Of a DNA stretch of 64,000 nt, positions 1 through 64,000 are shown one piece after another. Where the stretch lies: positions 64,001-128,000 of IMG/VR virus record IMGVR_UViG_3300048838_001106; one strand, 5' to 3'. The stretch comes from a virus. Position numbers and translations under genes: made by a program. The notes under the pieces were generated by a model. That model worked only from the letters and a program-made list of their open reading frames with translations. It was not told the origin of the DNA and did not search any database. The first letter of the stretch is position 1, and each line of letters opens with the position of its first letter.

Positions 1-246
1 GAGCTGTACCTTGCAGGAAACTCTGTTCACTTCGATATGCGATTTCTGCAGGAGCACATGCCATCACTGGCGAAGAAGCTAAGCTACCGCATGTTCGACG
101 TGCGTGTATTGATGATGGTTGAAGACATGTGGTTGCCGGCCTTCACTGACAAAGGTGACCACGACGTAGTTCATCGCGCACTGGACGACATCGAGTGGTC
201 ATTGGAGATGGCTCGACAGTATCGAGATCACTTCTCTAGCAAGTGA
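1..246 (+). CDS. orn: Oligoribonuclease (DEDDh exonuclease), C-terminal part, truncated by window edge
   Basis: Frame from base 1 reads ELYLAGNSVHFDMRFL...YRMFDV...HRALDDI, matching Orn motifs GNSxxxDxxFL and HRALDDI. Confidence 0.85.
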   Translation, partial: ELYLAGNSVHFDMRFLQEHMPSLAKKLSYRMFDVRVLMMVEDMWLPAFTDKGDHDVVHRALDDIEWSLEMARQYRDHFSSK

Positions 247-276
247 CTGTCACAAAGAACTTTGTTCAGAGACACG

Positions 277-307
277 AAAAACGCGGCAATTGCCGCGTTT
301 TTTTTTT
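277..307 (+). terminator. Intrinsic terminator, possibly bidirectional
   Basis: AAAAACGCGGC-AATT-GCCGCGTTTTTTTTTT: perfect palindrome with A and T tails. Confidence 0.75.
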
Positions 308-319
308 GGAGAAATAGTG

Positions 320-1561
320 ATGAGAAGACCAAGTTATCGCGAGATCAGAAAGGCATTCATGTCCGCTGCGAGGGAGATGTTTGCGGTAAAGAAAGCGAGT
401 GACGACGTTGACGTTTCATTGTTGCTGGAGGGCATACGGCGCAAGGGCATTAACCTTGATGCACTTCCGGACCACCCTTATGACAGGTACTACACGGCGT
501 TGGGTGTGGAGCACACTGTGGACGCCACGGCGGCAGAGCATCCCGACGTTGTCGACACTGTAATTGGGATGAAATCAGACCACCCATCTATGGTGCAGTT
601 GCTGACCACAGCATACGTCGCTAACGGGAAGAACACCTTCAAGCTCACACCAGACCTGTACAAGATGTTCATGCGCACTGACCTGCACAACATCTCGACG
701 TCATTTATACCTCCGGCTCCGTTCGAGTGTTTTTACCTGGACACGACAGGCTGCGGTCTGTGGTTTGCGCGGTCGATAGACGGCGCGCCGGTGGAGGCCA
801 ACGGCCTGTTTGTGCTGAGTGCTGTGCGCGGTGACAGCACTTACCTGCGTGTCATGTTGTGGTCAAAAGAGTCGGCGTTGCTTACTACAAAAGCCTGTGC
901 AGACGATTTGGGGGAGGAGATGATGGCACAGGTTCAAGAACACATGGCTCGCTTAGACAGGACGAAGAGCGAGGAATTGTGGCAGGACGCGCATCTGATT
1001 AGTGGCATGGAATACACGAACACGGATGACACTATTGCGGTAGTCGACATGCTCGACAAGGCATACCACCACACATACAACGCCATTATGCGCTCTACAT
1101 CACCGAAAGGCAGCGCTTCCGGGTACTATGCTGTGCTACAGTCAAGCGCTGTCAGGGACACGATGTCTCTGGTGTTCAACGTGTTATTGTTCCTTGGAAC
1201 AGACCCAGAGATGCTTCCCGACGAGCACGCTGCGGAGCGAAAAAAGCTTCTGAAGATGTACAAGGCAGGCAGACTCGGCGGTGCGGAGATTACACCGGGC
1301 GCACGCAAAGCTCATCAGCGCCTGATGGAGATATCATCAACGAATGTGCGGCTGCTAACGGTGCCGAGGACTACAAAAACCGCAGGAAGGGCGGCATCTG
1401 AAGACTCCTCAGGTGTGAAGTTGCACTGGGTTAGAGGGCACTGGAGGCGTCAGCCGTACGGACCGAGAGACAGCCCTGAGTACAAGATGCTCTGGATCAG
1501 GCCTCACCAGAAGGGCGACAAGGCTCATGGTGAAGTCGCATCTAAGGTGTATTCATGGTAA
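320..1561 (+). CDS. Conserved phage protein with C-terminal HWVRGHWRRQ...WIRPH.KG motif
   Basis: Long ORF, GGAGA RBS; C-terminal motif recurrent in phage hypothetical proteins. Confidence 0.7.
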   Translation: MRRPSYREIRKAFMSAAREMFAVKKASDDVDVSLLLEGIRRKGINLDALPDHPYDRYYTALGVEHTVDATAAEHPDVVDTVIGMKSDHPSMVQLLTTAYVANGKNTFKLTPDLYKMFMRTDLHNISTSFIPPAPFECFYLDTTGCGLWFARSIDGAPVEANGLFVLSAVRGDSTYLRVMLWSKESALLTTKACADDLGEEMMAQVQEHMARLDRTKSEELWQDAHLISGMEYTNTDDTIAVVDMLDKAYHHTYNAIMRSTSPKGSASGYYAVLQSSAVRDTMSLVFNVLLFLGTDPEMLPDEHAAERKKLLKMYKAGRLGGAEITPGARKAHQRLMEISSTNVRLLTVPRTTKTAGRAASEDSSGVKLHWVRGHWRRQPYGPRDSPEYKMLWIRPHQKGDKAHGEVASKVYSW

Positions 1562-1571
1562 AAGGAAGTAC

Positions 1572-1850
1572 ATGGTAACAATGATTCAAGCACATTACAT
1601 GGTCATTGCGGTCGAGGGCGCACACCATGAGTTAGTAGACGCACTCAAAGAGGTGTACCACGACGACGTATTTGCAGAGGTAATGGACAGGCAGGCAGCA
1701 GTCGACTACCAGGAAGCCAAACTTCGAATGGTGCCAAGCCCCGTTGTAATACAACTGAAAAGCCTTGAAGGCAAAACAGACACGCTGATGGAGCTCGTCC
1801 AAACGTGTGTGCTAGCCTCGAAGGATGACGGGGGCCGCAACGTACACTGA
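1572..1850 (+). CDS. Hypothetical protein
   Basis: AGGAAG RBS then ATG; operon position. Confidence 0.6.
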   Translation: MVTMIQAHYMVIAVEGAHHELVDALKEVYHDDVFAEVMDRQAAVDYQEAKLRMVPSPVVIQLKSLEGKTDTLMELVQTCVLASKDDGGRNVH

Positions 1851-2007
1851 ACATTGACGCCGAGGCGCACAATGTTGTACAACGACAGCGCAGCGCAACG
1901 CTGCTCCCAAGGGCTCACGCCCTTCACATACGCCGCACAAACAAGAGAGGCAGCTTCTAACGAGGCTGTCTTTCTTGTTTGTGCGGCTGCAACACAGGAG
2001 ACACCTA

Positions 2008-2412
2008 ATGGACCCGTTTCGCCTAGAACAAGAATGTCTAGGCACGATTCTCGTCACTACGCACGCACAGGAGCGGTTTGCAGAAGCATTGGAAGCTGCG
2101 GGAGTAGAGCTCCCCAAAGGCAAGAAGCCTACAGACGACGTCAAGGCCAAGTACGAAAAGGCCGTTCGATCCCACATGAAAATCTTTTTACATGGTGCGA
2201 AAGAGTACGAACGAAAGAATCGTGTACAACAACTGGCAGCGCACGGCGCGGATGCTCGCTACTTCATTCTTCGAAAGCGCGGTGTCATATTCGTGCTGTG
2301 CAAACCTGGCCCGTCTCACGCTGATTACTACAGCGAAGAGCTCGACCTGATTATGGTCACGGCCTATCAAAAGGAAAAGTCTGAGATAGACTTTGTGTAC
2401 AAAAAGCTATGA
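2008..2412 (+). CDS. Hypothetical protein
   Basis: CAGGAGA RBS; ATGA overlap with next gene. Confidence 0.7.
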   Translation: MDPFRLEQECLGTILVTTHAQERFAEALEAAGVELPKGKKPTDDVKAKYEKAVRSHMKIFLHGAKEYERKNRVQQLAAHGADARYFILRKRGVIFVLCKPGPSHADYYSEELDLIMVTAYQKEKSEIDFVYKKL

Positions 2413-3077
2413 CTAAGAAAGACTTAATAGACTTCGTTCCTGCGAGTGACTACATGCAGCCAGACATCCACGATGACCTGGCTTCCGGTGTGTCTTTGTC
2501 GGACACGCTGTCATGGGTGCCGGCACCTGTTGTCGAGCCGGAAGAGGACCAGGAGACGTTCCTGGAGTATGTCGAAAAGTGGCAGCGGCGAATCAACACT
2601 ATCAACAGCGCGATGGATGTCATTGGCATGTTTGGATTCACAGGCGCAGGTGCGCGATGGCTGCAGAAAGAGGGCTGGCTGTTTCCAAAAATGAGTGCAG
2701 CGCAGACCTACATGCTGTCGACACATCACTCGGTTATGCGCGGAGGGCCTGGCAGCTTTCAGCGTTGGGTTGCAGCACGCGACGGTGCTACGCCGCAAGA
2801 CAGAGTAGCGTCCAGAGACTGGAGGTGCTCCGTCAACATGGCCGCGCTATGGTACCTGTCGAAAGACCCGAGGACAGTGATGAAGATGAACGCGTTCACA
2901 CGTGCAGAGATCGTCAGGGGGCCGTGTCAGGAGAAAGACCTGCTGGACCTTGCCGACCAGAGAATTGCAGAGCTGTATGGTCTCGAAGACGCCGACTGGC
3001 TGTTGGACAGCTATGCGATGCTGTCTAGCGTGGCGCCTCTTGAGGAGCTGGTAAAACACAGCAGGCTCCCAGACTAG
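2409..3077 (+). CDS. Hypothetical protein
   Basis: 222 aa ORF, translationally coupled. Confidence 0.7.
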   Translation: MTKKDLIDFVPASDYMQPDIHDDLASGVSLSDTLSWVPAPVVEPEEDQETFLEYVEKWQRRINTINSAMDVIGMFGFTGAGARWLQKEGWLFPKMSAAQTYMLSTHHSVMRGGPGSFQRWVAARDGATPQDRVASRDWRCSVNMAALWYLSKDPRTVMKMNAFTRAEIVRGPCQEKDLLDLADQRIAELYGLEDADWLLDSYAMLSSVAPLEELVKHSRLPD

Positions 3078-3090
3078 ACAGGAGACACAC

Positions 3091-3495
3091 ATGTCCATGT
3101 ATTCGGTAAGCCAGCAGATAGACAGTTATGAGAAAATTCTGGGGCGCGCACAGAAGTGGATACGAAGAGATAAGCAGATGCGGGCGAACATGTTCAGGTC
3201 ATCAAGGCTTGTGGCTATGTGCGTGGTGGTGAGTCTTGGGTCACACATAAGCATTCTGGATACTGGTCAGTTCTGGTTTTTCTACGGATCTGCAGCCAGG
3301 TTCCCTGTGAAGACAAGCGCACCTACGGTGAAACGCTTGAGCTCTGGGTCCGTCAGGATCACTGTGTCAGTCCATCTGCCTCACGAGATGTACTCATTTC
3401 TTATCGGAGATGAGGCGGCGCGCCAAAAATTCAAGCTATGGAATCCATATCTTGGCGTTGCTTTCGACCTGCATAGCGTCGCCAGCACGTTCTGA
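3091..3495 (+). CDS. Hypothetical protein
   Basis: CAGGAGA RBS. Confidence 0.6.
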   Translation: MSMYSVSQQIDSYEKILGRAQKWIRRDKQMRANMFRSSRLVAMCVVVSLGSHISILDTGQFWFFYGSAARFPVKTSAPTVKRLSSGSVRITVSVHLPHEMYSFLIGDEAARQKFKLWNPYLGVAFDLHSVASTF

Positions 3496-3523
3496 TTCAT
3501 CAACCTTAAAAAATGGAGGGCTC

Positions 3524-4024
3524 ATGCGTACTCGCATACCTGTCGATACGGAGTTTGCGTATCGCAGCGAAGAAGAGGACGAGCCTAATGAACAGTGGTG
3601 TCGTGTGTTGAGAGGCGGTTCGATACACGTCGTGTCTGGAATCGTACAAGACTCGTGGGCAACGCTTGCGCTGTCAAAGCACGTCACAGCAGTGCCCCAG
3701 GTGGAGATCCACGTCTACCAAAACTCGTCGCTAGATCCTGGCAGAAAGGTATCAAGGATGAAGGTGCTGCAGGGACTGACTCTTTTGTCCTCGCTGACTG
3801 TGACGCGCCTGGAAAACTACAATGGTACTGCAACCACCGCGGCTAAACTCGACGGAATCCTTGCCATGTCGTGGCTAGCGAACCGTGAGTATGCGTACCT
3901 AAACACAGACATAGCCAAGTTAGATGCGCAGGTGCGTCTCAAAGTGCCGTCTCTCGACGAGGTGTTTGTATTGCCTTACCTGACCGTAACCACACTAGAG
4001 AGGACTGCGTGGACACGAGCATAG
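3524..4024 (+). CDS. Hypothetical protein
   Basis: GGAGG RBS before ATG 3524. Confidence 0.6.
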   Translation: MRTRIPVDTEFAYRSEEEDEPNEQWCRVLRGGSIHVVSGIVQDSWATLALSKHVTAVPQVEIHVYQNSSLDPGRKVSRMKVLQGLTLLSSLTVTRLENYNGTATTAAKLDGILAMSWLANREYAYLNTDIAKLDAQVRLKVPSLDEVFVLPYLTVTTLERTAWTRA

Positions 4025-4443
4025 CGATGATCCTGCAGGCCAGGCACACCACAAAGTGGCGCACGCACTCAGCTATTCTGCATCAGCATAGGCAGGGTAT
4101 TGGCGTGCTTAACGCGTACAAGCTCGTGCTTCGACAAGAATACATAGCTTGTGGGCCTACTAACGGCGCAGGCGCACATGCTAAGGTGCACAACCATCTA
4201 CATTTGATAGCCCGGTCTCCAATGCCGTTAGATGCAACGTATCCAGCGTGGATCATTCGCATCGTTGGGTGGACGGCAAATGTCTACGAACACAGAGGGC
4301 AGGATGTGTTCGACGTGTACGCGTCCTGTATCTTATCGATTGCAAACAAGCCACAAGTGATCGGGTCAAAGCACGATATCATCGGGGTCAGCTGCCGCAA
4401 CATACCGTTTCAGATCGGATATCCTAAAACAATTTGGAGTTAA
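4009..4443 (+). CDS. Hypothetical protein
   Basis: ORF tiling, GAGG RBS. Confidence 0.5.
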   Translation: MDTSIAMILQARHTTKWRTHSAILHQHRQGIGVLNAYKLVLRQEYIACGPTNGAGAHAKVHNHLHLIARSPMPLDATYPAWIIRIVGWTANVYEHRGQDVFDVYASCILSIANKPQVIGSKHDIIGVSCRNIPFQIGYPKTIWS

Positions 4444-4447
4444 CAAC

Positions 4448-5416
4448 ATGAAAAGCTTGGACATTAGATACACAGACGAGAAGCAGGTGGCGCACACTAT
4501 TCACGCGCGTGTGCCCGACGCTGTCAAAGACGGCAAGGTGGGCGCTGTAGTTATTCACTTTGCTGACGATGGCGCCAAGAAGCTGTTCGACTGCAGCGCC
4601 ATCAACATGTCTACCAGCAACTACCTGGTGCTGCCTTTTGTCAACAATTCACTCGAGTTCACAGACAAGGCGATGCGCGTGTTCGGCGTAAACAGCACGC
4701 ATCCGCTGGTTGTTGAGTACTGTGCGAAGCAAAAATCTGTCAAAAATGCAGTGCCATTCAGTGAAATGCTCCGGATCTTAAACGCACGGAAGGCGTCCAG
4801 TCTGGCTAAGAAAAAGACGCATAACCAGAGAAGGCACTCAGTCAGTCTTCGAGTTCTGAATTTCCTGACAGCGCAACGTGGTCAGTGGGGCTACGTGACT
4901 GAAGACGAAGGCAGGATTGTAGTGCTGAGAGTCGCATACGATGCGAATACTGCTAAAAATCTTGGCATGTATCAGGCGTGGACCGAGAAGCACCAGGCGC
5001 CCAAAGCGACGCGACAGCTTGACTTGCCCATAAGTGGCGCCGTGGCACAAGGCGGAAAAAGCACACAGAATGCGTCGTTACGCTCAGCTATTGAGACCGA
5101 CGTTGCCTCCGCCGACTACATTGACGAAGGCGCACAGGCCTTGACTGAGATACTGCGAGACCTGCAGTGTCTGGAGAACATCTTTGACCGCCTCGGTCAA
5201 GACACCCTGACTATCAAACATCAAACACCGCCAGCACATTATGCCGTGCGGGACTTGATCTGCGACGGCGGTATAGTAGGGCCATATCTGCGCAGTATTT
5301 GGACCAGAACAGGAGGCGGCGAAGTGGCCAGGTATGAGGTGGAGGTGCTGAGGAAGTACATCGAGTATCGCATCGCTGTCTATGACGCCATGAAGCACCT
5401 ACTATCCAGGGGATGA
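4448..5416 (+). CDS. Hypothetical protein
   Basis: 322 aa ORF, GGAG RBS, ATGA overlap downstream. Confidence 0.7.
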   Translation: MKSLDIRYTDEKQVAHTIHARVPDAVKDGKVGAVVIHFADDGAKKLFDCSAINMSTSNYLVLPFVNNSLEFTDKAMRVFGVNSTHPLVVEYCAKQKSVKNAVPFSEMLRILNARKASSLAKKKTHNQRRHSVSLRVLNFLTAQRGQWGYVTEDEGRIVVLRVAYDANTAKNLGMYQAWTEKHQAPKATRQLDLPISGAVAQGGKSTQNASLRSAIETDVASADYIDEGAQALTEILRDLQCLENIFDRLGQDTLTIKHQTPPAHYAVRDLICDGGIVGPYLRSIWTRTGGGEVARYEVEVLRKYIEYRIAVYDAMKHLLSRG

Positions 5417-5817
5417 GCATGTACATTGAAGCCAGTCCGCTGAACACAGTGATTTACGGTGGGACAGCGCAGCCTGTTGATATGGATGCTGTGCTTCGCC
5501 GTGGGCAACAGTTGTGGTGGGTACTCAAGGTCGGAGGTGCTCCCATCACCATAGGCTCTCGAATACGGCACACGCAATACGTTCGCACATCTCTTAAGGA
5601 AATCAGCCAGAGCACAGAAACTCTGACCGAGCCTGGACGTTACGTGATTGGGGTAGGGAGTCTGGAGTCAGGCAGGCGCCTGGCACTCCGTGTCGCAAGG
5701 GACGGACGCATTACGTGGGTGGACTACGCAGAGACGGGTCTGCAGGGTGCACAACTTGAAAAAACGTTAGAGGCGCTACGTGCGCTTGAACATCACAGTG
5801 AGAATACAAATGAGTAA
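5413..5817 (+). CDS. Hypothetical protein
   Basis: Coupled ORF. Confidence 0.6.
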   Translation: MSMYIEASPLNTVIYGGTAQPVDMDAVLRRGQQLWWVLKVGGAPITIGSRIRHTQYVRTSLKEISQSTETLTEPGRYVIGVGSLESGRRLALRVARDGRITWVDYAETGLQGAQLEKTLEALRALEHHSENTNE

Positions 5818-6565
5818 GAAAAAAGCTTGCGCCAAATGCCCTTTTCGCCAGGAAAATTTCGACAAGCTGTCCGGTTCAGACTTGCTGCAGTACACAGAAG
5901 CAGCACGTCTGGAAGAGGCTGTCACGTGCTGTTCTAAGTCCGTGACAGGCGACGCAGCGTGGCGCCAAAAGCTGATTGATGTAGGGCAGGCAGACCACTG
6001 TGCAGGTTATCTTGCCAGTCTGCATTTGGACCAGAAAGTGCCACGCAACAAGAAGCTGAAAGCCGCAATGTGGCGTGTGCACACAAAGGGAATTGTTCGA
6101 TTCAATGAGGTACAAGAGAAGGTAGACTCATACTACGAAGTTACTGATGAGTCTCAAGACAGCGTCGAAGATGGCGACACCTCTCTGGGCACCGAAGAGT
6201 GTTCGCAGGCGCAGGCGACGGCGCCTGAGCTGACAAGTCACATGCATGCTTTTCTGGAGCGCATCAAGCAGCACATCAGCACTGAGTGCGCAGATCTAAT
6301 CGAGATCAGCACACAGAACGCTGATGCACTGCTCGCAGACTATGCTGCCCGTGGATGGCAAGATGACCACGAAGAAGGTCTGCATCTTGGTGTGCTATGC
6401 AAGCCAACTACACAGACCAGTCGGTTGCTGTCTATGGGGCTCGCGCAATCGATAGACGTCATGCTAAAGCATCTATCGTCAGACCCGGAGAATCCTGAGA
6501 TTCTTGAGATGCTTATCAGCTATCTTGTGCTGTACAAGATAGCGCTGGCGTTGCGCGGCGCGTGA
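5810..6565 (+). CDS. Cys-rich protein, DUF6283-like N-terminus
   Basis: CAKCPFR...CC...HCAG pattern. Confidence 0.55.
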   Translation: MSKKKACAKCPFRQENFDKLSGSDLLQYTEAARLEEAVTCCSKSVTGDAAWRQKLIDVGQADHCAGYLASLHLDQKVPRNKKLKAAMWRVHTKGIVRFNEVQEKVDSYYEVTDESQDSVEDGDTSLGTEECSQAQATAPELTSHMHAFLERIKQHISTECADLIEISTQNADALLADYAARGWQDDHEEGLHLGVLCKPTTQTSRLLSMGLAQSIDVMLKHLSSDPENPEILEMLISYLVLYKIALALRGA

Positions 6566-6631
6566 CAAGCACGCACACTACATTCGCACGGGCGCTTCAG
6601 CCCATTTTTTTTTACCACCAAGGGAGGACTG

Positions 6632-6970
6632 ATGTACCCAAGATCTAGCATGGGAGCCTTGCTCGCGGCTACTGACACCATGAGATTTTTCGACAGGGAG
6701 ATCTCCGCAGCACTGCGCACAGATCCAGCATTTGAAGCCGCTCTATTGGCACTAGGCTGCTCAAGCTACATTGCGACATATGATCTCATTCAAATTGTGT
6801 TTACCCCCGGCGACCATCCCATATTGCATTTGATGTACGCAGACTTAGGCCAAGACGTCACGCCTTCGGTGTATTACGTACCAATCGAGGGAGAGGAGGC
6901 TGCGAAACTGATAAGGCGTCTGGACCGCGCGTGGGCTGAACGCCACGGCATTAGTGGGACGCCGGAATGA
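6632..6970 (+). CDS. Hypothetical protein (paralog array A)
   Basis: GGGAGG RBS; C-terminal KLIRRLDRAW helix. Confidence 0.65.
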   Translation: MYPRSSMGALLAATDTMRFFDREISAALRTDPAFEAALLALGCSSYIATYDLIQIVFTPGDHPILHLMYADLGQDVTPSVYYVPIEGEEAAKLIRRLDRAWAERHGISGTPE

Positions 6971-7317
6971 TACGCAATATTTGTATCGACATAGCAGAGC
7001 AGCAAAGGCGTGACGCTCGGATGCGCGACCTGGTAAAGCACTTCGTCACCATAGACAGAGTTCTGTATGGCGACGCGGACGCTGGATACGACATATTCTG
7101 CGACGAAATGCCGCACGATGAGTGGTGGGTGGACAGTTTCGAATCAGCGATGAGCGTTGACGACAAGAACCCGTGTGTGCTCTTTGCAACATTCTGCCTG
7201 AAGGGGATGTACGAAGACGACGACGAGGAACACTGGGTGCACATCAGCGGCGCACTCGCTGCTAGATTGCTTCGACAACTTACGTCGGCAATGAACAGGT
7301 CAGGAGGATCAGAATGA
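6967..7317 (+). CDS. Hypothetical protein (paralog array A)
   Basis: ATGA overlap; C-terminal RLLRQL helix. Confidence 0.65.
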   Translation: MIRNICIDIAEQQRRDARMRDLVKHFVTIDRVLYGDADAGYDIFCDEMPHDEWWVDSFESAMSVDDKNPCVLFATFCLKGMYEDDDEEHWVHISGALAARLLRQLTSAMNRSGGSE

Positions 7318-7655
7318 ACACAATCTCAAGCATGAAGACGCTGGTGGACACTAACACCCGTCTGGTCTTGCGGGAGATGGAAGTTTACTTCCTACTCACC
7401 ATGGCGCGCTACGTGTCCGCCGTGACTCCGTGGTACCACGTTGCTGAAGTCCTAAACGTTCAAATAGAAAACCTGATCGTGCAAAACGGTGATTTCGTTG
7501 TTCGATTCTTCGTGAACACTCGCGACATGGAAGGGCGAAGTGGCAGCACGCTCAATGTCAGCATCCACCCACACATGCCAGAATACAGAACCATGCACTT
7601 GCACATACAAAGGAGCGTGTATGCGGCCACTGCTGCCATGGAAGTTGGTCCTTGA
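7314..7655 (+). CDS. Hypothetical protein (paralog array A)
   Basis: AGGAGG RBS, ATGA overlap. Confidence 0.65.
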   Translation: MNTISSMKTLVDTNTRLVLREMEVYFLLTMARYVSAVTPWYHVAEVLNVQIENLIVQNGDFVVRFFVNTRDMEGRSGSTLNVSIHPHMPEYRTMHLHIQRSVYAATAAMEVGP

Positions 7656-7659
7656 CACG

Positions 7660-8037
7660 ATGGAGTTCGTTCCAAAAGTGCAACAGTACGTCGAAGCAGT
7701 GTTGGTAAGGTCCAGTCTGCTAGACAGTGACTTACTGCTTGAACTAGTAGCTGCGGCCACGTCTGCAGGGCCATTTCTGGACGTTCGCTACGCGGCGCGC
7801 AAGGCGAGCTTCGATGATCCTCTACGGATAACCATCACGTGGCACCGAAACAGGTCAAGTATGCCACAGCTGTACTCCATCATAGAGAGCACTCCTAGTC
7901 ACATCAAAGACGATGGCTCGCCCAAAAATGAGCAGTTACTTAGGCGTGTATGGCTGCGAATTAACGCAGGCATGCCGTCTGATATCTACGAGGACATCGC
8001 ATGTCGGACTTCCTGTACCCAACAGTCCAAGGGCTGA
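7660..8037 (+). CDS. Hypothetical protein (paralog array A)
   Basis: ORF tiling; C-terminal LLRRVWLRI. Confidence 0.6.
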   Translation: MEFVPKVQQYVEAVLVRSSLLDSDLLLELVAAATSAGPFLDVRYAARKASFDDPLRITITWHRNRSSMPQLYSIIESTPSHIKDDGSPKNEQLLRRVWLRINAGMPSDIYEDIACRTSCTQQSKG

Positions 8038-8378
8038 ACTACCTGCAGCGCGCAAGCATTGGCTACTATCAGGTCGACCGGCTTTCCGAGGGATTCTCTT
8101 TGCATAGAGGTGCGATGCTTCGAAGCGAGGCGCAAAGTTCCCTACATCATACCGCGGGCAAGCTCAAGCAGTTGCGCGCGCTACCGAGACTTACCAGAGA
8201 CACGATGGATATCGTCATCGCCTACACTGTGCACCTAGAATGGAGTCAGGACACCGCCAATGGCCGTGCCGAGGTCCGCGACGAAGTGCAGTTCCTATTC
8301 AGGCTCTACGTGTCTCGAGAACTTCATAAAAAGGAAATCGGTGTATTCGATCAAAGCAACCAAGGTGGAGATTCTTAG
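8001..8378 (+). CDS. Hypothetical protein (paralog array A)
   Basis: GAGG RBS, ORF tiling. Confidence 0.6.
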   Translation: MSDFLYPTVQGLNYLQRASIGYYQVDRLSEGFSLHRGAMLRSEAQSSLHHTAGKLKQLRALPRLTRDTMDIVIAYTVHLEWSQDTANGRAEVRDEVQFLFRLYVSRELHKKEIGVFDQSNQGGDS

Positions 8379-8712
8379 CGATGTTGCCCGTTGGTATGAG
8401 CTAGAGGACATACTCAGAGAAATATCCATCGAATACCGTGCCATCCTGCAGGCCCATGCGCATCAGCGTGTGAATCACATGCGCGTGCTGCTGCCAGATC
8501 CGGAGGATATTTGCTTTGTGCGCCTGGGGTTCTCCCGTGTTGAGAATTACCCAGTGCTGCACATCTCTTATGCCTATGGGTACGACGGCAAAGCATCAGG
8601 CAAACGAAGACATATTAGCGGAGAACTAGCAGAAACAAGTGCGTTAGACCCTGTCTTGTGGGACAGGATCTGGCGTGCAATATACCGGAGGTATTGTGTA
8701 CAAAGTGGCTGA
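8365..8712 (+). CDS. Hypothetical protein (paralog array A)
   Basis: Likely GTG start; C-terminal LWDRIWRAI. Confidence 0.6.
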   Translation: MEILSDVARWYELEDILREISIEYRAILQAHAHQRVNHMRVLLPDPEDICFVRLGFSRVENYPVLHISYAYGYDGKASGKRRHISGELAETSALDPVLWDRIWRAIYRRYCVQSG

Positions 8713-9028
8713 GAATTGGGCGTGGTACAAAGATGTTCTTCGATCCGATGAGCACAAAGACGCGTACTACGTAGAGATAACCCAGGCTATCAAACTATTC
8801 AACGTACTGTGCGCGGTAAATCTTGTAGACCAAGTGGGGAGGCATTGTCCCGTGTATCTCGGTCACGCGTATATCGACAGTGACGCCACGGAGATCCTAA
8901 TCACAATTCAGCGCGCGGGGTCCCCTGTTACATCAAGCTTCTGGCTAAAGCATGAAAAGCCAGAGGTGTTTCATCGACTCATGCGCATGATAGCTTCGCG
9001 CCTTCATGCAGGGGGGGGGTTACTTTAG
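8696..9028 (+). CDS. Hypothetical protein (paralog array A)
   Basis: GGAGG RBS, GTG start MYKVAENW; C-terminal FHRLMRMI. Confidence 0.65.
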   Translation: MYKVAENWAWYKDVLRSDEHKDAYYVEITQAIKLFNVLCAVNLVDQVGRHCPVYLGHAYIDSDATEILITIQRAGSPVTSSFWLKHEKPEVFHRLMRMIASRLHAGGGLL

Positions 9029-9409
9029 ATGCACAAGATATTATCTTACCCTTTGTGGCACGAAAGGCTGGCAGCGGACCCTGCCAGGTCGTCACTGATA
9101 CGCACGACAGAGCAGTTCACTGAACGGAATCAAGGACTCATAGCGGAGAGATTCAGCGTCAAGCGCATAGTTGACAACAAGTACAGGGACATCCCAGTCA
9201 ACTACAATGGCCCTGACCACATAGTGTTCTACCGCGCTCACGCACGCAGATTTACGATCTGCGTGTCGGGTGCATCGCGTATGTACAATCTGACCGATGA
9301 CCCCGACCTGTTTCACAAATTCTGGAGACTGGCACAACGAAACTTCATCCTTCATGGTGTGCGCCAGCTCTACTCACCTCACCTGTTACGCGGGAATGCT
9401 CATGTATAA
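9029..9409 (+). CDS. Hypothetical protein (paralog array A)
   Basis: MHKILSYPLW; C-terminal FHKFWRLA. Confidence 0.65.
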   Translation: MHKILSYPLWHERLAADPARSSLIRTTEQFTERNQGLIAERFSVKRIVDNKYRDIPVNYNGPDHIVFYRAHARRFTICVSGASRMYNLTDDPDLFHKFWRLAQRNFILHGVRQLYSPHLLRGNAHV

Positions 9410-9701
9410 GGTTGTAGCACCGTGGGAGCTACTAGCTGTCACACCTATCGAGGAGATTCAAGATATTTTGAACGCATATAACGAAGCGGATGGTGCTCTC
9501 AGGGAGCGTCTGGCAGATGGCTGGATGGTGTCTCACGAAGAGGCGCGATTCGAGGTAATATGGAATGCAGGGTTCGATGGCCGAATCATTGTTTTCACAA
9601 TGCGGCACCAAACACCAATGAGCAAGATGGGATTCTTTGCAGACAGGGTGTGGCGATTTATTCAGCGAGAGATCAATAGAAGGGGCGTATGTACAAACTA
9701 A
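9402..9701 (+). CDS. Hypothetical protein (paralog array A)
   Basis: MYKVVAPW; C-terminal DRVWRFI. Confidence 0.65.
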   Translation: MYKVVAPWELLAVTPIEEIQDILNAYNEADGALRERLADGWMVSHEEARFEVIWNAGFDGRIIVFTMRHQTPMSKMGFFADRVWRFIQREINRRGVCTN

Positions 9702-10042
9702 TATCGTGGGAAGAGCTGTCAAGGAAGGATGAGCTGGATAGGCTGCTGACTCAGCTGGGTAGAAACCTCCTTGTGCGTGATCTGCTGGCCAGCAGCCAGC
9801 TGATACTCGTAGACATGGCACTAAAAGGGCGAGACTTTTCACCCATAAAATATTGCCATGTGAACGTGAGGAATCCAGCTGACGCCTATTGGGCCACCAG
9901 AGCCGTGGAGATCACAGTCAGCAACGGCTGGCTAGAGACAATCGAGCTCCGCGTCGACCATGCCTTGAGTAAACGATACCAGCGCGCGGTGTCTAGGCGC
10001 GTGGCTATTGATTCCGGGGATTTAGATGTACCCGATGCTTAG
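9689..10042 (+). CDS. Hypothetical protein (paralog array A)
   Basis: MYKLISW; C-terminal KRYQRAV. Confidence 0.65.
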   Translation: MYKLISWEELSRKDELDRLLTQLGRNLLVRDLLASSQLILVDMALKGRDFSPIKYCHVNVRNPADAYWATRAVEITVSNGWLETIELRVDHALSKRYQRAVSRRVAIDSGDLDVPDA

Positions 10043-10427
10043 CATCAAGGATGTTTTTGAGGCGTGGTTTTACAGGAGGGGAGATTTCGATTCGTCCTTC
10101 GTGTTCGGCGTTGGCGGTGAGTTTGCCTTGCACATGCATGGCTGGATAGAGCAGAGGCATCGCGCAAGTATCGAGGCAGACTTTCCTCGGTGCCCAATAA
10201 TCCGGGACAGGACAATTCACAAGGTTGAGATTGTAACTGCACCAGGCAGTCCTCGTGTTGTCATAAACTCAGTGTTTGTAGTCGCGCTATCTGCCCGCCG
10301 AGACACGGTAACGCACAGCAGTCAAAAGATGGTCCTCATGGGTGGAACAGACGAGGTCATACTCCGATTCGAAAGATTGCTTAGCAAACGCGTGGAGGAG
10401 AGAAGGTGCGTCCTATTAAAACAGTAG
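10026..10427 (+). CDS. Hypothetical protein (paralog array A)
   Basis: MYPMLS; C-terminal LRFERLL. Confidence 0.6.
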   Translation: MYPMLSIKDVFEAWFYRRGDFDSSFVFGVGGEFALHMHGWIEQRHRASIEADFPRCPIIRDRTIHKVEIVTAPGSPRVVINSVFVVALSARRDTVTHSSQKMVLMGGTDEVILRFERLLSKRVEERRCVLLKQ

Positions 10428-10963
10428 AGGAATTGAGAGAAGAGGTCGGAACATACCTTGGAGACTTTCTAAGGACAGACATAGGTGCCGCAGAAAGACT
10501 TCACCTGTATGACGCAGCAAACACGCAGGCAATAGCTTTGATGGAGCTGACGGTGAAACACGCTGCGTATTTCGATGGTGTAGCGTGGGAGCAAGCAATT
10601 AGGCGCCGCGTCGAATCTCACAAGTACCATACCAGCGCACAGAGGCACTGGAGGCATGCAAATCTACGCGTTGACGACGAGGGGTGCTGGGAGCTTGTAG
10701 TATCTGAGAGGTGGACAACGTGCATCGCTCCAGAGTACCAGCGCAGCAATTTCGCGGACCTACTGTCACAGGGGGAGGGTGTAATGGTCACCCATCGATA
10801 CACGGAGAACACTGCTGTGTTCGCGTCCTTCGAGCTCCTGTGGAACACCATTCACTTTTTTGCGGAGAACTCACATGCTTCCATTCCCGCTGAACGATAT
10901 GTCAAAGCAGGACTATCTCATCTACATGCCGTACGTGACGGAAATAGTGTGCGACCTGAATGA
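10406..10963 (+). CDS. Hypothetical protein
   Basis: GGAGGAG RBS, 185 aa. Confidence 0.65.
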   Translation: MRPIKTVEELREEVGTYLGDFLRTDIGAAERLHLYDAANTQAIALMELTVKHAAYFDGVAWEQAIRRRVESHKYHTSAQRHWRHANLRVDDEGCWELVVSERWTTCIAPEYQRSNFADLLSQGEGVMVTHRYTENTAVFASFELLWNTIHFFAENSHASIPAERYVKAGLSHLHAVRDGNSVRPE

Positions 10964-11507
10964 CGTCGCCAGCATGCTGTTCGGCAACGGCACTCAGTTG
11001 TGCCTACACTCGGTGTCTCAAGCTCACTGCCCGCAGTTTTTGCCGAAGCAGGAGCCTCCACTGACGCAACGCGAGCGTTGCTTAGAACGATGTGTCTCAA
11101 CGCTGGCGGTGCTGTACAGAGGCGTGCACCCAGGCTGGGCATACCCGAGGTTAGCACCTGCTCAGATAAACCAGTATCTCAGGCTGTACGACAGGCTGGA
11201 GAATGCGTACATCACGATGTCAGGGTTGGAGAACCTGCGAGCCCAGCCATGGCTCTACCGAATACGAATGCTGGGAGCAGCCAACCCTGACAAGCAACGC
11301 ATCGTGGTATCGGAAGCGGCGACTATCAAAATAGAGCCGTGGCCGCTTATGCAGACAGGGCTCGTCCTGACATTGCCAAGGATAGTGCGTCCCAGCACAC
11401 AATCGTTCGAGGTCGGAGGGACGATGCTACGACAGGTCCTGGACAATGGGTACAAGCAGTACCGCCGAGACGTGGCTACGCACGGCAATCATTGGGTAGA
11501 CAACTAG
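10875..11507 (+). CDS. Hypothetical protein
   Basis: GGAG RBS, about 210 aa ORF ending the operon. Confidence 0.6.
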   Translation: MLPFPLNDMSKQDYLIYMPYVTEIVCDLNDVASMLFGNGTQLCLHSVSQAHCPQFLPKQEPPLTQRERCLERCVSTLAVLYRGVHPGWAYPRLAPAQINQYLRLYDRLENAYITMSGLENLRAQPWLYRIRMLGAANPDKQRIVVSEAATIKIEPWPLMQTGLVLTLPRIVRPSTQSFEVGGTMLRQVLDNGYKQYRRDVATHGNHWVDN

Positions 11508-11679
11508 GGGCGGCCGGCGCTCGTTTCAAGGGGAGGTGTAGCCCGTGAGAATCCTGTTGCTGGAGGCGCGGAGTAATGCACGTGGTTTTACGTCGGCGAA
11601 CGGACGATTAGGAACTGTGCGGAGACACCGAATCGTGCCAGCGCTCAAGGTGAGAATAGTGTGACGAATAATTTTCGTA

Positions 11680-12224
11680 TTGGTCAGCTGACCAATAATA
11701 CTATAAGTATGCTTGTATAATTTTGCTTATATTACAATGTAGTACGAAAATTCGAAGTCATTGAAATATAACGATTCATGTGTTTTTGAGTGCAGTATTG
11801 GCAGGTAAGCCGAAATACACATAGGGGTAGTAGTAGAGCGGAGAAGAGAGAAAATAGGGGTAGAGGAGGAGGAGTAATAGAAAGAAGAATATTCAATAAA
11901 TGTCATTTATTACATGTCAATTCTTCTTTACGTCTTCGAATTTTTCTTAGGTTAAAGAACCCCATCCTATCAAAACCCACCCTACATAAGATTTACATAC
12001 CTGAATTGATTTTGATTGTAAATACTGATCAGATGTATAGTGGTGTTGTTTTCAAAGTTCATTCTTCTCTCTATACGTGCCTATGTGTTTTTGGGCTCGG
12101 CGTGTTTTTGGGCTAAAAAAGTACGTGAATCGTTATATTTCAATGACTTCGAATTTTCGTACTACATTGTAATATAAGCAAAATTATACAAGCATACTTA
12201 TAGTATTATTGGTCAGCTGACCAA
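11680..12224. repeat. Perfect 99 bp inverted repeat (11680-11778 and 12126-12224) around a 347 bp spacer; candidate replication origin
   Basis: Arms read base by base as exact reverse complements; each outer end carries the palindrome TTGGTCAGCTGACCAA. Confidence 0.9.
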
Positions 12225-12720
12225 GATGCAAGTTTTTTCATAGCAAATCGGTGTGTTCGACACCGATTGCACTGTGAAATTTTCTCAAAAAAAGAGCCAA
12301 CAAAGTGTATTCCAGGGTGTATTCAAGGCTGTTTTGAGTCGAAAATGGCCTGTACGGAGCGTTAAACGGTGCTCCAGCGGTGCATCTGAAAGTGCTTGTA
12401 CGGCGCTAAACGACGCACTACGTGCAGGTAGACCATGGGCATAAGGTATTATTTTTGCTTTACAGAAGGGGGGTCCGGGGGCCGCACACCCCCTGAGAAA
12501 GCAAAGAAAGACAACGACTTGCGATGCATTGGCTATGAGGACTGGCAGGCAATGCCTGGCGCTGAAGGCGGTGGTTTCGGTGAAATGTCGGTGTGCCGCT
12601 AAGTGCGCGTGTTTTGTGATTTAGTACAACACAACGGCGATGCGTTAAGCGATGGCCTGATTTGTCCGTCATGTGTCGGCGTATTTTGCCTGTTTTTCCA
12701 CAAGACGACATTGAAATCTT

Positions 12721-13053
12721 TTGTATAATTTTGCTTATATTACAATGTAGGTCGAAATTTCAGATGTTGTTGTTTTCATTGTGGAAAAAAAATCACGTCG
12801 CTTCGTTGTATAAGCCTTTTTATAGTGACAGCACCAAAAACAGCCTCAAAAACAGGCGAGAAAATGGCGCCTTTTTGTACGGCGGTTTTAGCCCGAAACA
12901 GGCGGTTTTTGGTCGATTTGACCTGTTTTGACCGGCGACTCGTGGTCAGCAGTTTACAACTGTCGTCGGATTTGTGCCGCCATCGCTGGTGCGCTCGAGA
13001 GTTTACTTATACAATTTTGCTTATATTACAATGTAGGTCGAAATTTCAGATGT
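12721..13053 (+). repeat. 47 bp direct repeat (12721-12767, 13007-13053); first 30 bp shared with the inverted-repeat arm
   Basis: TTGTATAATTTTGCTTATATTACAATGTAG at 11713-11742 and 12721-12750 is identical; the 13007 copy has 2 mismatches. Confidence 0.9.
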
Positions 13054-13203
13054 AGTTGAAACCTAACATGTATTATTTTTGGACGCCCTATTTAGTGGCA
13101 ATTTCGTGCCTTCAGACGCCGAGTTTGCCCCTGTATAGTGGTACAAGGAAGTGACCATTATAAACGCACACATAAAGTGCGCTTTCTAACCGGAGAAATC
13201 AGC

Positions 13204-13611
13204 ATGAGCAACGCTAGCAAAGCAGTTACGATGGAAGTCATCATTCCAATCCGTAATTCAGAGGACAACCTGGTCAATGACGCGCCCGACCTCGATGGCG
13301 ACCTGCCGCTTATGGATGGGTCGTTGTGGCGCGTTCGAATCCGCATCGAAGACGGTGCTGTCCTAAATTGGCCTATTGGCATGACTGCAAAGCTGCACGC
13401 CAAGGTAGTAGACTCCGGCGTGTACAGTCTGCTTGACAAAGACGATGAGGTGCTGAGCACTATCGACCGAGATTATGTTCCACAATGTTTGCAGATCAAC
13501 GATTATGGGTATGGCGATTACGTGTACCTGACCGTCGGCACTGATGGCGTCATCGACCGGTGGCCTTCCGTGGAGGAGATTCTTGAAGACTTCGAAGAGT
13601 GCAGCGACTAA
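13204..13611 (+). CDS. Conserved phage hypothetical protein
   Basis: GGAGA RBS; NWP..KVVDSG.Y..YVP..GYGDY pattern seen in phage proteins. Confidence 0.7.
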   Translation: MSNASKAVTMEVIIPIRNSEDNLVNDAPDLDGDLPLMDGSLWRVRIRIEDGAVLNWPIGMTAKLHAKVVDSGVYSLLDKDDEVLSTIDRDYVPQCLQINDYGYGDYVYLTVGTDGVIDRWPSVEEILEDFEECSD

Positions 13612-14290
13612 ATCTCTTGACAGGCATGTTGAGTATCTACGGCACGAGGCAGCGTTGTACGCGGCTATGCGTCGCTTGGGCCAGACAGACAGGGAGCCTG
13701 ACGACACTTTCAGATTGAACAACGAGCTGCGCCGCGTGTTTGCGTATCCATTGGGCCTGGTTGATGTGCCTCCTGCCAGCCGCCACACCCACTTACCAAG
13801 CGAGCCACTTTGCGGGTATATCATCGAGCTCAAGAACGGACTTACTGAGCATTTCGAGTCCAGGTATTCCCTGGATGAAAAGATACACCAGGAGTATACA
13901 GTCAGCAGACGACTGCCATGTGCGACGGAGAACGAACAGTGGCGAACCACTGACACATTCGAAGCAGACAATCATTACGTCCCGCGATACATGGCTTCTC
14001 GACTCTGGGCAAAGGGAGGAGGTGTTGGTAGGTCGCGCGTACTTGCTGTTGTCAACTACGCTTTTATCAGCATGGCAGGCACTATCGTCATACACTGTGA
14101 CGCATCGCCAGCAGAGATATCCGCGCGAAAAAGCATTCGGTTGATGCTGCTCGGTGGACACACGTATTACACCACCGGCACTGAGTACGCTGCAGGACAG
14201 ATTGAGCCGCATGCAACTATCGCGCACGCAACGCGGCTCAACGTGATGGCTCCTTCAGTACAACGAAACATCAAGGACGAAGATGATTAA
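13544..14290 (+). CDS. Hypothetical protein (start uncertain)
   Basis: 248 aa ORF tiling the operon. Confidence 0.55.
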   Translation: MASSTGGLPWRRFLKTSKSAATKSLDRHVEYLRHEAALYAAMRRLGQTDREPDDTFRLNNELRRVFAYPLGLVDVPPASRHTHLPSEPLCGYIIELKNGLTEHFESRYSLDEKIHQEYTVSRRLPCATENEQWRTTDTFEADNHYVPRYMASRLWAKGGGVGRSRVLAVVNYAFISMAGTIVIHCDASPAEISARKSIRLMLLGGHTYYTTGTEYAAGQIEPHATIAHATRLNVMAPSVQRNIKDEDD

Positions 14291-14735
14291 GCATGCTATC
14301 TACGTCAATAAGGACCGATATCGCGCGTCGTACAAAGACGCATGGATCTACAAACCAGGGTGGATTCGTTTTACTGGCTTTGCTCCAGTCCCTGTTGAAG
14401 AATTGATACCCGGCGGCCATAGACTATTTGGCGTGTACAACTCGTACTATGCCGACCTGTTCGACAAATCAGCAATTGAGTCGCAGCACCACGCCAGGAC
14501 CAGTACTCTGGCGCCGCACATGCTGGTAACCCAGGTTATATTGGCAGGCACGCAAAACAAACTAACACATGTAGAGGTCGTAGCAAGGTGCGATATTCCT
14601 AAGTTTGACGAGGACATCTATTCTATGACTGTTCATTGCGACGTTTATTACGAAGACAGGATAAAGCCAGGCGGCGCCTCCAGGTGGAACTTCAGCCTGT
14701 TTGGTGACGTCATTGACAAGCTGTCGTCGTGGTAG
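14283..14735 (+). CDS. Hypothetical protein (paralog family B)
   Basis: WIRFTGFAPVPVEEL shared with next gene. Confidence 0.65.
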   Translation: MIKHAIYVNKDRYRASYKDAWIYKPGWIRFTGFAPVPVEELIPGGHRLFGVYNSYYADLFDKSAIESQHHARTSTLAPHMLVTQVILAGTQNKLTHVEVVARCDIPKFDEDIYSMTVHCDVYYEDRIKPGGASRWNFSLFGDVIDKLSSW

Positions 14736-15175
14736 CCGCTGCGGGCAAGTCTGAGGCACAAACGCACCGCTTGCGCGTCGTGTCATCTTTGCCGACGACA
14801 ACAAAGTGCGTAGCCGTTCGAACACACTGGGTACTGTTTACTGGCTATGTTCCTGCGTCCGTTGAGCAACTGAAAGGAACAAGCGTCGACATCCCTAACG
14901 GCATATTCAGAATCACCAAGCAAGGGCCTGAAATGCTTGTCATGAACATGTCAGTAGCCTGGGCAAGAGTCAGAAGCAGCCACATAGAAGGACGAGCAGC
15001 AATAGATGTGCTAGCTATGTGTCGCTACCCAAGATGGTTTGATCCGTACCACACAGTGGTAGACACCTCTGTGACTTACAGCACAAACGACTATATCCAT
15101 GACTGGTTTACGGCCAGGCTTTACGGCGAACTAGTCAGCCCAAGAGCTATGTCGTGGAGTAGCGCAGCCACATAA
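14729..15175 (+). CDS. Hypothetical protein (paralog family B)
   Basis: WVLFTGYVPASVEQL. Confidence 0.6.
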   Translation: MVAAAGKSEAQTHRLRVVSSLPTTTKCVAVRTHWVLFTGYVPASVEQLKGTSVDIPNGIFRITKQGPEMLVMNMSVAWARVRSSHIEGRAAIDVLAMCRYPRWFDPYHTVVDTSVTYSTNDYIHDWFTARLYGELVSPRAMSWSSAAT

Positions 15176-15254
15176 AAAAAGGAGTTTCAATGACAAACGC
15201 AATGTCTCGAAACCTGTCTACGACACACCACTACGCAAAGCATGGTAAACCCAC

Positions 15255-15692
15255 ATGAAAACATACTCCGTGCCTACCTGGGCAAGAGCAGACGTTCAGC
15301 CAGATAAGGACAAAGAGAAGCTGGTAGTGCTGCACACACGCTGTGTTATGCCGGGGGCACCCCGCATCAATCTCCTGGAAATCAACAACGCGTATATTCG
15401 TACAAAAGGCACGGTATGGGCTGAGAGCCACGGCGAACTCCCGCTCCGTGTATTGCATTGTGTTTCGGTGCCAGACGCCAATGGCCAGGACGTGTTTCTG
15501 TACGTCAAGGTACAGATCGCAGACGCCCTCGAACATGCAATAGTGCAAGGGCACGTCGGCATTGACGTAGCCTGTTTGTTTAACTTCCCCAAGGCGCACG
15601 CCCCCTTACCCATCAAACTGGTAGCCAGGGACGCATGGTTCCGTCGATTCGCGCGACACGTAGAGGCGAAAGACTGCGCTCCTCTACTTTAG
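15255..15692 (+). CDS. Hypothetical protein
   Basis: 145 aa ORF (may extend upstream to ATG 15190 after GGAG). Confidence 0.55.
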   Translation: MKTYSVPTWARADVQPDKDKEKLVVLHTRCVMPGAPRINLLEINNAYIRTKGTVWAESHGELPLRVLHCVSVPDANGQDVFLYVKVQIADALEHAIVQGHVGIDVACLFNFPKAHAPLPIKLVARDAWFRRFARHVEAKDCAPLL

Positions 15693-15707
15693 CAACAGGA
15701 CTACAAC

Positions 15708-16139
15708 ATGACACCCGATAACAAGCGACTCACCGCAGAGTCTTTCCAGGACGCTCTCTTCGAGACATTCAAGGCTGCGGGTTACGAGCCAAAGAAGTAC
15801 GTGCGCAAAGAGCGACGTCCCATTACACGGCTCAAAGAGAGGCCGCCGTTGTGGATTATCGAAGAGCTGGGCCTCATCCTTGAGATATCCCATGACAGAT
15901 ATCACACGCCTCTCCCAGTAGTGCGTGTCTCAAGGAAGGACACGGACATAGCGATGGTCTGCACCCCTATTCAGAGCCTTGAAGAAGCAGACAATATGGT
16001 CAAGGTCTGCATCCTTGAACATGTGGCAGACAAGCAAAGAGAGTACGAAGCGGCGCTGCGCCAGGGCGTAGATGCCATTACGAAACTGAAACAGCGCGGA
16101 GGAGCAACAGATGAGCGAAAGACAATACCTGGTGCCTAA
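15708..16139 (+). CDS. Hypothetical protein
   Basis: CAGGA RBS. Confidence 0.65.
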   Translation: MTPDNKRLTAESFQDALFETFKAAGYEPKKYVRKERRPITRLKERPPLWIIEELGLILEISHDRYHTPLPVVRVSRKDTDIAMVCTPIQSLEEADNMVKVCILEHVADKQREYEAALRQGVDAITKLKQRGGATDERKTIPGA

Positions 16140-16593
16140 AGTGTGGGAGAACATGCTAGGCATCGCTGCACACTATCAACACATGTGCACGGCAAAGACA
16201 CTTGAGGAGTTCCTTGACGATTATTACCGCGCACGACACATGTTGGCTGCGGCTAAGTTGAACTTCAAGCGCCTGCTAAACAATGACCTCGACAGGTATC
16301 CTGGCAACTACTTTCACTACACACGCAAGGACACAGACGCGTTCATCAACGCCTGCTATCAAGTGCTGCAAGACACCGCAAAGAAGTGGAAACCGGCACC
16401 GCCTGAAGTTGAATACCTGACGTGCCCAGCCTGTGGCGATGATTGCTTCTCCAGACACGGTCACGGAAGTGTCTCGGAAATTGTACAAGTCACCACAGAC
16501 AAGCGCCTTGAGTACCTGGAGTCTGAGGTGTCGCTGAGTACCTGGTACACATGCTCCTGCGGCGAAGAGATGCCTCAAGAGTGGCTGTCGTGA
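16111..16593 (+). CDS. Hypothetical protein with C-terminal Zn-ribbon
   Basis: CPACG...CSCG; GGAGG RBS. Confidence 0.65.
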   Translation: MSERQYLVPKVWENMLGIAAHYQHMCTAKTLEEFLDDYYRARHMLAAAKLNFKRLLNNDLDRYPGNYFHYTRKDTDAFINACYQVLQDTAKKWKPAPPEVEYLTCPACGDDCFSRHGHGSVSEIVQVTTDKRLEYLESEVSLSTWYTCSCGEEMPQEWLS

Positions 16594-17213
16594 GTAATAC
16601 AACACACCGCGCTAAGCCTATTCGTGTGAATCAGCTGTTTAGCCGCTTCGCCAACAGTGCTATTTCGCTGGCGTCGCTGCATCGAGCAGTAATGCCGGAA
16701 GAGAAACCTTACAGCACGGTTTTCGCTGACGGGCTTGGCTTCGCCACGGTATTACCCGTCGTTTTTGTATCGCGTACCGTTCTACTGCCTGAGGACATCG
16801 AAGCAGTTAACGTTTCTGAGGCGACGTACTGCAGACAATACAATGCACGGCCAGCACAGGCACGTGGCGCGGCTAGAGTAACCGGCGCACTGATGATACA
16901 CAGCGACTTGTTTATCCACGCACTGTGCCGCGTCCCTCTTCGGCCTGCTATTACAAACCTTTCTGTCGTGGTGCCACCCCAGACAGCGGCGACTAAGTTC
17001 AAAACACACTTAGATGACGACACCTTGTTTGGAATTCCTGCATTGGTGGAATCCATGCGCTTAAGTGTAGTTTTGCAGCTAAAAGGAGCGGGGCGGCAGC
17101 ACACGCGCGTCGTCTGTGCTGGGCACACACATCTGCGTCCAATGACGTCAGCGTCTCACCAGCATCTGTGGAATTCCTGTGTTATAAGACCACATCTCGG
17201 TGTAACATCGTAG
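16551..17213 (+). CDS. Hypothetical protein (start uncertain)
   Basis: 220 aa ORF tiling. Confidence 0.5.
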   Translation: MLLRRRDASRVAVVSNTTHRAKPIRVNQLFSRFANSAISLASLHRAVMPEEKPYSTVFADGLGFATVLPVVFVSRTVLLPEDIEAVNVSEATYCRQYNARPAQARGAARVTGALMIHSDLFIHALCRVPLRPAITNLSVVVPPQTAATKFKTHLDDDTLFGIPALVESMRLSVVLQLKGAGRQHTRVVCAGHTHLRPMTSASHQHLWNSCVIRPHLGVTS

Positions 17214-17340
17214 CCTTGACGCGCCCATCATGGTTGATACCGGCGCCGAGTGCTTGACGCAGTATCTGAGCACTCTGAGCCCTGCATGGACCACCCATGC
17301 AGGGCTCGTCATTTTTAACATCTGAAATCTGGAGAGGAGC

Positions 17341-17991
17341 ATGGCAGGAGTTGAGAGACTTCATGCGCTGCCAGAATACCCTGGCGTAGCGCGAGATCCG
17401 TACAAAACAACGCGCCCTGGCGTGCAGGGCATCACCTCTGTTTGGTGTCGAGTAGCCGACCCGCCCATATGGGAGCCTCTTGGGCAAGGCATGGAGTACT
17501 TCGGATACCCAGAAAGAGACAGTCAACTCATCCGCGGCAAGTACTATCGAGGCAGCGCCACCGACACGCCGGAATACAATGGACTGTACTTTCCTGTGAT
17601 GTTTGCACGGCAGGTGCGTGAAGGGACACTGCATTTGCAACGATACGTTGCCGCAGCACATGTTTATGCGTCGGACAGATACGTTAGGTCTGTTTTTACG
17701 TACGCAACACTGTCACCGCTGATTAGACGCCGTAATACTAACCACACGTACCACAACATTTTTCTGTACGCGCATGTGCATTTTTACATGCCAGAAGCGC
17801 TGGTAAAGTCTTACACCAACATGCTTGAAATAGCGACGCGACGCGGCGTCAGCAACGAAAATTTCTTGAGAGATTTCTACCTACAGCGACTTACATTGGA
17901 GGTGACGCTGACCAACGAAGACAGGACCAATCCTGTCAAAGTAACGTTTAAGAGCAAGAACAAAAACGTCATTTCACCGACGCATATCTGA
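17341..17991 (+). CDS. Hypothetical protein
   Basis: GGAGAGG RBS, 216 aa. Confidence 0.6.
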   Translation: MAGVERLHALPEYPGVARDPYKTTRPGVQGITSVWCRVADPPIWEPLGQGMEYFGYPERDSQLIRGKYYRGSATDTPEYNGLYFPVMFARQVREGTLHLQRYVAAAHVYASDRYVRSVFTYATLSPLIRRRNTNHTYHNIFLYAHVHFYMPEALVKSYTNMLEIATRRGVSNENFLRDFYLQRLTLEVTLTNEDRTNPVKVTFKSKNKNVISPTHI

Positions 17992-18008
17992 ACAAGGAGA
18001 CGAACCAA

Positions 18009-18296
18009 ATGGCAAGTAACAATCTGGTATCTATTCGAAAGATTCGAGAGTCGAATGTCCGTGCTGACTATTCATCCTATGCAGGACGTGGCTCCTTCGG
18101 CGACAGATGGCCGGCGTTCCATTGCGAAGACCCAACGCAGTTTTTCGCCGATGTACTCGAAGAAGAGTGCCTCGAACAAGAAGAGCTTCTGGCCCTGATG
18201 CGGAAGTGTTCCTGGGATTTCCCAATGCTTTACTGGCGCATCAAGCTCGAAGATCCACAAGACATCGTAACGGACGAAGAAGAAGATGAAGAGTGA
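18009..18296 (+). CDS. Small acidic phage protein
   Basis: AAGGAG RBS; YSSYAGRGSFG motif. Confidence 0.65.
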   Translation: MASNNLVSIRKIRESNVRADYSSYAGRGSFGDRWPAFHCEDPTQFFADVLEEECLEQEELLALMRKCSWDFPMLYWRIKLEDPQDIVTDEEEDEE

Positions 18297-18876
18297 GGTA
18301 GTTCACATACCACACTACTCAAACGGGTCAGATGACTATTTCTTTGTAGCGCGTCCAGAGATATCCACCTTGGACTTCTCACTGCTGCTTGACCGCGCAC
18401 TTGCTGCGCGGCTGCCAGACACAGAAAAGCGTTTGATGACAGACACTGTGATAAGCAGGACAATCAGGCGTGTAGACCGATGCGTCACCACGGCTCTTAT
18501 CAGCTACAACATCTGGGTAGACGACGAGTCGACCGCGTTTCTTGAAGAATACAAAGGAGCACTGGTCGTCGAAGATTGCTATGGTGCGGTGGCATTACAC
18601 GTTCGACCGGTCTACACGGTATGGAACCCAACTCGTCGACGCATGAATGTCTTTGCGTGGATGGAACTGTGCCCAACAGAAGACAACGCAAGCGCGTATT
18701 CCAACTATTTGTCCATGCATTCCACAGTGCACAACCTCAGACCTAGCTTTGTGTCATGGTATGTGCGCTGCCTACTCCTAAAAACAAGAGTGACAAACCC
18801 GGCTAGCGGTGCGTATCAGATTCTGATACTCCACAACGCGCACCTGGTTAAGCCATTCACAGCGAAGCCCGCGTAG
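18286..18876 (+). CDS. Hypothetical protein
   Basis: 196 aa ORF. Confidence 0.55.
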   Translation: MKSEVVHIPHYSNGSDDYFFVARPEISTLDFSLLLDRALAARLPDTEKRLMTDTVISRTIRRVDRCVTTALISYNIWVDDESTAFLEEYKGALVVEDCYGAVALHVRPVYTVWNPTRRRMNVFAWMELCPTEDNASAYSNYLSMHSTVHNLRPSFVSWYVRCLLLKTRVTNPASGAYQILILHNAHLVKPFTAKPA

Positions 18877-18951
18877 CACGTGTCTTTTTAGGCCAGAATG
18901 CAACGCATTGTGGTAGAAGATAGCGACCCAACACAAACAGGAGGATTTAAG

Positions 18952-19800
18952 ATGCCAGTTCTAAAAGACGGCAACCGGGTGTATTTCTACTTCCCATACA
19001 ATGATGAGCTCAAGAATGCGCTCAAAGACTATGGAGCAAAGTGGGACAAGGAAGCCAAGGGGTGGTGGACCACCGAGCGAAACAAGAACTATGAGAAGAT
19101 GTGCGAGGCGTACCAGCAACACGCAGGCTGGACAGAGAATGTTGTAACGTTCGACTTTGAGTACGGCTTGCTGACTGCTGACGGGCGAAACAATGTGACC
19201 GACGTCATCAAAGAGCTGGGCGCTCAGTGGTGTAACAGACACCGCGCGTGGATTGTACCTGAAGCGCACGAGAACCTGGAGAAGATACGAAGTATCTTAG
19301 TCGAGGCCAAAGAGCAGGACGTCGTCAGGAATGAGCAAAACCGCGCTAAGAATACAGAGCTCGACAGACGCAAAAAAGAAGTAGGGCCACTGAGCTGGAG
19401 CGGCAAAATCCCGAACCACATTGTAGCAGCGCTAAAAGAAAGCGACGGCATGTTCGACGGCAGACAATGGTTCATGCCGGACATGGCCAGCAGAGAACAC
19501 GCCGAAAGACAGCTCTGGGACTGGGACCAGGAGAAGCGAGACGAGAAAGCGGAGAAATGGGCTGACTGCCACAAGATCACCGTCTGGACTCAGTGGAAGA
19601 ACGAGTGCAAGTACACAGTCGGAATGGTCGTGACTGTTAGGGACATCGACAAACTACCTGGGTGTGTCACGGGCGACAAAGTACGCGTTGTACACATCGA
19701 CAGACAGTTCACGCGTGACGGCATGTCATTCGGCGCACCGAACGGCATGGACGACGCATGGCTACACACCGTTTACCTTAGAAAGGAGCAGGACACATGA
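18952..19800 (+). CDS. Protein with three K..GA.W......W repeats (DUF5710/HARP-like)
   Basis: FPYNDELKNALKDYGAKWD..KGWW; KELGAQW..HRAW; KESDGMFDGRQW; AGGAGG RBS. Confidence 0.65.
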   Translation: MPVLKDGNRVYFYFPYNDELKNALKDYGAKWDKEAKGWWTTERNKNYEKMCEAYQQHAGWTENVVTFDFEYGLLTADGRNNVTDVIKELGAQWCNRHRAWIVPEAHENLEKIRSILVEAKEQDVVRNEQNRAKNTELDRRKKEVGPLSWSGKIPNHIVAALKESDGMFDGRQWFMPDMASREHAERQLWDWDQEKRDEKAEKWADCHKITVWTQWKNECKYTVGMVVTVRDIDKLPGCVTGDKVRVVHIDRQFTRDGMSFGAPNGMDDAWLHTVYLRKEQDT

Positions 19801-20330
19801 TCCTCAAGATTACACGCCAGCAGGCGATTAAGTTGTACGCAACATACCTGGCAGATTGCCTCGCAGAAGATGTTGCAGCTGGTTACAAGGAAAACCTTGT
19901 GGACATCTTCATTCACGGCACTGACAGGGTTAATCAGTACCCTGCAGGAGAACTTCAGCGTCTCATCAACGAGAGCCTGGATGAGATGGGCGATGAGATT
20001 GCCGAGTTGTTTCCGTCGCAGCACAGACGCGATGTAACAAGCGTGCAAGTTGTTGACGGCGTTCTACTTGACCGAAAACGCGTTGAAGATTTCATCATGA
20101 CACACGAGGCCGAGAAGGTCGGGTACGTAGCCTACATTCGAAGTCTTAGAGAAGGTAAAGTGCTTTTCCCCGACTCAGTCATGGAAGATACGCTGCTGGG
20201 CAGACTCAAGGCTTTGTGCGAAGACGAAGAAGTTGACTACAAGTCAGCTGCACTCTTCCAAGAAGAAGGCATCAAAGACCCAGAAACCCGCGTCAGCAAT
20301 ACACCATCCATCGCGCTGAAAGCTACATAA
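19797..20330 (+). CDS. Hypothetical protein
   Basis: ATGA overlap. Confidence 0.65.
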   Translation: MILKITRQQAIKLYATYLADCLAEDVAAGYKENLVDIFIHGTDRVNQYPAGELQRLINESLDEMGDEIAELFPSQHRRDVTSVQVVDGVLLDRKRVEDFIMTHEAEKVGYVAYIRSLREGKVLFPDSVMEDTLLGRLKALCEDEEVDYKSAALFQEEGIKDPETRVSNTPSIALKAT

Positions 20331-20340
20331 AGGAGACCAC

Positions 20341-20934
20341 ATGCCGGCATCGCATAAAGAAGTCGAACAACACTTCATGGCACACAGAGACGAAGCCCTA
20401 ACAGGCGAGTACGACACCGACGTGAGGTACATCAACCAGACAGAGCTATGGTGGCTTGAGTTGTTCACTGCTACAGATTACCGGCTTCGTCTGACACACC
20501 TCGGAGGTGGCTGCGGTGTAGGCTACATGCTTGTGTGGCGCAACAACACACCTGAAAGCGAGCACTACTTTGAATTGGAGTTCGCCAACAATCAGTGTGA
20601 GCTGTTCCGTGTTGTAAAAGACAAAGATACCACGCACGACACGCAGGTCGATTACAAAGACATGAAGGAATTCTTGGGCAGTGAGAACTCCAAGTACCTC
20701 ACCGACTTCTTTTCCAGGAAACCTCGACTGTCAGCACACGACCTGGCTTTTGACATCCAAAAACAAATCGTGCTCAGACAGGCGTTGTATGGCGCTGACA
20801 CAGACGTAACCGAGCTCACCAATGCGCTCAACGAGAAGATGTCTTTGTGGTCAGCTATCCAGAAAGACGTCTTTCAGACAATGACAAACACATATCGATT
20901 CAGGATTACGCGCCAATGCGAAAACCAAACATGA
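20341..20934 (+). CDS. Hypothetical protein
   Basis: AAGGAG RBS. Confidence 0.65.
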   Translation: MPASHKEVEQHFMAHRDEALTGEYDTDVRYINQTELWWLELFTATDYRLRLTHLGGGCGVGYMLVWRNNTPESEHYFELEFANNQCELFRVVKDKDTTHDTQVDYKDMKEFLGSENSKYLTDFFSRKPRLSAHDLAFDIQKQIVLRQALYGADTDVTELTNALNEKMSLWSAIQKDVFQTMTNTYRFRITRQCENQT

Positions 20935-21461
20935 CACTTGTGGATGAAACGTTCGATAAAGACGTCTCGTTACATGAGATGACGATCGAGCAGGACAGCG
21001 GCGTCTATAGATGCATTTCGTTTAAGAACCCTAGCTCAATCAATTATCACTTTCGCCTGACCACATGGCCGGGCCATCTGGCTATCTCAGGCGACATGGG
21101 CGATTTCATGTTCTGCAGGCTGCAGGACATGTTTGAGTTTTTTCGAGGACCACTGTCCGTGGGATACTGGAAAGAGAAGTGCGTGGCCGGCGAAACCGAA
21201 GAATTTGACGCGCACAGCTGGGGCGACTTTTTGTCGGACTTGCTAGACCAGGAGTACATCACAAAGGAGCAGAAAGAAGAGCTTTCCGGTCTGGAGCCAG
21301 ACAACCCATACAGCCTGGTCGAAGCGCTTGACCAGGCGGGCGTGGCAGATGCCTGGGAGTATGGCGGAGCACTCGACGCCTACACACATCAGTTTTTGTG
21401 GTGCCTCAGAGCAATCCAGTGGGGCATCGCGAAGTACGACGCCAGCAAGGAGCTGTCATGA
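20931..21461 (+). CDS. Conserved phage protein
   Basis: TWPGHLAISGDMG..F.RL.DMF.FFR..YW.EK motif common in phage hypotheticals. Confidence 0.75.
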   Translation: MTLVDETFDKDVSLHEMTIEQDSGVYRCISFKNPSSINYHFRLTTWPGHLAISGDMGDFMFCRLQDMFEFFRGPLSVGYWKEKCVAGETEEFDAHSWGDFLSDLLDQEYITKEQKEELSGLEPDNPYSLVEALDQAGVADAWEYGGALDAYTHQFLWCLRAIQWGIAKYDASKELS

Positions 21462-21658
21462 GTACTAAAATCGAAGACAGAGAACTCACACAATCAGACG
21501 TGGGCGCGACAGTGTTGTACGTCGCGTCAGGTGTTGTCGAGTTTGGAAAAATATCTTCCTGGAACGACCAGTATGTCTTCGTGAAATACGGGGAGGGTGA
21601 CACAGCAGCCGCAACAAAACCATGCGACCTGCGCTGGGAAAGGACTGACGAAGACTAA
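21458..21658 (+). CDS. Small conserved phage protein
   Basis: DVG..V.Y...E.G.ISSWND.YVFV.Y pattern; AAGGAG RBS. Confidence 0.6.
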   Translation: MSTKIEDRELTQSDVGATVLYVASGVVEFGKISSWNDQYVFVKYGEGDTAAATKPCDLRWERTDED

Positions 21659-21697
21659 CGCACGGCGACGCTACGCCGTACAATCAAAGGAGCTGTT

Positions 21698-22207
21698 ATG
21701 CAGTTCATTTACGCAGACTTACTGTTCTCCGCCGGTAGCATAATGTTTGGGGCGGCTGTTTTGTGGCTCTTCATGTCACAAATGGTTCGACGCAGAGCGT
21801 TTAATCAGGCAGAACTCACCTTACGAATCTGTCTACACGACGGGTACGCTGGGACGTACTACGACATGCACATCACCGACGTGTGGGACGTCAAGAACAA
21901 CAATCTGAAAGTAGACGGGCTCACTAAGAGACTTGGAATCGTATTCAAAGACGCCACGATAATAGACGCCGACTTGTTTTACAAAAACGTCAAACCCGCT
22001 CCTCGCATGTATAAGACAGTTTCTCTCAGACACATCAAGACCGAGCTAGCGTTCAGAGAGATGCAACAACAAGAGCGCGACGATATGAAGTTTTCTGAGG
22101 AAGAGCTCAGACAGGAACAGATAGCTCAGGCCAGGAGAGAAGCCGCAAAACGCCTCGAAGACGCCGAGCAGGAGCGTCTTTATGCCGAAGCTATGGGAGA
22201 GTGTTGA
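21698..22207 (+). CDS. Membrane-anchored hypothetical protein
   Basis: N-terminal hydrophobic segment; AGGAG RBS. Confidence 0.6.
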   Translation: MQFIYADLLFSAGSIMFGAAVLWLFMSQMVRRRAFNQAELTLRICLHDGYAGTYYDMHITDVWDVKNNNLKVDGLTKRLGIVFKDATIIDADLFYKNVKPAPRMYKTVSLRHIKTELAFREMQQQERDDMKFSEEELRQEQIAQARREAAKRLEDAEQERLYAEAMGEC

Positions 22208-22208
22208 C

Positions 22209-22496
22209 ATGACGCGCATGTTCGTGTCTGTGTGTATGACAGGCCGCGTACGAACTAGAGACGGAAGATATTATCAGCTGATTGTACATCCGTATTTTGG
22301 CTGTCCAGAACTGTACAGAGACAGAGCGTGGACAAGACGCGTAGACGAAGAAGAGTGGCACGACGACAAGGCGGTGATGGAAGCCGTCGATTGGTGGCTT
22401 AGTAAATACTGGGCACCTACACAGCAAGACAGAAACGAAGTGCCGGTTCTTTTAGAGGTGCCGGGCGACACTGAGCAACTACAACCAAGTAACTGA
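22209..22496 (+). CDS. Hypothetical protein
   Basis: GGAGA RBS. Confidence 0.5.
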   Translation: MTRMFVSVCMTGRVRTRDGRYYQLIVHPYFGCPELYRDRAWTRRVDEEEWHDDKAVMEAVDWWLSKYWAPTQQDRNEVPVLLEVPGDTEQLQPSN

Positions 22497-22505
22497 AGAG
22501 GTGAC

Positions 22506-22703
22506 ATGAAAGCATCGAACATTGTCTCAAAAATCACTGAGTGTGCTGACCTCGAAGAAGCAGGGCCGTACATCGCCGCCGCGCTGGTGTACGGCGTAAA
22601 CAATATGGATGGCGGGGATTTCCTGGACCTCACGTCGAAGCTCGCTGACGAGCTCACGTTTCATTTCGATGTGCCAGACATGGCAGAGGTTCTCGATGAG
22701 TAG
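22506..22703 (+). CDS. Hypothetical protein
   Basis: GAGGT RBS. Confidence 0.55.
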   Translation: MKASNIVSKITECADLEEAGPYIAAALVYGVNNMDGGDFLDLTSKLADELTFHFDVPDMAEVLDE

Positions 22704-23013
22704 CAACGAGTTAGACGCCACGTCAGGCGCAAAGTTTGACACCGGAAAACTCCGGCCTTCTTTGCTGCCCTGGGGGTCTGTCATGGAAATCGTCAAAGTC
22801 CTGGAATTCGGCGCTAAAAAGTACGATGTTGATAACTGGCAACGTGTGCCTCAGGCCAGGACACGATATTTTGACGCCGCTATGCGCCACCTCATTGCGT
22901 GGCGCGAGGGTGAGAGCACCGACGCAGAATCAGGACTGCACCACCTTGCACATGCTGGGTGTTGCGTCGTGTTTTTGCTGTGGTTTGAGTTGACCTTAGC
23001 GGAAAACACATGA
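22696..23013 (+). CDS. dATP/dGTP diphosphohydrolase domain protein (DUF5664-type)
   Basis: KFDTGK...LLP...VLEFGAKKY...NW...RH..AW..GE..D.ESGL.HLAHA. Confidence 0.85.
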   Translation: MSSNELDATSGAKFDTGKLRPSLLPWGSVMEIVKVLEFGAKKYDVDNWQRVPQARTRYFDAAMRHLIAWREGESTDAESGLHHLAHAGCCVVFLLWFELTLAENT

Positions 23014-23717
23014 AGTTCATTTGCATGTCAGATACCCACATGGAACATGAACACGCCGCGCGATATCCAGCAGATTGTCTGTTACATGCAGGAGATCTCA
23101 CGGAGTACGGTACCCGCGCTGAAGTAGACGAGGTGGAAAGATGGCTTAAGGATCTTCCGTATGCGCGCAAAGTAGTCATTGCGGGCAATCATGATTTGTG
23201 TTGTGACCCAAACCCGCAGAACCTCGTTCGACTGATTCCTGATTCCCACCTAGATGGGTACATGCCTGAGGGTAATTACAGGATCAAACATTGCACCTAT
23301 CTCAATCAGCAGGTGACGCAGGTTGGCGAGTACAAAATTTGGGGGGAACCAAGGCAACCTGAATTTTGGAAATGGGCTTTCAATGTCCGACGCCCCCAGA
23401 TGAAATGGCAGGTATGGTCTAAAGTCCCAAAAGACATAGATATCATGATCACGCACGGCCCTCCCTATAAGGCGGGGGATAGAACCCCAACTGAAAATGC
23501 AGGGTGCCCTGCGCAGTTAGAAATGATATCGGATCACCCAACCTTGAAACTTGTAGTGTGCGGGCATATCCATTCTGGGTATGGTGTATACAACCTGGTC
23601 AAAAGGAATGGTCAGCGATGTCTTGTAGTTAACGCGGCCCTGCTGCAAAACGATTTCTCCCTTCGAGAGCCTATCCTCATTGAGGCTAAGGGTGATGACT
23701 TTCAGAGGGTGTTCTAA
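23010..23717 (+). CDS. Calcineurin-like metallophosphoesterase (MPPED/239FB-like)
   Basis: SDTH, HAGDLT, IAGNHD, THGPP, GHIH motifs. Confidence 0.9.
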   Translation: MKFICMSDTHMEHEHAARYPADCLLHAGDLTEYGTRAEVDEVERWLKDLPYARKVVIAGNHDLCCDPNPQNLVRLIPDSHLDGYMPEGNYRIKHCTYLNQQVTQVGEYKIWGEPRQPEFWKWAFNVRRPQMKWQVWSKVPKDIDIMITHGPPYKAGDRTPTENAGCPAQLEMISDHPTLKLVVCGHIHSGYGVYNLVKRNGQRCLVVNAALLQNDFSLREPILIEAKGDDFQRVF

Positions 23718-23725
23718 GTTAGAGG

Positions 23726-23754
23726 TTTACAGAAATCTGGTTGCCGACGATACT
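23726..23754 (+). promoter_or_regulatory. Sigma70-type promoter for the tRNA
   Basis: TTTACA-17 bp-GATACT, about 10 bp upstream of the tRNA. Confidence 0.55.
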
Positions 23755-23764
23755 TCACACGTCA

Positions 23765-23838
23765 GCGCCCATAGCTCAGTTGGTCAGAGCTGCCGGCTCA
23801 TAACCGGTTGGTCCCAGGTTCGAACCCTGGTGGGCGCA
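23765..23838 (+). tRNA. tRNA with CAT anticodon, probably tRNA-Ile2 (lysidine type), else elongator Met
   Basis: GCGCCCA/TGGGCGC acceptor stem, D arm TAGCTCAGTTGGTCAGAGC, anticodon arm GCCGG-CTCATAA-CCGGT, T loop GTTCGAAC; no encoded CCA. Confidence 0.9.
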
Positions 23839-23866
23839 TTTTTTTTTTCATTTTAGAGGGAAGTAC

Positions 23867-24184
23867 ATGAACGTCATTGAGTACCGATGTTCTGGGTGTG
23901 ACGCCAAGTACGCATCGTTTGCTGGCATGCCTGATGTATGTATTGTTTGCCGCGCTCCGGACATCGCAGTACACACGCGCCAGTTGACAGATTTCTCGTA
24001 TTACATGGGCGACTATGAGGGCAGATTTTACGTCGTACAAGCGGTAGGCACGCACCTCATGTTGATACCACACCACTTTGGACTCCTGAAACACATCGAG
24101 TGTGCAGGGGCGTGCGACATCATAGACCTGGAGATGTGGCCGGGCACTATCGGGTATGACGCATACGCATCAGGAGCACCATGA
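23867..24184 (+). CDS. Zn-finger hypothetical protein
   Basis: CSGC...CIVC. Confidence 0.55.
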   Translation: MNVIEYRCSGCDAKYASFAGMPDVCIVCRAPDIAVHTRQLTDFSYYMGDYEGRFYVVQAVGTHLMLIPHHFGLLKHIECAGACDIIDLEMWPGTIGYDAYASGAP

Positions 24185-24987
24185 GAACACTGCGAAGCAT
24201 TTGCATGGCCCTTCTCAAAGAAGACTTAAGGAAGTTCAATGCACAGAAAGCTGTAGCCAAGGAAGGCATGAAACAAGCGCAGAGAACATGCGATAGCGCG
24301 CTAAAGTGGAAGCACTATCCAGATTTCTGGGGGAGCCATGACAATCTTCGCACAGTTCACCTGGCGATAGCATGGTTTCGCGGGCGAACACCGATTGAAG
24401 CGGAGCGAAACCACTCGAAACACCACGAAGACTACAACACGAGAAAAATGCAACGAGCAGCGCTGCACCTCGTTGGGTACACACTGGAGAGGGCAAGAAA
24501 AATGCATGAAATCGAATTGAAAGCAAAGATACGAGCAGAAAAGAATCACACCATGATTTCCGTACCGATTGTAATGAAATCAAGACCTTATGTATGCGAA
24601 AACGACGACACACGTTACTACCACGTAAACACCGAAGCACCCGATGTGGCGGCCTTCCTCCAAGGACACGATGAAGATGTGGTACAAGCATTTGTACGCG
24701 TCATCATGCCCGACGATCTCGAATCCCTCATCAATTTCGACCCTGAGTCGTTCTACAACGTGCCTCCAGGAATATACATCTGGCGCGGCTCGGCTGTCAT
24801 AGACGAGGACGGCATCGAGTGCATGGTCGACTCTTTCACGCCACAGCCTGCATTTGAAACAACATTTCACGAGGTGATGGACGGCGGCATTGGAAACCCA
24901 AAAGCCGTGGCCAGACTCGTGCTTAATCACAAGGAAGACAACGATGCAACCGAAGACAATAATGATCTTGAGCGGGGGGACGTTTAG
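24181..24987 (+). CDS. Hypothetical protein
   Basis: AGGAG RBS, ATGA overlap, 268 aa. Confidence 0.65.
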   Translation: MRTLRSICMALLKEDLRKFNAQKAVAKEGMKQAQRTCDSALKWKHYPDFWGSHDNLRTVHLAIAWFRGRTPIEAERNHSKHHEDYNTRKMQRAALHLVGYTLERARKMHEIELKAKIRAEKNHTMISVPIVMKSRPYVCENDDTRYYHVNTEAPDVAAFLQGHDEDVVQAFVRVIMPDDLESLINFDPESFYNVPPGIYIWRGSAVIDEDGIECMVDSFTPQPAFETTFHEVMDGGIGNPKAVARLVLNHKEDNDATEDNNDLERGDV

Positions 24988-26176
24988 TCCAATCAAAGCA
25001 CATCTGTCACTCGCAGCCCCCGCCTTCGGCAACACAGCTACTACGCTGAGTTCCCTGTTCTACCAACACAAAGCACTGGAAATGGCTGTAGAGACCTACT
25101 GGACTCAAATGGCCTATCCGGGCACAACCCCCATTCTGCGCACAAACAAAGACGTTGAGAATCTTGTCGACAAGTGGATTGCAGACCCAAATGTCAAAGT
25201 CATCATCATGAACGCAGCGCTGTGCGACTTCGACGCGACGGTGGTCGGGGTACCAGACGACGTCAAGCGTCTAGACAGCAGTAAGAAGTACCTTGTTGAG
25301 CTGACGCCGGCCCCAAAGATTTTGAGTAAGATTCGAAAGACGAGGAAAGACATCTTTCTGGTGGGGTTTAAGACGACAGCAGGGGCAACACCTGAAGAGC
25401 AGTTCAACAAAGGCTTGAAGCTCATGAAAGAGACGTCGTGCAATCTGGTCTTTGCAAATGACGTTGTCACACGACGCAACTTTGTTATCACTCCTGAGGA
25501 AGTGCGATACGCAGAAGGAGTAGGCGATGAAGCCAGGGATAACGCGCTCAAAGAGCTCGTAGACATGATTCTTCTTCGAACCAACCTGTCATTCACACGA
25601 TCGACAGTTATTGCAGGAGACCCTGTACCCTGGAACTCTCCCGATGTCCCAGAGTCGCTACGCACAGTGGTAGACCATATGATAGCCAGGAACGCGTACA
25701 AACCGGGCCCAACAGGTGCCACGGTAGGGCACTTCGCATGTAAGGTTGGCCCAACCACGTTCCTGACGTCACGACGAAAGACGAACTTCAACCAACTCCA
25801 CGACATTGGCCTGGTCAGAATCGAGACAGACGGCCCAGACACTGTGATTGCCTACGGCAGCAAACCAAGCGTTGGAGGACAGTCGCAGCGTATTATCTTT
25901 GAAGAGCATGACGGGCTGGACTGCATTGTCCACGCACACGTGCCGCTTCGCGAAGACCATCCTGATGACATTCCTGTGGTGTCGCAGCGCGCATACGAGT
26001 GTGGGTCACACGAGTGCGGGCAGAATACATCAAACGGGCTTAAGCAGTTTGGCAACCTCAAAGCTGTCATGCTCGACAAGCACGGCCCTAACGTTGTTTT
26101 TCATCGCGACACAGACCCACAAGAAGTCATTGATTTTATTGAGCGAAACTTTGATCTGACCAAGAAGACCGCATGA
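24944..26176 (+). CDS. CoaB/DFP-like (phosphopantothenate-cysteine ligase) domain fused to class II aldolase/adducin-like domain
   Basis: GGT..., IIMNAALCDF, KILSKIR, LVGFKTT, CNLVFAND (CoaB); TTFLTS, KPS..., IVHAH, HG (aldolase II). Confidence 0.75.
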   Translation: MQPKTIMILSGGTFSPIKAHLSLAAPAFGNTATTLSSLFYQHKALEMAVETYWTQMAYPGTTPILRTNKDVENLVDKWIADPNVKVIIMNAALCDFDATVVGVPDDVKRLDSSKKYLVELTPAPKILSKIRKTRKDIFLVGFKTTAGATPEEQFNKGLKLMKETSCNLVFANDVVTRRNFVITPEEVRYAEGVGDEARDNALKELVDMILLRTNLSFTRSTVIAGDPVPWNSPDVPESLRTVVDHMIARNAYKPGPTGATVGHFACKVGPTTFLTSRRKTNFNQLHDIGLVRIETDGPDTVIAYGSKPSVGGQSQRIIFEEHDGLDCIVHAHVPLREDHPDDIPVVSQRAYECGSHECGQNTSNGLKQFGNLKAVMLDKHGPNVVFHRDTDPQEVIDFIERNFDLTKKTA

Positions 26177-26469
26177 ACACAGACATCACAACGAGAAATG
26201 TTACCGAAGCTGCCAGGGCCTTCATCAAGGAGTCAGAGCAGGCTGTCTCAAGCCCAAATTGTCTGAGCGACAACTCGAGACTAAGAGTCCTTCTTGCACA
26301 GGCAAATGAGATTTTAGACGTGCTGCTCACAGACAGGGAATCTGTGATTGGACACATGAAGTACATCTCAACTGTTCTCACGGAGCTACATGACAAAGCT
26401 GAAGGTGTCCAGGACACTCTGGAGACGTACATGAAACAAAACAATGTCAAGCAGGGGGGTCAGCGATGA
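26173..26469 (+). CDS. Hypothetical protein
   Basis: ATGA coupling. Confidence 0.55.
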   Translation: MNTDITTRNVTEAARAFIKESEQAVSSPNCLSDNSRLRVLLAQANEILDVLLTDRESVIGHMKYISTVLTELHDKAEGVQDTLETYMKQNNVKQGGQR

Positions 26470-26672
26470 TAGAAGAGAAGAAAGAATACAGCCTGAAGTG
26501 CGACAAGTGCGGCAAGCGGTGGCCTACGACACGTTTCCACGGCCCATGGCTGGAGTCACGGGACGAGCTCATAACCAAGGCGCGAGACGACGGCTGGGAT
26601 GCCAGCTATGTAGATGACGCAGCGCTGTGCGAAGAGCATGCGGTAAACGAGGCAGAACATGGACCAACGTGA
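26466..26672 (+). CDS. Small Zn-binding protein
   Basis: CDKC...GW...CEEH. Confidence 0.6.
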   Translation: MIEEKKEYSLKCDKCGKRWPTTRFHGPWLESRDELITKARDDGWDASYVDDAALCEEHAVNEAEHGPT

Positions 26673-26853
26673 CGCAAAGAAGTACGCGCTCGGCATCGCA
26701 GTAACACAGTTAGACGCCTATCTGCTGGGAGATGACACGTCCTTCAGTGAGAAAGACAAGAAGAAAGTGCACAGCGAAGTTCGAAAGATTCGAGACAGGC
26801 TTCGGGACCGGCTCGACGTTCTAAATACAGAGTACAAAAAGGCGCACACATGA
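26659..26853 (+). CDS. Hypothetical protein
   Basis: Coupled small ORF. Confidence 0.5.
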   Translation: MDQRDAKKYALGIAVTQLDAYLLGDDTSFSEKDKKKVHSEVRKIRDRLRDRLDVLNTEYKKAHT

Positions 26854-27110
26854 AATGGCGTATCACAGTAGACCACGTCGAATACAAGACAGACGACCTC
26901 GCAGTTTCCTGCACCTATGATGACAAGTTAAACGGCACTCTCACTCCGTTTCGTATGTATGACGACGATGACACGCTATACTACGAAGGAGAAGGAGACT
27001 TTTACAACAACAACGTGACCGGATTCGAGCCTCTAGATGACTACGGCATGCCCAATGCTGGGTGTACACGCATCGACTGGTTCGAAAACGGCAAATGGAA
27101 CATCCTATGA
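26850..27110 (+). CDS. Conserved small phage protein
   Basis: FRMYDDD..LYYEG...PLDDYG.PNAGCT.I motif. Confidence 0.65.
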   Translation: MKWRITVDHVEYKTDDLAVSCTYDDKLNGTLTPFRMYDDDDTLYYEGEGDFYNNNVTGFEPLDDYGMPNAGCTRIDWFENGKWNIL

Positions 27111-27433
27111 AATACACAACCTTACTTCTACTCGCCCTTGCCACCGCCTGCACACCGTCTCCAGACTACGAGCACATCGCAGAGGCGCGGTCCATCGAAC
27201 GCAATACCAGTCTTCTGGTCTCGATCGAGATGATGAACAGATCTGGACAGGATGTCATGCTGCTGTGCCTCATTGAGGACGAGGCGGACATGAAAAAACA
27301 GAGCGACGGGCGGTATAGCGCTGATTTGGTGTGTCGCCACCCGAAATTCACTATCCGGGTGTCGGTGAAAGACGCCAAGCTTAACAAAGATGGGCTTAGC
27401 GAGCTGGATGTAGTAGCAGTGAAGCTCATCTGA
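27107..27433 (+). CDS. Putative lipoprotein
   Basis: MKYTTLLLLALATA-C lipobox-like signal. Confidence 0.6.
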   Translation: MKYTTLLLLALATACTPSPDYEHIAEARSIERNTSLLVSIEMMNRSGQDVMLLCLIEDEADMKKQSDGRYSADLVCRHPKFTIRVSVKDAKLNKDGLSELDVVAVKLI

Positions 27434-27539
27434 CCCCCCAGCGAGAAAAGTAGCGCGCTTCGCGCGCTTTTTTAGCACGATATTGCAAAGTAAACCGAGC
27501 GTGTGCTAAGCAAACGCAAACACAACACGAGGTTTTTCG

Positions 27540-28055
27540 ATGAGTCCAGAAGGATACGCGTCGTGGTGCTTAAACACCATCCGAAGAGACATCTCTGAAG
27601 ACCGAATTCCACTGTACATTAACTTTTCTGGCCGCACTGAACTAGGTGAAGTCCAGGAACACATTGTTCGAGGCATGCGCGGCGCTGAAAAGCACGACGA
27701 CAGTAAGCTCAAGGAAGAATTGGGGGATGTGGCGTTCCTGTTGTACGCCAAATGCGCGCTGACACGCGCAAATCTCGCCCATGACTGGGACACATCTGGA
27801 AAAATACAGAAAAGACCCGGAATCTCGCGCATCATAAACACACTTTGCCTTCTTAACGAGGCTGACCAGTGCGCTGAGCGCCTCTCAGAGGCATTTCGTC
27901 GCGATTCACGTCCCGAAGTGTACGTAGAGTACCTCGATCGCCTATGCACCTGTCTAGGTTGGAGCATGCCAGACGTTGTTTTCCTGAATCGCGTCAAAAT
28001 CGTGCAGCGAATCTCCAATGGGACACTAATTAACAAGGAAAACAGGACAACATGA
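27540..28055 (+). CDS. MazG-like nucleotide pyrophosphohydrolase
   Basis: ELGEVQE...KEELGDV; C-terminal N..KI..R. Confidence 0.55.
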   Translation: MSPEGYASWCLNTIRRDISEDRIPLYINFSGRTELGEVQEHIVRGMRGAEKHDDSKLKEELGDVAFLLYAKCALTRANLAHDWDTSGKIQKRPGISRIINTLCLLNEADQCAERLSEAFRRDSRPEVYVEYLDRLCTCLGWSMPDVVFLNRVKIVQRISNGTLINKENRTT

Positions 28056-28360
28056 CTCAAGACGACTACTGGGACATCACAACTACACAGGCTGCGGGCA
28101 TTCCATTGTGGAAAGTCGGCAAACGAACAACAATCAAAACAACTCACCACAAAGAGGACACCGAAATCATGGCAAACCCAGACAAAGTCTACTTTTTGGC
28201 AAAAAAAGACGAGCTCAGACAGTTTCGTGAACAATGTGAGCACGTCGCGAAGTCAATGCACGCGCACAGCTCTTTTCATCTGCACAAAGATGTCTTGAAC
28301 GACTATGAACGCCTTCTGTTGGAAGAAGAGGAGCGCCGTGACACAAGATCCGAGACTTGA
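28052..28360 (+). CDS. Hypothetical protein
   Basis: CAGGA RBS, ATGA overlap. Confidence 0.55.
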   Translation: MTQDDYWDITTTQAAGIPLWKVGKRTTIKTTHHKEDTEIMANPDKVYFLAKKDELRQFREQCEHVAKSMHAHSSFHLHKDVLNDYERLLLEEEERRDTRSET

Positions 28361-28868
28361 AGACCTCCGACGGCAGCTAAAAGCCGGATTATTCACGCGA
28401 GACATTGCAAAACTATGGAGGTGCTCACAAGCGACTGTCAATTACTGGATTCGCAAAGATCCAGAGCTTGTTCGGCTCAGGGACCGCACGTTTCCGGCGA
28501 GAAAACGCACCACACGCAAAGTAAGCGACTTTATGTTGCAGAAATACATAGAAGATGGCTGGACACACAAGCGCATAGCTGCGTTTACAGGCATGCACCT
28601 GTCCACGATACAGCGACGCATGAAAAAGGCACCACACCTTGAAATCTTGTACGAAGAAACCGCGCATCTTCGAATAAACCGAGCAAAACTTCGAAAAAGC
28701 GCGAGAGAACAGCATGTACCAGAAATTGCCAGGCTCACGTGTCAAGGCTACACCTTAAAAGACATTGCGAAGATGCGTGGCCTCACCAAAAGCAAAGTAA
28801 CTCACATAAAAAGAGAATTCAGAGAATTGTTTCTGCATTACATGGAGACATTCAATGGCCAGACATGA
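28338..28868 (+). CDS. Triple helix-turn-helix DNA-binding protein
   Basis: TRDIAKLWRCSQATV; THKRIAAFTGMHLSTI; TLKDIAKMRGLTKSKV. Confidence 0.75.
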   Translation: MTQDPRLEDLRRQLKAGLFTRDIAKLWRCSQATVNYWIRKDPELVRLRDRTFPARKRTTRKVSDFMLQKYIEDGWTHKRIAAFTGMHLSTIQRRMKKAPHLEILYEETAHLRINRAKLRKSAREQHVPEIARLTCQGYTLKDIAKMRGLTKSKVTHIKREFRELFLHYMETFNGQT

Positions 28869-29106
28869 TTGGACACAGGAACACCTGTTCGGCGCATACA
28901 TCATGAAAACAATGGAGATACTTTCTCTGAGCGAAGAACAGAACAACTCTGAAGAAGCTGACAAGATCCGAGAAGACATGGAAAATCTCTGGAATGACAT
29001 GGAACCAGAAACGGTAACTAAACTGCGCCCGGTATTGGGGCAACTAGGAGCGTTCTCTATTGTCCAGGACACTGTGCTTCATTACACAACCTTGTTTCAC
29101 AAATGA
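28855..29106 (+). CDS. Hypothetical protein
   Basis: GGAG RBS. Confidence 0.55.
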   Translation: MARHDWTQEHLFGAYIMKTMEILSLSEEQNNSEEADKIREDMENLWNDMEPETVTKLRPVLGQLGAFSIVQDTVLHYTTLFHK

Positions 29107-29119
29107 ATGACACAAAACG

Positions 29120-29153
29120 GGTATAAGAACTTGTAATGAACAATGGAGTTCAT
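29120..29153 (+). promoter_or_regulatory. Phage-specific promoter candidate GGTATAAGAA plus leader hairpin (copy 1)
   Basis: 34 bp shared with 31199-31232 (2 mismatches), intergenic, upstream of a gene start. Confidence 0.6.
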
Positions 29154-29170
29154 TTGAGCAAGGAGACAAC

Positions 29171-29695
29171 ATGTTTGTCATTCTTATGCAAGGACTTCCA
29201 GGCTCGGGTAAGTCCACAACCGTCGAGGGCCTTCGCCAGGCCCTTGAACAAAGTGACTACAAAGTAGTCGTCGTCTCCGCAGACGACTACTTTGTAGACG
29301 CATCTGGCGTCTACAACTTCGATCCGTCGAAGATCGTAGACGCCCACGCCCAGTGCCAGCTGAAATTTCAGGTGGCACTGGATAGTGATGAAGTAGAGTG
29401 CATCATCGTCGACAACACCAACACTCAGTGTTGGGAAGCGAAGCCATACGTGGAGATGGCTTCGCGAGTCGACTGCGCCGTCATCGTCGTTGAGGTCCAC
29501 ACAGACCTCGACGACGAGGCGCTCGCCGCGCGTAACACGCACGGCGTACCCGTGGGAGCCATTGCAGCCATGCGAGCACGCATGGAGCCCCTCTGCAGAG
29601 ACGATGCTCCCAGCATCGTCATGGGAGGAACGGTGGTCTCTAGACCCATCGCTACTTCCCGTATCCTGGCAAGCAAGGCTCCCTGGGAGTCTTGA
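29171..29695 (+). CDS. P-loop kinase, AAA_33 / N4BP2-like polynucleotide kinase family
   Basis: GLPGSGKST, SADDYF, IVDNTN, RNTHGVP. Confidence 0.85.
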   Translation: MFVILMQGLPGSGKSTTVEGLRQALEQSDYKVVVVSADDYFVDASGVYNFDPSKIVDAHAQCQLKFQVALDSDEVECIIVDNTNTQCWEAKPYVEMASRVDCAVIVVEVHTDLDDEALAARNTHGVPVGAIAAMRARMEPLCRDDAPSIVMGGTVVSRPIATSRILASKAPWES

Positions 29696-29786
29696 ATTGC
29701 CACCCCACGCACAGAGAGCCGCGCCGCGCATACCTTTCCTCCAGGGTGTGCGCGGCTTTTTTTTCGCATGGAGTAGGGAGATAGTT

Positions 29787-30161
29787 ATGGAATACTCAGA
29801 AAAAACCCACGCCCTCGGTGAGGAGCTGGACAGAATCAGCGAGCCTTACCACAAGGTAAAAGCTCGGCTTGCAGCGCACACCGAGGCCATGGAGCAAAAA
29901 GCGGAAGGGGACATCTTTCATGTTCCGAGCTTTGAAGACATTCTTCTCGCCGCCCGTCTTGAAAGGCGCTACGCAGCGTTACACACGGACTACACCGCGG
30001 CTCTCGAAGCCTACCGCGAAAGCAAGTGGGCCGAAGAGAGGGCGAATCCGGACTACGATCCGGTGGCAGAGTTCTTTGACGGGCTCGAGCTAGACCACCC
30101 TGACACGCAAATCTACTCCTACCGAGTTGGCGGGGAGGATGGGTGGCAGAGGGTTAAGTAG
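29787..30161 (+). CDS. Hypothetical protein
   Basis: GGGAG RBS. Confidence 0.65.
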   Translation: MEYSEKTHALGEELDRISEPYHKVKARLAAHTEAMEQKAEGDIFHVPSFEDILLAARLERRYAALHTDYTAALEAYRESKWAEERANPDYDPVAEFFDGLELDHPDTQIYSYRVGGEDGWQRVK

Positions 30162-30206
30162 ATCAGTCGCAAAGCGCTCGAAGGTCTTTAAGGTTCAGCA
30201 CTTTCC

Positions 30207-30231
30207 AGGGACAATTCCGTCCCTCTTTTTT
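30207..30231 (+). terminator. Intrinsic terminator
   Basis: AGGGAC-AATTCC-GTCCCT followed by T6. Confidence 0.7.
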
Positions 30232-30257
30232 AGGTCACAAATCGGGGGCATGGAACG

Positions 30258-30267
30258 GGTATAAGAA
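30258..30267 (+). promoter_or_regulatory. GGTATAAGAA promoter candidate
   Basis: Motif recurs intergenically, just after a terminator. Confidence 0.55.
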
Positions 30268-30313
30268 CATGATCAATCGACACAATTAAGTGTCTGATCT
30301 ATAAGGAGTTCTT

Positions 30314-30559
30314 ATGTCGAAATTCAATCCTGCAGATTATGAGACGGTTGTGTCCCCTGAGGGGCTTGAGCTAGAGATGGCTCAAGTCGCGATGCGCAGG
30401 GAGGAGGAGCGAAAGCTCTGGCGCCCCCCGCATCCCGACGACTTAGCCGAGATGGAGGAAGAGCGGGAGGAGGAGGCGTACCAGCGCCGTCTACAAATGG
30501 AGGACGAGGCGCTCGAGCGCCACCTAGACCGGCAGCTCTGGAAAGAGCAGCTGGATTAG
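30314..30559 (+). CDS. Small acidic protein
   Basis: TAAGGAG RBS. Confidence 0.65.
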   Translation: MSKFNPADYETVVSPEGLELEMAQVAMRREEERKLWRPPHPDDLAEMEEEREEEAYQRRLQMEDEALERHLDRQLWKEQLD

Positions 30560-30724
30560 CTCCTCGGGTTTCCTTCTACACCAGCGCTCCTGCGCCTTCT
30601 TTTTAGCTCACAAATTCCACACCCAATACTGGTGCAAGAAGCTGCGCAGAAATCGAAGACAAGAGCTGGTATAAGTTTGTGCAGACCATTGAAATAGATC
30701 GATGTCTGATAATCGGAGCACGAT

Positions 30725-31171
30725 ATGAGTGACGTAAAGAAAGGGTTTAACATCACGGTCGGTGTAGTACTGGCACTGATCTTTGCATTTGTGATTCTCC
30801 CAACAGGAGCCTGTGTGGGGTGCATGGTTCTTGGAGCCGGCTCTGCTGGGGTTGCCGAAGCCAACAGGCAGGTTGAGCAAGAGAAGCTCGGTCCAGAAAT
30901 CGAATTCAGCGGACTGGACTTTAAGGTGATTCCAAAAGGGCAGACAATTAGTGACGTGGCCTACAAGTTCACTGTCGTCAACAATCGCGACACAGAACTT
31001 ACCAAGTCATTCGGTGTCAAATTCCTGGACGCTGAGGGATTTCCCGTCGTTGAAGACACGCTCCTATTTGAGACTATTCCAGCGAGGTCTAGGCGCGTTG
31101 TTACAGGAGCACGCCTGGTGAAAAACCACCTGGCTGAAGCGGCACAGAGCATGAACGTAGAGGAAAAGTAG
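30725..31171 (+). CDS. Membrane-anchored protein with FxLYD-like domain
   Basis: N-terminal TM helix; V.N...VKFLDAEG. Confidence 0.65.
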   Translation: MSDVKKGFNITVGVVLALIFAFVILPTGACVGCMVLGAGSAGVAEANRQVEQEKLGPEIEFSGLDFKVIPKGQTISDVAYKFTVVNNRDTELTKSFGVKFLDAEGFPVVEDTLLFETIPARSRRVVTGARLVKNHLAEAAQSMNVEEK

Positions 31172-31198
31172 CACCACAGAAAACCAACACGGCGATCT

Positions 31199-31232
31199 GG
31201 TATAAGAAGTTGTAATGAACAATGAAGTTCAT
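31199..31232 (+). promoter_or_regulatory. GGTATAAGAA promoter candidate plus leader hairpin (copy 2)
   Basis: Repeat of 29120-29153. Confidence 0.6.
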
Positions 31233-31251
31233 ACACACCAATGGAGTTCTT

Positions 31252-31575
31252 ATGAAGATCACTGTGTTCAGACGAAAGCCTTCAACTAAGGCAGAGATGA
31301 TCTCGGCTATCGTCGTTATGGCGATAGCAGGTATTGTAATCTACATCGACGCCCAGGCCGAGAAGGCCGCTTGGGCGTCCCTGCCCAAAAGGCCGGAGCC
31401 CCGTGCTTCGGCTAAAAACACGGCCGACTCGCTCGAGGGTTATGCCCTCGAATTAGAGGAGTGGCTGTGCCGACGAGGCAGGCACGCTCCGGACAATGTC
31501 CGAGCTCACGCGCTCCGCGAGGCGGAGCAGGCACGCCACACGGCGTTCCAGGTAAGGTACATGAGAGCGTCGTGA
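31252..31575 (+). CDS. Small membrane protein
   Basis: GGAG RBS, one TM helix. Confidence 0.6.
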   Translation: MKITVFRRKPSTKAEMISAIVVMAIAGIVIYIDAQAEKAAWASLPKRPEPRASAKNTADSLEGYALELEEWLCRRGRHAPDNVRAHALREAEQARHTAFQVRYMRAS

Positions 31576-31604
31576 GTTGAAACGCCGTGTGGCTAGACTA
31601 GCTC

Positions 31605-31633
31605 AGGAGGTAATTCCACCTCCTCTTTTTTTT
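31605..31633 (+). terminator. Intrinsic terminator
   Basis: AGGAGGT-AATTCC-ACCTCCT followed by T8. Confidence 0.75.
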
Positions 31634-31703
31634 AGATGCCGTCAGATTGCGCGACCCTGATCTCGCAGGTATAACTGCAAAATACGATGTATTAGAGGAA
31701 GAC

Positions 31704-32534
31704 ATGTACAATCTTGGTTTTGCAACCGTTATGAAGACAGCAGGGCTATCTAAGACGGCTGTCACCCTGGATCAACTACGAAAGGCGACCAGTGCTCTGC
31801 AGAAAAACACGACTGTTGTCCGCAGAAGTCTCATGCCCGATGATATTTCTGGGGGATACTCGGGCGTAATTAGGCCCAGGAACCACCTCCCAGAAACCTT
31901 TGGATTGGGACCAAATACGCTGGGAAAAACCAAAGACAAAGACCTAGAAAGTAAGTTACGACAGATATATGGGGATATGTTGGACTGGTATCCCGAGGAA
32001 GATGTGGATCAGGCGCTCCAGGACGCTCTTGCAAGAACCAAGGCCGTGCACCAGCCATTTATGGCAGGCGGTAGGTCTACTATTTATCAGGGAGGAAGCC
32101 CTGCTATATGGATGAAGCACCTTGTCGACAGTGGCGATTTTCCATCCCCTCAAGCGCAAGGATTCCAGAACATGCTTAAATCCGGACCAGGACAGGAGGC
32201 ATTTAATCGGTCTACCCTGCTACATGAAGGGTCCGAAATCGGTAAGCAATTTGGTAAAAGGCTGTTTGAATCTCATTTGTCTACAAGGCCCATGCTCCAG
32301 GATATGAATATCGCAGCTACACTGCGCGGCCCAGGTAGCGAAGCTGCAGGAGCCATCAAAGACCTGCGTGCACCAGAAGTGGCGTCGTTGAACAAGTACG
32401 TTCCGGGCCTGGAGCGTCTAAATCTCGGAGAAAATCGAATTTCTCGCCACGCCCAGAAGCGCATCCAGCAATCTTACGAGCGCAGCCTCGACAGAGAAGG
32501 CGTGAAGGGTATTCCCGGTATTAACGCGCCTTGA
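31704..32534 (+). CDS. KxA-motif protein with HExxE cargo (putative virion-packaged protein)
   Basis: GAGGA RBS; N-terminus MYNLGFATVMKTAGLSKTA; LLHEGSE...SH. Confidence 0.7.
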   Translation: MYNLGFATVMKTAGLSKTAVTLDQLRKATSALQKNTTVVRRSLMPDDISGGYSGVIRPRNHLPETFGLGPNTLGKTKDKDLESKLRQIYGDMLDWYPEEDVDQALQDALARTKAVHQPFMAGGRSTIYQGGSPAIWMKHLVDSGDFPSPQAQGFQNMLKSGPGQEAFNRSTLLHEGSEIGKQFGKRLFESHLSTRPMLQDMNIAATLRGPGSEAAGAIKDLRAPEVASLNKYVPGLERLNLGENRISRHAQKRIQQSYERSLDREGVKGIPGINAP

Positions 32535-32541
32535 CCTGCTT

Positions 32542-33195
32542 TCACATCACCTTCAAGTACTTCGGCGCGATAATCCCAGTAGGCGTGTGAATCGACGCAT
32601 GCGGTACATTTGCCGCGTAGTACCCTTCGTTGTCAGGGTCCTCATAATGCTTCCACAATTCCTCTGGTGTCCGAGCTTGCAGCTCTCGAAGCTCAGCGTC
32701 CTCTAAGAACCGACGCCGCGTGTCTCCGCGACCATCCGGGGTCAGCTCAATCCCGAAGGCACGCGTCTCGGGCTCATCACGCATAAGTGCATCCATGTCG
32801 ACCTGGATTTTTGCGTAATCGTTCTGGCGAAGCGGATGCGCGTCTGCCAGTTGAACCGTGTCCGGAATATCAGAGAACATGACATTCGGGCCTTCAAAGA
32901 CGTCCTTCTCGTAGCCGGCTTGCGTACCCTGAATCGCGGACAGCAAGCGCCCTGTGCGCGTGCCTTTTGCCAGGGCCACGGCCTTCAGCAGCTCAGGGTT
33001 GGCAACCAGCCCTTTGTTCCCCGCAAGGCCGTGCGTCATAATCGAGTCTACCGAGGCAGGCGGCGCGTAGTGATAGACAGGAGCAAGGGGTTGAGGTGTT
33101 GGAGGTGTGACAACAGCAGGCGCAGGCGCAGGAACAACAGCGTCGAGCTCAGCAGTTTTGAGGACCAGGTTGTAGCCTACAGCATAGCTATTCAT
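32542..33195 (-). CDS. KxA-motif protein with ADP-ribosyltransferase-like start
   Basis: MNSYAVGYNLVLKTA, Pro linker, then VYHYAP...SIMTHGL. Confidence 0.65.
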   Translation of the reverse strand: MNSYAVGYNLVLKTAELDAVVPAPAPAVVTPPTPQPLAPVYHYAPPASVDSIMTHGLAGNKGLVANPELLKAVALAKGTRTGRLLSAIQGTQAGYEKDVFEGPNVMFSDIPDTVQLADAHPLRQNDYAKIQVDMDALMRDEPETRAFGIELTPDGRGDTRRRFLEDAELRELQARTPEELWKHYEDPDNEGYYAANVPHASIHTPTGIIAPKYLKVM

Positions 33196-34100
33196 CGTTC
33201 AAAGTACCCCAGACCAAGTCTGTCGCGGAGAGCCTGGCCTTCTTCTGCAGTGATATAGAAGCGTCCACCGGGCTGTACTGCGTCTTTGAACTGCGTGCGA
33301 ATCAAGCGGCGCGCTTCGTTCGCCTCGTCACTTATGTTCGGATCATGTTGCATATTTTTAATGTTGTCAAAATACGCGATGCCCGGCCTTTTCACCGTGC
33401 CTATATCGTCTACCATTGGAGAGGCCCAGCTGTTCCCAACCCCTTTTTGCCATGCACGGTCAATCGCCACCTCCGCATTCCATAAGAGGTCTGGGTCGCG
33501 TGCTATGCGATCAGACGTCTCTCGCTCTATTACATGGTTAGGCGACAGTGGCGTATCGAAAGGTAAGGTGGTCTCGGCATGAAAAGGCCGCGTTCGTCCT
33601 CCGAACCCGTCATAACTACTTTGGGTGGGTGCTCCTGTCCAAAGATCCATGTTTTGAAGTTTCCACTTATCTGTGTCGGCTTTTGAGGCGTCCACGTGGG
33701 TGGGGACGTATTCAGGATTTGCGCTGGTAAAGCGTGTTATTTGATGGCCTCGAGGACCACCAACCACATCTTGAACTCTGAGCCCAACCGGCACTTCCTC
33801 ACCCAACACACCTGGAATGACTTGCTTCGAAGGGAGTATTGGGAACGCATGACGCCAGCCTTTGCCTGCCAAAGCACCCAAGGCAGCTGTAGCCGCGCCG
33901 CCTACAACAGGCTTCGTCCAGTCGGGTTTTCGGTCGTTGACGAGCGTGTCTATTCCGAAACTTCCAGCGCCTATCGCACCGCCAGCAGCCCCAAGCCCGA
34001 TCGCATTCCGCGTAGCAGGGTGTAAGTCGTGCCACTTACTGAGGTCGAGCTTCGCAATCTTCATCAAGTGGGCGTACCCAGATTCGTAGTGTCTATTCAT
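33192..34100 (-). CDS. KxA-motif protein with glycine-zipper hairpin and unknown C-terminal domain
   Basis: MNRHYESGYAHLMKIA; IGLGAAGGAIGAG; GGAATAALGALAG. Confidence 0.7.
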   Translation of the reverse strand: MNRHYESGYAHLMKIAKLDLSKWHDLHPATRNAIGLGAAGGAIGAGSFGIDTLVNDRKPDWTKPVVGGAATAALGALAGKGWRHAFPILPSKQVIPGVLGEEVPVGLRVQDVVGGPRGHQITRFTSANPEYVPTHVDASKADTDKWKLQNMDLWTGAPTQSSYDGFGGRTRPFHAETTLPFDTPLSPNHVIERETSDRIARDPDLLWNAEVAIDRAWQKGVGNSWASPMVDDIGTVKRPGIAYFDNIKNMQHDPNISDEANEARRLIRTQFKDAVQPGGRFYITAEEGQALRDRLGLGYFER

Positions 34101-34104
34101 AATC

Positions 34105-35529
34105 TCAAAACTCCGGCTTCTTGCCTTTCGATTTGGAAAAGTCTTCCATCAATTCCAGGCCGCCATCTTTTGTTGGCCGCCAGCGTTTGGTCAAAGTAGG
34201 TCTTAGAGCACCTTCGGTGACTACTTTTTCGTAGTAGGGGGAGGTGTCAACGTGGGTGGGGTCTAACATCTTCGACGAGGCAATTTCCTCAGGAGACAGG
34301 TATCGAGAGTCCCTGGCTACGTGCGCGTGCCAGGGACTTTGCTCTTTAGGGGGGACTTTCGCAGGGTCAAACTCGAACACAGACGCTCTATTATGTGTGC
34401 CTTCGGCGTATTGCCGGGCCACGTCTGGATGCCCTGTCACCCACGTAGGATCTTTAGGCTCTACAACCTGGTACGGACTCTGAGCTCTGTATGCACGAGA
34501 TGCCGGGTCGAACATACTGTGTGACTTAAAAATCTCACCCGTCGAATAATTCAACGTTTGAATATCTGGATCTATGGGAGAGACGGGTGTAGCTCTCGTG
34601 TTCATGATGTATTTTCTCAGGCGAGAGCGCGCAGAATCCGCTTCGAGTTTCGCCTCCCTTGCAGCAGCAAATATCGCGGCCATATCTTCTCGAGGCATTC
34701 TCTGAGGATTTCTTACAGCGTTGTGCACCGTGTCGAGCACAGGATTGAGCGCCGAAGAGGACGTCCGAGACTCACTAACCCGGAGTTTGTCCGAGAGAGT
34801 TGCCAGCGCCTCAGCTGGAAACGCGGATAGTACATCTCCGGAATCTTGCAAATAAGAATCTACCAGGAAGGAGATGTCTTGTGCCTTCTCTTCTGGGGAC
34901 ATGACGCGCTCTAGGGTCCGCACAACATCGTGCGGCGACGCATCGTCTGGCAACGCCCTCAGATCGCGCTGAGCGTCAGGGTGCGCAAAACTAAACAACC
35001 TGGCTTGCTGAAGATTAGCAGGATCTGAGGATTGCCTAATCCACGAGGCTGGAACAGGGATGTTCTCAGCCCCAAGAATGCCAACAGCCTCTTCTGGCTT
35101 GAGAGGCCGATCGTGTAGCAGCTTATTGACACTGTATTGGATATTAGGGTTCAGGGCCTCGCCAGCAGACGCGTGAAGATGGTCTTCCCGAAGCGGGTTC
35201 CGCGGCAAGAAAGACTTCAAATACTTCTCAGGCTCATAAGTTTTAGACAATATGATCTGTTCAATGTCTTCAGACACGGGCAATCTTCGGGCAGTGTCAG
35301 CTAAAGGCGAGAACCGCGAATCTTGCGAACTTGTCCATTCGCGAATCGCAGATGGAACGCCTTCCCAGTCGCCCGTGCGTCTCCCCCACTGCAATCTCTC
35401 TGCAGACACAGGTGCATTGGGGTGCTCGATGTCCAGGAGCTTCTTCAAGAGCCTTGTGTTGATTGCCGTCTTTTCCAGGCCGGCCACTTTGACCACCGAA
35501 TTGTATCCATCGATATAACTTGACCGCAT
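34105..35529 (-). CDS. KxA-motif protein, C-terminal domain possibly ART-like
   Basis: MRSSYIDGYNSVVKVAGLEKTA; WVTGHPDVARQYA...YEKV. Confidence 0.7.
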   Translation of the reverse strand: MRSSYIDGYNSVVKVAGLEKTAINTRLLKKLLDIEHPNAPVSAERLQWGRRTGDWEGVPSAIREWTSSQDSRFSPLADTARRLPVSEDIEQIILSKTYEPEKYLKSFLPRNPLREDHLHASAGEALNPNIQYSVNKLLHDRPLKPEEAVGILGAENIPVPASWIRQSSDPANLQQARLFSFAHPDAQRDLRALPDDASPHDVVRTLERVMSPEEKAQDISFLVDSYLQDSGDVLSAFPAEALATLSDKLRVSESRTSSSALNPVLDTVHNAVRNPQRMPREDMAAIFAAAREAKLEADSARSRLRKYIMNTRATPVSPIDPDIQTLNYSTGEIFKSHSMFDPASRAYRAQSPYQVVEPKDPTWVTGHPDVARQYAEGTHNRASVFEFDPAKVPPKEQSPWHAHVARDSRYLSPEEIASSKMLDPTHVDTSPYYEKVVTEGALRPTLTKRWRPTKDGGLELMEDFSKSKGKKPEF

Positions 35530-36626
35530 CAAGTCCTCCTGGAAGGCCGCTGCACGGCGGTGGCAACCGCAGGCAGTGCCTCGGTGTGCGCGGCATACGG
35601 CGCTGGCACTGTTTCAGCGCGCGGACCTTGTCTGTGCACTTTCTTTACTGGTATCTCTCCTCGATGCATGTAAGCACGCATGTCCGATGCTGAGCTGGAC
35701 AGCCTTGTGAGCGGGGTGGGGCCGCCCCACTGTGCGCGCTGCAAGTTCGGGAAGTAGCCAGATTTTGGATTAGCCGCGCCCTCCTCTACGTGGATACCAT
35801 GACCCGTTTGCGGAGAATACACGCCATCCGACGGGCGCGTCGGTATGAAGTCCACAACCTTTGATCTTCCGTCCGCTGTTACAGCAATGTTGTTGCCGTG
35901 ACTAGACCGCTGCCATGTGTCAGCGAAGTCCTCGCTGCGAAATCCTGGGTGCGCCCGGTCTAGAGACCTACGAAGCGCCGCCTCGTCATAGTGCGTGTTG
36001 CCGCCTGTCTGTGCGTGAGGCACGTACTCCGTGTAGTGAGTTCGATACTCCTTGCCGGTGACTGGACTGGTGACCGTCTTTGCGCCGTACAGCTCTGTAA
36101 GAGGATTGTCCTCCTTGGCGAAGCGGCGTTGCGATGCCTGCATGATTTGTTCTTTTCGCCTCACGCCCTTAGGAGAGTAGATGGCCGAGTCCGGGTTGTA
36201 CGTCTTGCGTGCGACCAGTTGACCTTTGTGAGCCACTAGATCTGCGATGCCTTCACCGCCAGTTCCCAGGTGACCGACGTATTCCCTGGGAGAGTAGCCT
36301 CGCTGCTGCATGGTAGCTAGAAGCTGGTTCGCCTTGTCAGGAGAGGCACCTGCCTGGATGCGGTCAGGAGCAAGGCGAGTCTTTTTTAGAGGCGTTTGTG
36401 GTGCGGTGGCGCCAGGAAACGCCGCAGCAGTCTCCGCGTACGCTGAAGGCTGTGTTTCGGCTACGGTCGAAGCGTACCTAGTCGGCGCTGCTTTGTTGAC
36501 ATAAGATGGCTCCGTGCTCTTTAACAGAGACCGCAATATCTTTGTCTCTCGCCTGGCCGCTTCTTTTTCGAGCAGCCCTGCAGCAGCGTATACAGCGTCC
36601 ATGCCGTCGAAGTAGTTTCTGGTCAT
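35529..36626 (-). CDS. KxA-motif protein with protein-kinase-like domain
   Basis: MTRNYFDGMDAVYAAAGLLEKEA; LGTGGEG, VARK, TEYV, D...HGNNI, VVDF. Confidence 0.7.
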   Translation of the reverse strand: MTRNYFDGMDAVYAAAGLLEKEAARRETKILRSLLKSTEPSYVNKAAPTRYASTVAETQPSAYAETAAAFPGATAPQTPLKKTRLAPDRIQAGASPDKANQLLATMQQRGYSPREYVGHLGTGGEGIADLVAHKGQLVARKTYNPDSAIYSPKGVRRKEQIMQASQRRFAKEDNPLTELYGAKTVTSPVTGKEYRTHYTEYVPHAQTGGNTHYDEAALRRSLDRAHPGFRSEDFADTWQRSSHGNNIAVTADGRSKVVDFIPTRPSDGVYSPQTGHGIHVEEGAANPKSGYFPNLQRAQWGGPTPLTRLSSSASDMRAYMHRGEIPVKKVHRQGPRAETVPAPYAAHTEALPAVATAVQRPSRRT

Positions 36627-37166
36627 TTACTTGGTCCGGGAGTACAAATAGGTAGCAGCTGCACCAGGAGCACCGACGTAGAGGGCCGCGTCAGACACGG
36701 ACACGCCTTTTCTGGCCGTGTCTTTTAAGTCACGGAGCATCTTAGATCCCTTCGCCCCAACACTTTTTGCTGGCAGCCTGGCGACCTTCATTATGGTGTT
36801 GTAGCCATCACTGTAGCTGCTTTCTTTGCTGAAATGGTCGTGCAGTTTGTTTACGCCGTAAACTGTGGCGCCTATACCACCCAAGATTCCTGCGCCGGCG
36901 AGTCTTCGCCCCTTCATGGTCATCTTCCTGTTAGCGATGGCCTTGTGCCCGGCGTCTTCCATCGGAATGCCCTCGTCCACCATTTTCCTGATGGCCCTGG
37001 ACGAGTCCTTGTCGCGCTTGGTGTCAACTGTCATGTTGAGGTACTTTAAGCCAGCCGCATTTGCTGCCGTGCCCCCAATGGCCGCCGCCGCACCAGGAGG
37101 CAAAGCAGATTCTTCTTGGTACGTGGCATATGCTGGCGCAGGGCCGTAGCCCAATTTTGTTGTCAT
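36627..37166 (-). CDS. Glycine-zipper protein with internal KxA motif
   Basis: Internal SYSDGYNTIMKVA; hydrophobic Gly/Ala segments. Confidence 0.65.
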   Translation of the reverse strand: MTTKLGYGPAPAYATYQEESALPPGAAAAIGGTAANAAGLKYLNMTVDTKRDKDSSRAIRKMVDEGIPMEDAGHKAIANRKMTMKGRRLAGAGILGGIGATVYGVNKLHDHFSKESSYSDGYNTIMKVARLPAKSVGAKGSKMLRDLKDTARKGVSVSDAALYVGAPGAAATYLYSRTK

Positions 37167-37183
37167 CGTGGTTCTCGCCGTGG

Positions 37184-37675
37184 TTAGATCTCGTCAGCTG
37201 CCTGTAATCCTGCCCAGATACCGTGACGCGCCGCGCCTTCACCCGCTACACCACCTAGCAGACCTGCTATTACGTTAGGGCTTAGCGGGATTTTGACATT
37301 TCGAATTTTAATTTCGTCTGGAAGATTCCCACGCAGAGCATGTCTGGCGATGGCCGACACCACTTGATCGGTGCCTTCTCCGGCGACTTCGCCGCCGATT
37401 GCAGCCCCAAGTTGGTACTTCAAGTCCAGATCTCTGGTGCCGTACATAGCCCCCAGTCCAGGCGCCATGCGCGCACCAACGTTAAACGGGGACAGCTTTC
37501 TGCCAGTTAGGGCGTGCGCTGCTTCTAGAGGGAACTGCGCATAGAAGCCAGCGGACCGGCCAGCCACAGCGTCTTCGGTAGCTTTGTCCAAATCAGGGCC
37601 GAAAGGCCAGGCGGCTGTTTTTGTTGGGAGGCCCGCGTGCGCCAGCACCAGATTGAACCCTGTATGATACGTCAC
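37184..37675 (-). CDS. KxA-motif glycine-rich hydrophobic protein
   Basis: GTG start MTYHTGFNLVLAHAGLPTKTA; GGAG RBS. Confidence 0.65.
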   Translation of the reverse strand: MTYHTGFNLVLAHAGLPTKTAAWPFGPDLDKATEDAVAGRSAGFYAQFPLEAAHALTGRKLSPFNVGARMAPGLGAMYGTRDLDLKYQLGAAIGGEVAGEGTDQVVSAIARHALRGNLPDEIKIRNVKIPLSPNVIAGLLGGVAGEGAARHGIWAGLQAADEI

Positions 37676-37708
37676 GCCCTTGCTCCGTAGCTGCGGTAAA
37701 ACATCGCC

Positions 37709-37737
37709 AGCTTACTTGCGTGGGCCTCGTGCGTCAA
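37709..37737 (-). promoter_or_regulatory. Sigma70-type promoter for the - strand KxA operon
   Basis: TTGACG-17 bp-TAAGCT on - strand. Confidence 0.5.
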
Positions 37738-37803
37738 CGCGTCTGCACATCAATAGAAAACAACCTCATACTGTGGCACAAGAAAGCTCACACGGAGAAT
37801 CAT

Positions 37804-38526
37804 ATGACGATCGAGGACAATTTAAGAAAAATGTTTGAGACAGTAAACGCGAAGGAGGGACTCAAGCCGGGTCAATGGATGGAAGAACCCGACTATCTTG
37901 TGTTTGAGGCGCACGGATTTACGTGCGCTATTGTTCGTAGAAGCGGCACAGGGCATCTCTGCGGCTACGTGGTGCTGGACCACGACCACCCATGGGTACG
38001 GGAGCAAGATCCTTATGTCAATGTGCACGGCGGACTGACGTGTTTGAAGGAAATGTATTGGAGCGATGGCAAAACAGTGGCGGGGTTCGACTGCGCACAC
38101 TCAGGGGATGTGCTGCCGTCAATGTCTAATGGCGGATGGCTGTCGTCTCCTTATGGTGAGTCATACAAAGACATTACGTATGTGCAACGTCATACAACGT
38201 GTCTGGCGCAACAAGCAAGAGACGCCGTACCAGCGCTCTTCTCTATAGAGTCCTCGGACATAGCCGTCGTCAAAGAAATCACACAGCGCATCGTGAACAC
38301 AACACAGACAGATGAAGACAATACAGCACACATCAACACACTGCGTGGAGTGACTAACAGAGTCACCGAGGTCACCGGAGGACGCACAGCGGAGAACATG
38401 GTGTTGCGCCAAACGCTAGGGATGCTGGAATGCGCCATCGAAGGACTTGACGCAGACGAGGCAGTCGACGCACCTCATTCAGTAGTAGAGTATCTTCAAA
38501 CGTTCCTGGACGAGATCATGAGTTAG
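37804..38526 (+). CDS. Conserved phage protein
   Basis: GHLCGYV...HPW...VHGGLT...GFDCAH.GD motif. Confidence 0.75.
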   Translation: MTIEDNLRKMFETVNAKEGLKPGQWMEEPDYLVFEAHGFTCAIVRRSGTGHLCGYVVLDHDHPWVREQDPYVNVHGGLTCLKEMYWSDGKTVAGFDCAHSGDVLPSMSNGGWLSSPYGESYKDITYVQRHTTCLAQQARDAVPALFSIESSDIAVVKEITQRIVNTTQTDEDNTAHINTLRGVTNRVTEVTGGRTAENMVLRQTLGMLECAIEGLDADEAVDAPHSVVEYLQTFLDEIMS

Positions 38527-38616
38527 CTTGCTGAGTTTTTTAGCGCACAGCGCATTATTTTGACTTTCGTGGTAAAAGATTTCCCGTTAATGAACTAGAT
38601 TTATTGTGAGGGTATT

Positions 38617-38925
38617 ATGTGGATTATGCAGATAGGCATCTTTGTGCTTGGTGCCGCCGCAGGCGCGCTAATCGTACTGCGACACACGATGCGGATGGAA
38701 AGAGAAACAGCAGCTGCCGTGGAGAGGTTGTCAGCCATCGCCAGAGGAGCAATTCGAAGAGCAGACTTTTATGGGAGAAGCTGGGGGCGCATGGCCAGGA
38801 AACTACCTCCCGACGAGTGTATGGCCGAGATGATGACGTACTATGATGACGCGCCACCGGACGTCAGGGCTGAAATAGACAACGTGCTGTGCAACGCGTG
38901 GCCGAGCCGAGAAAAACCGAATTGA
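38617..38925 (+). CDS. Membrane-anchored hypothetical protein
   Basis: N-terminal TM helix; GAGG RBS. Confidence 0.6.
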   Translation: MWIMQIGIFVLGAAAGALIVLRHTMRMERETAAAVERLSAIARGAIRRADFYGRSWGRMARKLPPDECMAEMMTYYDDAPPDVRAEIDNVLCNAWPSREKPN

Positions 38926-39377
38926 TAGAGAAAATATTAGTCATAGTGCTGGCCATGAATGTTCAATGGGGGTCAGTCGATGTGCCGGCGTTACCAGAAA
39001 TGACAGTTCAACACACCGGACTAGCCTCATGGTACGGCAGCGGAGTGAAAAACGACTACGGGCTGCACGGAAGTATAACTGCAACCGGTGAGCCGTTTGA
39101 TCCGTCAAAAAAAACGTGCGCTATGCGGGCGGCTCCATTGCGTAGAGCCGTGTTGGTAAGGCTGACACGCACGGGACACAAGACATGGTGCCTTGTTAAT
39201 GACCGTGGACCTTACGGGGCCTTAGACGATGAGGGCCTGTGGATTACCAAATTTTCTAGAGAGGACCCTGGAGAGTGGCGCGGCGTTATCGATCTCAGTC
39301 GGGCAACTGCCGTGGCTTTAGGGTTTGACTTTCAAAGAGGACTCGAGCAAGTCGAGATTCTATACACGACACACTGA
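38922..39377 (+). CDS. RlpA-like double-psi beta-barrel protein (lytic transglycosylase family)
   Basis: GLASWYG, TATGEPFD, VNDRGPY, IDLS..A..LG. Confidence 0.85.
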   Translation: MIEKILVIVLAMNVQWGSVDVPALPEMTVQHTGLASWYGSGVKNDYGLHGSITATGEPFDPSKKTCAMRAAPLRRAVLVRLTRTGHKTWCLVNDRGPYGALDDEGLWITKFSREDPGEWRGVIDLSRATAVALGFDFQRGLEQVEILYTTH

Positions 39378-39396
39378 AACGGCCATGGAGGCTTTA

Positions 39397-39627
39397 ATGG
39401 ACAGACCTGACCCCGTCGATATCTTCGTTAAGACTTTGCGAGACGCGCGTCTTCTAAAGAAGATGACACAGAGAGAAGTGGCCGATCGAATCGGAGTCAC
39501 CACGCAAACTTTCTCTAACTGGGAAACAGAGTCATCTGTGCCACGATTCGATAACGCGTTGAAATGGGCTGCCCTTATGGGATATGACGTACGTCTGACT
39601 ACCAGGAAGCAGCATGACGAACATTGA
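39397..39627 (+). CDS. XRE/Cro family HTH regulator
   Basis: LRDARLLKKMTQREVADRIGVTTQTFSNWE. Confidence 0.85.
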   Translation: MDRPDPVDIFVKTLRDARLLKKMTQREVADRIGVTTQTFSNWETESSVPRFDNALKWAALMGYDVRLTTRKQHDEH

Positions 39628-39686
39628 CGAGTTGATCAGAGGCAACCGCGTCGCCTATTCACAGTGGGTGGAAACCAGGAGAAGTC

Positions 39687-40004
39687 ATGCTAACGCTGAC
39701 AAGGAAAGAAGGGCAGTGTATTATCCTGCATGCCCCGATGGAGACCGTAATAATCACATTGAAAAGCACCAGGAGAGGACAGGCACGCCTGGGTGTGCTG
39801 GCGCCGAAATACGTCGACATTCATCGCGATGACACTGACGAGTTCCTCCCGCCCAACAGAATCTACACGTCAATTGAGCACTGCCCGAGGTGCGGTGGCA
39901 CGCACAGGTCAGTCGAGATAACAGTCCTGAAGCAGAGCTCCTCCAGCGCTGCGCGTCAATTCTTCACCTCGTGTCCTGAAACCGGACACCCTGTCATCCT
40001 ATGA
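39687..40004 (+). CDS. csrA: CsrA-like carbon storage regulator with C-terminal Zn-ribbon extension
   Basis: MLTLTRKEGQ.I...RLGV.AP..V.IHR; then CPRC...CP. Confidence 0.75.
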   Translation: MLTLTRKEGQCIILHAPMETVIITLKSTRRGQARLGVLAPKYVDIHRDDTDEFLPPNRIYTSIEHCPRCGGTHRSVEITVLKQSSSSAARQFFTSCPETGHPVIL

Positions 40005-40276
40005 TTGAACACGACACGTCATTTATGGCGCTTTTTCGAGGAAGAGATGCCATCAGGTTTGAGCTTCTACTTCTGGAACGTGTAGAGAGAGGAGAAGTTA
40101 TCGACGCTGTTTTTCGCGGTTGGGTACGCGTGGACGCAGCCCATTCTAAGCTTGAAATAACACGCAAAGGCAGAGAGCACCTGGCAAAGCTCGCTGATAG
40201 AGACGTCGTTGTTGTAACATCAAATAACACGGAGATATCCAATGAAACATCGGTACACCTGGTGCCCGAATTGTAA
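40001..40276 (+). CDS. Hypothetical protein (winged-helix-like)
   Basis: RGWV...ITRKGR pattern, ATGA overlap. Confidence 0.5.
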   Translation: MIEHDTSFMALFRGRDAIRFELLLLERVERGEVIDAVFRGWVRVDAAHSKLEITRKGREHLAKLADRDVVVVTSNNTEISNETSVHLVPEL

Positions 40277-40451
40277 GAACTTGACCGCCTATTATGGGAT
40301 TGAGATTTCGTCGCAAAAAGTCGTCTGCTTCGCATGCGACTTGATACTTGACGAGCAGCCCCCGCTGGTAGTTTCTCCAAAAGAAGATGCCGCGCTCATG
40401 AAGAACGCGGCAGAGAAACTTAAGGAAGAGTTGGAGGAGTACGAGTTTTAA
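40242..40451 (+). CDS. Small Zn-ribbon protein
   Basis: CPNC...CFAC; GGAG RBS. Confidence 0.55.
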   Translation: MKHRYTWCPNCKNLTAYYGIEISSQKVVCFACDLILDEQPPLVVSPKEDAALMKNAAEKLKEELEEYEF

Positions 40452-41173
40452 TTGTAGCTAGGCGGTACGGCACGCACATTCGTAGTCGTCTGTGTAAGGC
40501 CCGTAGCTTCTTCGAATAGAACTTCAGCAAGAACCACAAAGGAGAACACAGGCCCTGCCTCTTCAAGGTATACTCCGACGGCAGTCGCCAACTGAGCTTC
40601 CGTAAGTGCAACGGCTTCTCCTGTGTCGGCCGCGTCTCCAAAGACGAGCAGCGTCTTCAAAGCACCGTCGTCATTGACAGCCAACACGTGTGCATAGCGG
40701 TCACTGGCGGTTGCCAGGCTTCCAACCATGGCGGCACCATCTTTGTCTAGCTGTGCGGTGAGCGTAGAGCTCACGGCAGCTTCTACTTCAAAGTAGGCGC
40801 CGTCCACGTAGATTTCACCGGCTGCGATGTCGACACGGCGCGTGGCCACGGTAGATGCTGCGGTGGGGTTTTCGATAGCAAGACCCGAAGCGACGCGGTT
40901 TGCGGCCCAGCGAGTAACATCAGCGGTAGCGACCTGAGCCTCTACAGAAGCCGTGTATCGGTCCACAGCAGTGTTTACCGTAAACAGAGGGTTGCCATCA
41001 CTGTCAGTGCGAGCACGAAGCTCGTTGAGCTGCTTTTCAAGGCGCATCAAGGTGATGGACTCGATTGTGAATTGCTTGGTCTCGCCAGCTGGGAGACGCC
41101 CTTGGAACTGGCTCCACGGCTCGTGAATACCAGAGTCTGTGGTACCGAGATTTGTAATTGTCAGAAGAGGCAT
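40448..41173 (-). CDS. Putative virion structural protein
   Basis: Ala/Thr/Val-rich, Cys-free, own upstream GGTATAAC motif on - strand. Confidence 0.55.
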   Translation of the reverse strand: MPLLTITNLGTTDSGIHEPWSQFQGRLPAGETKQFTIESITLMRLEKQLNELRARTDSDGNPLFTVNTAVDRYTASVEAQVATADVTRWAANRVASGLAIENPTAASTVATRRVDIAAGEIYVDGAYFEVEAAVSSTLTAQLDKDGAAMVGSLATASDRYAHVLAVNDDGALKTLLVFGDAADTGEAVALTEAQLATAVGVYLEEAGPVFSFVVLAEVLFEEATGLTQTTTNVRAVPPSYN

Positions 41174-41250
41174 ATATGAGCTCCGAGTTTGGTCGAACAA
41201 GAGTTGTAATGTAACGTTATACCTAGCAGCCCCTGGTTAGGCAAGTCCAG

Positions 41251-41484
41251 ATGACAGATGAAGAAGTGCAGTTCTTAATTAGCGTTGGGTTCACAGAAGT
41301 GGGCCGGACAAACTGTTATGTGTGCGATTCATTACAAACCGGTCGCGTGGTTTACATGGAATACGATCGCCGACACAAACGCTGGACACTGACCGAGATA
41401 GACGAGGCGCGCAATGTCGTTACGCGCACAGAGCGAAGCAACAATGCAGTTGCTCTGTGGCAAGACTTACTGTTTAATCCGTGA
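41251..41484 (+). CDS. Hypothetical protein
   Basis: 77 aa ORF. Confidence 0.5.
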   Translation: MTDEEVQFLISVGFTEVGRTNCYVCDSLQTGRVVYMEYDRRHKRWTLTEIDEARNVVTRTERSNNAVALWQDLLFNP

Positions 41485-41530
41485 CAACTTTTTCCGCCGT
41501 GCGCGGCATAAACTAACCAAAGGGATAGCC

Positions 41531-42817
41531 ATGCTATCATCACCCGCCGAGGTGTTGAACGAACAACAACTCGATGTATTACTGGAATTGGACAAGTTCG
41601 CTAAAGCAGACAGCCCGCATAGGGTCTTCGGCCTATTTGGGTACGCAGGCACTGGAAAATCCACAGTGCTTAGCTTCTTTGGACAGGCAGCGTCTGCCAG
41701 GAAACACAGCATAGTGTTCGCAGCGCCCACTCACAAAGCCGTGTCTGTGCTGCAGCACATGGCTGACCCCGAAGTCATAGCGCCTCAGCACAACAACTTT
41801 CAGACAGTGGCTAAGCTGCTGAACATGAAAGCAGTAGTAGATGAAGAAGGGCACCGTCAATTCAGGCCGGTTGTCGATCGATGGACCGACGCAAGGATAT
41901 CTAAGTACGACATGGTCATCATTGACGAGTGCTCGATGATCAACAAAGACGTGTACCAGTGGCTCATGGAAGCCCAGGAGGCATTAGGGTTTCGTATCAT
42001 CTTCGTAGGAGACCCGCTGCAACTCCCGCCAGTCCGAGAAGAAAACCTAAACAACGGGCGCTCGCTGGCGTTTGATGTCGAAAAGCAGGTTACGCTGACG
42101 CAGGTAGAGAGGTTTTCTGGTGACATCGCAAAAGTCGTGTCTCAGGTGCGGCGATGCATTGGGGAGGGCGTGGCGCCAGTGTTCAAGAACAGCGAGACCA
42201 CGATTCGCCATGGCGGGTCATCGTCCTTCCTGCACGCATACCTTGAATATGCGGATACCGGACAGATCATCGCATACCGAAACGAGATGGTTGTTAATGC
42301 CAACAACTGGGTTAGGAAGAAGATATTCGGAGAAAACGCGCCCGCGTTTGTACCTGGAGAGCGTATCGTGGCGGCGGACACCACGCTGCACTGGCATGTG
42401 CACCAGGAGTTCAAGGTGAGTGACGCCGAGCGCGTCAAGCACGACAAGACAGGATTGATGTGTTGGCGTCTGAAGTTCGAAGGCAGCTTCATGGAGGTCT
42501 ACACTATGGACAAGGAGCAGAAACCAGCACTGAAAGCCCGGCTAGATGCCATAAAGGCAGACATCAACACCATCAAGACCAACAATCCAAAAGCGTCGGT
42601 AGCCGCTAAGTGGGATGAGTTCTACACACTGAAGGACCTGTATCCAGAGTTCAGACCTGGCTACGCGCAGACTATTCACGCTTCACAGGGGTCTACGTAC
42701 AAACAGGTCTTTGTGATGGAAAGAGACATTTCCAGGATTAAACGCGACAAGGACTTCTATGGGAAAATGCTGTACGTTGCGTATTCAAGAGCATCTCAAA
42801 TGGTCCACGTTTTGTGA
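41531..42817 (+). CDS. dda: Dda/RecD-like SF1B DNA helicase
   Basis: GYAGTGKST, APTHKA, DECSM, GDPLQLPPV, TIHASQGSTY, YVAYSRA. Confidence 0.9.
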   Translation: MLSSPAEVLNEQQLDVLLELDKFAKADSPHRVFGLFGYAGTGKSTVLSFFGQAASARKHSIVFAAPTHKAVSVLQHMADPEVIAPQHNNFQTVAKLLNMKAVVDEEGHRQFRPVVDRWTDARISKYDMVIIDECSMINKDVYQWLMEAQEALGFRIIFVGDPLQLPPVREENLNNGRSLAFDVEKQVTLTQVERFSGDIAKVVSQVRRCIGEGVAPVFKNSETTIRHGGSSSFLHAYLEYADTGQIIAYRNEMVVNANNWVRKKIFGENAPAFVPGERIVAADTTLHWHVHQEFKVSDAERVKHDKTGLMCWRLKFEGSFMEVYTMDKEQKPALKARLDAIKADINTIKTNNPKASVAAKWDEFYTLKDLYPEFRPGYAQTIHASQGSTYKQVFVMERDISRIKRDKDFYGKMLYVAYSRASQMVHVL

Positions 42818-42829
42818 GGAGCAGCGCGA

Positions 42830-44161
42830 ATGGGTGATGACTACACAGTGAACACAGAGAACCTCCGCCTGGTAAAAATTGAAGCCGTCTACACGTCTTA
42901 CGCTATTGCGCACCAGAATGACGTGCTGGAAGATGTGATTCCTGATGAATCCTTTTCTGAGCCGAGCTTTAGGTATGAAGAAGTTAATGCCATGGAACTG
43001 CCCATATCCGCAGATCAGGTTGTGTACAGTGACAGCGTGCGTTCCGATCTGAAGTACATCAGCGAACGAGCCGCAACGCAAGGCGTGCCGGAATTCTGCG
43101 ATGATGTGAAGGAAGACATTGTATCTGCTCTCCGACTCGAGGCATTCTACATGCACAGCAAGAGATTTAACCAAGAGCTACTGCTAGAGCAAGGAGGCAC
43201 AGTGAATACACGACCGACACTGAAACGAGGAGATGCGGGCACGGCGGTGCAGGACCTGCAGACATACCTAAACCAGATTGCGCAACACACAGGTGCTCGC
43301 GTTGACGGCGCGCCTCTTCGAAAGGATGGTTCATTCGGACCGGCCACAGAGAAAGCGGTGCTGTCGTTTCAAACGGGCCAGGATCTATACGCGGACGGGG
43401 TTGTTGGGCCTGTCACATGGGGCAAAATGGATGAGGTCTGGAGCAGGCACATCAACCCGGTAGCTCAGCCGGCCAAGGACAAGCCTGAGCCGACTCAAAC
43501 TGTCGTGCAGTGGCAGACCACGTATAAAGAGGGGTACAACAGGTTCACCCTTCGAACAGACGTGGCTCGAATCTTCCAAGACAAGATTCTAGACCCGATG
43601 AAGAGCGTTGGCGCACTCATGACCTCTTCAGGGTCAAAGAGGGCGCTCACTGCGAAGGTAGGGTCCAACAGGAGTGCCACCAGCTTTCACTATCTCCTGA
43701 CGGCATTTGATCTTTATGTCTACTCGGCGATGGTCGACCCGCACACTGACCCATTTGTGGTTACCGTTGACCCAAATAATCCACGGTATTGGGTAGTATG
43801 GGCACGCGTGGGAGCCACGGGATCTGGCAGACACAGGACCCTGGACGCGGTGACGTACGAGAAGTCCGGCGACGCAGATTACCCGCAAAAGATTGTGAAG
43901 ACAGCAGGGTACTTCCTGAACTTCACAGAACTTTGCGCAGAAGCAGGGTTTAAGCCGATTCCGTGGCGACCTGCATTTATGGACCCAAAAACCAAGTCGA
44001 ATGGTGCTGCAGAGTGGTGGCACTTCCAATACGAGGCCGATTTGGTTCGGGGGGTTACCACATACGGGTCGCAGTTGTTGCGTGTATACACACAGAAACA
44101 GCTGAAGGACACCCCGCCGTGGAAATACCGAGACCTGAAATTTGGCACGCAGTGGAGATGA
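42830..44161 (+). CDS. Endolysin: peptidoglycan-binding domain plus M15-type Zn peptidase, with acidic N-terminal extension
   Basis: LKRGD.G..V..LQ...DG.FGP.T..AV..FQ...DGVVGP.TW; SFH...AFD; EWWHFQY. Confidence 0.85.
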   Translation: MGDDYTVNTENLRLVKIEAVYTSYAIAHQNDVLEDVIPDESFSEPSFRYEEVNAMELPISADQVVYSDSVRSDLKYISERAATQGVPEFCDDVKEDIVSALRLEAFYMHSKRFNQELLLEQGGTVNTRPTLKRGDAGTAVQDLQTYLNQIAQHTGARVDGAPLRKDGSFGPATEKAVLSFQTGQDLYADGVVGPVTWGKMDEVWSRHINPVAQPAKDKPEPTQTVVQWQTTYKEGYNRFTLRTDVARIFQDKILDPMKSVGALMTSSGSKRALTAKVGSNRSATSFHYLLTAFDLYVYSAMVDPHTDPFVVTVDPNNPRYWVVWARVGATGSGRHRTLDAVTYEKSGDADYPQKIVKTAGYFLNFTELCAEAGFKPIPWRPAFMDPKTKSNGAAEWWHFQYEADLVRGVTTYGSQLLRVYTQKQLKDTPPWKYRDLKFGTQWR

Positions 44162-44240
44162 TATTTGTGCGCACCGTGCGCATTTTTCTTATTTGAATGT
44201 GCCTGTAGTTGTGGCATGGTCAATCACCTAATTAGCGGAG

Positions 44241-44546
44241 GTGATTGTGGCTACGGACATAACAGAACAACAAAACAATACGGGAGGAGACAAAGAAGAG
44301 GAGTGCACGGTCCTTTCAAAAGAGGAACTCCTTGCGCACATGGAAGCCGCGGAGAACGCACCGGAAATGAAAGTGCTGAAGGAAATCACCAAGGAGTACC
44401 TGGAGAGACGAGAGAAGGAAGCCAGGATTGATCGTATCATGACGTTGTATGCCAACGGCATGCCAATGACAGTTGATGACTGGAACACAGTAAGGGCCTC
44501 AGTCGGCTTGTCTGCGTTACCACCACTTGAAGCGTCCAAGACGTAA
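44241..44546 (+). CDS. Hypothetical protein
   Basis: GGAGGTG RBS. Confidence 0.55.
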   Translation: MIVATDITEQQNNTGGDKEEECTVLSKEELLAHMEAAENAPEMKVLKEITKEYLERREKEARIDRIMTLYANGMPMTVDDWNTVRASVGLSALPPLEASKT

Positions 44547-44559
44547 AAAGGAGAAGACA

Positions 44560-44952
44560 ATGAGTGAAGAAACAACGGAAACAACGGAAACAACACCCAA
44601 CGATGGCGCATCTGAAGCAGTTGCTGAGACGTCTGAGACAAAAACACGAGCGAAGCGAGGAGCTAACACAGAGCTCAAGTTTGCCGTGACTGTGAGCGCC
44701 AATGGCACGGACTACATCATGGTTCCTCCTCAGGCTGACCACGAATCGATGACCGAAGTGCGTGCGGCACTAAAGGAATACGCTGAGTCGAACGGTAACG
44801 CGGCTCAGGAGTTTTACAACAGTATTGTGGATTTGTTGCCGCACGAAAACAGTGAAGAGATGTCTCTTCACTTCGCCGTGGTACGGTATTTGGGGCGGTA
44901 CGTGGTCAAGACAGAAACTATTCGAACAACTACACTCGCCGAAGTCAAATGA
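44560..44952 (+). CDS. Hypothetical protein
   Basis: AAGGAG RBS. Confidence 0.65.
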   Translation: MSEETTETTETTPNDGASEAVAETSETKTRAKRGANTELKFAVTVSANGTDYIMVPPQADHESMTEVRAALKEYAESNGNAAQEFYNSIVDLLPHENSEEMSLHFAVVRYLGRYVVKTETIRTTTLAEVK

Positions 44953-45490
44953 CCTGACTGTTCTCGGCCAACGAGTGCACAGTGTCTTTCATTTCGTTTA
45001 GCGTGTCCTTGTACAGGTCACGCTCTTTTTTTACCTCTTGCAGCTCTGCGGTCAAGATCTTGTTGTGCTCTTGCAGCATTTCAATCTCTAACTGCAGGCT
45101 AGCATTGTGAGTTGTCAGTCTCTCTATTTCACGATCTTGAAACGCGTCGTGACCGGCGAGTCTTGAGTTCTCCACTTGAAGACTTGCTATGGATGCGTGC
45201 ATGCGAGCCATGGTCTCTTCTAATGAGGACACGCGCGCCGCAAAAAGAGATGACATGGCTATGCGCTCGCTACTCTCTGTCTGCACGGTCAAAAGAGTCG
45301 AAGAGTGCGTGTTGGCATCTCTTGTCTTCTTCCAGTCAGACACACGCTGAAACACCACAACCAACAAGGCCGTAACGCCGGAGACTATACTGGAGAGTAC
45401 GACGGGGTTGTTAGTAAGTTCATCCATTGGCGCATAACTCTTTACTGCAGTGTACATTTTGGGCTCCTTAGAGTTCCAGTGTGTCGTCAC
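44945..45490 (-). CDS. TM plus coiled-coil protein (possible spanin/lysis accessory)
   Basis: One TM helix then heptad coiled coil; next to holin-like gene. Confidence 0.55.
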   Translation of the reverse strand: MTTHWNSKEPKMYTAVKSYAPMDELTNNPVVLSSIVSGVTALLVVVFQRVSDWKKTRDANTHSSTLLTVQTESSERIAMSSLFAARVSSLEETMARMHASIASLQVENSRLAGHDAFQDREIERLTTHNASLQLEIEMLQEHNKILTAELQEVKKERDLYKDTLNEMKDTVHSLAENSQVI

Positions 45491-45827
45491 CAGAGGTGTC
45501 TGGGGAGCGTACGCGTTTAACGTTTGTCTCCCACACCGCGTAGATGTTCGTACTGAGAGACCCCATCAGTATACCCGCCATGATACGTATCCCAAGGTCG
45601 AACTCAACGGGTGTAATGCTCGGTCCGATAAGCGGTGATGTACACGCGCCCAAAAACGGAGGTAGCAAAGGCAGAGACCGGTAGTACCACGAAGCCTTGT
45701 CCACAGCGGTATTTTTTAGCGCGGACTTGATAGCGGTCATAACGCCGTTTATGGCCCCAGCTATGATTCCAAATGCCACGATTGCGGGTATCCAGGCATC
45801 CAGACTTGTAATGGTTTCAGCCGGCAT
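45468..45827 (-). CDS. Holin-like membrane protein
   Basis: Two to three TM helices, charged C-terminus, near endolysin. Confidence 0.6.
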   Translation of the reverse strand: MPAETITSLDAWIPAIVAFGIIAGAINGVMTAIKSALKNTAVDKASWYYRSLPLLPPFLGACTSPLIGPSITPVEFDLGIRIMAGILMGSLSTNIYAVWETNVKRVRSPDTSGDDTLEL

Positions 45828-46000
45828 AAATCACCTTTGCATGTGCTGTCATTGTATCTCAAAACACATACTTATCAACGCTTGAAATCACTAAGGTTAG
45901 AATGCGCCGCTATACGCGCACAAAATTATTAAAGCACTGCTACTCAACACGCACGCGAGCAATATGGGTAGCTCTAGCTTCGCTGCGTATTCTCAAATTG

Positions 46001-48910
46001 TCACATCAAAGCCAGGGGCGCGTAGCTCAAGTAATCCAGATATGAAATAATGCCAGACGCAGCAGTAGTGCGCCAAACGCTATGCGATATGTTGTAGGCA
46101 GTGCCGGTAGGGGAGTTGTGAGTTATCGTTGCGGAGCCGATCAGTGCCCGAGTGCCAGCGTTCCACACAGTCAACGTCGCTGTGCTTCCAGCCCACGATA
46201 TGTTGATTGTGTACATTGTACCAACTGATATGGCTATTGACGATGAAACCACGCGAGTTCCAGAGGATGCACTCACAAGGTAGACAGTGCCAGAGGACCC
46301 GTATTCAGCCCAAATTCCGTTCAACGGCAATCCAGCGGCGGTGGTTAGGAAAATACCAGTACAGCACACGACAGACGTGGCCGACGGCCAGCGCAGAGTT
46401 GCATTTACTTCGCCAGAGTCCATGACGGCAGCTCGGCCGGCCGTTTTGATCTGCCCGCCAGAGTTAGCAGATGCAACGGCCGCTATTGCAATCACGCCCG
46501 CCGTACCAGTGAAGGCGCTGGTTTGAATGGCCTGTGTGCCAGCGGCGAAAGTGTTGAACCACCAACCAGTGTGAGCCGTGGCCTCGGTAGTGGGTAGCAG
46601 GCCAAAGAAGTCGTTGGAGATTTCGCGGTGCCTTAGAACGAGTTTGCTGGACTCAGTGACGACCTTGATCCCCTGGCTGCCAGTGATGATGTTTTCAAGG
46701 GTTCCAATTCCAGGGATAGTACCATCCACGCTTGATACAAACGCAGAACTGTACACAGCACGAAGAAGAGAGAATACAGTGTCTCCAGCATTGAACAAGG
46801 TATTGTAATCCGTCCAGTCTGCGGCTGCTCGGGAGAAGAATATCTCGGAACCCACCTTGTATTGATCCTGGAATGTCAGATCCGTGCCCGCGTCCAATTC
46901 AAGAACTCCAGCAGGAACAACCCTTAACTTGACCGTGGTCCCTGTAGTGGTAATTGCCTTGTCGCCAGCTCCAGTGAAATTGATCTGCCCAGCAACAACA
47001 CCAATGTCTATCGGGAAGTCGTTGCTGTCGACAGACATCCCCTGCATAAACTCGGCGGAGTTCGTGTTATTAACGATGAAAGTGTCGACGTTCGCAGAGA
47101 ACGACCCAAGTCCGGTAGCTCCAGCCAACAACGACACGCGGGCGATCCCTGCACTGTTTCTGAAAACCCACCCTGTGTTGTGGGCCATGTTGATAGATGT
47201 AGTGGCGCTAGATGTTACGGGAGTCGCGCCCTGATTGTCCACAGCGTTATCAAGCGTCACAATAGACGCAACGTAGCCAGGGGTAAGCCCCACCGAAAAG
47301 GTCTCTCCACCCCCACCACCAGCCGCTTCGGTAAGAGTGATTCCGGTTCCGGCAATCAGCTTTCCATTTAGGTAGCCCGCAGATGAATCGTCAGATGACA
47401 CTTTTACAACCTGGTCTGTATTAACAACGGTGGTTGCTACGGTGAGAGTTTCATTGCCGCCTGGAGACCCCTCAGTCAGTGTGATGCCCGATCCAGCTAC
47501 CAGCTTTCCAAGAAGATAACCCGAGGTAGTATCGTCTGAAGTCACTTTCACAACCTGGTCTGTGTTGGTAACAGTCGAAGCAATGGAAAGCCGCTCCACG
47601 TTCCCACCACCAGGTACGACTTCCTTTGTTACTGTGATTCCTGCCCCCGCTATCACCTTGCTTTCCAGGTACTGAGCCGTGTCATCCGCCGCCGATGTCC
47701 TGACAAGCTGGTCTGTGTTCACGACAGTACATGCCACAGTTAATTTCTCATTCAGGCCATCATCTGTTTCAGTGACCGATATACCTGTTCCCGCTACGAC
47801 CTTTGAAAAAAGATAACCCGGAGTCGTGTCATTTGAAGTGACTTTCGCCAGTTCATCTGTCCCCACACCTAGCGCTGCAATGATAAGTGTTTCATCTAGG
47901 CCATCATCGTTTTCTGTCAATGATACTCCAGCCCCCGCAACCAGTTTTCCAAGCAGATAACCCGAGGTCGTATCATTTGAAGTCACTTTCACAACCTGGT
48001 CCGTGTTCGTAACGGTGGTTGCTACGGTGAGAGTTTCATTGCCGCCAGGAGATCCCTCGGTGAGCGTAATACCAGATCCCGCAACCAGCTTGCCCAGTAG
48101 GTATCCTGACGTAGTGTCATCTGATGTCACCTTAACCACTTGATCTGTGTTCACAATAGTTGAGGCAATAGTGAGCTTTTCGTTTAGTCCGTCATCGGTC
48201 TCTGTAACAGTGATGCCCGTACCAGCAACGACCTTGGAAAGAAGATACCCAGGTGTGGTGTCGTTCGACGTAACTTTTGTAAGCTCATCCGTACCGATAC
48301 CGAGAGCTGCAATGGTAAGTGTCTCCGCTGCCCCATCGTTATTCTCGGTCAAGGACACACCTGCGCCAGCTACCAGTTTTCCAAGCAGGTAGCCAGACGT
48401 TGTATCGTTTGAAGTTACCTTAACATTCTGGTCTGTATTAACAACGGTGGTTGCCACGGTGAGAGTTTCATTGCCGCCTGGAGACCCCTCGGTGAGCGTA
48501 ATACCAGATCCGGCAACCAGCTTTCCAAGAAGATAACCCGAGGTCGTATCGTCTGACGTGACCTTAACCACTTGATCTGTGTTCGTCACGGTGCATGTGA
48601 TAGTCAGGTCTTCATCAGCTCCTTCATTCACCGTTGAAATGGAGATTCCAGTTCCGGCTGCGATCTTACCTTCCAGATATCCAGGTGTCGTATCATTCAG
48701 AGACACCTTTACCAGCTCGTCAGAATCCGCTGGTGCCACGTAAACGTCGTACCAGTTACCTGTGCCGATAATTTTCTCAAGCTGGCTTCTGATGGCGTTT
48801 AAGTCATCCTCAAGCGAAGCCGCTGCTGACTCAAGCGTCACGCCAGATGCGAGAGTGTCATCATAGGTAGTGGACTTGTTGATCTGTGTGCTCTGTTTGA
48901 TTTTCTTCAT
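46001..48910 (-). CDS. Tail fibre / virion fibre protein with ten ~48 aa repeats
   Basis: Repeat TDQVVKVTSDDTTSGYLLGKLVAGSGITLTE...ETLT; beta-rich C-terminal head. Confidence 0.8.
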   Translation of the reverse strand: MKKIKQSTQINKSTTYDDTLASGVTLESAAASLEDDLNAIRSQLEKIIGTGNWYDVYVAPADSDELVKVSLNDTTPGYLEGKIAAGTGISISTVNEGADEDLTITCTVTNTDQVVKVTSDDTTSGYLLGKLVAGSGITLTEGSPGGNETLTVATTVVNTDQNVKVTSNDTTSGYLLGKLVAGAGVSLTENNDGAAETLTIAALGIGTDELTKVTSNDTTPGYLLSKVVAGTGITVTETDDGLNEKLTIASTIVNTDQVVKVTSDDTTSGYLLGKLVAGSGITLTEGSPGGNETLTVATTVTNTDQVVKVTSNDTTSGYLLGKLVAGAGVSLTENDDGLDETLIIAALGVGTDELAKVTSNDTTPGYLFSKVVAGTGISVTETDDGLNEKLTVACTVVNTDQLVRTSAADDTAQYLESKVIAGAGITVTKEVVPGGGNVERLSIASTVTNTDQVVKVTSDDTTSGYLLGKLVAGSGITLTEGSPGGNETLTVATTVVNTDQVVKVSSDDSSAGYLNGKLIAGTGITLTEAAGGGGGETFSVGLTPGYVASIVTLDNAVDNQGATPVTSSATTSINMAHNTGWVFRNSAGIARVSLLAGATGLGSFSANVDTFIVNNTNSAEFMQGMSVDSNDFPIDIGVVAGQINFTGAGDKAITTTGTTVKLRVVPAGVLELDAGTDLTFQDQYKVGSEIFFSRAAADWTDYNTLFNAGDTVFSLLRAVYSSAFVSSVDGTIPGIGTLENIITGSQGIKVVTESSKLVLRHREISNDFFGLLPTTEATAHTGWWFNTFAAGTQAIQTSAFTGTAGVIAIAAVASANSGGQIKTAGRAAVMDSGEVNATLRWPSATSVVCCTGIFLTTAAGLPLNGIWAEYGSSGTVYLVSASSGTRVVSSSIAISVGTMYTINISWAGSTATLTVWNAGTRALIGSATITHNSPTGTAYNISHSVWRTTAASGIISYLDYLSYAPLALM

Positions 48911-50547
48911 TAAAAAAGGTCCGGGTAAGTACGTCTAATCCAAGTGCGCATTTCAGCCTCTTCCTCGTCAGTGATGGTTGCGGGAACAGCCCACATTCCA
49001 TAGAAAAACCCATTCGGAGGAACACCGAAGCCGAGATATTTTCGACCGATGCCAAAAGTGCTTGTGCCTGTTGGGAAACCTGTATTCGCTCGCAATACAC
49101 GGCGCTTGGGCGTAAGTGTCCCCCAGAATGTAACCCCGTCAGCATCTGTGGACAAAGTAAGTAGTGATGCCTCTGCACTTGCATCCTGTGTATCAACAAG
49201 GGACAAATAAGATCCAGCATACGTCTGGAAGTGCGAACCCTGATGACCAAATAAACCAACGCCCGTTCCAGCTAGGTTGTCGTGACCCCAGATACGCACA
49301 TCGGCGCTGAGCGTAATGAATCGAATCAAAACAAACAGTGTAAAGTGGCCACCCGCAAGGGTTGAGAGTCCTGCTCTGACATATTCATCGTTTGACCCGT
49401 CAAGCTGAATGGCGGGATAGCCTATGCCAGCTGCATTTGCACGATAAATTCCTCGCGCCGTACCTGTCGAAGAGAGTGTCATGCCGTTGACTGGCTCTGG
49501 AATAACATCGACAGGATCGCCATCTGCGACTGTTGTGACATAACTTGATTGCCAGTCGTTGACCACAAATGCTGGCATAGGCCCTGGGTCAAGAGTTTCG
49601 AGCTTTGATAGAAGATCGTCAACAATGGCAGTCCGTTCTGGCGTCGTCAAAAGCTTATCAATTTTGATAAGGTCAGAGACCCAGCCATTCATAGAACTAA
49701 GACTATTGTATGACCCGATACTAAGAGAGGCGACCGACGATGTTGTACCTGTTTTCGGCGTTGTGCCAACATCTACGCCGTTGAGTGAAACTATAAGATC
49801 AGTTCCAGTGTAACGCGCGTGCAAAACCTGTGGAGCAATGCTCATGCGAGAGGAAGCTCTTGCATAGACGCCATCAAAACCAAATGCAACACCATGAGGC
49901 GACGCACTTTCGGCTGCAACTAAAAGCCACCCAGCGCTACCGTTCCAGATCCCTGAGACTACGGCGTTCATTTGAGTATCTGTACGAATCTTGACAAGCG
50001 CAAAAATTTCAAAAGGGCCAATGATATCTGCTGCAACGGAGGACGGAGCTGTAAAAGTTACATTCCTAAATCTCACAGCTTCGCGTCCCCTTATATCAGA
50101 AAGAAGCAACGAAGCGGATGGAGACCGCTCAGCCACTAAATTGTTTTCTGTGTTCGAGCGCCAAGATGTTAGTTGGTCGCCTGAAACTATTTCAGAAAAA
50201 CGAGTTCCTGTTTTATTACCTGGGCGGAACCAGAACGCAACGTCATCAAGGTGATCCATGACAGGAGAAAGCTCAATTTCATTACCACCGTCTGAGTCGC
50301 GGAAAACGGTGCCATCCCAATACGCCAAAGCAATACCAACTACTTCATAATATCCAGGAGTAAGAGAAACCTGACTTGCTTCAATCAAAGAAGTAACTGT
50401 AGCAAACGCAATGACACCGCCACCTCCACCCGTTACCGGAGTCCGTCCTACTGCAACCCATTTCACGCCATCCCATCGGTACTTGTAGGCGTATTCGTGG
50501 ACAAACTCTTCATCTAAGACTGGTGCGTTTGGAAAGTTAATTGGCAT
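48910..50547 (-). CDS. Tail fibre/receptor-binding protein with LamG (concanavalin)-like domains
   Basis: N-terminal INFP.P...WDGVKW module; tandem beta-sandwich-like segments. Confidence 0.7.
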   Translation of the reverse strand: MPINFPNAPVLDEEFVHEYAYKYRWDGVKWVAVGRTPVTGGGGGVIAFATVTSLIEASQVSLTPGYYEVVGIALAYWDGTVFRDSDGGNEIELSPVMDHLDDVAFWFRPGNKTGTRFSEIVSGDQLTSWRSNTENNLVAERSPSASLLLSDIRGREAVRFRNVTFTAPSSVAADIIGPFEIFALVKIRTDTQMNAVVSGIWNGSAGWLLVAAESASPHGVAFGFDGVYARASSRMSIAPQVLHARYTGTDLIVSLNGVDVGTTPKTGTTSSVASLSIGSYNSLSSMNGWVSDLIKIDKLLTTPERTAIVDDLLSKLETLDPGPMPAFVVNDWQSSYVTTVADGDPVDVIPEPVNGMTLSSTGTARGIYRANAAGIGYPAIQLDGSNDEYVRAGLSTLAGGHFTLFVLIRFITLSADVRIWGHDNLAGTGVGLFGHQGSHFQTYAGSYLSLVDTQDASAEASLLTLSTDADGVTFWGTLTPKRRVLRANTGFPTGTSTFGIGRKYLGFGVPPNGFFYGMWAVPATITDEEEAEMRTWIRRTYPDLF

Positions 50548-50569
50548 ATCAGGTCGGCGCTCCGGCTGG

Positions 50570-51718
50570 CTAAGTTCGTGGCAGTGGATAACTCAAAAAC
50601 GGAAACGGTACGTCTGCTGGAAACAGAAAACCAATATACCTTGTCCACTTAACGTATTTCTTTTCAGGCACCGGCCCGTCAAAAAAACGCATGTAATGTT
50701 GGCGTCGTGGCCTAGAATCACCTGACCCCATCTCTAAGCAAAGTCCCGGTTTGAGCCAACCCTTAGCGTATCCGGGCGACGCGACTGCGATTTTTCTTGA
50801 TAGCGTCTTATTGTCACCATCCCGCGGAGACGTTCCGTGCTCCGGCACTGCGTTAAGCTCGTCGTTGAACGTGTAATTTTTAATCAGACCGAGCGCAAAC
50901 GCCTTGTCGATGACACCTGACGCGTTGCGTCCGTGGATAACCACATTAACTTCAGCATTCGTTCCACCAAAAGTTTGTCGCTCAATCCACAGCACGCCCT
51001 CGGGATAGGTATCACCGACGTTTACAGGGTCGATCTGGTGAATATCCCCGCACATATACAGGAACCTGGCCTCGGGCACGTCGCTGCCGCCGAACCAGAA
51101 CATTGCAGTGTTTTCCTCTGAATCGAGGACAAGCATCAAATCCAAACCTTCCGTGTTCTGGCCCAAAAAAGCGCCTTCAAAATCAGCACAGCCGTTCAGA
51201 AATCCAACCTGATTCGAGTATGGGTTGATTCCGCCCGATGTCACCATATCAGAAAAGTCGCCACCACCGAGCGCACCTGTCGAATCCCAACCACCTGCAA
51301 ACGTTTTTGTGGTTGCCTCCATGTTTGGGAAAATTACAGGAACCCAGTTTTGAGTCCTGAACCCGTCTGAGCTGTCTATCGTGTACGTTGTGTTTGGAAG
51401 CAGGTAGTCGCCAGCACCCGGATAGGCTGAAGAGCTGCCATATCCACCAATGAGTAGCACAAATTCAAAACCTTCTGGCGATGCGCCGATCATTCTCCTT
51501 ACACGAATGGCGAATGTTCGGTTGCCACCACCGCCAGTGAATGTGGCAATATCTGACACTTGCCAGTCAGCTCCAACGCGCGCGCGAAGCCTGTTGCGAA
51601 AGTCGGCAATCATAGGCCGCATTCGATTTTCTGGCGTTGTTGGATAACTGACGCCGTCCCCGTAATTCCGAATCAAGTAAGCGCCGTCCACTACTAAATC
51701 TGCGTACGCAATACCCAT
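50570..51718 (-). CDS. Putative virion/tail-associated protein
   Basis: 382 aa Gly/aromatic-rich ORF in fibre cluster. Confidence 0.6.
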   Translation of the reverse strand: MGIAYADLVVDGAYLIRNYGDGVSYPTTPENRMRPMIADFRNRLRARVGADWQVSDIATFTGGGGNRTFAIRVRRMIGASPEGFEFVLLIGGYGSSSAYPGAGDYLLPNTTYTIDSSDGFRTQNWVPVIFPNMEATTKTFAGGWDSTGALGGGDFSDMVTSGGINPYSNQVGFLNGCADFEGAFLGQNTEGLDLMLVLDSEENTAMFWFGGSDVPEARFLYMCGDIHQIDPVNVGDTYPEGVLWIERQTFGGTNAEVNVVIHGRNASGVIDKAFALGLIKNYTFNDELNAVPEHGTSPRDGDNKTLSRKIAVASPGYAKGWLKPGLCLEMGSGDSRPRRQHYMRFFDGPVPEKKYVKWTRYIGFLFPADVPFPFLSYPLPRT

Positions 51719-51727
51719 ATTAGCACC

Positions 51728-52039
51728 TCAAATATCCTCTACCGTTGGATAGTAGGTTAGTATCTGTTGATGTGTTGCGGTTGCTTTGGTTGGGTATTGG
51801 AACGATACGCCGTCCCAATATACCATGATCCACTCGCCAACAACCTCGTAATAGCCCGGCGCAAGATCAACTTCTGAGGCGGAGATCAGTGCGCTGACCG
51901 ACGTATATTTAATTGGCACACCTATAGGCTGACCAGGCTGACCCGCACCAACCCACTTCACTCCATCCCAAAAATAGCGTCTGCCATTCAGGGTATAGGG
52001 TGTGCCAATTTCTGGCGATGTTGGAAAATTGATTGGCAT
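51728..52039 (-). CDS. Short paralog of the N-terminus of the 48910-50547 fibre
   Basis: MPINFP...WDGVKW...ASEVDLAPGYYEVVG...YWDG. Confidence 0.75.
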   Translation of the reverse strand: MPINFPTSPEIGTPYTLNGRRYFWDGVKWVGAGQPGQPIGVPIKYTSVSALISASEVDLAPGYYEVVGEWIMVYWDGVSFQYPTKATATHQQILTYYPTVEDI

Positions 52040-52040
52040 A

Positions 52041-52919
52041 TTAGGTCGGCGCTCCGGCTGGCTGGAAGTCGTCCTCAACCCCCATGACGGCTTGTGTGCT
52101 CGTGGTGTGAGATGAGGCGAAATGCTGCATTTTCCGCACGCCACCGACAAACTGGCACGTTCCGGGGACCGCCGTTGGCTGGCGCGTGAAGATATATTTC
52201 ATCATTCCAACTTTTCGACTTGTTGCGGTCGTAACACACGCCACTATTGGCTCAGGCTGATCGCGCCCGCCAATTAAATTCCCGTTGACGTGCCCGCCAG
52301 CAACGGACGCGTATGTGCTAATATTCATACCGAGCTGCACCCAATCTGTCGCCTGAACGCCAGTAGCTGCAACCCGGATTCGGGAGTCTGTGGATGTTGA
52401 CGCACCTGGGAACCATGCATTTCCCCCACCTGCCGTATCAGGCGGCCCAGCCAGAAAGCCTTGCCCTGTAAGGCCGACGGAAGGATCGGTCGAAAACGCA
52501 GGATTGTGAATGTATCCGGCATGTATCCCTTGCGGGTAGCCGACGATCGACGATGCATAATTCGCTGTGAAAATCGTGAACGCGTCGCGCCATTCGTGGA
52601 ACTGCCAGTAGGCCGTATTGAACGGAATTGCGTCAGTCGCACCAGACGCCATTGCGCTGATTCCGGTGCCCGAGCCGTCGGTAATTGTGCCGCTAGGATC
52701 AATTCGCATTGTGACGTTGTTTGTTGAGCGCACGAACAGATATTGTGACGTGGTGTCGCCAAGAAGCTGGCGCACAACAAAGCCGGTGTCAGACGTCTGG
52801 AATTGAACTTCCCAATGAGTCGACGTGTCGAATTTATTACGTAGCGCCACAAACGCGTCGGCGGCCACGCCGCCAGTGACGAGGTATTTGTGGCTTTTGG
52901 TTGGTTGCATTGATGCCAT
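52041..52919 (-). CDS. Putative virion/tail-associated protein
   Basis: GAGGAG RBS, Thr/Gly-rich 292 aa. Confidence 0.65.
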   Translation of the reverse strand: MASMQPTKSHKYLVTGGVAADAFVALRNKFDTSTHWEVQFQTSDTGFVVRQLLGDTTSQYLFVRSTNNVTMRIDPSGTITDGSGTGISAMASGATDAIPFNTAYWQFHEWRDAFTIFTANYASSIVGYPQGIHAGYIHNPAFSTDPSVGLTGQGFLAGPPDTAGGGNAWFPGASTSTDSRIRVAATGVQATDWVQLGMNISTYASVAGGHVNGNLIGGRDQPEPIVACVTTATSRKVGMMKYIFTRQPTAVPGTCQFVGGVRKMQHFASSHTTSTQAVMGVEDDFQPAGAPT

Positions 52920-52929
52920 ATTCTTCTCC

Positions 52930-54261
52930 TCAGCTCAGTTCAAAATCGCTGTACATATCAGGCGCTAGTGTTGTGTCTTCTTCAGGGGCAAAATCAGTAA
53001 AGTCAAAACCCGCTGACAGACTTGAATACATGCCGACAGACAATTCAACACACTCCACAGCATCACTAACGATAAAAAAATCAAGAGTGACCTCATCACC
53101 CGATTCAAGATCTCCAAGCACTGTCAATGTTGTTCCGGCCAATTCCCAATCTGTTTTGTCGATTCGAACACCGTTCACATACACTGCAACATAACCAGTG
53201 TAAGGTGTGTCGCTAAGATCAAAAGTCTTAGGGCCACCCGCATAAACAGCATTGTCTTCGACAGGAACAAGGTTGACTCCATCAGTAACCTGAATTGCAA
53301 TGACCCATTGAGCCGAATCACCATCGTCATACCAGATGAACGTATTGCCTGATTCATCATCGAACCAAAGCTGGCCGGGTTCAGGGTCAAGAGGTGGTGT
53401 TCCAGCGATAGGGACAAGAGCCTGTGCCTCAAGGGACTCAAGCCACTCAACCTCGGTACCAATGAAGCCATTTGCAACCGCAACTTCGTACGCTGAGTCA
53501 CCGTCTGCACCAGCGGGGCCAGTAGCACCCGTAGCACCAGTAGCCCCCGTAGCCCCAGTAGCACCAGTAGCCCCCGTAGCACCCACCAATGAGTCGAGCC
53601 AGTCCAGCTCAGTACCGACAAAGCCATTTGCAACCGCAACTTCGTACGCTGAGTCTCCGTCTGCACCAGCAGCCCCCGTAGCCCCCGTAGCCCCGGTAGC
53701 ACCCGTAGCCCCAGTGGCACCCACCAATGAGTTGAGCCAATCCAGCTCAGTACCGACAAAGCCATTTGCAACCGCAACTTCGTACGCTGAGTCTCCGTCT
53801 GCACCAGCGGGGCCAGTACCCCCGCCTCCTCCAGATGACAATAAGGCCCAGCCAGACCCATCAAACACTAGCACAGACGAGCCGTAGTCAGTGCTTATGC
53901 TGAGCGTGCTCTGTCCATCTATCAGGTTAGACCCACCGGACACGGTTATGTTGTGTGTTTCTCCCGCCCCTCCGACATCTTTTACTACAACATACTGGCC
54001 TTCAACAGCGTCGTCAGGAAGTACTACGCTAGAGGCAGCAGCGATTGTGGCCGTATCTACGAACACAAACACGTCTGTTAGGCCGACGGTGTAAGGCGTC
54101 TCAGCAACAACAGTGCTTTGCACGAGGTCCCCGATTTTCAGGGATTCGATGCCTCTGTACAGCTCACGCGCTACTAGCGTCCAGTTTCTGCGGTCAGGAA
54201 TTCCACGGCTGCTTAGAGCGGCGGAGATGTTCATTCCGATGGTCTTGTAATCGAGTGGCAT
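52930..54261 (-). CDS. Collagen-like tail fibre protein
   Basis: (GAT)n triplets with three SAYEVAVANGFxGTExxWLxSL repeats; PxxGQLWFD module. Confidence 0.85.
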   Translation of the reverse strand: MPLDYKTIGMNISAALSSRGIPDRRNWTLVARELYRGIESLKIGDLVQSTVVAETPYTVGLTDVFVFVDTATIAAASSVVLPDDAVEGQYVVVKDVGGAGETHNITVSGGSNLIDGQSTLSISTDYGSSVLVFDGSGWALLSSGGGGGTGPAGADGDSAYEVAVANGFVGTELDWLNSLVGATGATGATGATGATGAAGADGDSAYEVAVANGFVGTELDWLDSLVGATGATGATGATGATGATGATGPAGADGDSAYEVAVANGFIGTEVEWLESLEAQALVPIAGTPPLDPEPGQLWFDDESGNTFIWYDDGDSAQWVIAIQVTDGVNLVPVEDNAVYAGGPKTFDLSDTPYTGYVAVYVNGVRIDKTDWELAGTTLTVLGDLESGDEVTLDFFIVSDAVECVELSVGMYSSLSAGFDFTDFAPEEDTTLAPDMYSDFELS

Positions 54262-54348
54262 GTCTAACACCTTCTCTCGTAGTATACGCGACAATAGCGT
54301 CGTGCGATACATTGACGCGACATACTGTTGTGGCGTAATGTCTACCAC

Positions 54349-54783
54349 ATGAGTGACATCACGCAGATATTAAAACTGGCAAATCTTCTTTCAGGCTACA
54401 CGAAAAGCCCACTGTCAGGAGGCGCATCGACACCTCCTCCAGCAGCAGGGTCTATGAAAACAGTGGAGCCTATCAAACCGGTAGCTCCTCTAGTGGCACC
54501 TAAGAGCGCACCGGCTATGCCAACGTCGCCATTGCCGCCACCAGCCAGTTCAAGCAGCGCGCCAATGACTACACCTAAGATGCCTCAACTAAAAACTACA
54601 ACTGGACCGTCTCCTGCGGCAACTAAGTCAGCTGGTCTGGGGCCTCCACCAAAACTGTCACTAGATTTCCCATCCAGGAATACCGTGGCGCCACCGAAAC
54701 CACCCAAGGCGTTCAAGCCAGACACGAACAAGATTAAACCAGTTAGTCCATTCCGTAAGGGAACATCGTCTGGGTCTACCTGA
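54349..54783 (+). CDS. Pro-rich low-complexity protein (ILKLA / TKSA motifs)
   Basis: ORF filling the gap before HU. Confidence 0.55.
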   Translation: MSDITQILKLANLLSGYTKSPLSGGASTPPPAAGSMKTVEPIKPVAPLVAPKSAPAMPTSPLPPPASSSSAPMTTPKMPQLKTTTGPSPAATKSAGLGPPPKLSLDFPSRNTVAPPKPPKAFKPDTNKIKPVSPFRKGTSSGST

Positions 54784-54806
54784 TTGAAAATAGAAAAAGA
54801 GCTGAC

Positions 54807-55115
54807 ATGAAATCAACACTTAACAGGCGCTCCGTAGCAAGAGCTATCGCATCTAAGCAGGGCATGTCTATTAACGCAGCCGAGGATGTTATTGATGCAC
54901 TCATTGAAGAACTGTCCAGACACCTTTGCAGCGGAGGACGCGTGTCGTTCCGGGGCTTGGGAGCTTTTTCGGTGTACGATCGAAAGACCGACAAATCGTA
55001 CATCGACATTGCCACTGGCGAGAAAAAAACAGCGCCTCCTAGATCCTATATCAAATTCACCGTCAGCAAGAAATTGCAAGACCGCGTACGGAGACACCGA
55101 CATGAACATCCCTAA
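54807..55115 (+). CDS. hup: HU/IHF family DNA-binding protein
   Basis: V.FRGLG.F....R......I.TGE....P....KF..SK.L. Confidence 0.85.
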   Translation: MKSTLNRRSVARAIASKQGMSINAAEDVIDALIEELSRHLCSGGRVSFRGLGAFSVYDRKTDKSYIDIATGEKKTAPPRSYIKFTVSKKLQDRVRRHRHEHP

Positions 55116-55317
55116 AGATCAAGAAGACAAGCTCAAGGCGTTTGAAGAACTTGTGAAGAAAGCGCAGCAGTGCGTGGTGGGAGCAGTGTATTCCAAGTAT
55201 GACCAGTCTTCGATCAATTACGACGAAGCTAGAGTAGCCTTTCTAAAGGCAAGCACAGAGTTTCTTCGTGTGTGTGTTCCGGCGGACACAGATTACAACA
55301 ATCAAGCTATACAATAA
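55102..55317 (+). CDS. Hypothetical protein
   Basis: GGAG RBS. Confidence 0.55.
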   Translation: MNIPKDQEDKLKAFEELVKKAQQCVVGAVYSKYDQSSINYDEARVAFLKASTEFLRVCVPADTDYNNQAIQ

Positions 55318-55457
55318 CTGAGCTCCGCAAGTGGTATAAGAATATGGTAGAGCAATCACGCACTGCCATTTTCAGCCAGAGGCGCACATGTTTGCAGCAA
55401 CAACAACTTGGATCGAAATCGAGCCGCCGCCAGAAGCGTAGGTTCAACAAAGACAAG

Positions 55458-55488
55458 AAAAAAGCGTTTACGGCGTAAACGCTTTTTT
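55458..55488. terminator. Bidirectional intrinsic terminator
   Basis: AAAAAAGCGTTTAC-GGC-GTAAACGCTTTTTT between convergent genes. Confidence 0.8.
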
Positions 55489-55490
55489 CT

Positions 55491-55871
55491 TTAGCTCGCG
55501 TCATCGAACGGGTTTGCCATAACTTCTGGTGTCTTAGAGAACGGCGTCCATGCCCTGCCTCGCGCGCCTGTGAGCGATATGTAAGCGCCTCGATTCTCTG
55601 GATTAGGGTCCATGAACCCTAGATCGTACTTCTTCCCGCCTGGGCGTGCCACTTCCACAATCTGAAGGTCGGCGGTCATGATACCGAGCTCACTACACGC
55701 GCGAGAGATAGCATCGTCGATTACTTTGTTGTCGGCGTGCGTTGCGCCTGAATTGATAAGCAATTTTTGAAGAAGTTTGTTGAAGGGAATGAGAGGGATT
55801 ACTGTTTCTGCGCGACTCATGCGATCTCCTTTGAAGGTACCTGCGGTACGGATGTGTTTGTGTAAGACCAT
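55491..55871 (-). CDS. Hypothetical protein
   Basis: ORF with AAGGAG before MSRAET (start probably 55820). Confidence 0.55.
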   Translation of the reverse strand: MVLHKHIRTAGTFKGDRMSRAETVIPLIPFNKLLQKLLINSGATHADNKVIDDAISRACSELGIMTADLQIVEVARPGGKKYDLGFMDPNPENRGAYISLTGARGRAWTPFSKTPEVMANPFDDAS

Positions 55872-56206
55872 TTCGTGTGATGCTCTGCTGAGACTGCTTT
55901 GAACATATTTCCATTAGGGGAACTGGCATGCTCCAGAGTCCCGTGATTTGTGGCAGATGACAAGGCACTTGCTATGGTGTGCAGATCCCAGCCCTTAGGC
56001 CATTTGGTCACACCACGAGGCAGCGCGTATCTGGAGTTAGGGTCAGCTGCTGCCATATCAACTCTTTCCGCGTCTATCTGACACAGCAACAAGAAGTCAC
56101 CAACAGTGTCGATGTGGACCCACGTCCTACATTGAGACAGGTGTGCTACCGCTGCCCAGGCTTTTTCTTCGTGGAGTTCCCCAATAAGTCTGAATTTTTT
56201 TCCCAT
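55817..56206 (-). CDS. Hypothetical protein
   Basis: 129 aa ORF coupled to next gene. Confidence 0.55.
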   Translation of the reverse strand: MGKKFRLIGELHEEKAWAAVAHLSQCRTWVHIDTVGDFLLLCQIDAERVDMAAADPNSRYALPRGVTKWPKGWDLHTIASALSSATNHGTLEHASSPNGNMFKAVSAEHHTKWSYTNTSVPQVPSKEIA

Positions 56207-56261
56207 ACCATCACACTCTGTTTTCTAGTCTGATGGCAGAATCTAACCTGCCTGGCGGACA

Positions 56262-58025
56262 TTAGCAAGGGTCGTTAGCAGGTCCATCTATGCCTAGCGC
56301 TCTTACAGACACATCACTTTCAGAATTGTTCTGTTCAATGTCTATTCCAGAGTCTCCAGTAAGAGCCGCTGTCGATGACACTCGATTTATGGACTCGATG
56401 ACAGAGAACCCACTGGAATCTGCAGGTCCTAGCAGCAGTTCGAGCGCGGCCCGAAACGATGACACGCCAGCCGCTGTCTCACTGCCGGCCACAAAAATCA
56501 ACGCAGCTACTGACTCATCGCCGCGATCAAACGGAGGTCTGTTCTCAACCGACTTGTTTAGCAAAAGGTCTCCTACAGTGCGCATCATGTATGGCACGCC
56601 TCCCTGACCTGCAAACACGGTAGCATAAGCACCTATGTCAGAGGTAAGAAGGCCTGCTAGCATTGACTCCAGGCTGCCAAGCAGATCCAACAGCTCGTCT
56701 AACTGGTCTCTGATGGCGCGTATGGCATTCTCAGTGCTTTCCAGCAGTGACGCTGCTTCATTTCTGTAGCCAGCGTACGTTGAAGACACGGCGTCTATCA
56801 CAGCTTGAATCTTGGCTATCAAATCCTGGACACCTGGCGCGAAAGACAGTGGATTGTTAATGGCAATCCAGTCGGGTACTCGACCCTCAACAAATTTTTT
56901 GTAGGGAGCTTGTTGGCGCAGATTCACGCGAACCTGATTGCTCAGAGTGGCGAATGTCGGCGGGAACACCGCCGTGTCGCTACCCATTGTAATTTCTACA
57001 CTGAAGCCGACACTGAAATAGTAGTCGTCTGATGGGTCAAATCCGTGCACGATGATGCTGTGCAGAGGCGTGGATGCGCTGACAGCACCCGCTATTGGGA
57101 TTCTAGCCACGCCACCGGGCACGTCTATGCGCTTCACTTCGCGAAGCGACAGGTCATCCGAATTTTTGATCCGCACAGACCTGCTCACAAAGATGTGTGT
57201 CGACACAATTCGATACGAAACAGGCCCAGATGCGGAGAAACTCAGATCAAACTTTACTACTGGAGTGGGGTCCCAAAACAGACGAACGGCGTATTCTCCT
57301 GGCGGAGAAGGCCGCTGCATTATCAGCGTGCGAACCGTGGCGCCTTGAGGCACTGGTATGCCTGCCAGACTAAGCACCTCCTCATCGCCGATCGAACGTG
57401 CTCTTGGTACTGCAATGGGTCTTGCCTTGACGTTTTGAGGCACGGGCATGCGATACTGGTCCATCGGGGTTGGAAACGACACACCAAAAAATCTTGACAG
57501 GTTCAGCACGTCTCTTAGAACAGACAGGTAGTTAGGAGCTCCTATCAGAAGGATGCCCCCGGCCACGTAGGCGTCATTTGAGAACATAGGTCTAGAGTAG
57601 TCCCCTGCGTCAAACAGCGACTCTACGAATTTTCTGTACAGACCATAGTTGCCCCCATCCCCAAGAAGGTCTGGCAGGCCTGTCTTGTCCAACAGCAGCC
57701 CGTAGGCTGCGTCCCCGAAACCGCGAGCTGGAATAACGGGTGCTGCAGACTTGCGCTCGAATGGCGGTATTGGCGGCACGACCAACACATGCCCCATAGC
57801 TGGCTGCAGGAAATCTTGTAGCGACGCAGATACCGCGTCGATCGCCGCCTGGATTGCTAGCGATTTCACGTCAAACTCGGTGCGAAATGTGCTCACTATC
57901 CGCATCAACGAGGTGCTTGTCGTAGACAGGTTCTCCAGCGTTCCCATCAGGTCTGTAAGTACCTTTAGGGTGCCGGACGCCTCTTCAAATATAGGTAGCT
58001 CGTATTGTGCCTTGTCCCATCTCAC
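56262..58025 (-). CDS. Putative baseplate protein
   Basis: 587 aa, directly downstream of spike gene in tail operon. Confidence 0.55.
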   Translation of the reverse strand: MRWDKAQYELPIFEEASGTLKVLTDLMGTLENLSTTSTSLMRIVSTFRTEFDVKSLAIQAAIDAVSASLQDFLQPAMGHVLVVPPIPPFERKSAAPVIPARGFGDAAYGLLLDKTGLPDLLGDGGNYGLYRKFVESLFDAGDYSRPMFSNDAYVAGGILLIGAPNYLSVLRDVLNLSRFFGVSFPTPMDQYRMPVPQNVKARPIAVPRARSIGDEEVLSLAGIPVPQGATVRTLIMQRPSPPGEYAVRLFWDPTPVVKFDLSFSASGPVSYRIVSTHIFVSRSVRIKNSDDLSLREVKRIDVPGGVARIPIAGAVSASTPLHSIIVHGFDPSDDYYFSVGFSVEITMGSDTAVFPPTFATLSNQVRVNLRQQAPYKKFVEGRVPDWIAINNPLSFAPGVQDLIAKIQAVIDAVSSTYAGYRNEAASLLESTENAIRAIRDQLDELLDLLGSLESMLAGLLTSDIGAYATVFAGQGGVPYMMRTVGDLLLNKSVENRPPFDRGDESVAALIFVAGSETAAGVSSFRAALELLLGPADSSGFSVIESINRVSSTAALTGDSGIDIEQNNSESDVSVRALGIDGPANDPC

Positions 58026-58026
58026 G

Positions 58027-59490
58027 TCAACCTCCGATCTTCACGAACGTAGACTTTGCCGCAGAAAGTGATCCTCGACTCAGAGCGTATGGCGGCAGAA
58101 ATGGTGGAGCAGTAGGTATGATTCCAAGACCTGGATGAAAATGAACGTGGGTGTCTATCATCGCTCCAAATATGTCCATGAATATACTAAGTGTTTCGAA
58201 CAGCACAGCACTGAATGGGCCAACACCGGACACCCCACCGAGTTTAACGTTGCCAGCTACTGTAGAGTTGAGTTCAATCTTCCCTAATACCGACGAGATA
58301 GCTATGTCTCCTGTCAGGGTATCTACCGTGAAACCACTATGACGCACTTGTGCGTCTACTCCAGGCTCCCCAATCTTAAAGGCGACATCTCCGTTTCCTA
58401 CGGTAAACAGCAATGCCGGGTCTGCTGATGTGACATCCCCGGTAGCTGTTACCAAGGTGTTTCTGAAAGATGACAGCAACAAGTCGTGCGCGGCCGCCAG
58501 ACCAATGTCGTTGCTAGATCGAACACGGTGACTACCACTCGTGTCGTGGTCAACATTTTTGCCTGTTATGACAGTGCGGCTGCCGCCTACCACGTCGGTC
58601 TTGTCTTGCTCTGTACTTTCGTATCTGCTGCCTCCAGTAGCGTCCCAGGAGTCTCCTTCCACGGCAGACGTCCTTTGAGCCATCTCAGTGTCTACACGGC
58701 CATCGGGGTCAACATGGATGCGATATAGGTTTCGGCCACTCCCATCCGTCACGCGGAAGTCCACGAGCTCACCATCGTCTCCAAGTTCGCACCTAATGCG
58801 AAAATTTTCCTGGTCTGGGTTGGACTCTACATCACAGTCTGCGCCCGCCCGCAGTATGATAGATGTTTTGCCGTCTGACGTTTTGAAGTCTAATGACCCT
58901 GCCCCTGTGTAGATGCTAAGATTCTGCCCAATAAGACGCAGCATGTTCTTAGCCTGGGTTGCTATTATCTGCGCAAGGTCGGCAGCTTTCATAACAACGC
59001 TTCCGCCTTCCAGGACACCTAGCACATTTCCTAGATCCCCCATTTTCAGCCAGTCGCCGCTGACCACGTCTTTTGGCTTGTCGCCGCGCAGGTCGTTGTC
59101 ACCTCTTCCAGTGTAAGCAGTGTCATTGCCACCCACTGCTGCTACAGGAGTAACCGCTATTGGAGCGCGACTCTTTGCCTGGTTTTTTTGTGAACCAGGC
59201 TGCGCGTCAGGAGTGATTGGCAACAACATAGGAGTGCCGAGCTCGTACATCACGGTGTATTTGTCCCCGCGCTTTGGTACCAAAATCTCCCCAGAGTTGT
59301 TCGGCCACGGCACACCTGCCAGGAATTTGCCCTTCTCTGTAAAGACGTCGCAGCAGTACGTGTCTGGGTACACCTCATGGATGTACGCCTTTTCCCATCG
59401 CTGACGTGAAGAAGCGAATGCCGCGCCTTTCATGGCTGCCAGAGCGGCATTCGAGGCAGGATTTGGATTTGGATTGTAAGGATTAAACAT
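58027..59490 (-). CDS. Baseplate hub/central spike (Gp5/VgrG-like)
   Basis: N-terminal OB-fold-like VP..GD, beta-helix repeats, C-terminal THVH metal-binding tip. Confidence 0.7.
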   Translation of the reverse strand: MFNPYNPNPNPASNAALAAMKGAAFASSRQRWEKAYIHEVYPDTYCCDVFTEKGKFLAGVPWPNNSGEILVPKRGDKYTVMYELGTPMLLPITPDAQPGSQKNQAKSRAPIAVTPVAAVGGNDTAYTGRGDNDLRGDKPKDVVSGDWLKMGDLGNVLGVLEGGSVVMKAADLAQIIATQAKNMLRLIGQNLSIYTGAGSLDFKTSDGKTSIILRAGADCDVESNPDQENFRIRCELGDDGELVDFRVTDGSGRNLYRIHVDPDGRVDTEMAQRTSAVEGDSWDATGGSRYESTEQDKTDVVGGSRTVITGKNVDHDTSGSHRVRSSNDIGLAAAHDLLLSSFRNTLVTATGDVTSADPALLFTVGNGDVAFKIGEPGVDAQVRHSGFTVDTLTGDIAISSVLGKIELNSTVAGNVKLGGVSGVGPFSAVLFETLSIFMDIFGAMIDTHVHFHPGLGIIPTAPPFLPPYALSRGSLSAAKSTFVKIGG

Positions 59491-59548
59491 ACGCGCCTCC
59501 TGAGGCTGATTTCCGCACAATAGCGCGAAAAGCCGCCGAGGGCTACGC

Positions 59549-60310
59549 TTACTTCGTCTTCAGTAGGTCCAGATCCAGCTGGATGTTACTGTTCGGCACG
59601 CCACCGGCTTCCATTGCGGCAGCCATCACAGACGAGTCGTTGTGAGCAACAGTGGTCTTGAGCTCTGCGCCGAATATTGGCTTGAGACGGTCAGCCATAC
59701 CAGACACGTTTTCCATGATCATGTTCTGTCCTGCGCCAAACGACGTATTCCACGAGTTCAGCATGCACAGTTCGATGTAGAACGCGCCGACGGTATCTTG
59801 CGCCACGCTGCGGAAAATGACTGCTAGACCAAACGGGATATAGAACAATTCTGAGTCAAGGTTCAGCCACGCTTTTTCGTCGTTGGTTCCGCCATACGAG
59901 GCCGGGGAATCTCCGAACTTGGAAAAGTCGATATTGGCCTGCTTTGCGTTGGTGTACAGAACACGAAGCAGGTTTCGACCGTTAACCCACAGACGCCCGA
60001 TGTTGAAGCTAACCTGCCCCTTGCCTGTCAGGAAGAAAGTTCTTCCCGAACCAACAGCCTGCATGGGCTGCAGTGGCTTTGAGCAGGACACACCCATCTG
60101 CGCTACCATACCCACAGGGAGCATCACATCAGCGAACGACGATCCTGCCGCGTTACCCGTCGGCAGGCGGGCTGGCCCAGCAAGCACCATCGTGTTGTTT
60201 GGGTGTGCGGCAGTGAACGAGGCATCGTCCATGAGACGCTCAACGTATTGCTCTTGAAAACTCCACGAGCTGATGTCTCGCGCAGTGGTTACGGGTCTGT
60301 TGTTTGCCAT
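59549..60310 (-). CDS. Tail tube protein
   Basis: Beta-rich 253 aa (Q.....VGS...F..G; Y.E.C; ENVS) downstream of sheath. Confidence 0.65.
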   Translation of the reverse strand: MANNRPVTTARDISSWSFQEQYVERLMDDASFTAAHPNNTMVLAGPARLPTGNAAGSSFADVMLPVGMVAQMGVSCSKPLQPMQAVGSGRTFFLTGKGQVSFNIGRLWVNGRNLLRVLYTNAKQANIDFSKFGDSPASYGGTNDEKAWLNLDSELFYIPFGLAVIFRSVAQDTVGAFYIELCMLNSWNTSFGAGQNMIMENVSGMADRLKPIFGAELKTTVAHNDSSVMAAAMEAGGVPNSNIQLDLDLLKTK

Positions 60311-60351
60311 GTTATGTCCTCGCAGATGCGTGTATTCTTATCAGTTTCGTG

Positions 60352-61197
60352 TCAACCCTGCGCGTAGTCAAACCCTGCGCGTGCTCCCAGCCCGCCGCCT
60401 GCTATTCCACCTGCAGCGCTTCCGATGATTGAGCCGAGTCCTGAGCCTGTAGCGGCACCCAGTCCTGTGTTGGCGTAGTTCTTTCCGAACAAGCGTTCTT
60501 TTAGCGTAGGGTCTCGCATCAGATCGTAAGCCAGCCCAGCTCCGCCGCCGGCAAGACCTCCGAGGCCACCTCCAAGCACACCTCCCGCGAGGCCGCCTCC
60601 AAGCGCACCTCCAAAGCCACCTGCCCCTGCAGCTACTCCTGCCAGCACACGGTTTCCAGGGTCTGCCAGCGCTGCGCCGCCTCCTGCAGCCAGCAGCGGG
60701 CTCAGGCCGCCCGCGATGCCGACGATGTTTCTGTCTTCCATTGCAAGCTTTTCGAGAAATGGGCGCCGAACCGACGCCTGTTTCTTTCCTGCATAGGCGC
60801 CCTGCGCCATGTTATGTCCTGCACTTCCTCCCATGTATCCGCCAGCGACAGATCCCAGCGCTGCACCACCCATGGCCCCAAGACCTGCACCAGCAGCTGC
60901 GGCACTATAGTCCTTTTCCCCGTCCCACCACTCATCCCACGTGGGGTCACGAAGAGCATCATAGGCCAGGCCGATGCCGCCGCCTAACAAGCCGCCTCCA
61001 ACACCGCCAATGGCTGCGCCGCCGTACTGCCCTGCACCAGCCATGGCGCCAGAGGTTAGGCCAGATCCAACGCGGGTTCCGGACGGTGCCAACATTGCTG
61101 ACATAGGTGCGGCGCCCCACGGCCCAAGAGCGCCGCCTGCGAGGCCTACCAGTGTACTATCTTCAATAGCAATTTTTTCAAGAAATGGACGACGCAT
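60352..61197 (-). CDS. Glycine-zipper protein made of two tandem RRPFLEKxA-led units
   Basis: MRRPFLEKIA...GLAYDALRDPT and VRRPFLEKLA...GLAYDLMRDPT. Confidence 0.75.
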   Translation of the reverse strand: MRRPFLEKIAIEDSTLVGLAGGALGPWGAAPMSAMLAPSGTRVGSGLTSGAMAGAGQYGGAAIGGVGGGLLGGGIGLAYDALRDPTWDEWWDGEKDYSAAAAGAGLGAMGGAALGSVAGGYMGGSAGHNMAQGAYAGKKQASVRRPFLEKLAMEDRNIVGIAGGLSPLLAAGGGAALADPGNRVLAGVAAGAGGFGGALGGGLAGGVLGGGLGGLAGGGAGLAYDLMRDPTLKERLFGKNYANTGLGAATGSGLGSIIGSAAGGIAGGGLGARAGFDYAQG

Positions 61198-61209
61198 GTT
61201 TCGTTTCCT

Positions 61210-63825
61210 TTAAGCTACAAGGCGCATTGTTACGCGATTAAGTGGAGCAGGAAGAGTGAGGTCCATCATCACCTCTACATGGTCTCTCTGCCCTTCCAAT
61301 ACTTTTATGCTGGCCACACGACCTGCGATCAGCGGTGCGCCGATGCGCGGCATATCCATGCGTTGCAACTGACGAGACCCTCCGTCCAGCGCTTCTTTCA
61401 TCAACCCGATTGTCGAGTCAGTCACGTTGTATCGGCCGATGAAATCGTCAACAATGTCTTTGTAGAAGCGGCTGACATAGTCAAAGTTTTTGACCATGCT
61501 GAATTCGCCCGACTCTAGCGTTGAAACGTCAGTGGTGAGCTGGTGCACACAGTATGGCAGTGTGTTTGGCGTGTTCTGTGCGAACAGATAAATTCCAGAG
61601 TTGGACAGCGTTGTCAGCTGCGCCTCACTGAAGTAGCGAGAGGAGTGTCTGATCTCCGAAATGCCAGCAATGCCAAGATTCGTAAAGCCTTGTTGTGGCG
61701 GCAAGCCCGCTGTCATCGCGCCGACAACAACAGCCATGTAGTAGCCGGGCAGGAAAGACTGCGTGCCGGTAGCGTTGTTCTGCACGCCAGACACCTTTAC
61801 CTGGTCAGGCCACACAGCCAGTACTCTGCTCGAGCTGATAGACTCAGCGATGCTAATGAGCTCAGACACCTGTCCTGGCTTGTCAAGCGTTCGAATAACG
61901 CGATAAGAGATGCCATCCTCGGACCCATAGTCGTCCTGCACAACGTCAGCGCCTACAGCCAGACGCACCTGGTTGTTCGACAACACCGCTGCGATAGGAT
62001 ACGTGAAAGTAAGAGTGGAGTAGTCATCTGCGGTCAGGACTGTAGGAGCAAGAGTCACTTCCAGCAGGTCACCTACAACCACACCGGAGTCCAGGAACGT
62101 ACCAACCGAGTCTATCACGATGTGTCGTGTGCCGGTGATAAGCAGAGTTCCCCCTACGTCGTACAGTACAGGCTCCTTGAATTTCGCCGACACAGTGTCA
62201 TTAGCGGCCCAGATAACAGGCTCTGAGAGGGTGTACTCCATGAAACCCACGCCACCAGCGCTGATAGACTCCACAAAGAACAGGTTGTCTCCACGGCTGC
62301 TAAGCCCGTCGTTGGCTACGTCAGCAAAGGTCAATTCTATTATTTTGAACTCGTGTGCAGGGTCGTAATCAGCGTCAGGAACTGTCACAACGCCAGGAGC
62401 AACTATAGCCACTGTAGCTGCAGCTATTTCTATTGCGCCGAAGCTTGTCGAGGGCCGGTCGATCCACCAAGTGTTCCCGCCAGCACCGAACCACGTCTCA
62501 CCGGTACCAATTGGTGCGGCAGTAGCAAGCCCTGTTAGTCCGTCCGTGGGACCAGTAAGCAACAGATACTCCGGCACGTTAACGTCCGCACCGTACTGCA
62601 CGAACACATCCCCGGCCAACACTGTTGACGTGTTTACGCCTACGTCTACAACGTAGTTGCTCAATGTTGCATCGTGCGTCGGCTCAGCGGTAGAGGCGTT
62701 AACGATGGTTTTTGTCACAGGCAACTGCCCAAGGTTTCCAATAAGTGATTTGTACTGCGACACTTCTGGAATGGCTGAGCCCTCAACAACAGTCTTCAGG
62801 GCTGCGATTACGGACAGGTCTTCTGTAAGAGGAACTAGAGCGTAGATGTCTTTGTAAGACTCTGTCTCTGCAGCCATCGCCTGGTATGCTTGCAGCCTGT
62901 CCAGGTCGCCATTCAGGTTGTCTCCGGTTATGCCGAAGTAGCTTATAGAACTGGTCGTGTTTTGCAGAGCAAGGTGTAGTGCCACAGCCAGAGGATTCCG
63001 TTCGTCAATTTTCCCGACGCTGGACTCGATTAGTCGCGCGTCACTTATCTCGCCTACAAGAGCCAGGTCCTGGCGCAGAGACTTGTACGCGAAATACATT
63101 TCGCCATACATGACTGTGGCAGCGGTGGTGGTACCAGGAAGCGTGACTGTGTGGTTGCCAAGGACTGTAATCTGGTTGCCAGACACAACAATGTTGTCAG
63201 GACTGGTAGTTTCGACATGCGTCAGTCGCCGCTCGACTCGGTATTTTAGCCCAGTGAACGACGCGCCTACATAAGGCACACCGTGAGCGTCCAGTCCGTC
63301 CTCGGCATACGCTGTAGACACAACGATATTTGTAGTGTCCACAGAGACTACAACACGCGTCACGACAGTTCCTGCATCGTCGGTGACCAGGATGTCTCCA
63401 GGCAACACGCCCGCCGCTTCAAAGTCAGTTGCGCTAGAAAACGTGTGCTCCATGTTAATCGTGTTGTCATAAGCGCCGCCTTCACCAGCACTTCCTGGCA
63501 CTAGAACGTAAGCCTCACTGAAGAACAACTTGACGGAGGATGCGTCCAACACAGCGCCCAAAACGTTGCCAGGAGCGTCGGACAAGACACTTGCAGTGGC
63601 ACCTTCGACATACGGGTACACAGAGGCTTCGCCGCCTATGATGGCTGCCTGCACGTTAAACTTCGTGCCATACTCGCCCCCTGAGGCTGCTGCAGCGTCA
63701 CCAGGAGAGTCCATAAAGTGGTACGCGGGGCCAGCAATCAGAGTAACCAGGTCCGGCGTAGCAGCGGTGAAGTTCTGCTGTGCAAATTCTTGATATACGA
63801 GTACGAGCGGTCGTTGTGCAGCCAT
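61210..63825 (-). CDS. Tail sheath protein
   Basis: N-terminal RP.V.V.QE; C-terminal PQQGFTN, HQLTTD...E.S.VKNFDY, P.P.N; 871 aa. Confidence 0.85.
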   Translation of the reverse strand: MAAQRPLVLVYQEFAQQNFTAATPDLVTLIAGPAYHFMDSPGDAAAASGGEYGTKFNVQAAIIGGEASVYPYVEGATASVLSDAPGNVLGAVLDASSVKLFFSEAYVLVPGSAGEGGAYDNTINMEHTFSSATDFEAAGVLPGDILVTDDAGTVVTRVVVSVDTTNIVVSTAYAEDGLDAHGVPYVGASFTGLKYRVERRLTHVETTSPDNIVVSGNQITVLGNHTVTLPGTTTAATVMYGEMYFAYKSLRQDLALVGEISDARLIESSVGKIDERNPLAVALHLALQNTTSSISYFGITGDNLNGDLDRLQAYQAMAAETESYKDIYALVPLTEDLSVIAALKTVVEGSAIPEVSQYKSLIGNLGQLPVTKTIVNASTAEPTHDATLSNYVVDVGVNTSTVLAGDVFVQYGADVNVPEYLLLTGPTDGLTGLATAAPIGTGETWFGAGGNTWWIDRPSTSFGAIEIAAATVAIVAPGVVTVPDADYDPAHEFKIIELTFADVANDGLSSRGDNLFFVESISAGGVGFMEYTLSEPVIWAANDTVSAKFKEPVLYDVGGTLLITGTRHIVIDSVGTFLDSGVVVGDLLEVTLAPTVLTADDYSTLTFTYPIAAVLSNNQVRLAVGADVVQDDYGSEDGISYRVIRTLDKPGQVSELISIAESISSSRVLAVWPDQVKVSGVQNNATGTQSFLPGYYMAVVVGAMTAGLPPQQGFTNLGIAGISEIRHSSRYFSEAQLTTLSNSGIYLFAQNTPNTLPYCVHQLTTDVSTLESGEFSMVKNFDYVSRFYKDIVDDFIGRYNVTDSTIGLMKEALDGGSRQLQRMDMPRIGAPLIAGRVASIKVLEGQRDHVEVMMDLTLPAPLNRVTMRLVA

Positions 63826-64000
63826 TGTTTACTCTCCAGTGCGGTTCATGCGCGTTATCATGGACCAATCAGGTTAAATGTTCAAGCTCCAACTGCGCAG
63901 CCTCGACACGGATCGCCTGTGCTAGGGCCAAGATGCGTAAGCCAGATTTTCTCTATTGTTCCAGGCGGTTGTATAATTGTCCGCGCCCAGGGAATAAGAT

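What the first reader, a model, noticed from the sequence alone, without database searches (positions are those of the whole stretch)
31704..37675. Cassette of seven unrelated proteins sharing one short signal motif: candidate virion-loaded effector system
Seen in sequence: six genes begin with a common 15-20 aa motif: MYNLGFATVMKTAGLSKTA, MNSYAVGYNLVLKTA, MNRHYESGYAHLMKIA, MRSSYIDGYNSVVKVAGLEKTA, MTRNYFDGMDAVYAAAGLLEKEA and MTYHTGFNLVLAHAGLPTKTA. A seventh carries it internally (SYSDGYNTIMKVA). The consensus is YxxG[YFM]xx[VIL][LMV]KxA(GLxKTA). Beyond the motif the proteins share nothing obvious; cargos look kinase-like, ART-like, HExxE-type or glycine-zipper. Established: T4 internal proteins carry a short N-terminal capsid-targeting sequence removed by the prohead protease, and T4 packages the ADP-ribosyltransferase Alt for injection. 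Inference: this motif is a capsid-targeting or cleavage tag that lets the phage load a swappable set of effectors plus membrane-active helpers into the head, in a polymorphic-toxin-like arrangement.
Basis: partly seen in the sequence, partly recalled or inferred. Interest (0 to 1): 0.9.

Follow-up and report, generated by a model that had tools for sequence, protein, structure and literature searches.

The report
Shared address tag on phage cargo proteins
An uncultured 156-kb phage puts the same ~15-residue peptide, ending in a Lys-x-Ala signal, on the front of at least 14 otherwise unrelated proteins; it is most likely a clip-off label that loads swappable enzymes into the virus head, a T4-like principle with a new tag and a new protease cut site, not yet shown by experiment.

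Summary
Seven adjacent genes (window 31704-37675) share only a Y-x-x-G-[YFM]-x-x-h-h-K-x-A(-G-L-x-K-T-A) peptide: it is N-terminal in six and internal in one. A strict pattern hits 8 places in the genome against 0.025 expected.

A second array of eight tagged genes lies outside the window, between the baseplate hub and wedge genes. The closest relative carries at least 9 tagged, unrelated genes at that same locus. More distant relatives use a diverged tag.

Four indirect lines point to a head-targeting propeptide cut at K-x-A:
- K-x-A is enriched in head-module and scaffold-like proteins, depleted in the cargo bodies and neutral in tail proteins.
- The phage encodes a T4 gp21-fold protease.
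- In homologues K-x-A sits exactly at module joints, including polyproteins.
- The tag resembles a conserved C-terminal element of the phage's own scaffold-like protein.

Of the cargos, D has an ADP-ribosyltransferase fold and E looks kinase-like by eye only.

No virion or cleavage data exist, so head loading remains an inference.

This scan noted comparable leader and K-x-A systems earlier on other phage DNA. I found no published description.

Verdict: a new variant of the T4 capsid-targeting-sequence principle. Confidence about 0.6.

The parts
31704..32534 (+). Gene A, 276 aa. The tag is residues 1-19 (nt 31704-31760), M-Y-N-L-G-F-...-K-T-A-G-L-S-K-T-A. The cargo has a conserved L-H-E-G-S-E motif and no known family.
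   Evidence: ORF; no Pfam or PHROG match. Homologues P0064-P0068 all join the cargo at K-x-A|V-[TS]-L, while the sequence in front varies: same tag, other leaders, or only M-M-R-K-I-A. This is the only tagged gene on the + strand, and a terminator-like hairpin precedes it.
32542..33195 (-). Gene B, 217 aa. The tag is residues 1-15 (nt 33151-33195), followed by a Pro/Ala linker and then a domain of unknown fold.
   Evidence: Homologue P0061 is 73% identical and has tag + a segment with a D-G-R-H-R motif (ParB-like by eye, no family search run) + A-A-K-T-A joint + the B domain.
33192..34100 (-). Gene C, 302 aa. The tag is residues 1-16 (nt 34053-34100), followed by a glycine-rich hydrophobic segment (residues 29-54) and a domain of unknown family.
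   Evidence: Its stop overlaps B's start by 4 nt (operon).
34105..35529 (-). Gene D, 474 aa. The tag plus G-L-E-K-T-A is residues 1-22 (nt 35464-35529). The C-terminal domain (residues ~330-474) has an ADP-ribosyltransferase fold. D is a paralogue of the sigma-fusion protein K in the other array.
   Evidence: BLASTP of D against K: E 2e-17. The domain profile found 57 representatives. AF2 pLDDT 83. Foldseek and VIA top hits are all ARTs (Z 6.5 TreX, 6.4 Tpt1, 6.0 PltA). Homologues P0009, P0025, P0033 and P0054 carry the same tag.
35529..36626 (-). Gene E, 365 aa. It has a degenerate tag with L-L-E-K-E-A (residues 1-23, nt 36558-36626). The cargo has protein-kinase-like motifs by eye (G-T-G-G-E-G loop, V-A-R-K, H-G-N-N, V-V-D-F).
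   Evidence: The only homologue, P0002 (33% identity), starts with the variant tag A-Y-R-A-G-V-E-A-A-I-E-K-F-A-A. No tool confirmed the kinase assignment.
36627..37166 (-). Gene F, 179 aa. The tag is internal (residues 117-129, nt 36780-36818), flanked by small-residue (Gly/Ala)-rich segments.
   Evidence: A comparable internal tag, preceded by T-E-K-E-A, occurs in relative G013 at 88237-89448.
37184..37675 (-). Gene G, 163 aa, GTG start. The tag plus P-T-K-T-A is residues 1-21 (nt 37613-37675). It has a hydrophobic Gly/Ala-rich C-terminal segment and is the first gene of the minus-strand operon G-F-E-D-C-B.
   Evidence: A GGAG lies 9 nt before the GTG start.

Best explanation
The shared peptide is a head-targeting propeptide. 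Late in infection each tagged protein is made with the tag at its N-terminus. The tag resembles the conserved C-terminal Y-x-x-G-Y-N...K-T-A element of the phage's own scaffold-like protein. It would take the protein into the assembling prohead core through the same contacts the scaffold uses. The phage's T4 gp21-fold prohead protease would then cut after K-x-A: it would degrade the K-x-A-rich scaffold, trim the capsid protein's N-terminus and clip the tag off. The cargo bodies carry almost no K-x-A, so they would survive, stay in the head with the DNA and the virion RNA polymerase, and enter the host at infection. The cargo genes (an ADP-ribosyltransferase-fold protein, a kinase-like protein, small membrane-type proteins) turn over quickly behind a tag that stays uniform within a genome but drifts between lineages.

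Shown here: the tag and its statistics, the distribution of K-x-A, the protease fold, the ART fold of D, and the module joints in homologues.

Inferred: binding to the prohead, cleavage at K-x-A, packaging and injection.
For: 1. The tag sits 0-7 residues after the start codon in 13 of the 14 profile-matched proteins of this genome and is internal only in F. It also heads at least 9 ORFs of the closest relative G013 (capsid protein 75% identical). Most of these lie in tandem between the hub and the sigma/M23/gp25-like genes, the same locus as array 1, and their cargos have no BLAST similarity to G000's.
2. Selection acts on the peptide.
3. K-x-A counts, observed against shuffle expectation:
- head-module proteins 61 vs 22.4
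- scaffold-like protein K[TVE]A 9 vs 0.34
- 57 scaffold homologues 601 vs 164
- cargo bodies of tagged proteins 4 vs 16.9 (P 2e-4)
- the seven window proteins 1 vs 10.2 (P 4e-4)
- tail proteins 28 vs 37.3
- plus-strand proteins 100 vs 92
.
4. K-[ETQ]-A at capsid residues ~28-30 is kept in all 80 relatives and in Arash. An invariant K-K-V-A closes the protease domain.
5. The protease domain model's best match is T4 gp21 (5jbl_A): Z 10.2, rmsd 3.2 A over 138 residues. The next match is VZV protease at Z 6.8.
6. In homologues K-x-A lies exactly at module joints. Examples: tag|cargo (P0009, P0025, P0064); other-leader|cargo (P0066, P0067); M-M-R-K-I-A|cargo (P0068); and domain|domain in polyproteins (P0004, P0006, P0022, P0061). 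The sigma fusions follow the same rule: G-M-E-K-T-A, ART-like domain, G-M-H-K-R-S, sigma in this genome, and a Nudix-box-bearing domain (by eye), V-E-K-T-S, sigma in G013.
7. The sigma part of K is 31% identical (E 1e-29) to Arash gp10. Gp10 was detected in Arash virions together with RNA polymerase beta and beta' (PMC10585845).
8. The tag profile's best match in 68% of scaffold homologues exceeds the shuffled 95th percentile. The 25 top-scoring matches listed almost all fall on the conserved C-terminal element, which lies in the same alignment column in 43 of 57 homologues. hhalign of tag against this element gives P 1.2e-4 and probability 55%.
9. Precedent: in T4, diverse internal proteins share only a capsid targeting sequence and are processed by gp21 (PMC3012670). 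SPN3US has 20- and 24-residue propeptides (PMC10052503).
Against: There is no virion proteome, N-terminal sequence or cleavage assay for this phage or any tag-bearing relative. The cultured relative Arash has no match to this tag profile, and its sigma has no such leader. The tag-to-scaffold resemblance is short: 11 aligned columns, and the reverse HMM search was not significant. Array 1 lies inside the baseplate module, which would also suit tail loading. The RNA polymerase subunits are not depleted of K-x-A, so avoidance is not universal among presumed head contents. Known gp21-family proteases cut after Glu, so a K-x-A specificity has no precedent. No late promoter shared with the head genes was found in front of the cassette.
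Confidence: 0.6

Rival explanations
1. The tag loads the proteins into the tail or baseplate (tube lumen or under the hub), like the N-terminal leaders of payloads of extracellular contractile injection systems or effectors riding on T6SS spikes. It does not load them into the head.
For: Array 1 in this genome, and most of the tagged genes in G013, lie directly between the baseplate hub gene and the M23 peptidase and gp25-like wedge genes. Several tagged proteins are small and membrane-type, as expected of penetration helpers.
Against: The K-x-A signal that ends the tag is enriched in head-module proteins and neutral in tail proteins. The cargo bodies avoid it, which makes sense only if they meet the head protease. 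A sigma factor is among the tagged or K-x-A-delimited proteins and should travel with the virion RNA polymerase. The window cassette is not next to tail genes.
Confidence: 0.12
2. The tag is a docking peptide for some other common partner inside the infected cell, such as a chaperone, the membrane, the phage RNA polymerase or a secretion route. K-x-A is part of that binding motif rather than a cleavage site, and the proteins are not virion components.
For: No direct evidence of packaging exists. The tag is short and probably helical, like many docking peptides. Many tagged proteins have hydrophobic Gly/Ala-rich segments.
Against: This does not explain why K-x-A is about 3.7-fold over-represented in scaffold-like proteins. 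It also does not explain why K-x-A is conserved at the capsid protein's N-terminus and at the end of the protease domain, or why it is avoided inside cargo bodies. Nor does it explain K-x-A at domain joints of polyproteins.
Confidence: 0.15
3. The proteins are one old paralogous family that has diverged beyond recognition except at the N-terminus.
For: D and K are true paralogues. L, N, O and I share a C-terminal motif. A and D share about 30 residues after the tag.
Against: Lengths range from 84 to 632 aa, and D's ART-fold domain has no counterpart by BLASTP in the other six cassette proteins. The same cargo occurs behind different leaders (E/P0002; A/P0066-P0068). One homologue has an extra domain inserted between tag and cargo (B/P0061). 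The same tag also fronts unrelated cargos in G013.
Confidence: 0.03

Closest known systems
Phage T4 capsid targeting sequence (CTS) of internal proteins IPI-III and Alt, removed by prohead protease gp21
   Same: A short N-terminal peptide is the only thing shared by diverse, fast-evolving proteins. It ends in the head protease's recognition motif. The protease has the gp21 fold (Z 10.2). An ADP-ribosyltransferase-fold protein is among the cargo, as Alt is in T4 (PMC3012670).
   Different: There is no sequence relation to the T4 CTS. The presumed cut site is K-x-A rather than (L/I)-x-E. There are many more tagged proteins (14-15 per genome) in two arrays. The tag can be internal, and K-x-A also joins domains of polyproteins. 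The tag resembles an element of the scaffold-like protein. The host phage belongs to a different clade, related to Arash, which encodes its own multisubunit RNA polymerase and a sigma factor; packaging of these in the virion is shown only for Arash. Nothing has been tested experimentally.
Proteolytic maturation in phiKZ-like giant phages (SPN3US gp245, phiKZ gp175)
   Same: A gp21-type protease processes many head and ejection proteins. Two SPN3US substrates have short (20 and 24 residue) N-terminal propeptides. The virion carries a multisubunit RNA polymerase (PMC10052503).
   Different: Those proteases cut after A-x-E or S/A/G-x-E. Most of their propeptides are 111-254 residues long and are not a shared portable tag.
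N-terminal leaders of payloads of extracellular contractile injection systems (PVC and similar) and T6SS effector-loading motifs
   Same: An N-terminal signal marks diverse payload genes clustered beside baseplate and spike genes (from my own knowledge of that literature, not checked here).
   Different: Those systems have no capsid or head protease. Here the tag ends in a motif shared with head proteins and avoided in the cargo.
Earlier notes of this scan on other phage genomes (e1-5377665, e1-5327872, e1-5410443, e1-5368290)
   Same: They describe uncultured phages with a portable leader on unrelated proteins and/or a Lys-x-Ala code in head-module proteins. One is described as distant kin of Arash.
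   Different: They concern other genomes and other leader sequences. They are AI notes, not publications, and I did not re-test them.

Membership tests
T4-type CTS / internal-protein system (functional class) | Short N-terminal peptide shared by otherwise unrelated proteins | tested here: met
T4-type CTS / internal-protein system (functional class) | The peptide ends in the motif recognised by the prohead protease, and the same motif marks the scaffold and capsid protein | tested here: inconclusive
   K-x-A ends the tag. It is enriched in scaffold and head proteins, conserved at the capsid N-terminus and avoided in cargo. Cleavage itself cannot be tested with these tools.
T4-type CTS / internal-protein system (functional class) | A gp21-family prohead protease is encoded in the head module | tested here: met
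   L002:9517-11496(-). PHROG head maturation protease, E 2e-6. Model against 5jbl_A: Z 10.2.
T4-type CTS / internal-protein system (functional class) | Tagged proteins are inside the mature head and are injected | not testable with these tools
   The only indirect support is that the Arash orthologue of K's sigma domain is a virion protein (PMC10585845).
T4 CTS (homology) | Sequence similarity to the T4 CTS and an (L/I)-x-E cut site | tested here: not met
   The tag consensus Y-x-x-G-Y-N-x-V-x-K-x-A bears no resemblance to it. The tagged proteins have no PHROG or Pfam hit.
ADP-ribosyltransferase superfamily (cargo D, residues ~330-474) | ART fold | tested here: met
   AF2 pLDDT 83. All top Foldseek and VIA hits are ARTs, but the scores are moderate (best E 0.017, Z 6.5, rmsd 3.4 A over 98 residues).
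ADP-ribosyltransferase superfamily (cargo D, residues ~330-474) | Catalytic R/H...S/T...E signature | tested here: inconclusive
   The 30-sequence alignment has an invariant Tyr and Glu (Y-E-K-V) and a mostly conserved [YW]-R-G. No structure-based residue mapping was done.
Protein-kinase-like fold (cargo E) | Match to a kinase family model or fold | tested here: inconclusive
   No Pfam hit at E<=1 and no PDB sequence hit of that kind. The motifs were seen by eye only. With a single homologue no fold was predicted.
Polymorphic toxin systems | Constant N-terminal part, variable C-terminal toxin, cognate immunity gene directly downstream | tested here: not met
   The constant-N, variable-C pattern holds. 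However, genes B-G abut or overlap (gaps of -4 to 17 nt), leaving no room for immunity genes.
eCIS / T6SS payload leaders | Payload loaded into a capsid-less contractile particle | tested here: not met
   The genome encodes a capsid protein, portal-like protein, protease and scaffold-like protein.

The most novel reading that the evidence does not exclude
The tag is a copy of the scaffold protein's own coat- or core-binding element. A whole clade of Arash-related phages would then run a 'scaffold mimicry plus K-x-A' code. Under this code any protein given about 15 residues is loaded into the head and released by a gp21-fold protease with a new Lys-x-Ala specificity. Cargo sequences evolve under site avoidance, and each lineage re-tunes the tag together with its receptor. 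If true, this would be a sequence-defined, portable and probably engineerable protein-packaging signal. It would also identify a large hidden repertoire of injected phage effectors.
Probability: 0.3. Interest if true: 0.8.

Novelty: new variant of a known kind. Interest (0 to 1): 0.68.

Why it matters
Proteins that phages inject along with their DNA act first in an infection, as anti-defence factors, host take-over enzymes and RNA polymerases. They are hard to recognise from sequence. A sequence-defined tag plus cut-site code would allow the injected repertoire of a large uncultured phage clade to be read directly from genomes. The cargos seen here include ART-fold, kinase-like, Nudix-like (by eye), 2H-phosphoesterase-like and ParB-like (both by eye) modules and a sigma factor. 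The code would extend the T4 CTS principle to a distant lineage with a different protease specificity. It would also suggest a mechanism (imitating a scaffold element) that the T4 work never resolved. A cultured relative, Salmonella phage Arash, shows the same K-x-A pattern in its capsid and scaffold-like proteins, so the protease code can be tested directly.

Tried and rejected
- Pfam and PHROGs scans of the seven proteins gave nothing usable.
- PDB sequence searches of B, D and E gave nothing relevant.
- BLASTN and TBLASTN of the cassette and of D against INPHARED phages found no match.
- The search for related loci with D in IMG/VR found none.
- The tag profile A1 run through the genome search gave no hit in Arash or in 20 relatives at E<=0.01. 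A local HMM search without filters then found the tag in G013 and variants in G006, G009 and G012, so the negative result was a sensitivity limit.
- A strict DNA pattern for a D-type tag in IMG/VR gave 0 hits. A G013-type pattern gave 8 hits in G013's contig, 1 in its sibling and at most 1 elsewhere, which is about chance level.
- Complex prediction of the capsid protein with the tag returned 'no answer'. This counts neither for nor against binding.
- Looking for a promoter shared by the cassette and the late genes: TGATAA lies about 35 nt upstream of four structural genes, but not before the cassette or gene A. The sigma-70 scan was at background.
- A profile of the protease domain against PDB sequences found no true hit. 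Foldseek ranked gp21 only 11th, behind spurious helical matches. The full structural scan was needed.
- The reverse search, scaffold-element HMM against the proteomes, placed tagged proteins among the top hits but without significance.
- The Arash capsid protein's 86.6% peptide coverage is compatible with loss of about 29 N-terminal residues but proves nothing.
- I considered a nucleotide-level element (a shared 5' RNA or recombination block) and rejected it on codon evidence.


Full report
**What is there**

The window is bases 64001-128000 of a single 156,269-bp IMG/VR virus record, 95% complete by CheckV. The phage has a contractile tail:
- sheath-like protein at window 61210-63825(-)
- collagen-like fibre at 52930-54348(-)
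- Dda-like helicase at 41414-42817(+)
- head module beyond the window's end, with a capsid protein (L002:5686-6591), a 659-aa protease and scaffold-like and portal-like proteins

At 31704-37675 there are seven tightly packed genes. A is on the + strand. It converges on a minus-strand operon G-F-E-D-C-B whose genes abut or overlap.

**Is it more than chance?**

A regex written from the motif matches eight places in the six-frame translation, all in long ORFs. Residue-shuffled proteins gave 0.025 expected. A 22-column profile (A1) finds 14 places in the genome and nothing else.

The extra copies form a second array at genome 41,937-48,926(-), called I, J, H, K, L, M, N and O here. It sits between the baseplate hub gene and an M23 peptidase and a gp25-like gene.

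BLASTP among all called proteins shows that the seven window proteins share nothing beyond the tag, with one exception: A and D share about 30 residues after it. D is a paralogue of K. L, N, O and I share a C-terminal motif.

Conserved tag residues use different synonymous codons, and the upstream DNA is unrelated, so selection is on the peptide.

**Relatives**

The capsid protein finds 127 related IMG/VR contigs at 61-75% identity. The cultured Salmonella phage Arash is 45% identical.

The closest relative, G013, is syntenic with this genome. At the array-1 locus it carries most of its at least 9 ORFs that begin M-x-P-[FY]-E-x-G-Y-x-x-F-M-K-L-A. None of their cargos resembles any cargo here. 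A DNA pattern for that version hits G013's contig 8 times and other contigs at most once.

More distant relatives (G006, G009, G012) have a drifted version, A-Y-x-x-G-x-x-A-A-L-x-[KR]-F-G-V-K-x-A, again on several ORFs that begin a few residues upstream of the tag. The tag is therefore uniform within a genome and drifts between lineages, while the cargo turns over.

Orthologous cargos confirm that the tag is portable:
- E's only homologue carries the drifted tag.
- B's homologue has an extra segment with a D-G-R-H-R motif (ParB-like by eye) between the tag and an A-A-K-T-A joint.
- A's homologues carry the same tag, other leaders, or just M-M-R-K-I-A. All join the cargo at K-x-A|V-[TS]-L.
- The D/K/J domain family has 57 representatives in 1.84 billion proteins. 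It includes proteins that start with this very tag plus G-L-E-K-[TV]-A. It also includes polyproteins in which K-x-A-I-G-Q-R-Q joints separate domains, such as a 2H-phosphoesterase-like domain (by eye) followed by one or two copies of this ART-like module.

**The K-x-A signal**

| Protein set | K-x-A observed | Expected from shuffles |
|---|---|---|
| Head-module proteins | 61 | 22.4 |
| Scaffold-like protein, K[TVE]A only | 9 | 0.34 |
| 57 scaffold homologues | 601 | 164 |
| Tagged proteins, residue 51 to end | 4 | 16.9 (P 2e-4) |
| The seven window proteins alone | 1 | 10.2 (P 4e-4) |
| Tail, baseplate and fibre proteins | 28 | 37.3 |
| Plus-strand proteins | 100 | 92 |

In the scaffold homologues K-T-A forms the conserved islands between variable stretches. 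The capsid protein keeps K-[ETQ]-A at residues ~28-30 in 80 relatives and in Arash. An invariant K-K-V-A closes the protease domain. Arash's scaffold-like gp223 and gp225 are also enriched, at 8 vs 3.1 and 7 vs 1.7.

Enrichment where degradation is wanted, and avoidance where survival is wanted, is the signature expected of a protease site. It also argues that the cargo meets the head protease.

**The protease**

The N-terminal ~237 residues have invariant His, His-His and Ser-Met-Gly positions. The AF2 model (pLDDT 73) matches T4 gp21 far better than anything else: Z 10.2, rmsd 3.2 A over 138 residues. Herpesvirus proteases come next at Z 6.8 and 5.0. Known members of this fold cut after Glu, so a Lys-x-Ala specificity would be new.

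**Link to virions**

K reads G-M-E-K-T-A, ART-like domain, G-M-H-K-R-S, sigma factor (Sigma70_r3, E 9.5e-5). Its sigma part is 31% identical (E 1e-29) to Arash gp10. Gp10 was found in Arash virions with 100% coverage, next to RNA polymerase beta (the most abundant protein) and beta' (PMC10585845). That preparation listed 116 proteins, so its purity is uncertain. In G013 the sigma factor is fused instead, through V-E-K-T-S, to an N-terminal domain that carries a Nudix-box motif by eye.

**How the tag may dock**

The scaffold-like family has a conserved C-terminal element, [AES]-[YF]-x-x-G-[YW]-N-D-T-V-x-x-I-H-K-T-A-S. It sits in the same alignment column in 43 of 57 homologues. The tag profile's best match in 68% of scaffold homologues exceeds the shuffled 95th percentile, and the top-scoring matches listed almost all fall on this element. 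Example: S-Y-I-Q-G-Y-N-D-T-V in a scaffold against S-Y-I-D-G-Y-N-S-V-V in D. hhalign gives P 1.2e-4 and probability 55% over 11 columns. The reverse HMM search is not significant. I read this as suggestive that the tag imitates a scaffold element.

**Cargo**

- D's C-terminal domain folds as an ADP-ribosyltransferase. AF2 pLDDT is 83, and every top hit is an ART, but the scores are moderate.
- E has kinase-like motifs by eye only.
- A has a conserved H-E-G-S-E of unknown meaning.
- C, F and G carry hydrophobic Gly/Ala-rich segments.
- No immunity-like genes separate the cargo genes.

**Comparison and verdict**

[quoted passage not shown] It also resembles the short propeptides of SPN3US (PMC10052503). 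It differs in tag sequence, in the presumed cut site, in scale, in allowing internal tags and polyprotein joints, and in phage lineage.

I found no paper describing it. Earlier AI notes of this scan describe similar leader and K-x-A systems on other phage genomes, and the second array and head-module K-x-A on this genome. The scan has therefore found this kind of system before on other DNA.

Packaging, cleavage and injection remain untested. My confidence in the head-targeting, clip-off model is about 0.6.

Noticed in passing
outside the window: L001:5938-12927 (genome 41,937-48,926, minus strand): There is a second array of eight tag-bearing or K-x-A-led genes (I, J, H, K, L, M, N, O). It lies between the baseplate hub gene and the M23 peptidase and gp25-like genes. 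The same locus in relative G013 holds most of its at least 9 different tagged genes.
   Followed up: yes
L001:8960-10858(-) (genome 44,959-46,857): Protein K (632 aa) reads G-M-E-K-T-A, ART-like domain (paralogue of D), G-M-H-K-R-S, sigma factor. The sigma part is 31% identical to Arash gp10, a virion protein. In G013 the sigma factor is joined through V-E-K-T-S to an N-terminal domain with a Nudix-box motif (by eye).
   Followed up: partly
relatives G006, G009, G012 and loci L046, L059, L063, L067, L076, L079, L087: The prohead protease gene carries an insertion of roughly 350-380 residues at the position matching residue 164 of this phage's protease domain. This splits the gp21-like fold. 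The content of the insertion was not examined.
   Followed up: no
L001:5938-6459, 6440-6883, 8178-8948, 12673-12927 (proteins O, N, L, I): Four tagged proteins also share a C-terminal motif (Gly-rich stretch, then Y-G-M-x-D-A-D-T...N...L-G-T-D-F-x-T-x-S-[RK]). In G013 the protein most like O lies next to the sheath gene. Its function is unknown.
   Followed up: partly
window 31605-31632 (+): A terminator-like GC hairpin with a T-run ends the upstream plus-strand operon just before gene A. Gene A therefore probably has its own promoter.
   Followed up: no
genome 42,915; 124,343; 127,860; 135,590 (minus strand): TGATAA lies 33-38 nt upstream of the start codons of four structural genes (N, a 253-aa protein, the sheath, a 121-aa head protein). 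It may be a late-promoter element. It is not present before the cassette.
   Followed up: partly
L002:14789-17296(-) (835-aa portal-like protein): It contains a long run of M-[MQ]-D-P-S repeats followed by Q-M repeats in the C-terminal third.
   Followed up: no
window 38889-39377(+) and 39687-40004(+): By eye, the first ORF looks like an RlpA/3D-type lytic transglycosylase domain and the second like a CsrA-type RNA-binding regulator. Neither was scanned.
   Followed up: no
G013 88,237-89,448(-) (L109:8237-9448): One open frame holds a 2H-phosphoesterase-like domain (two H-x-T-L motifs, by eye), then T-E-K-E-A, then a Met-led tag and a further domain. It is either a polyprotein with an internal tag, like F here, or two genes read in one frame.
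   Followed up: no
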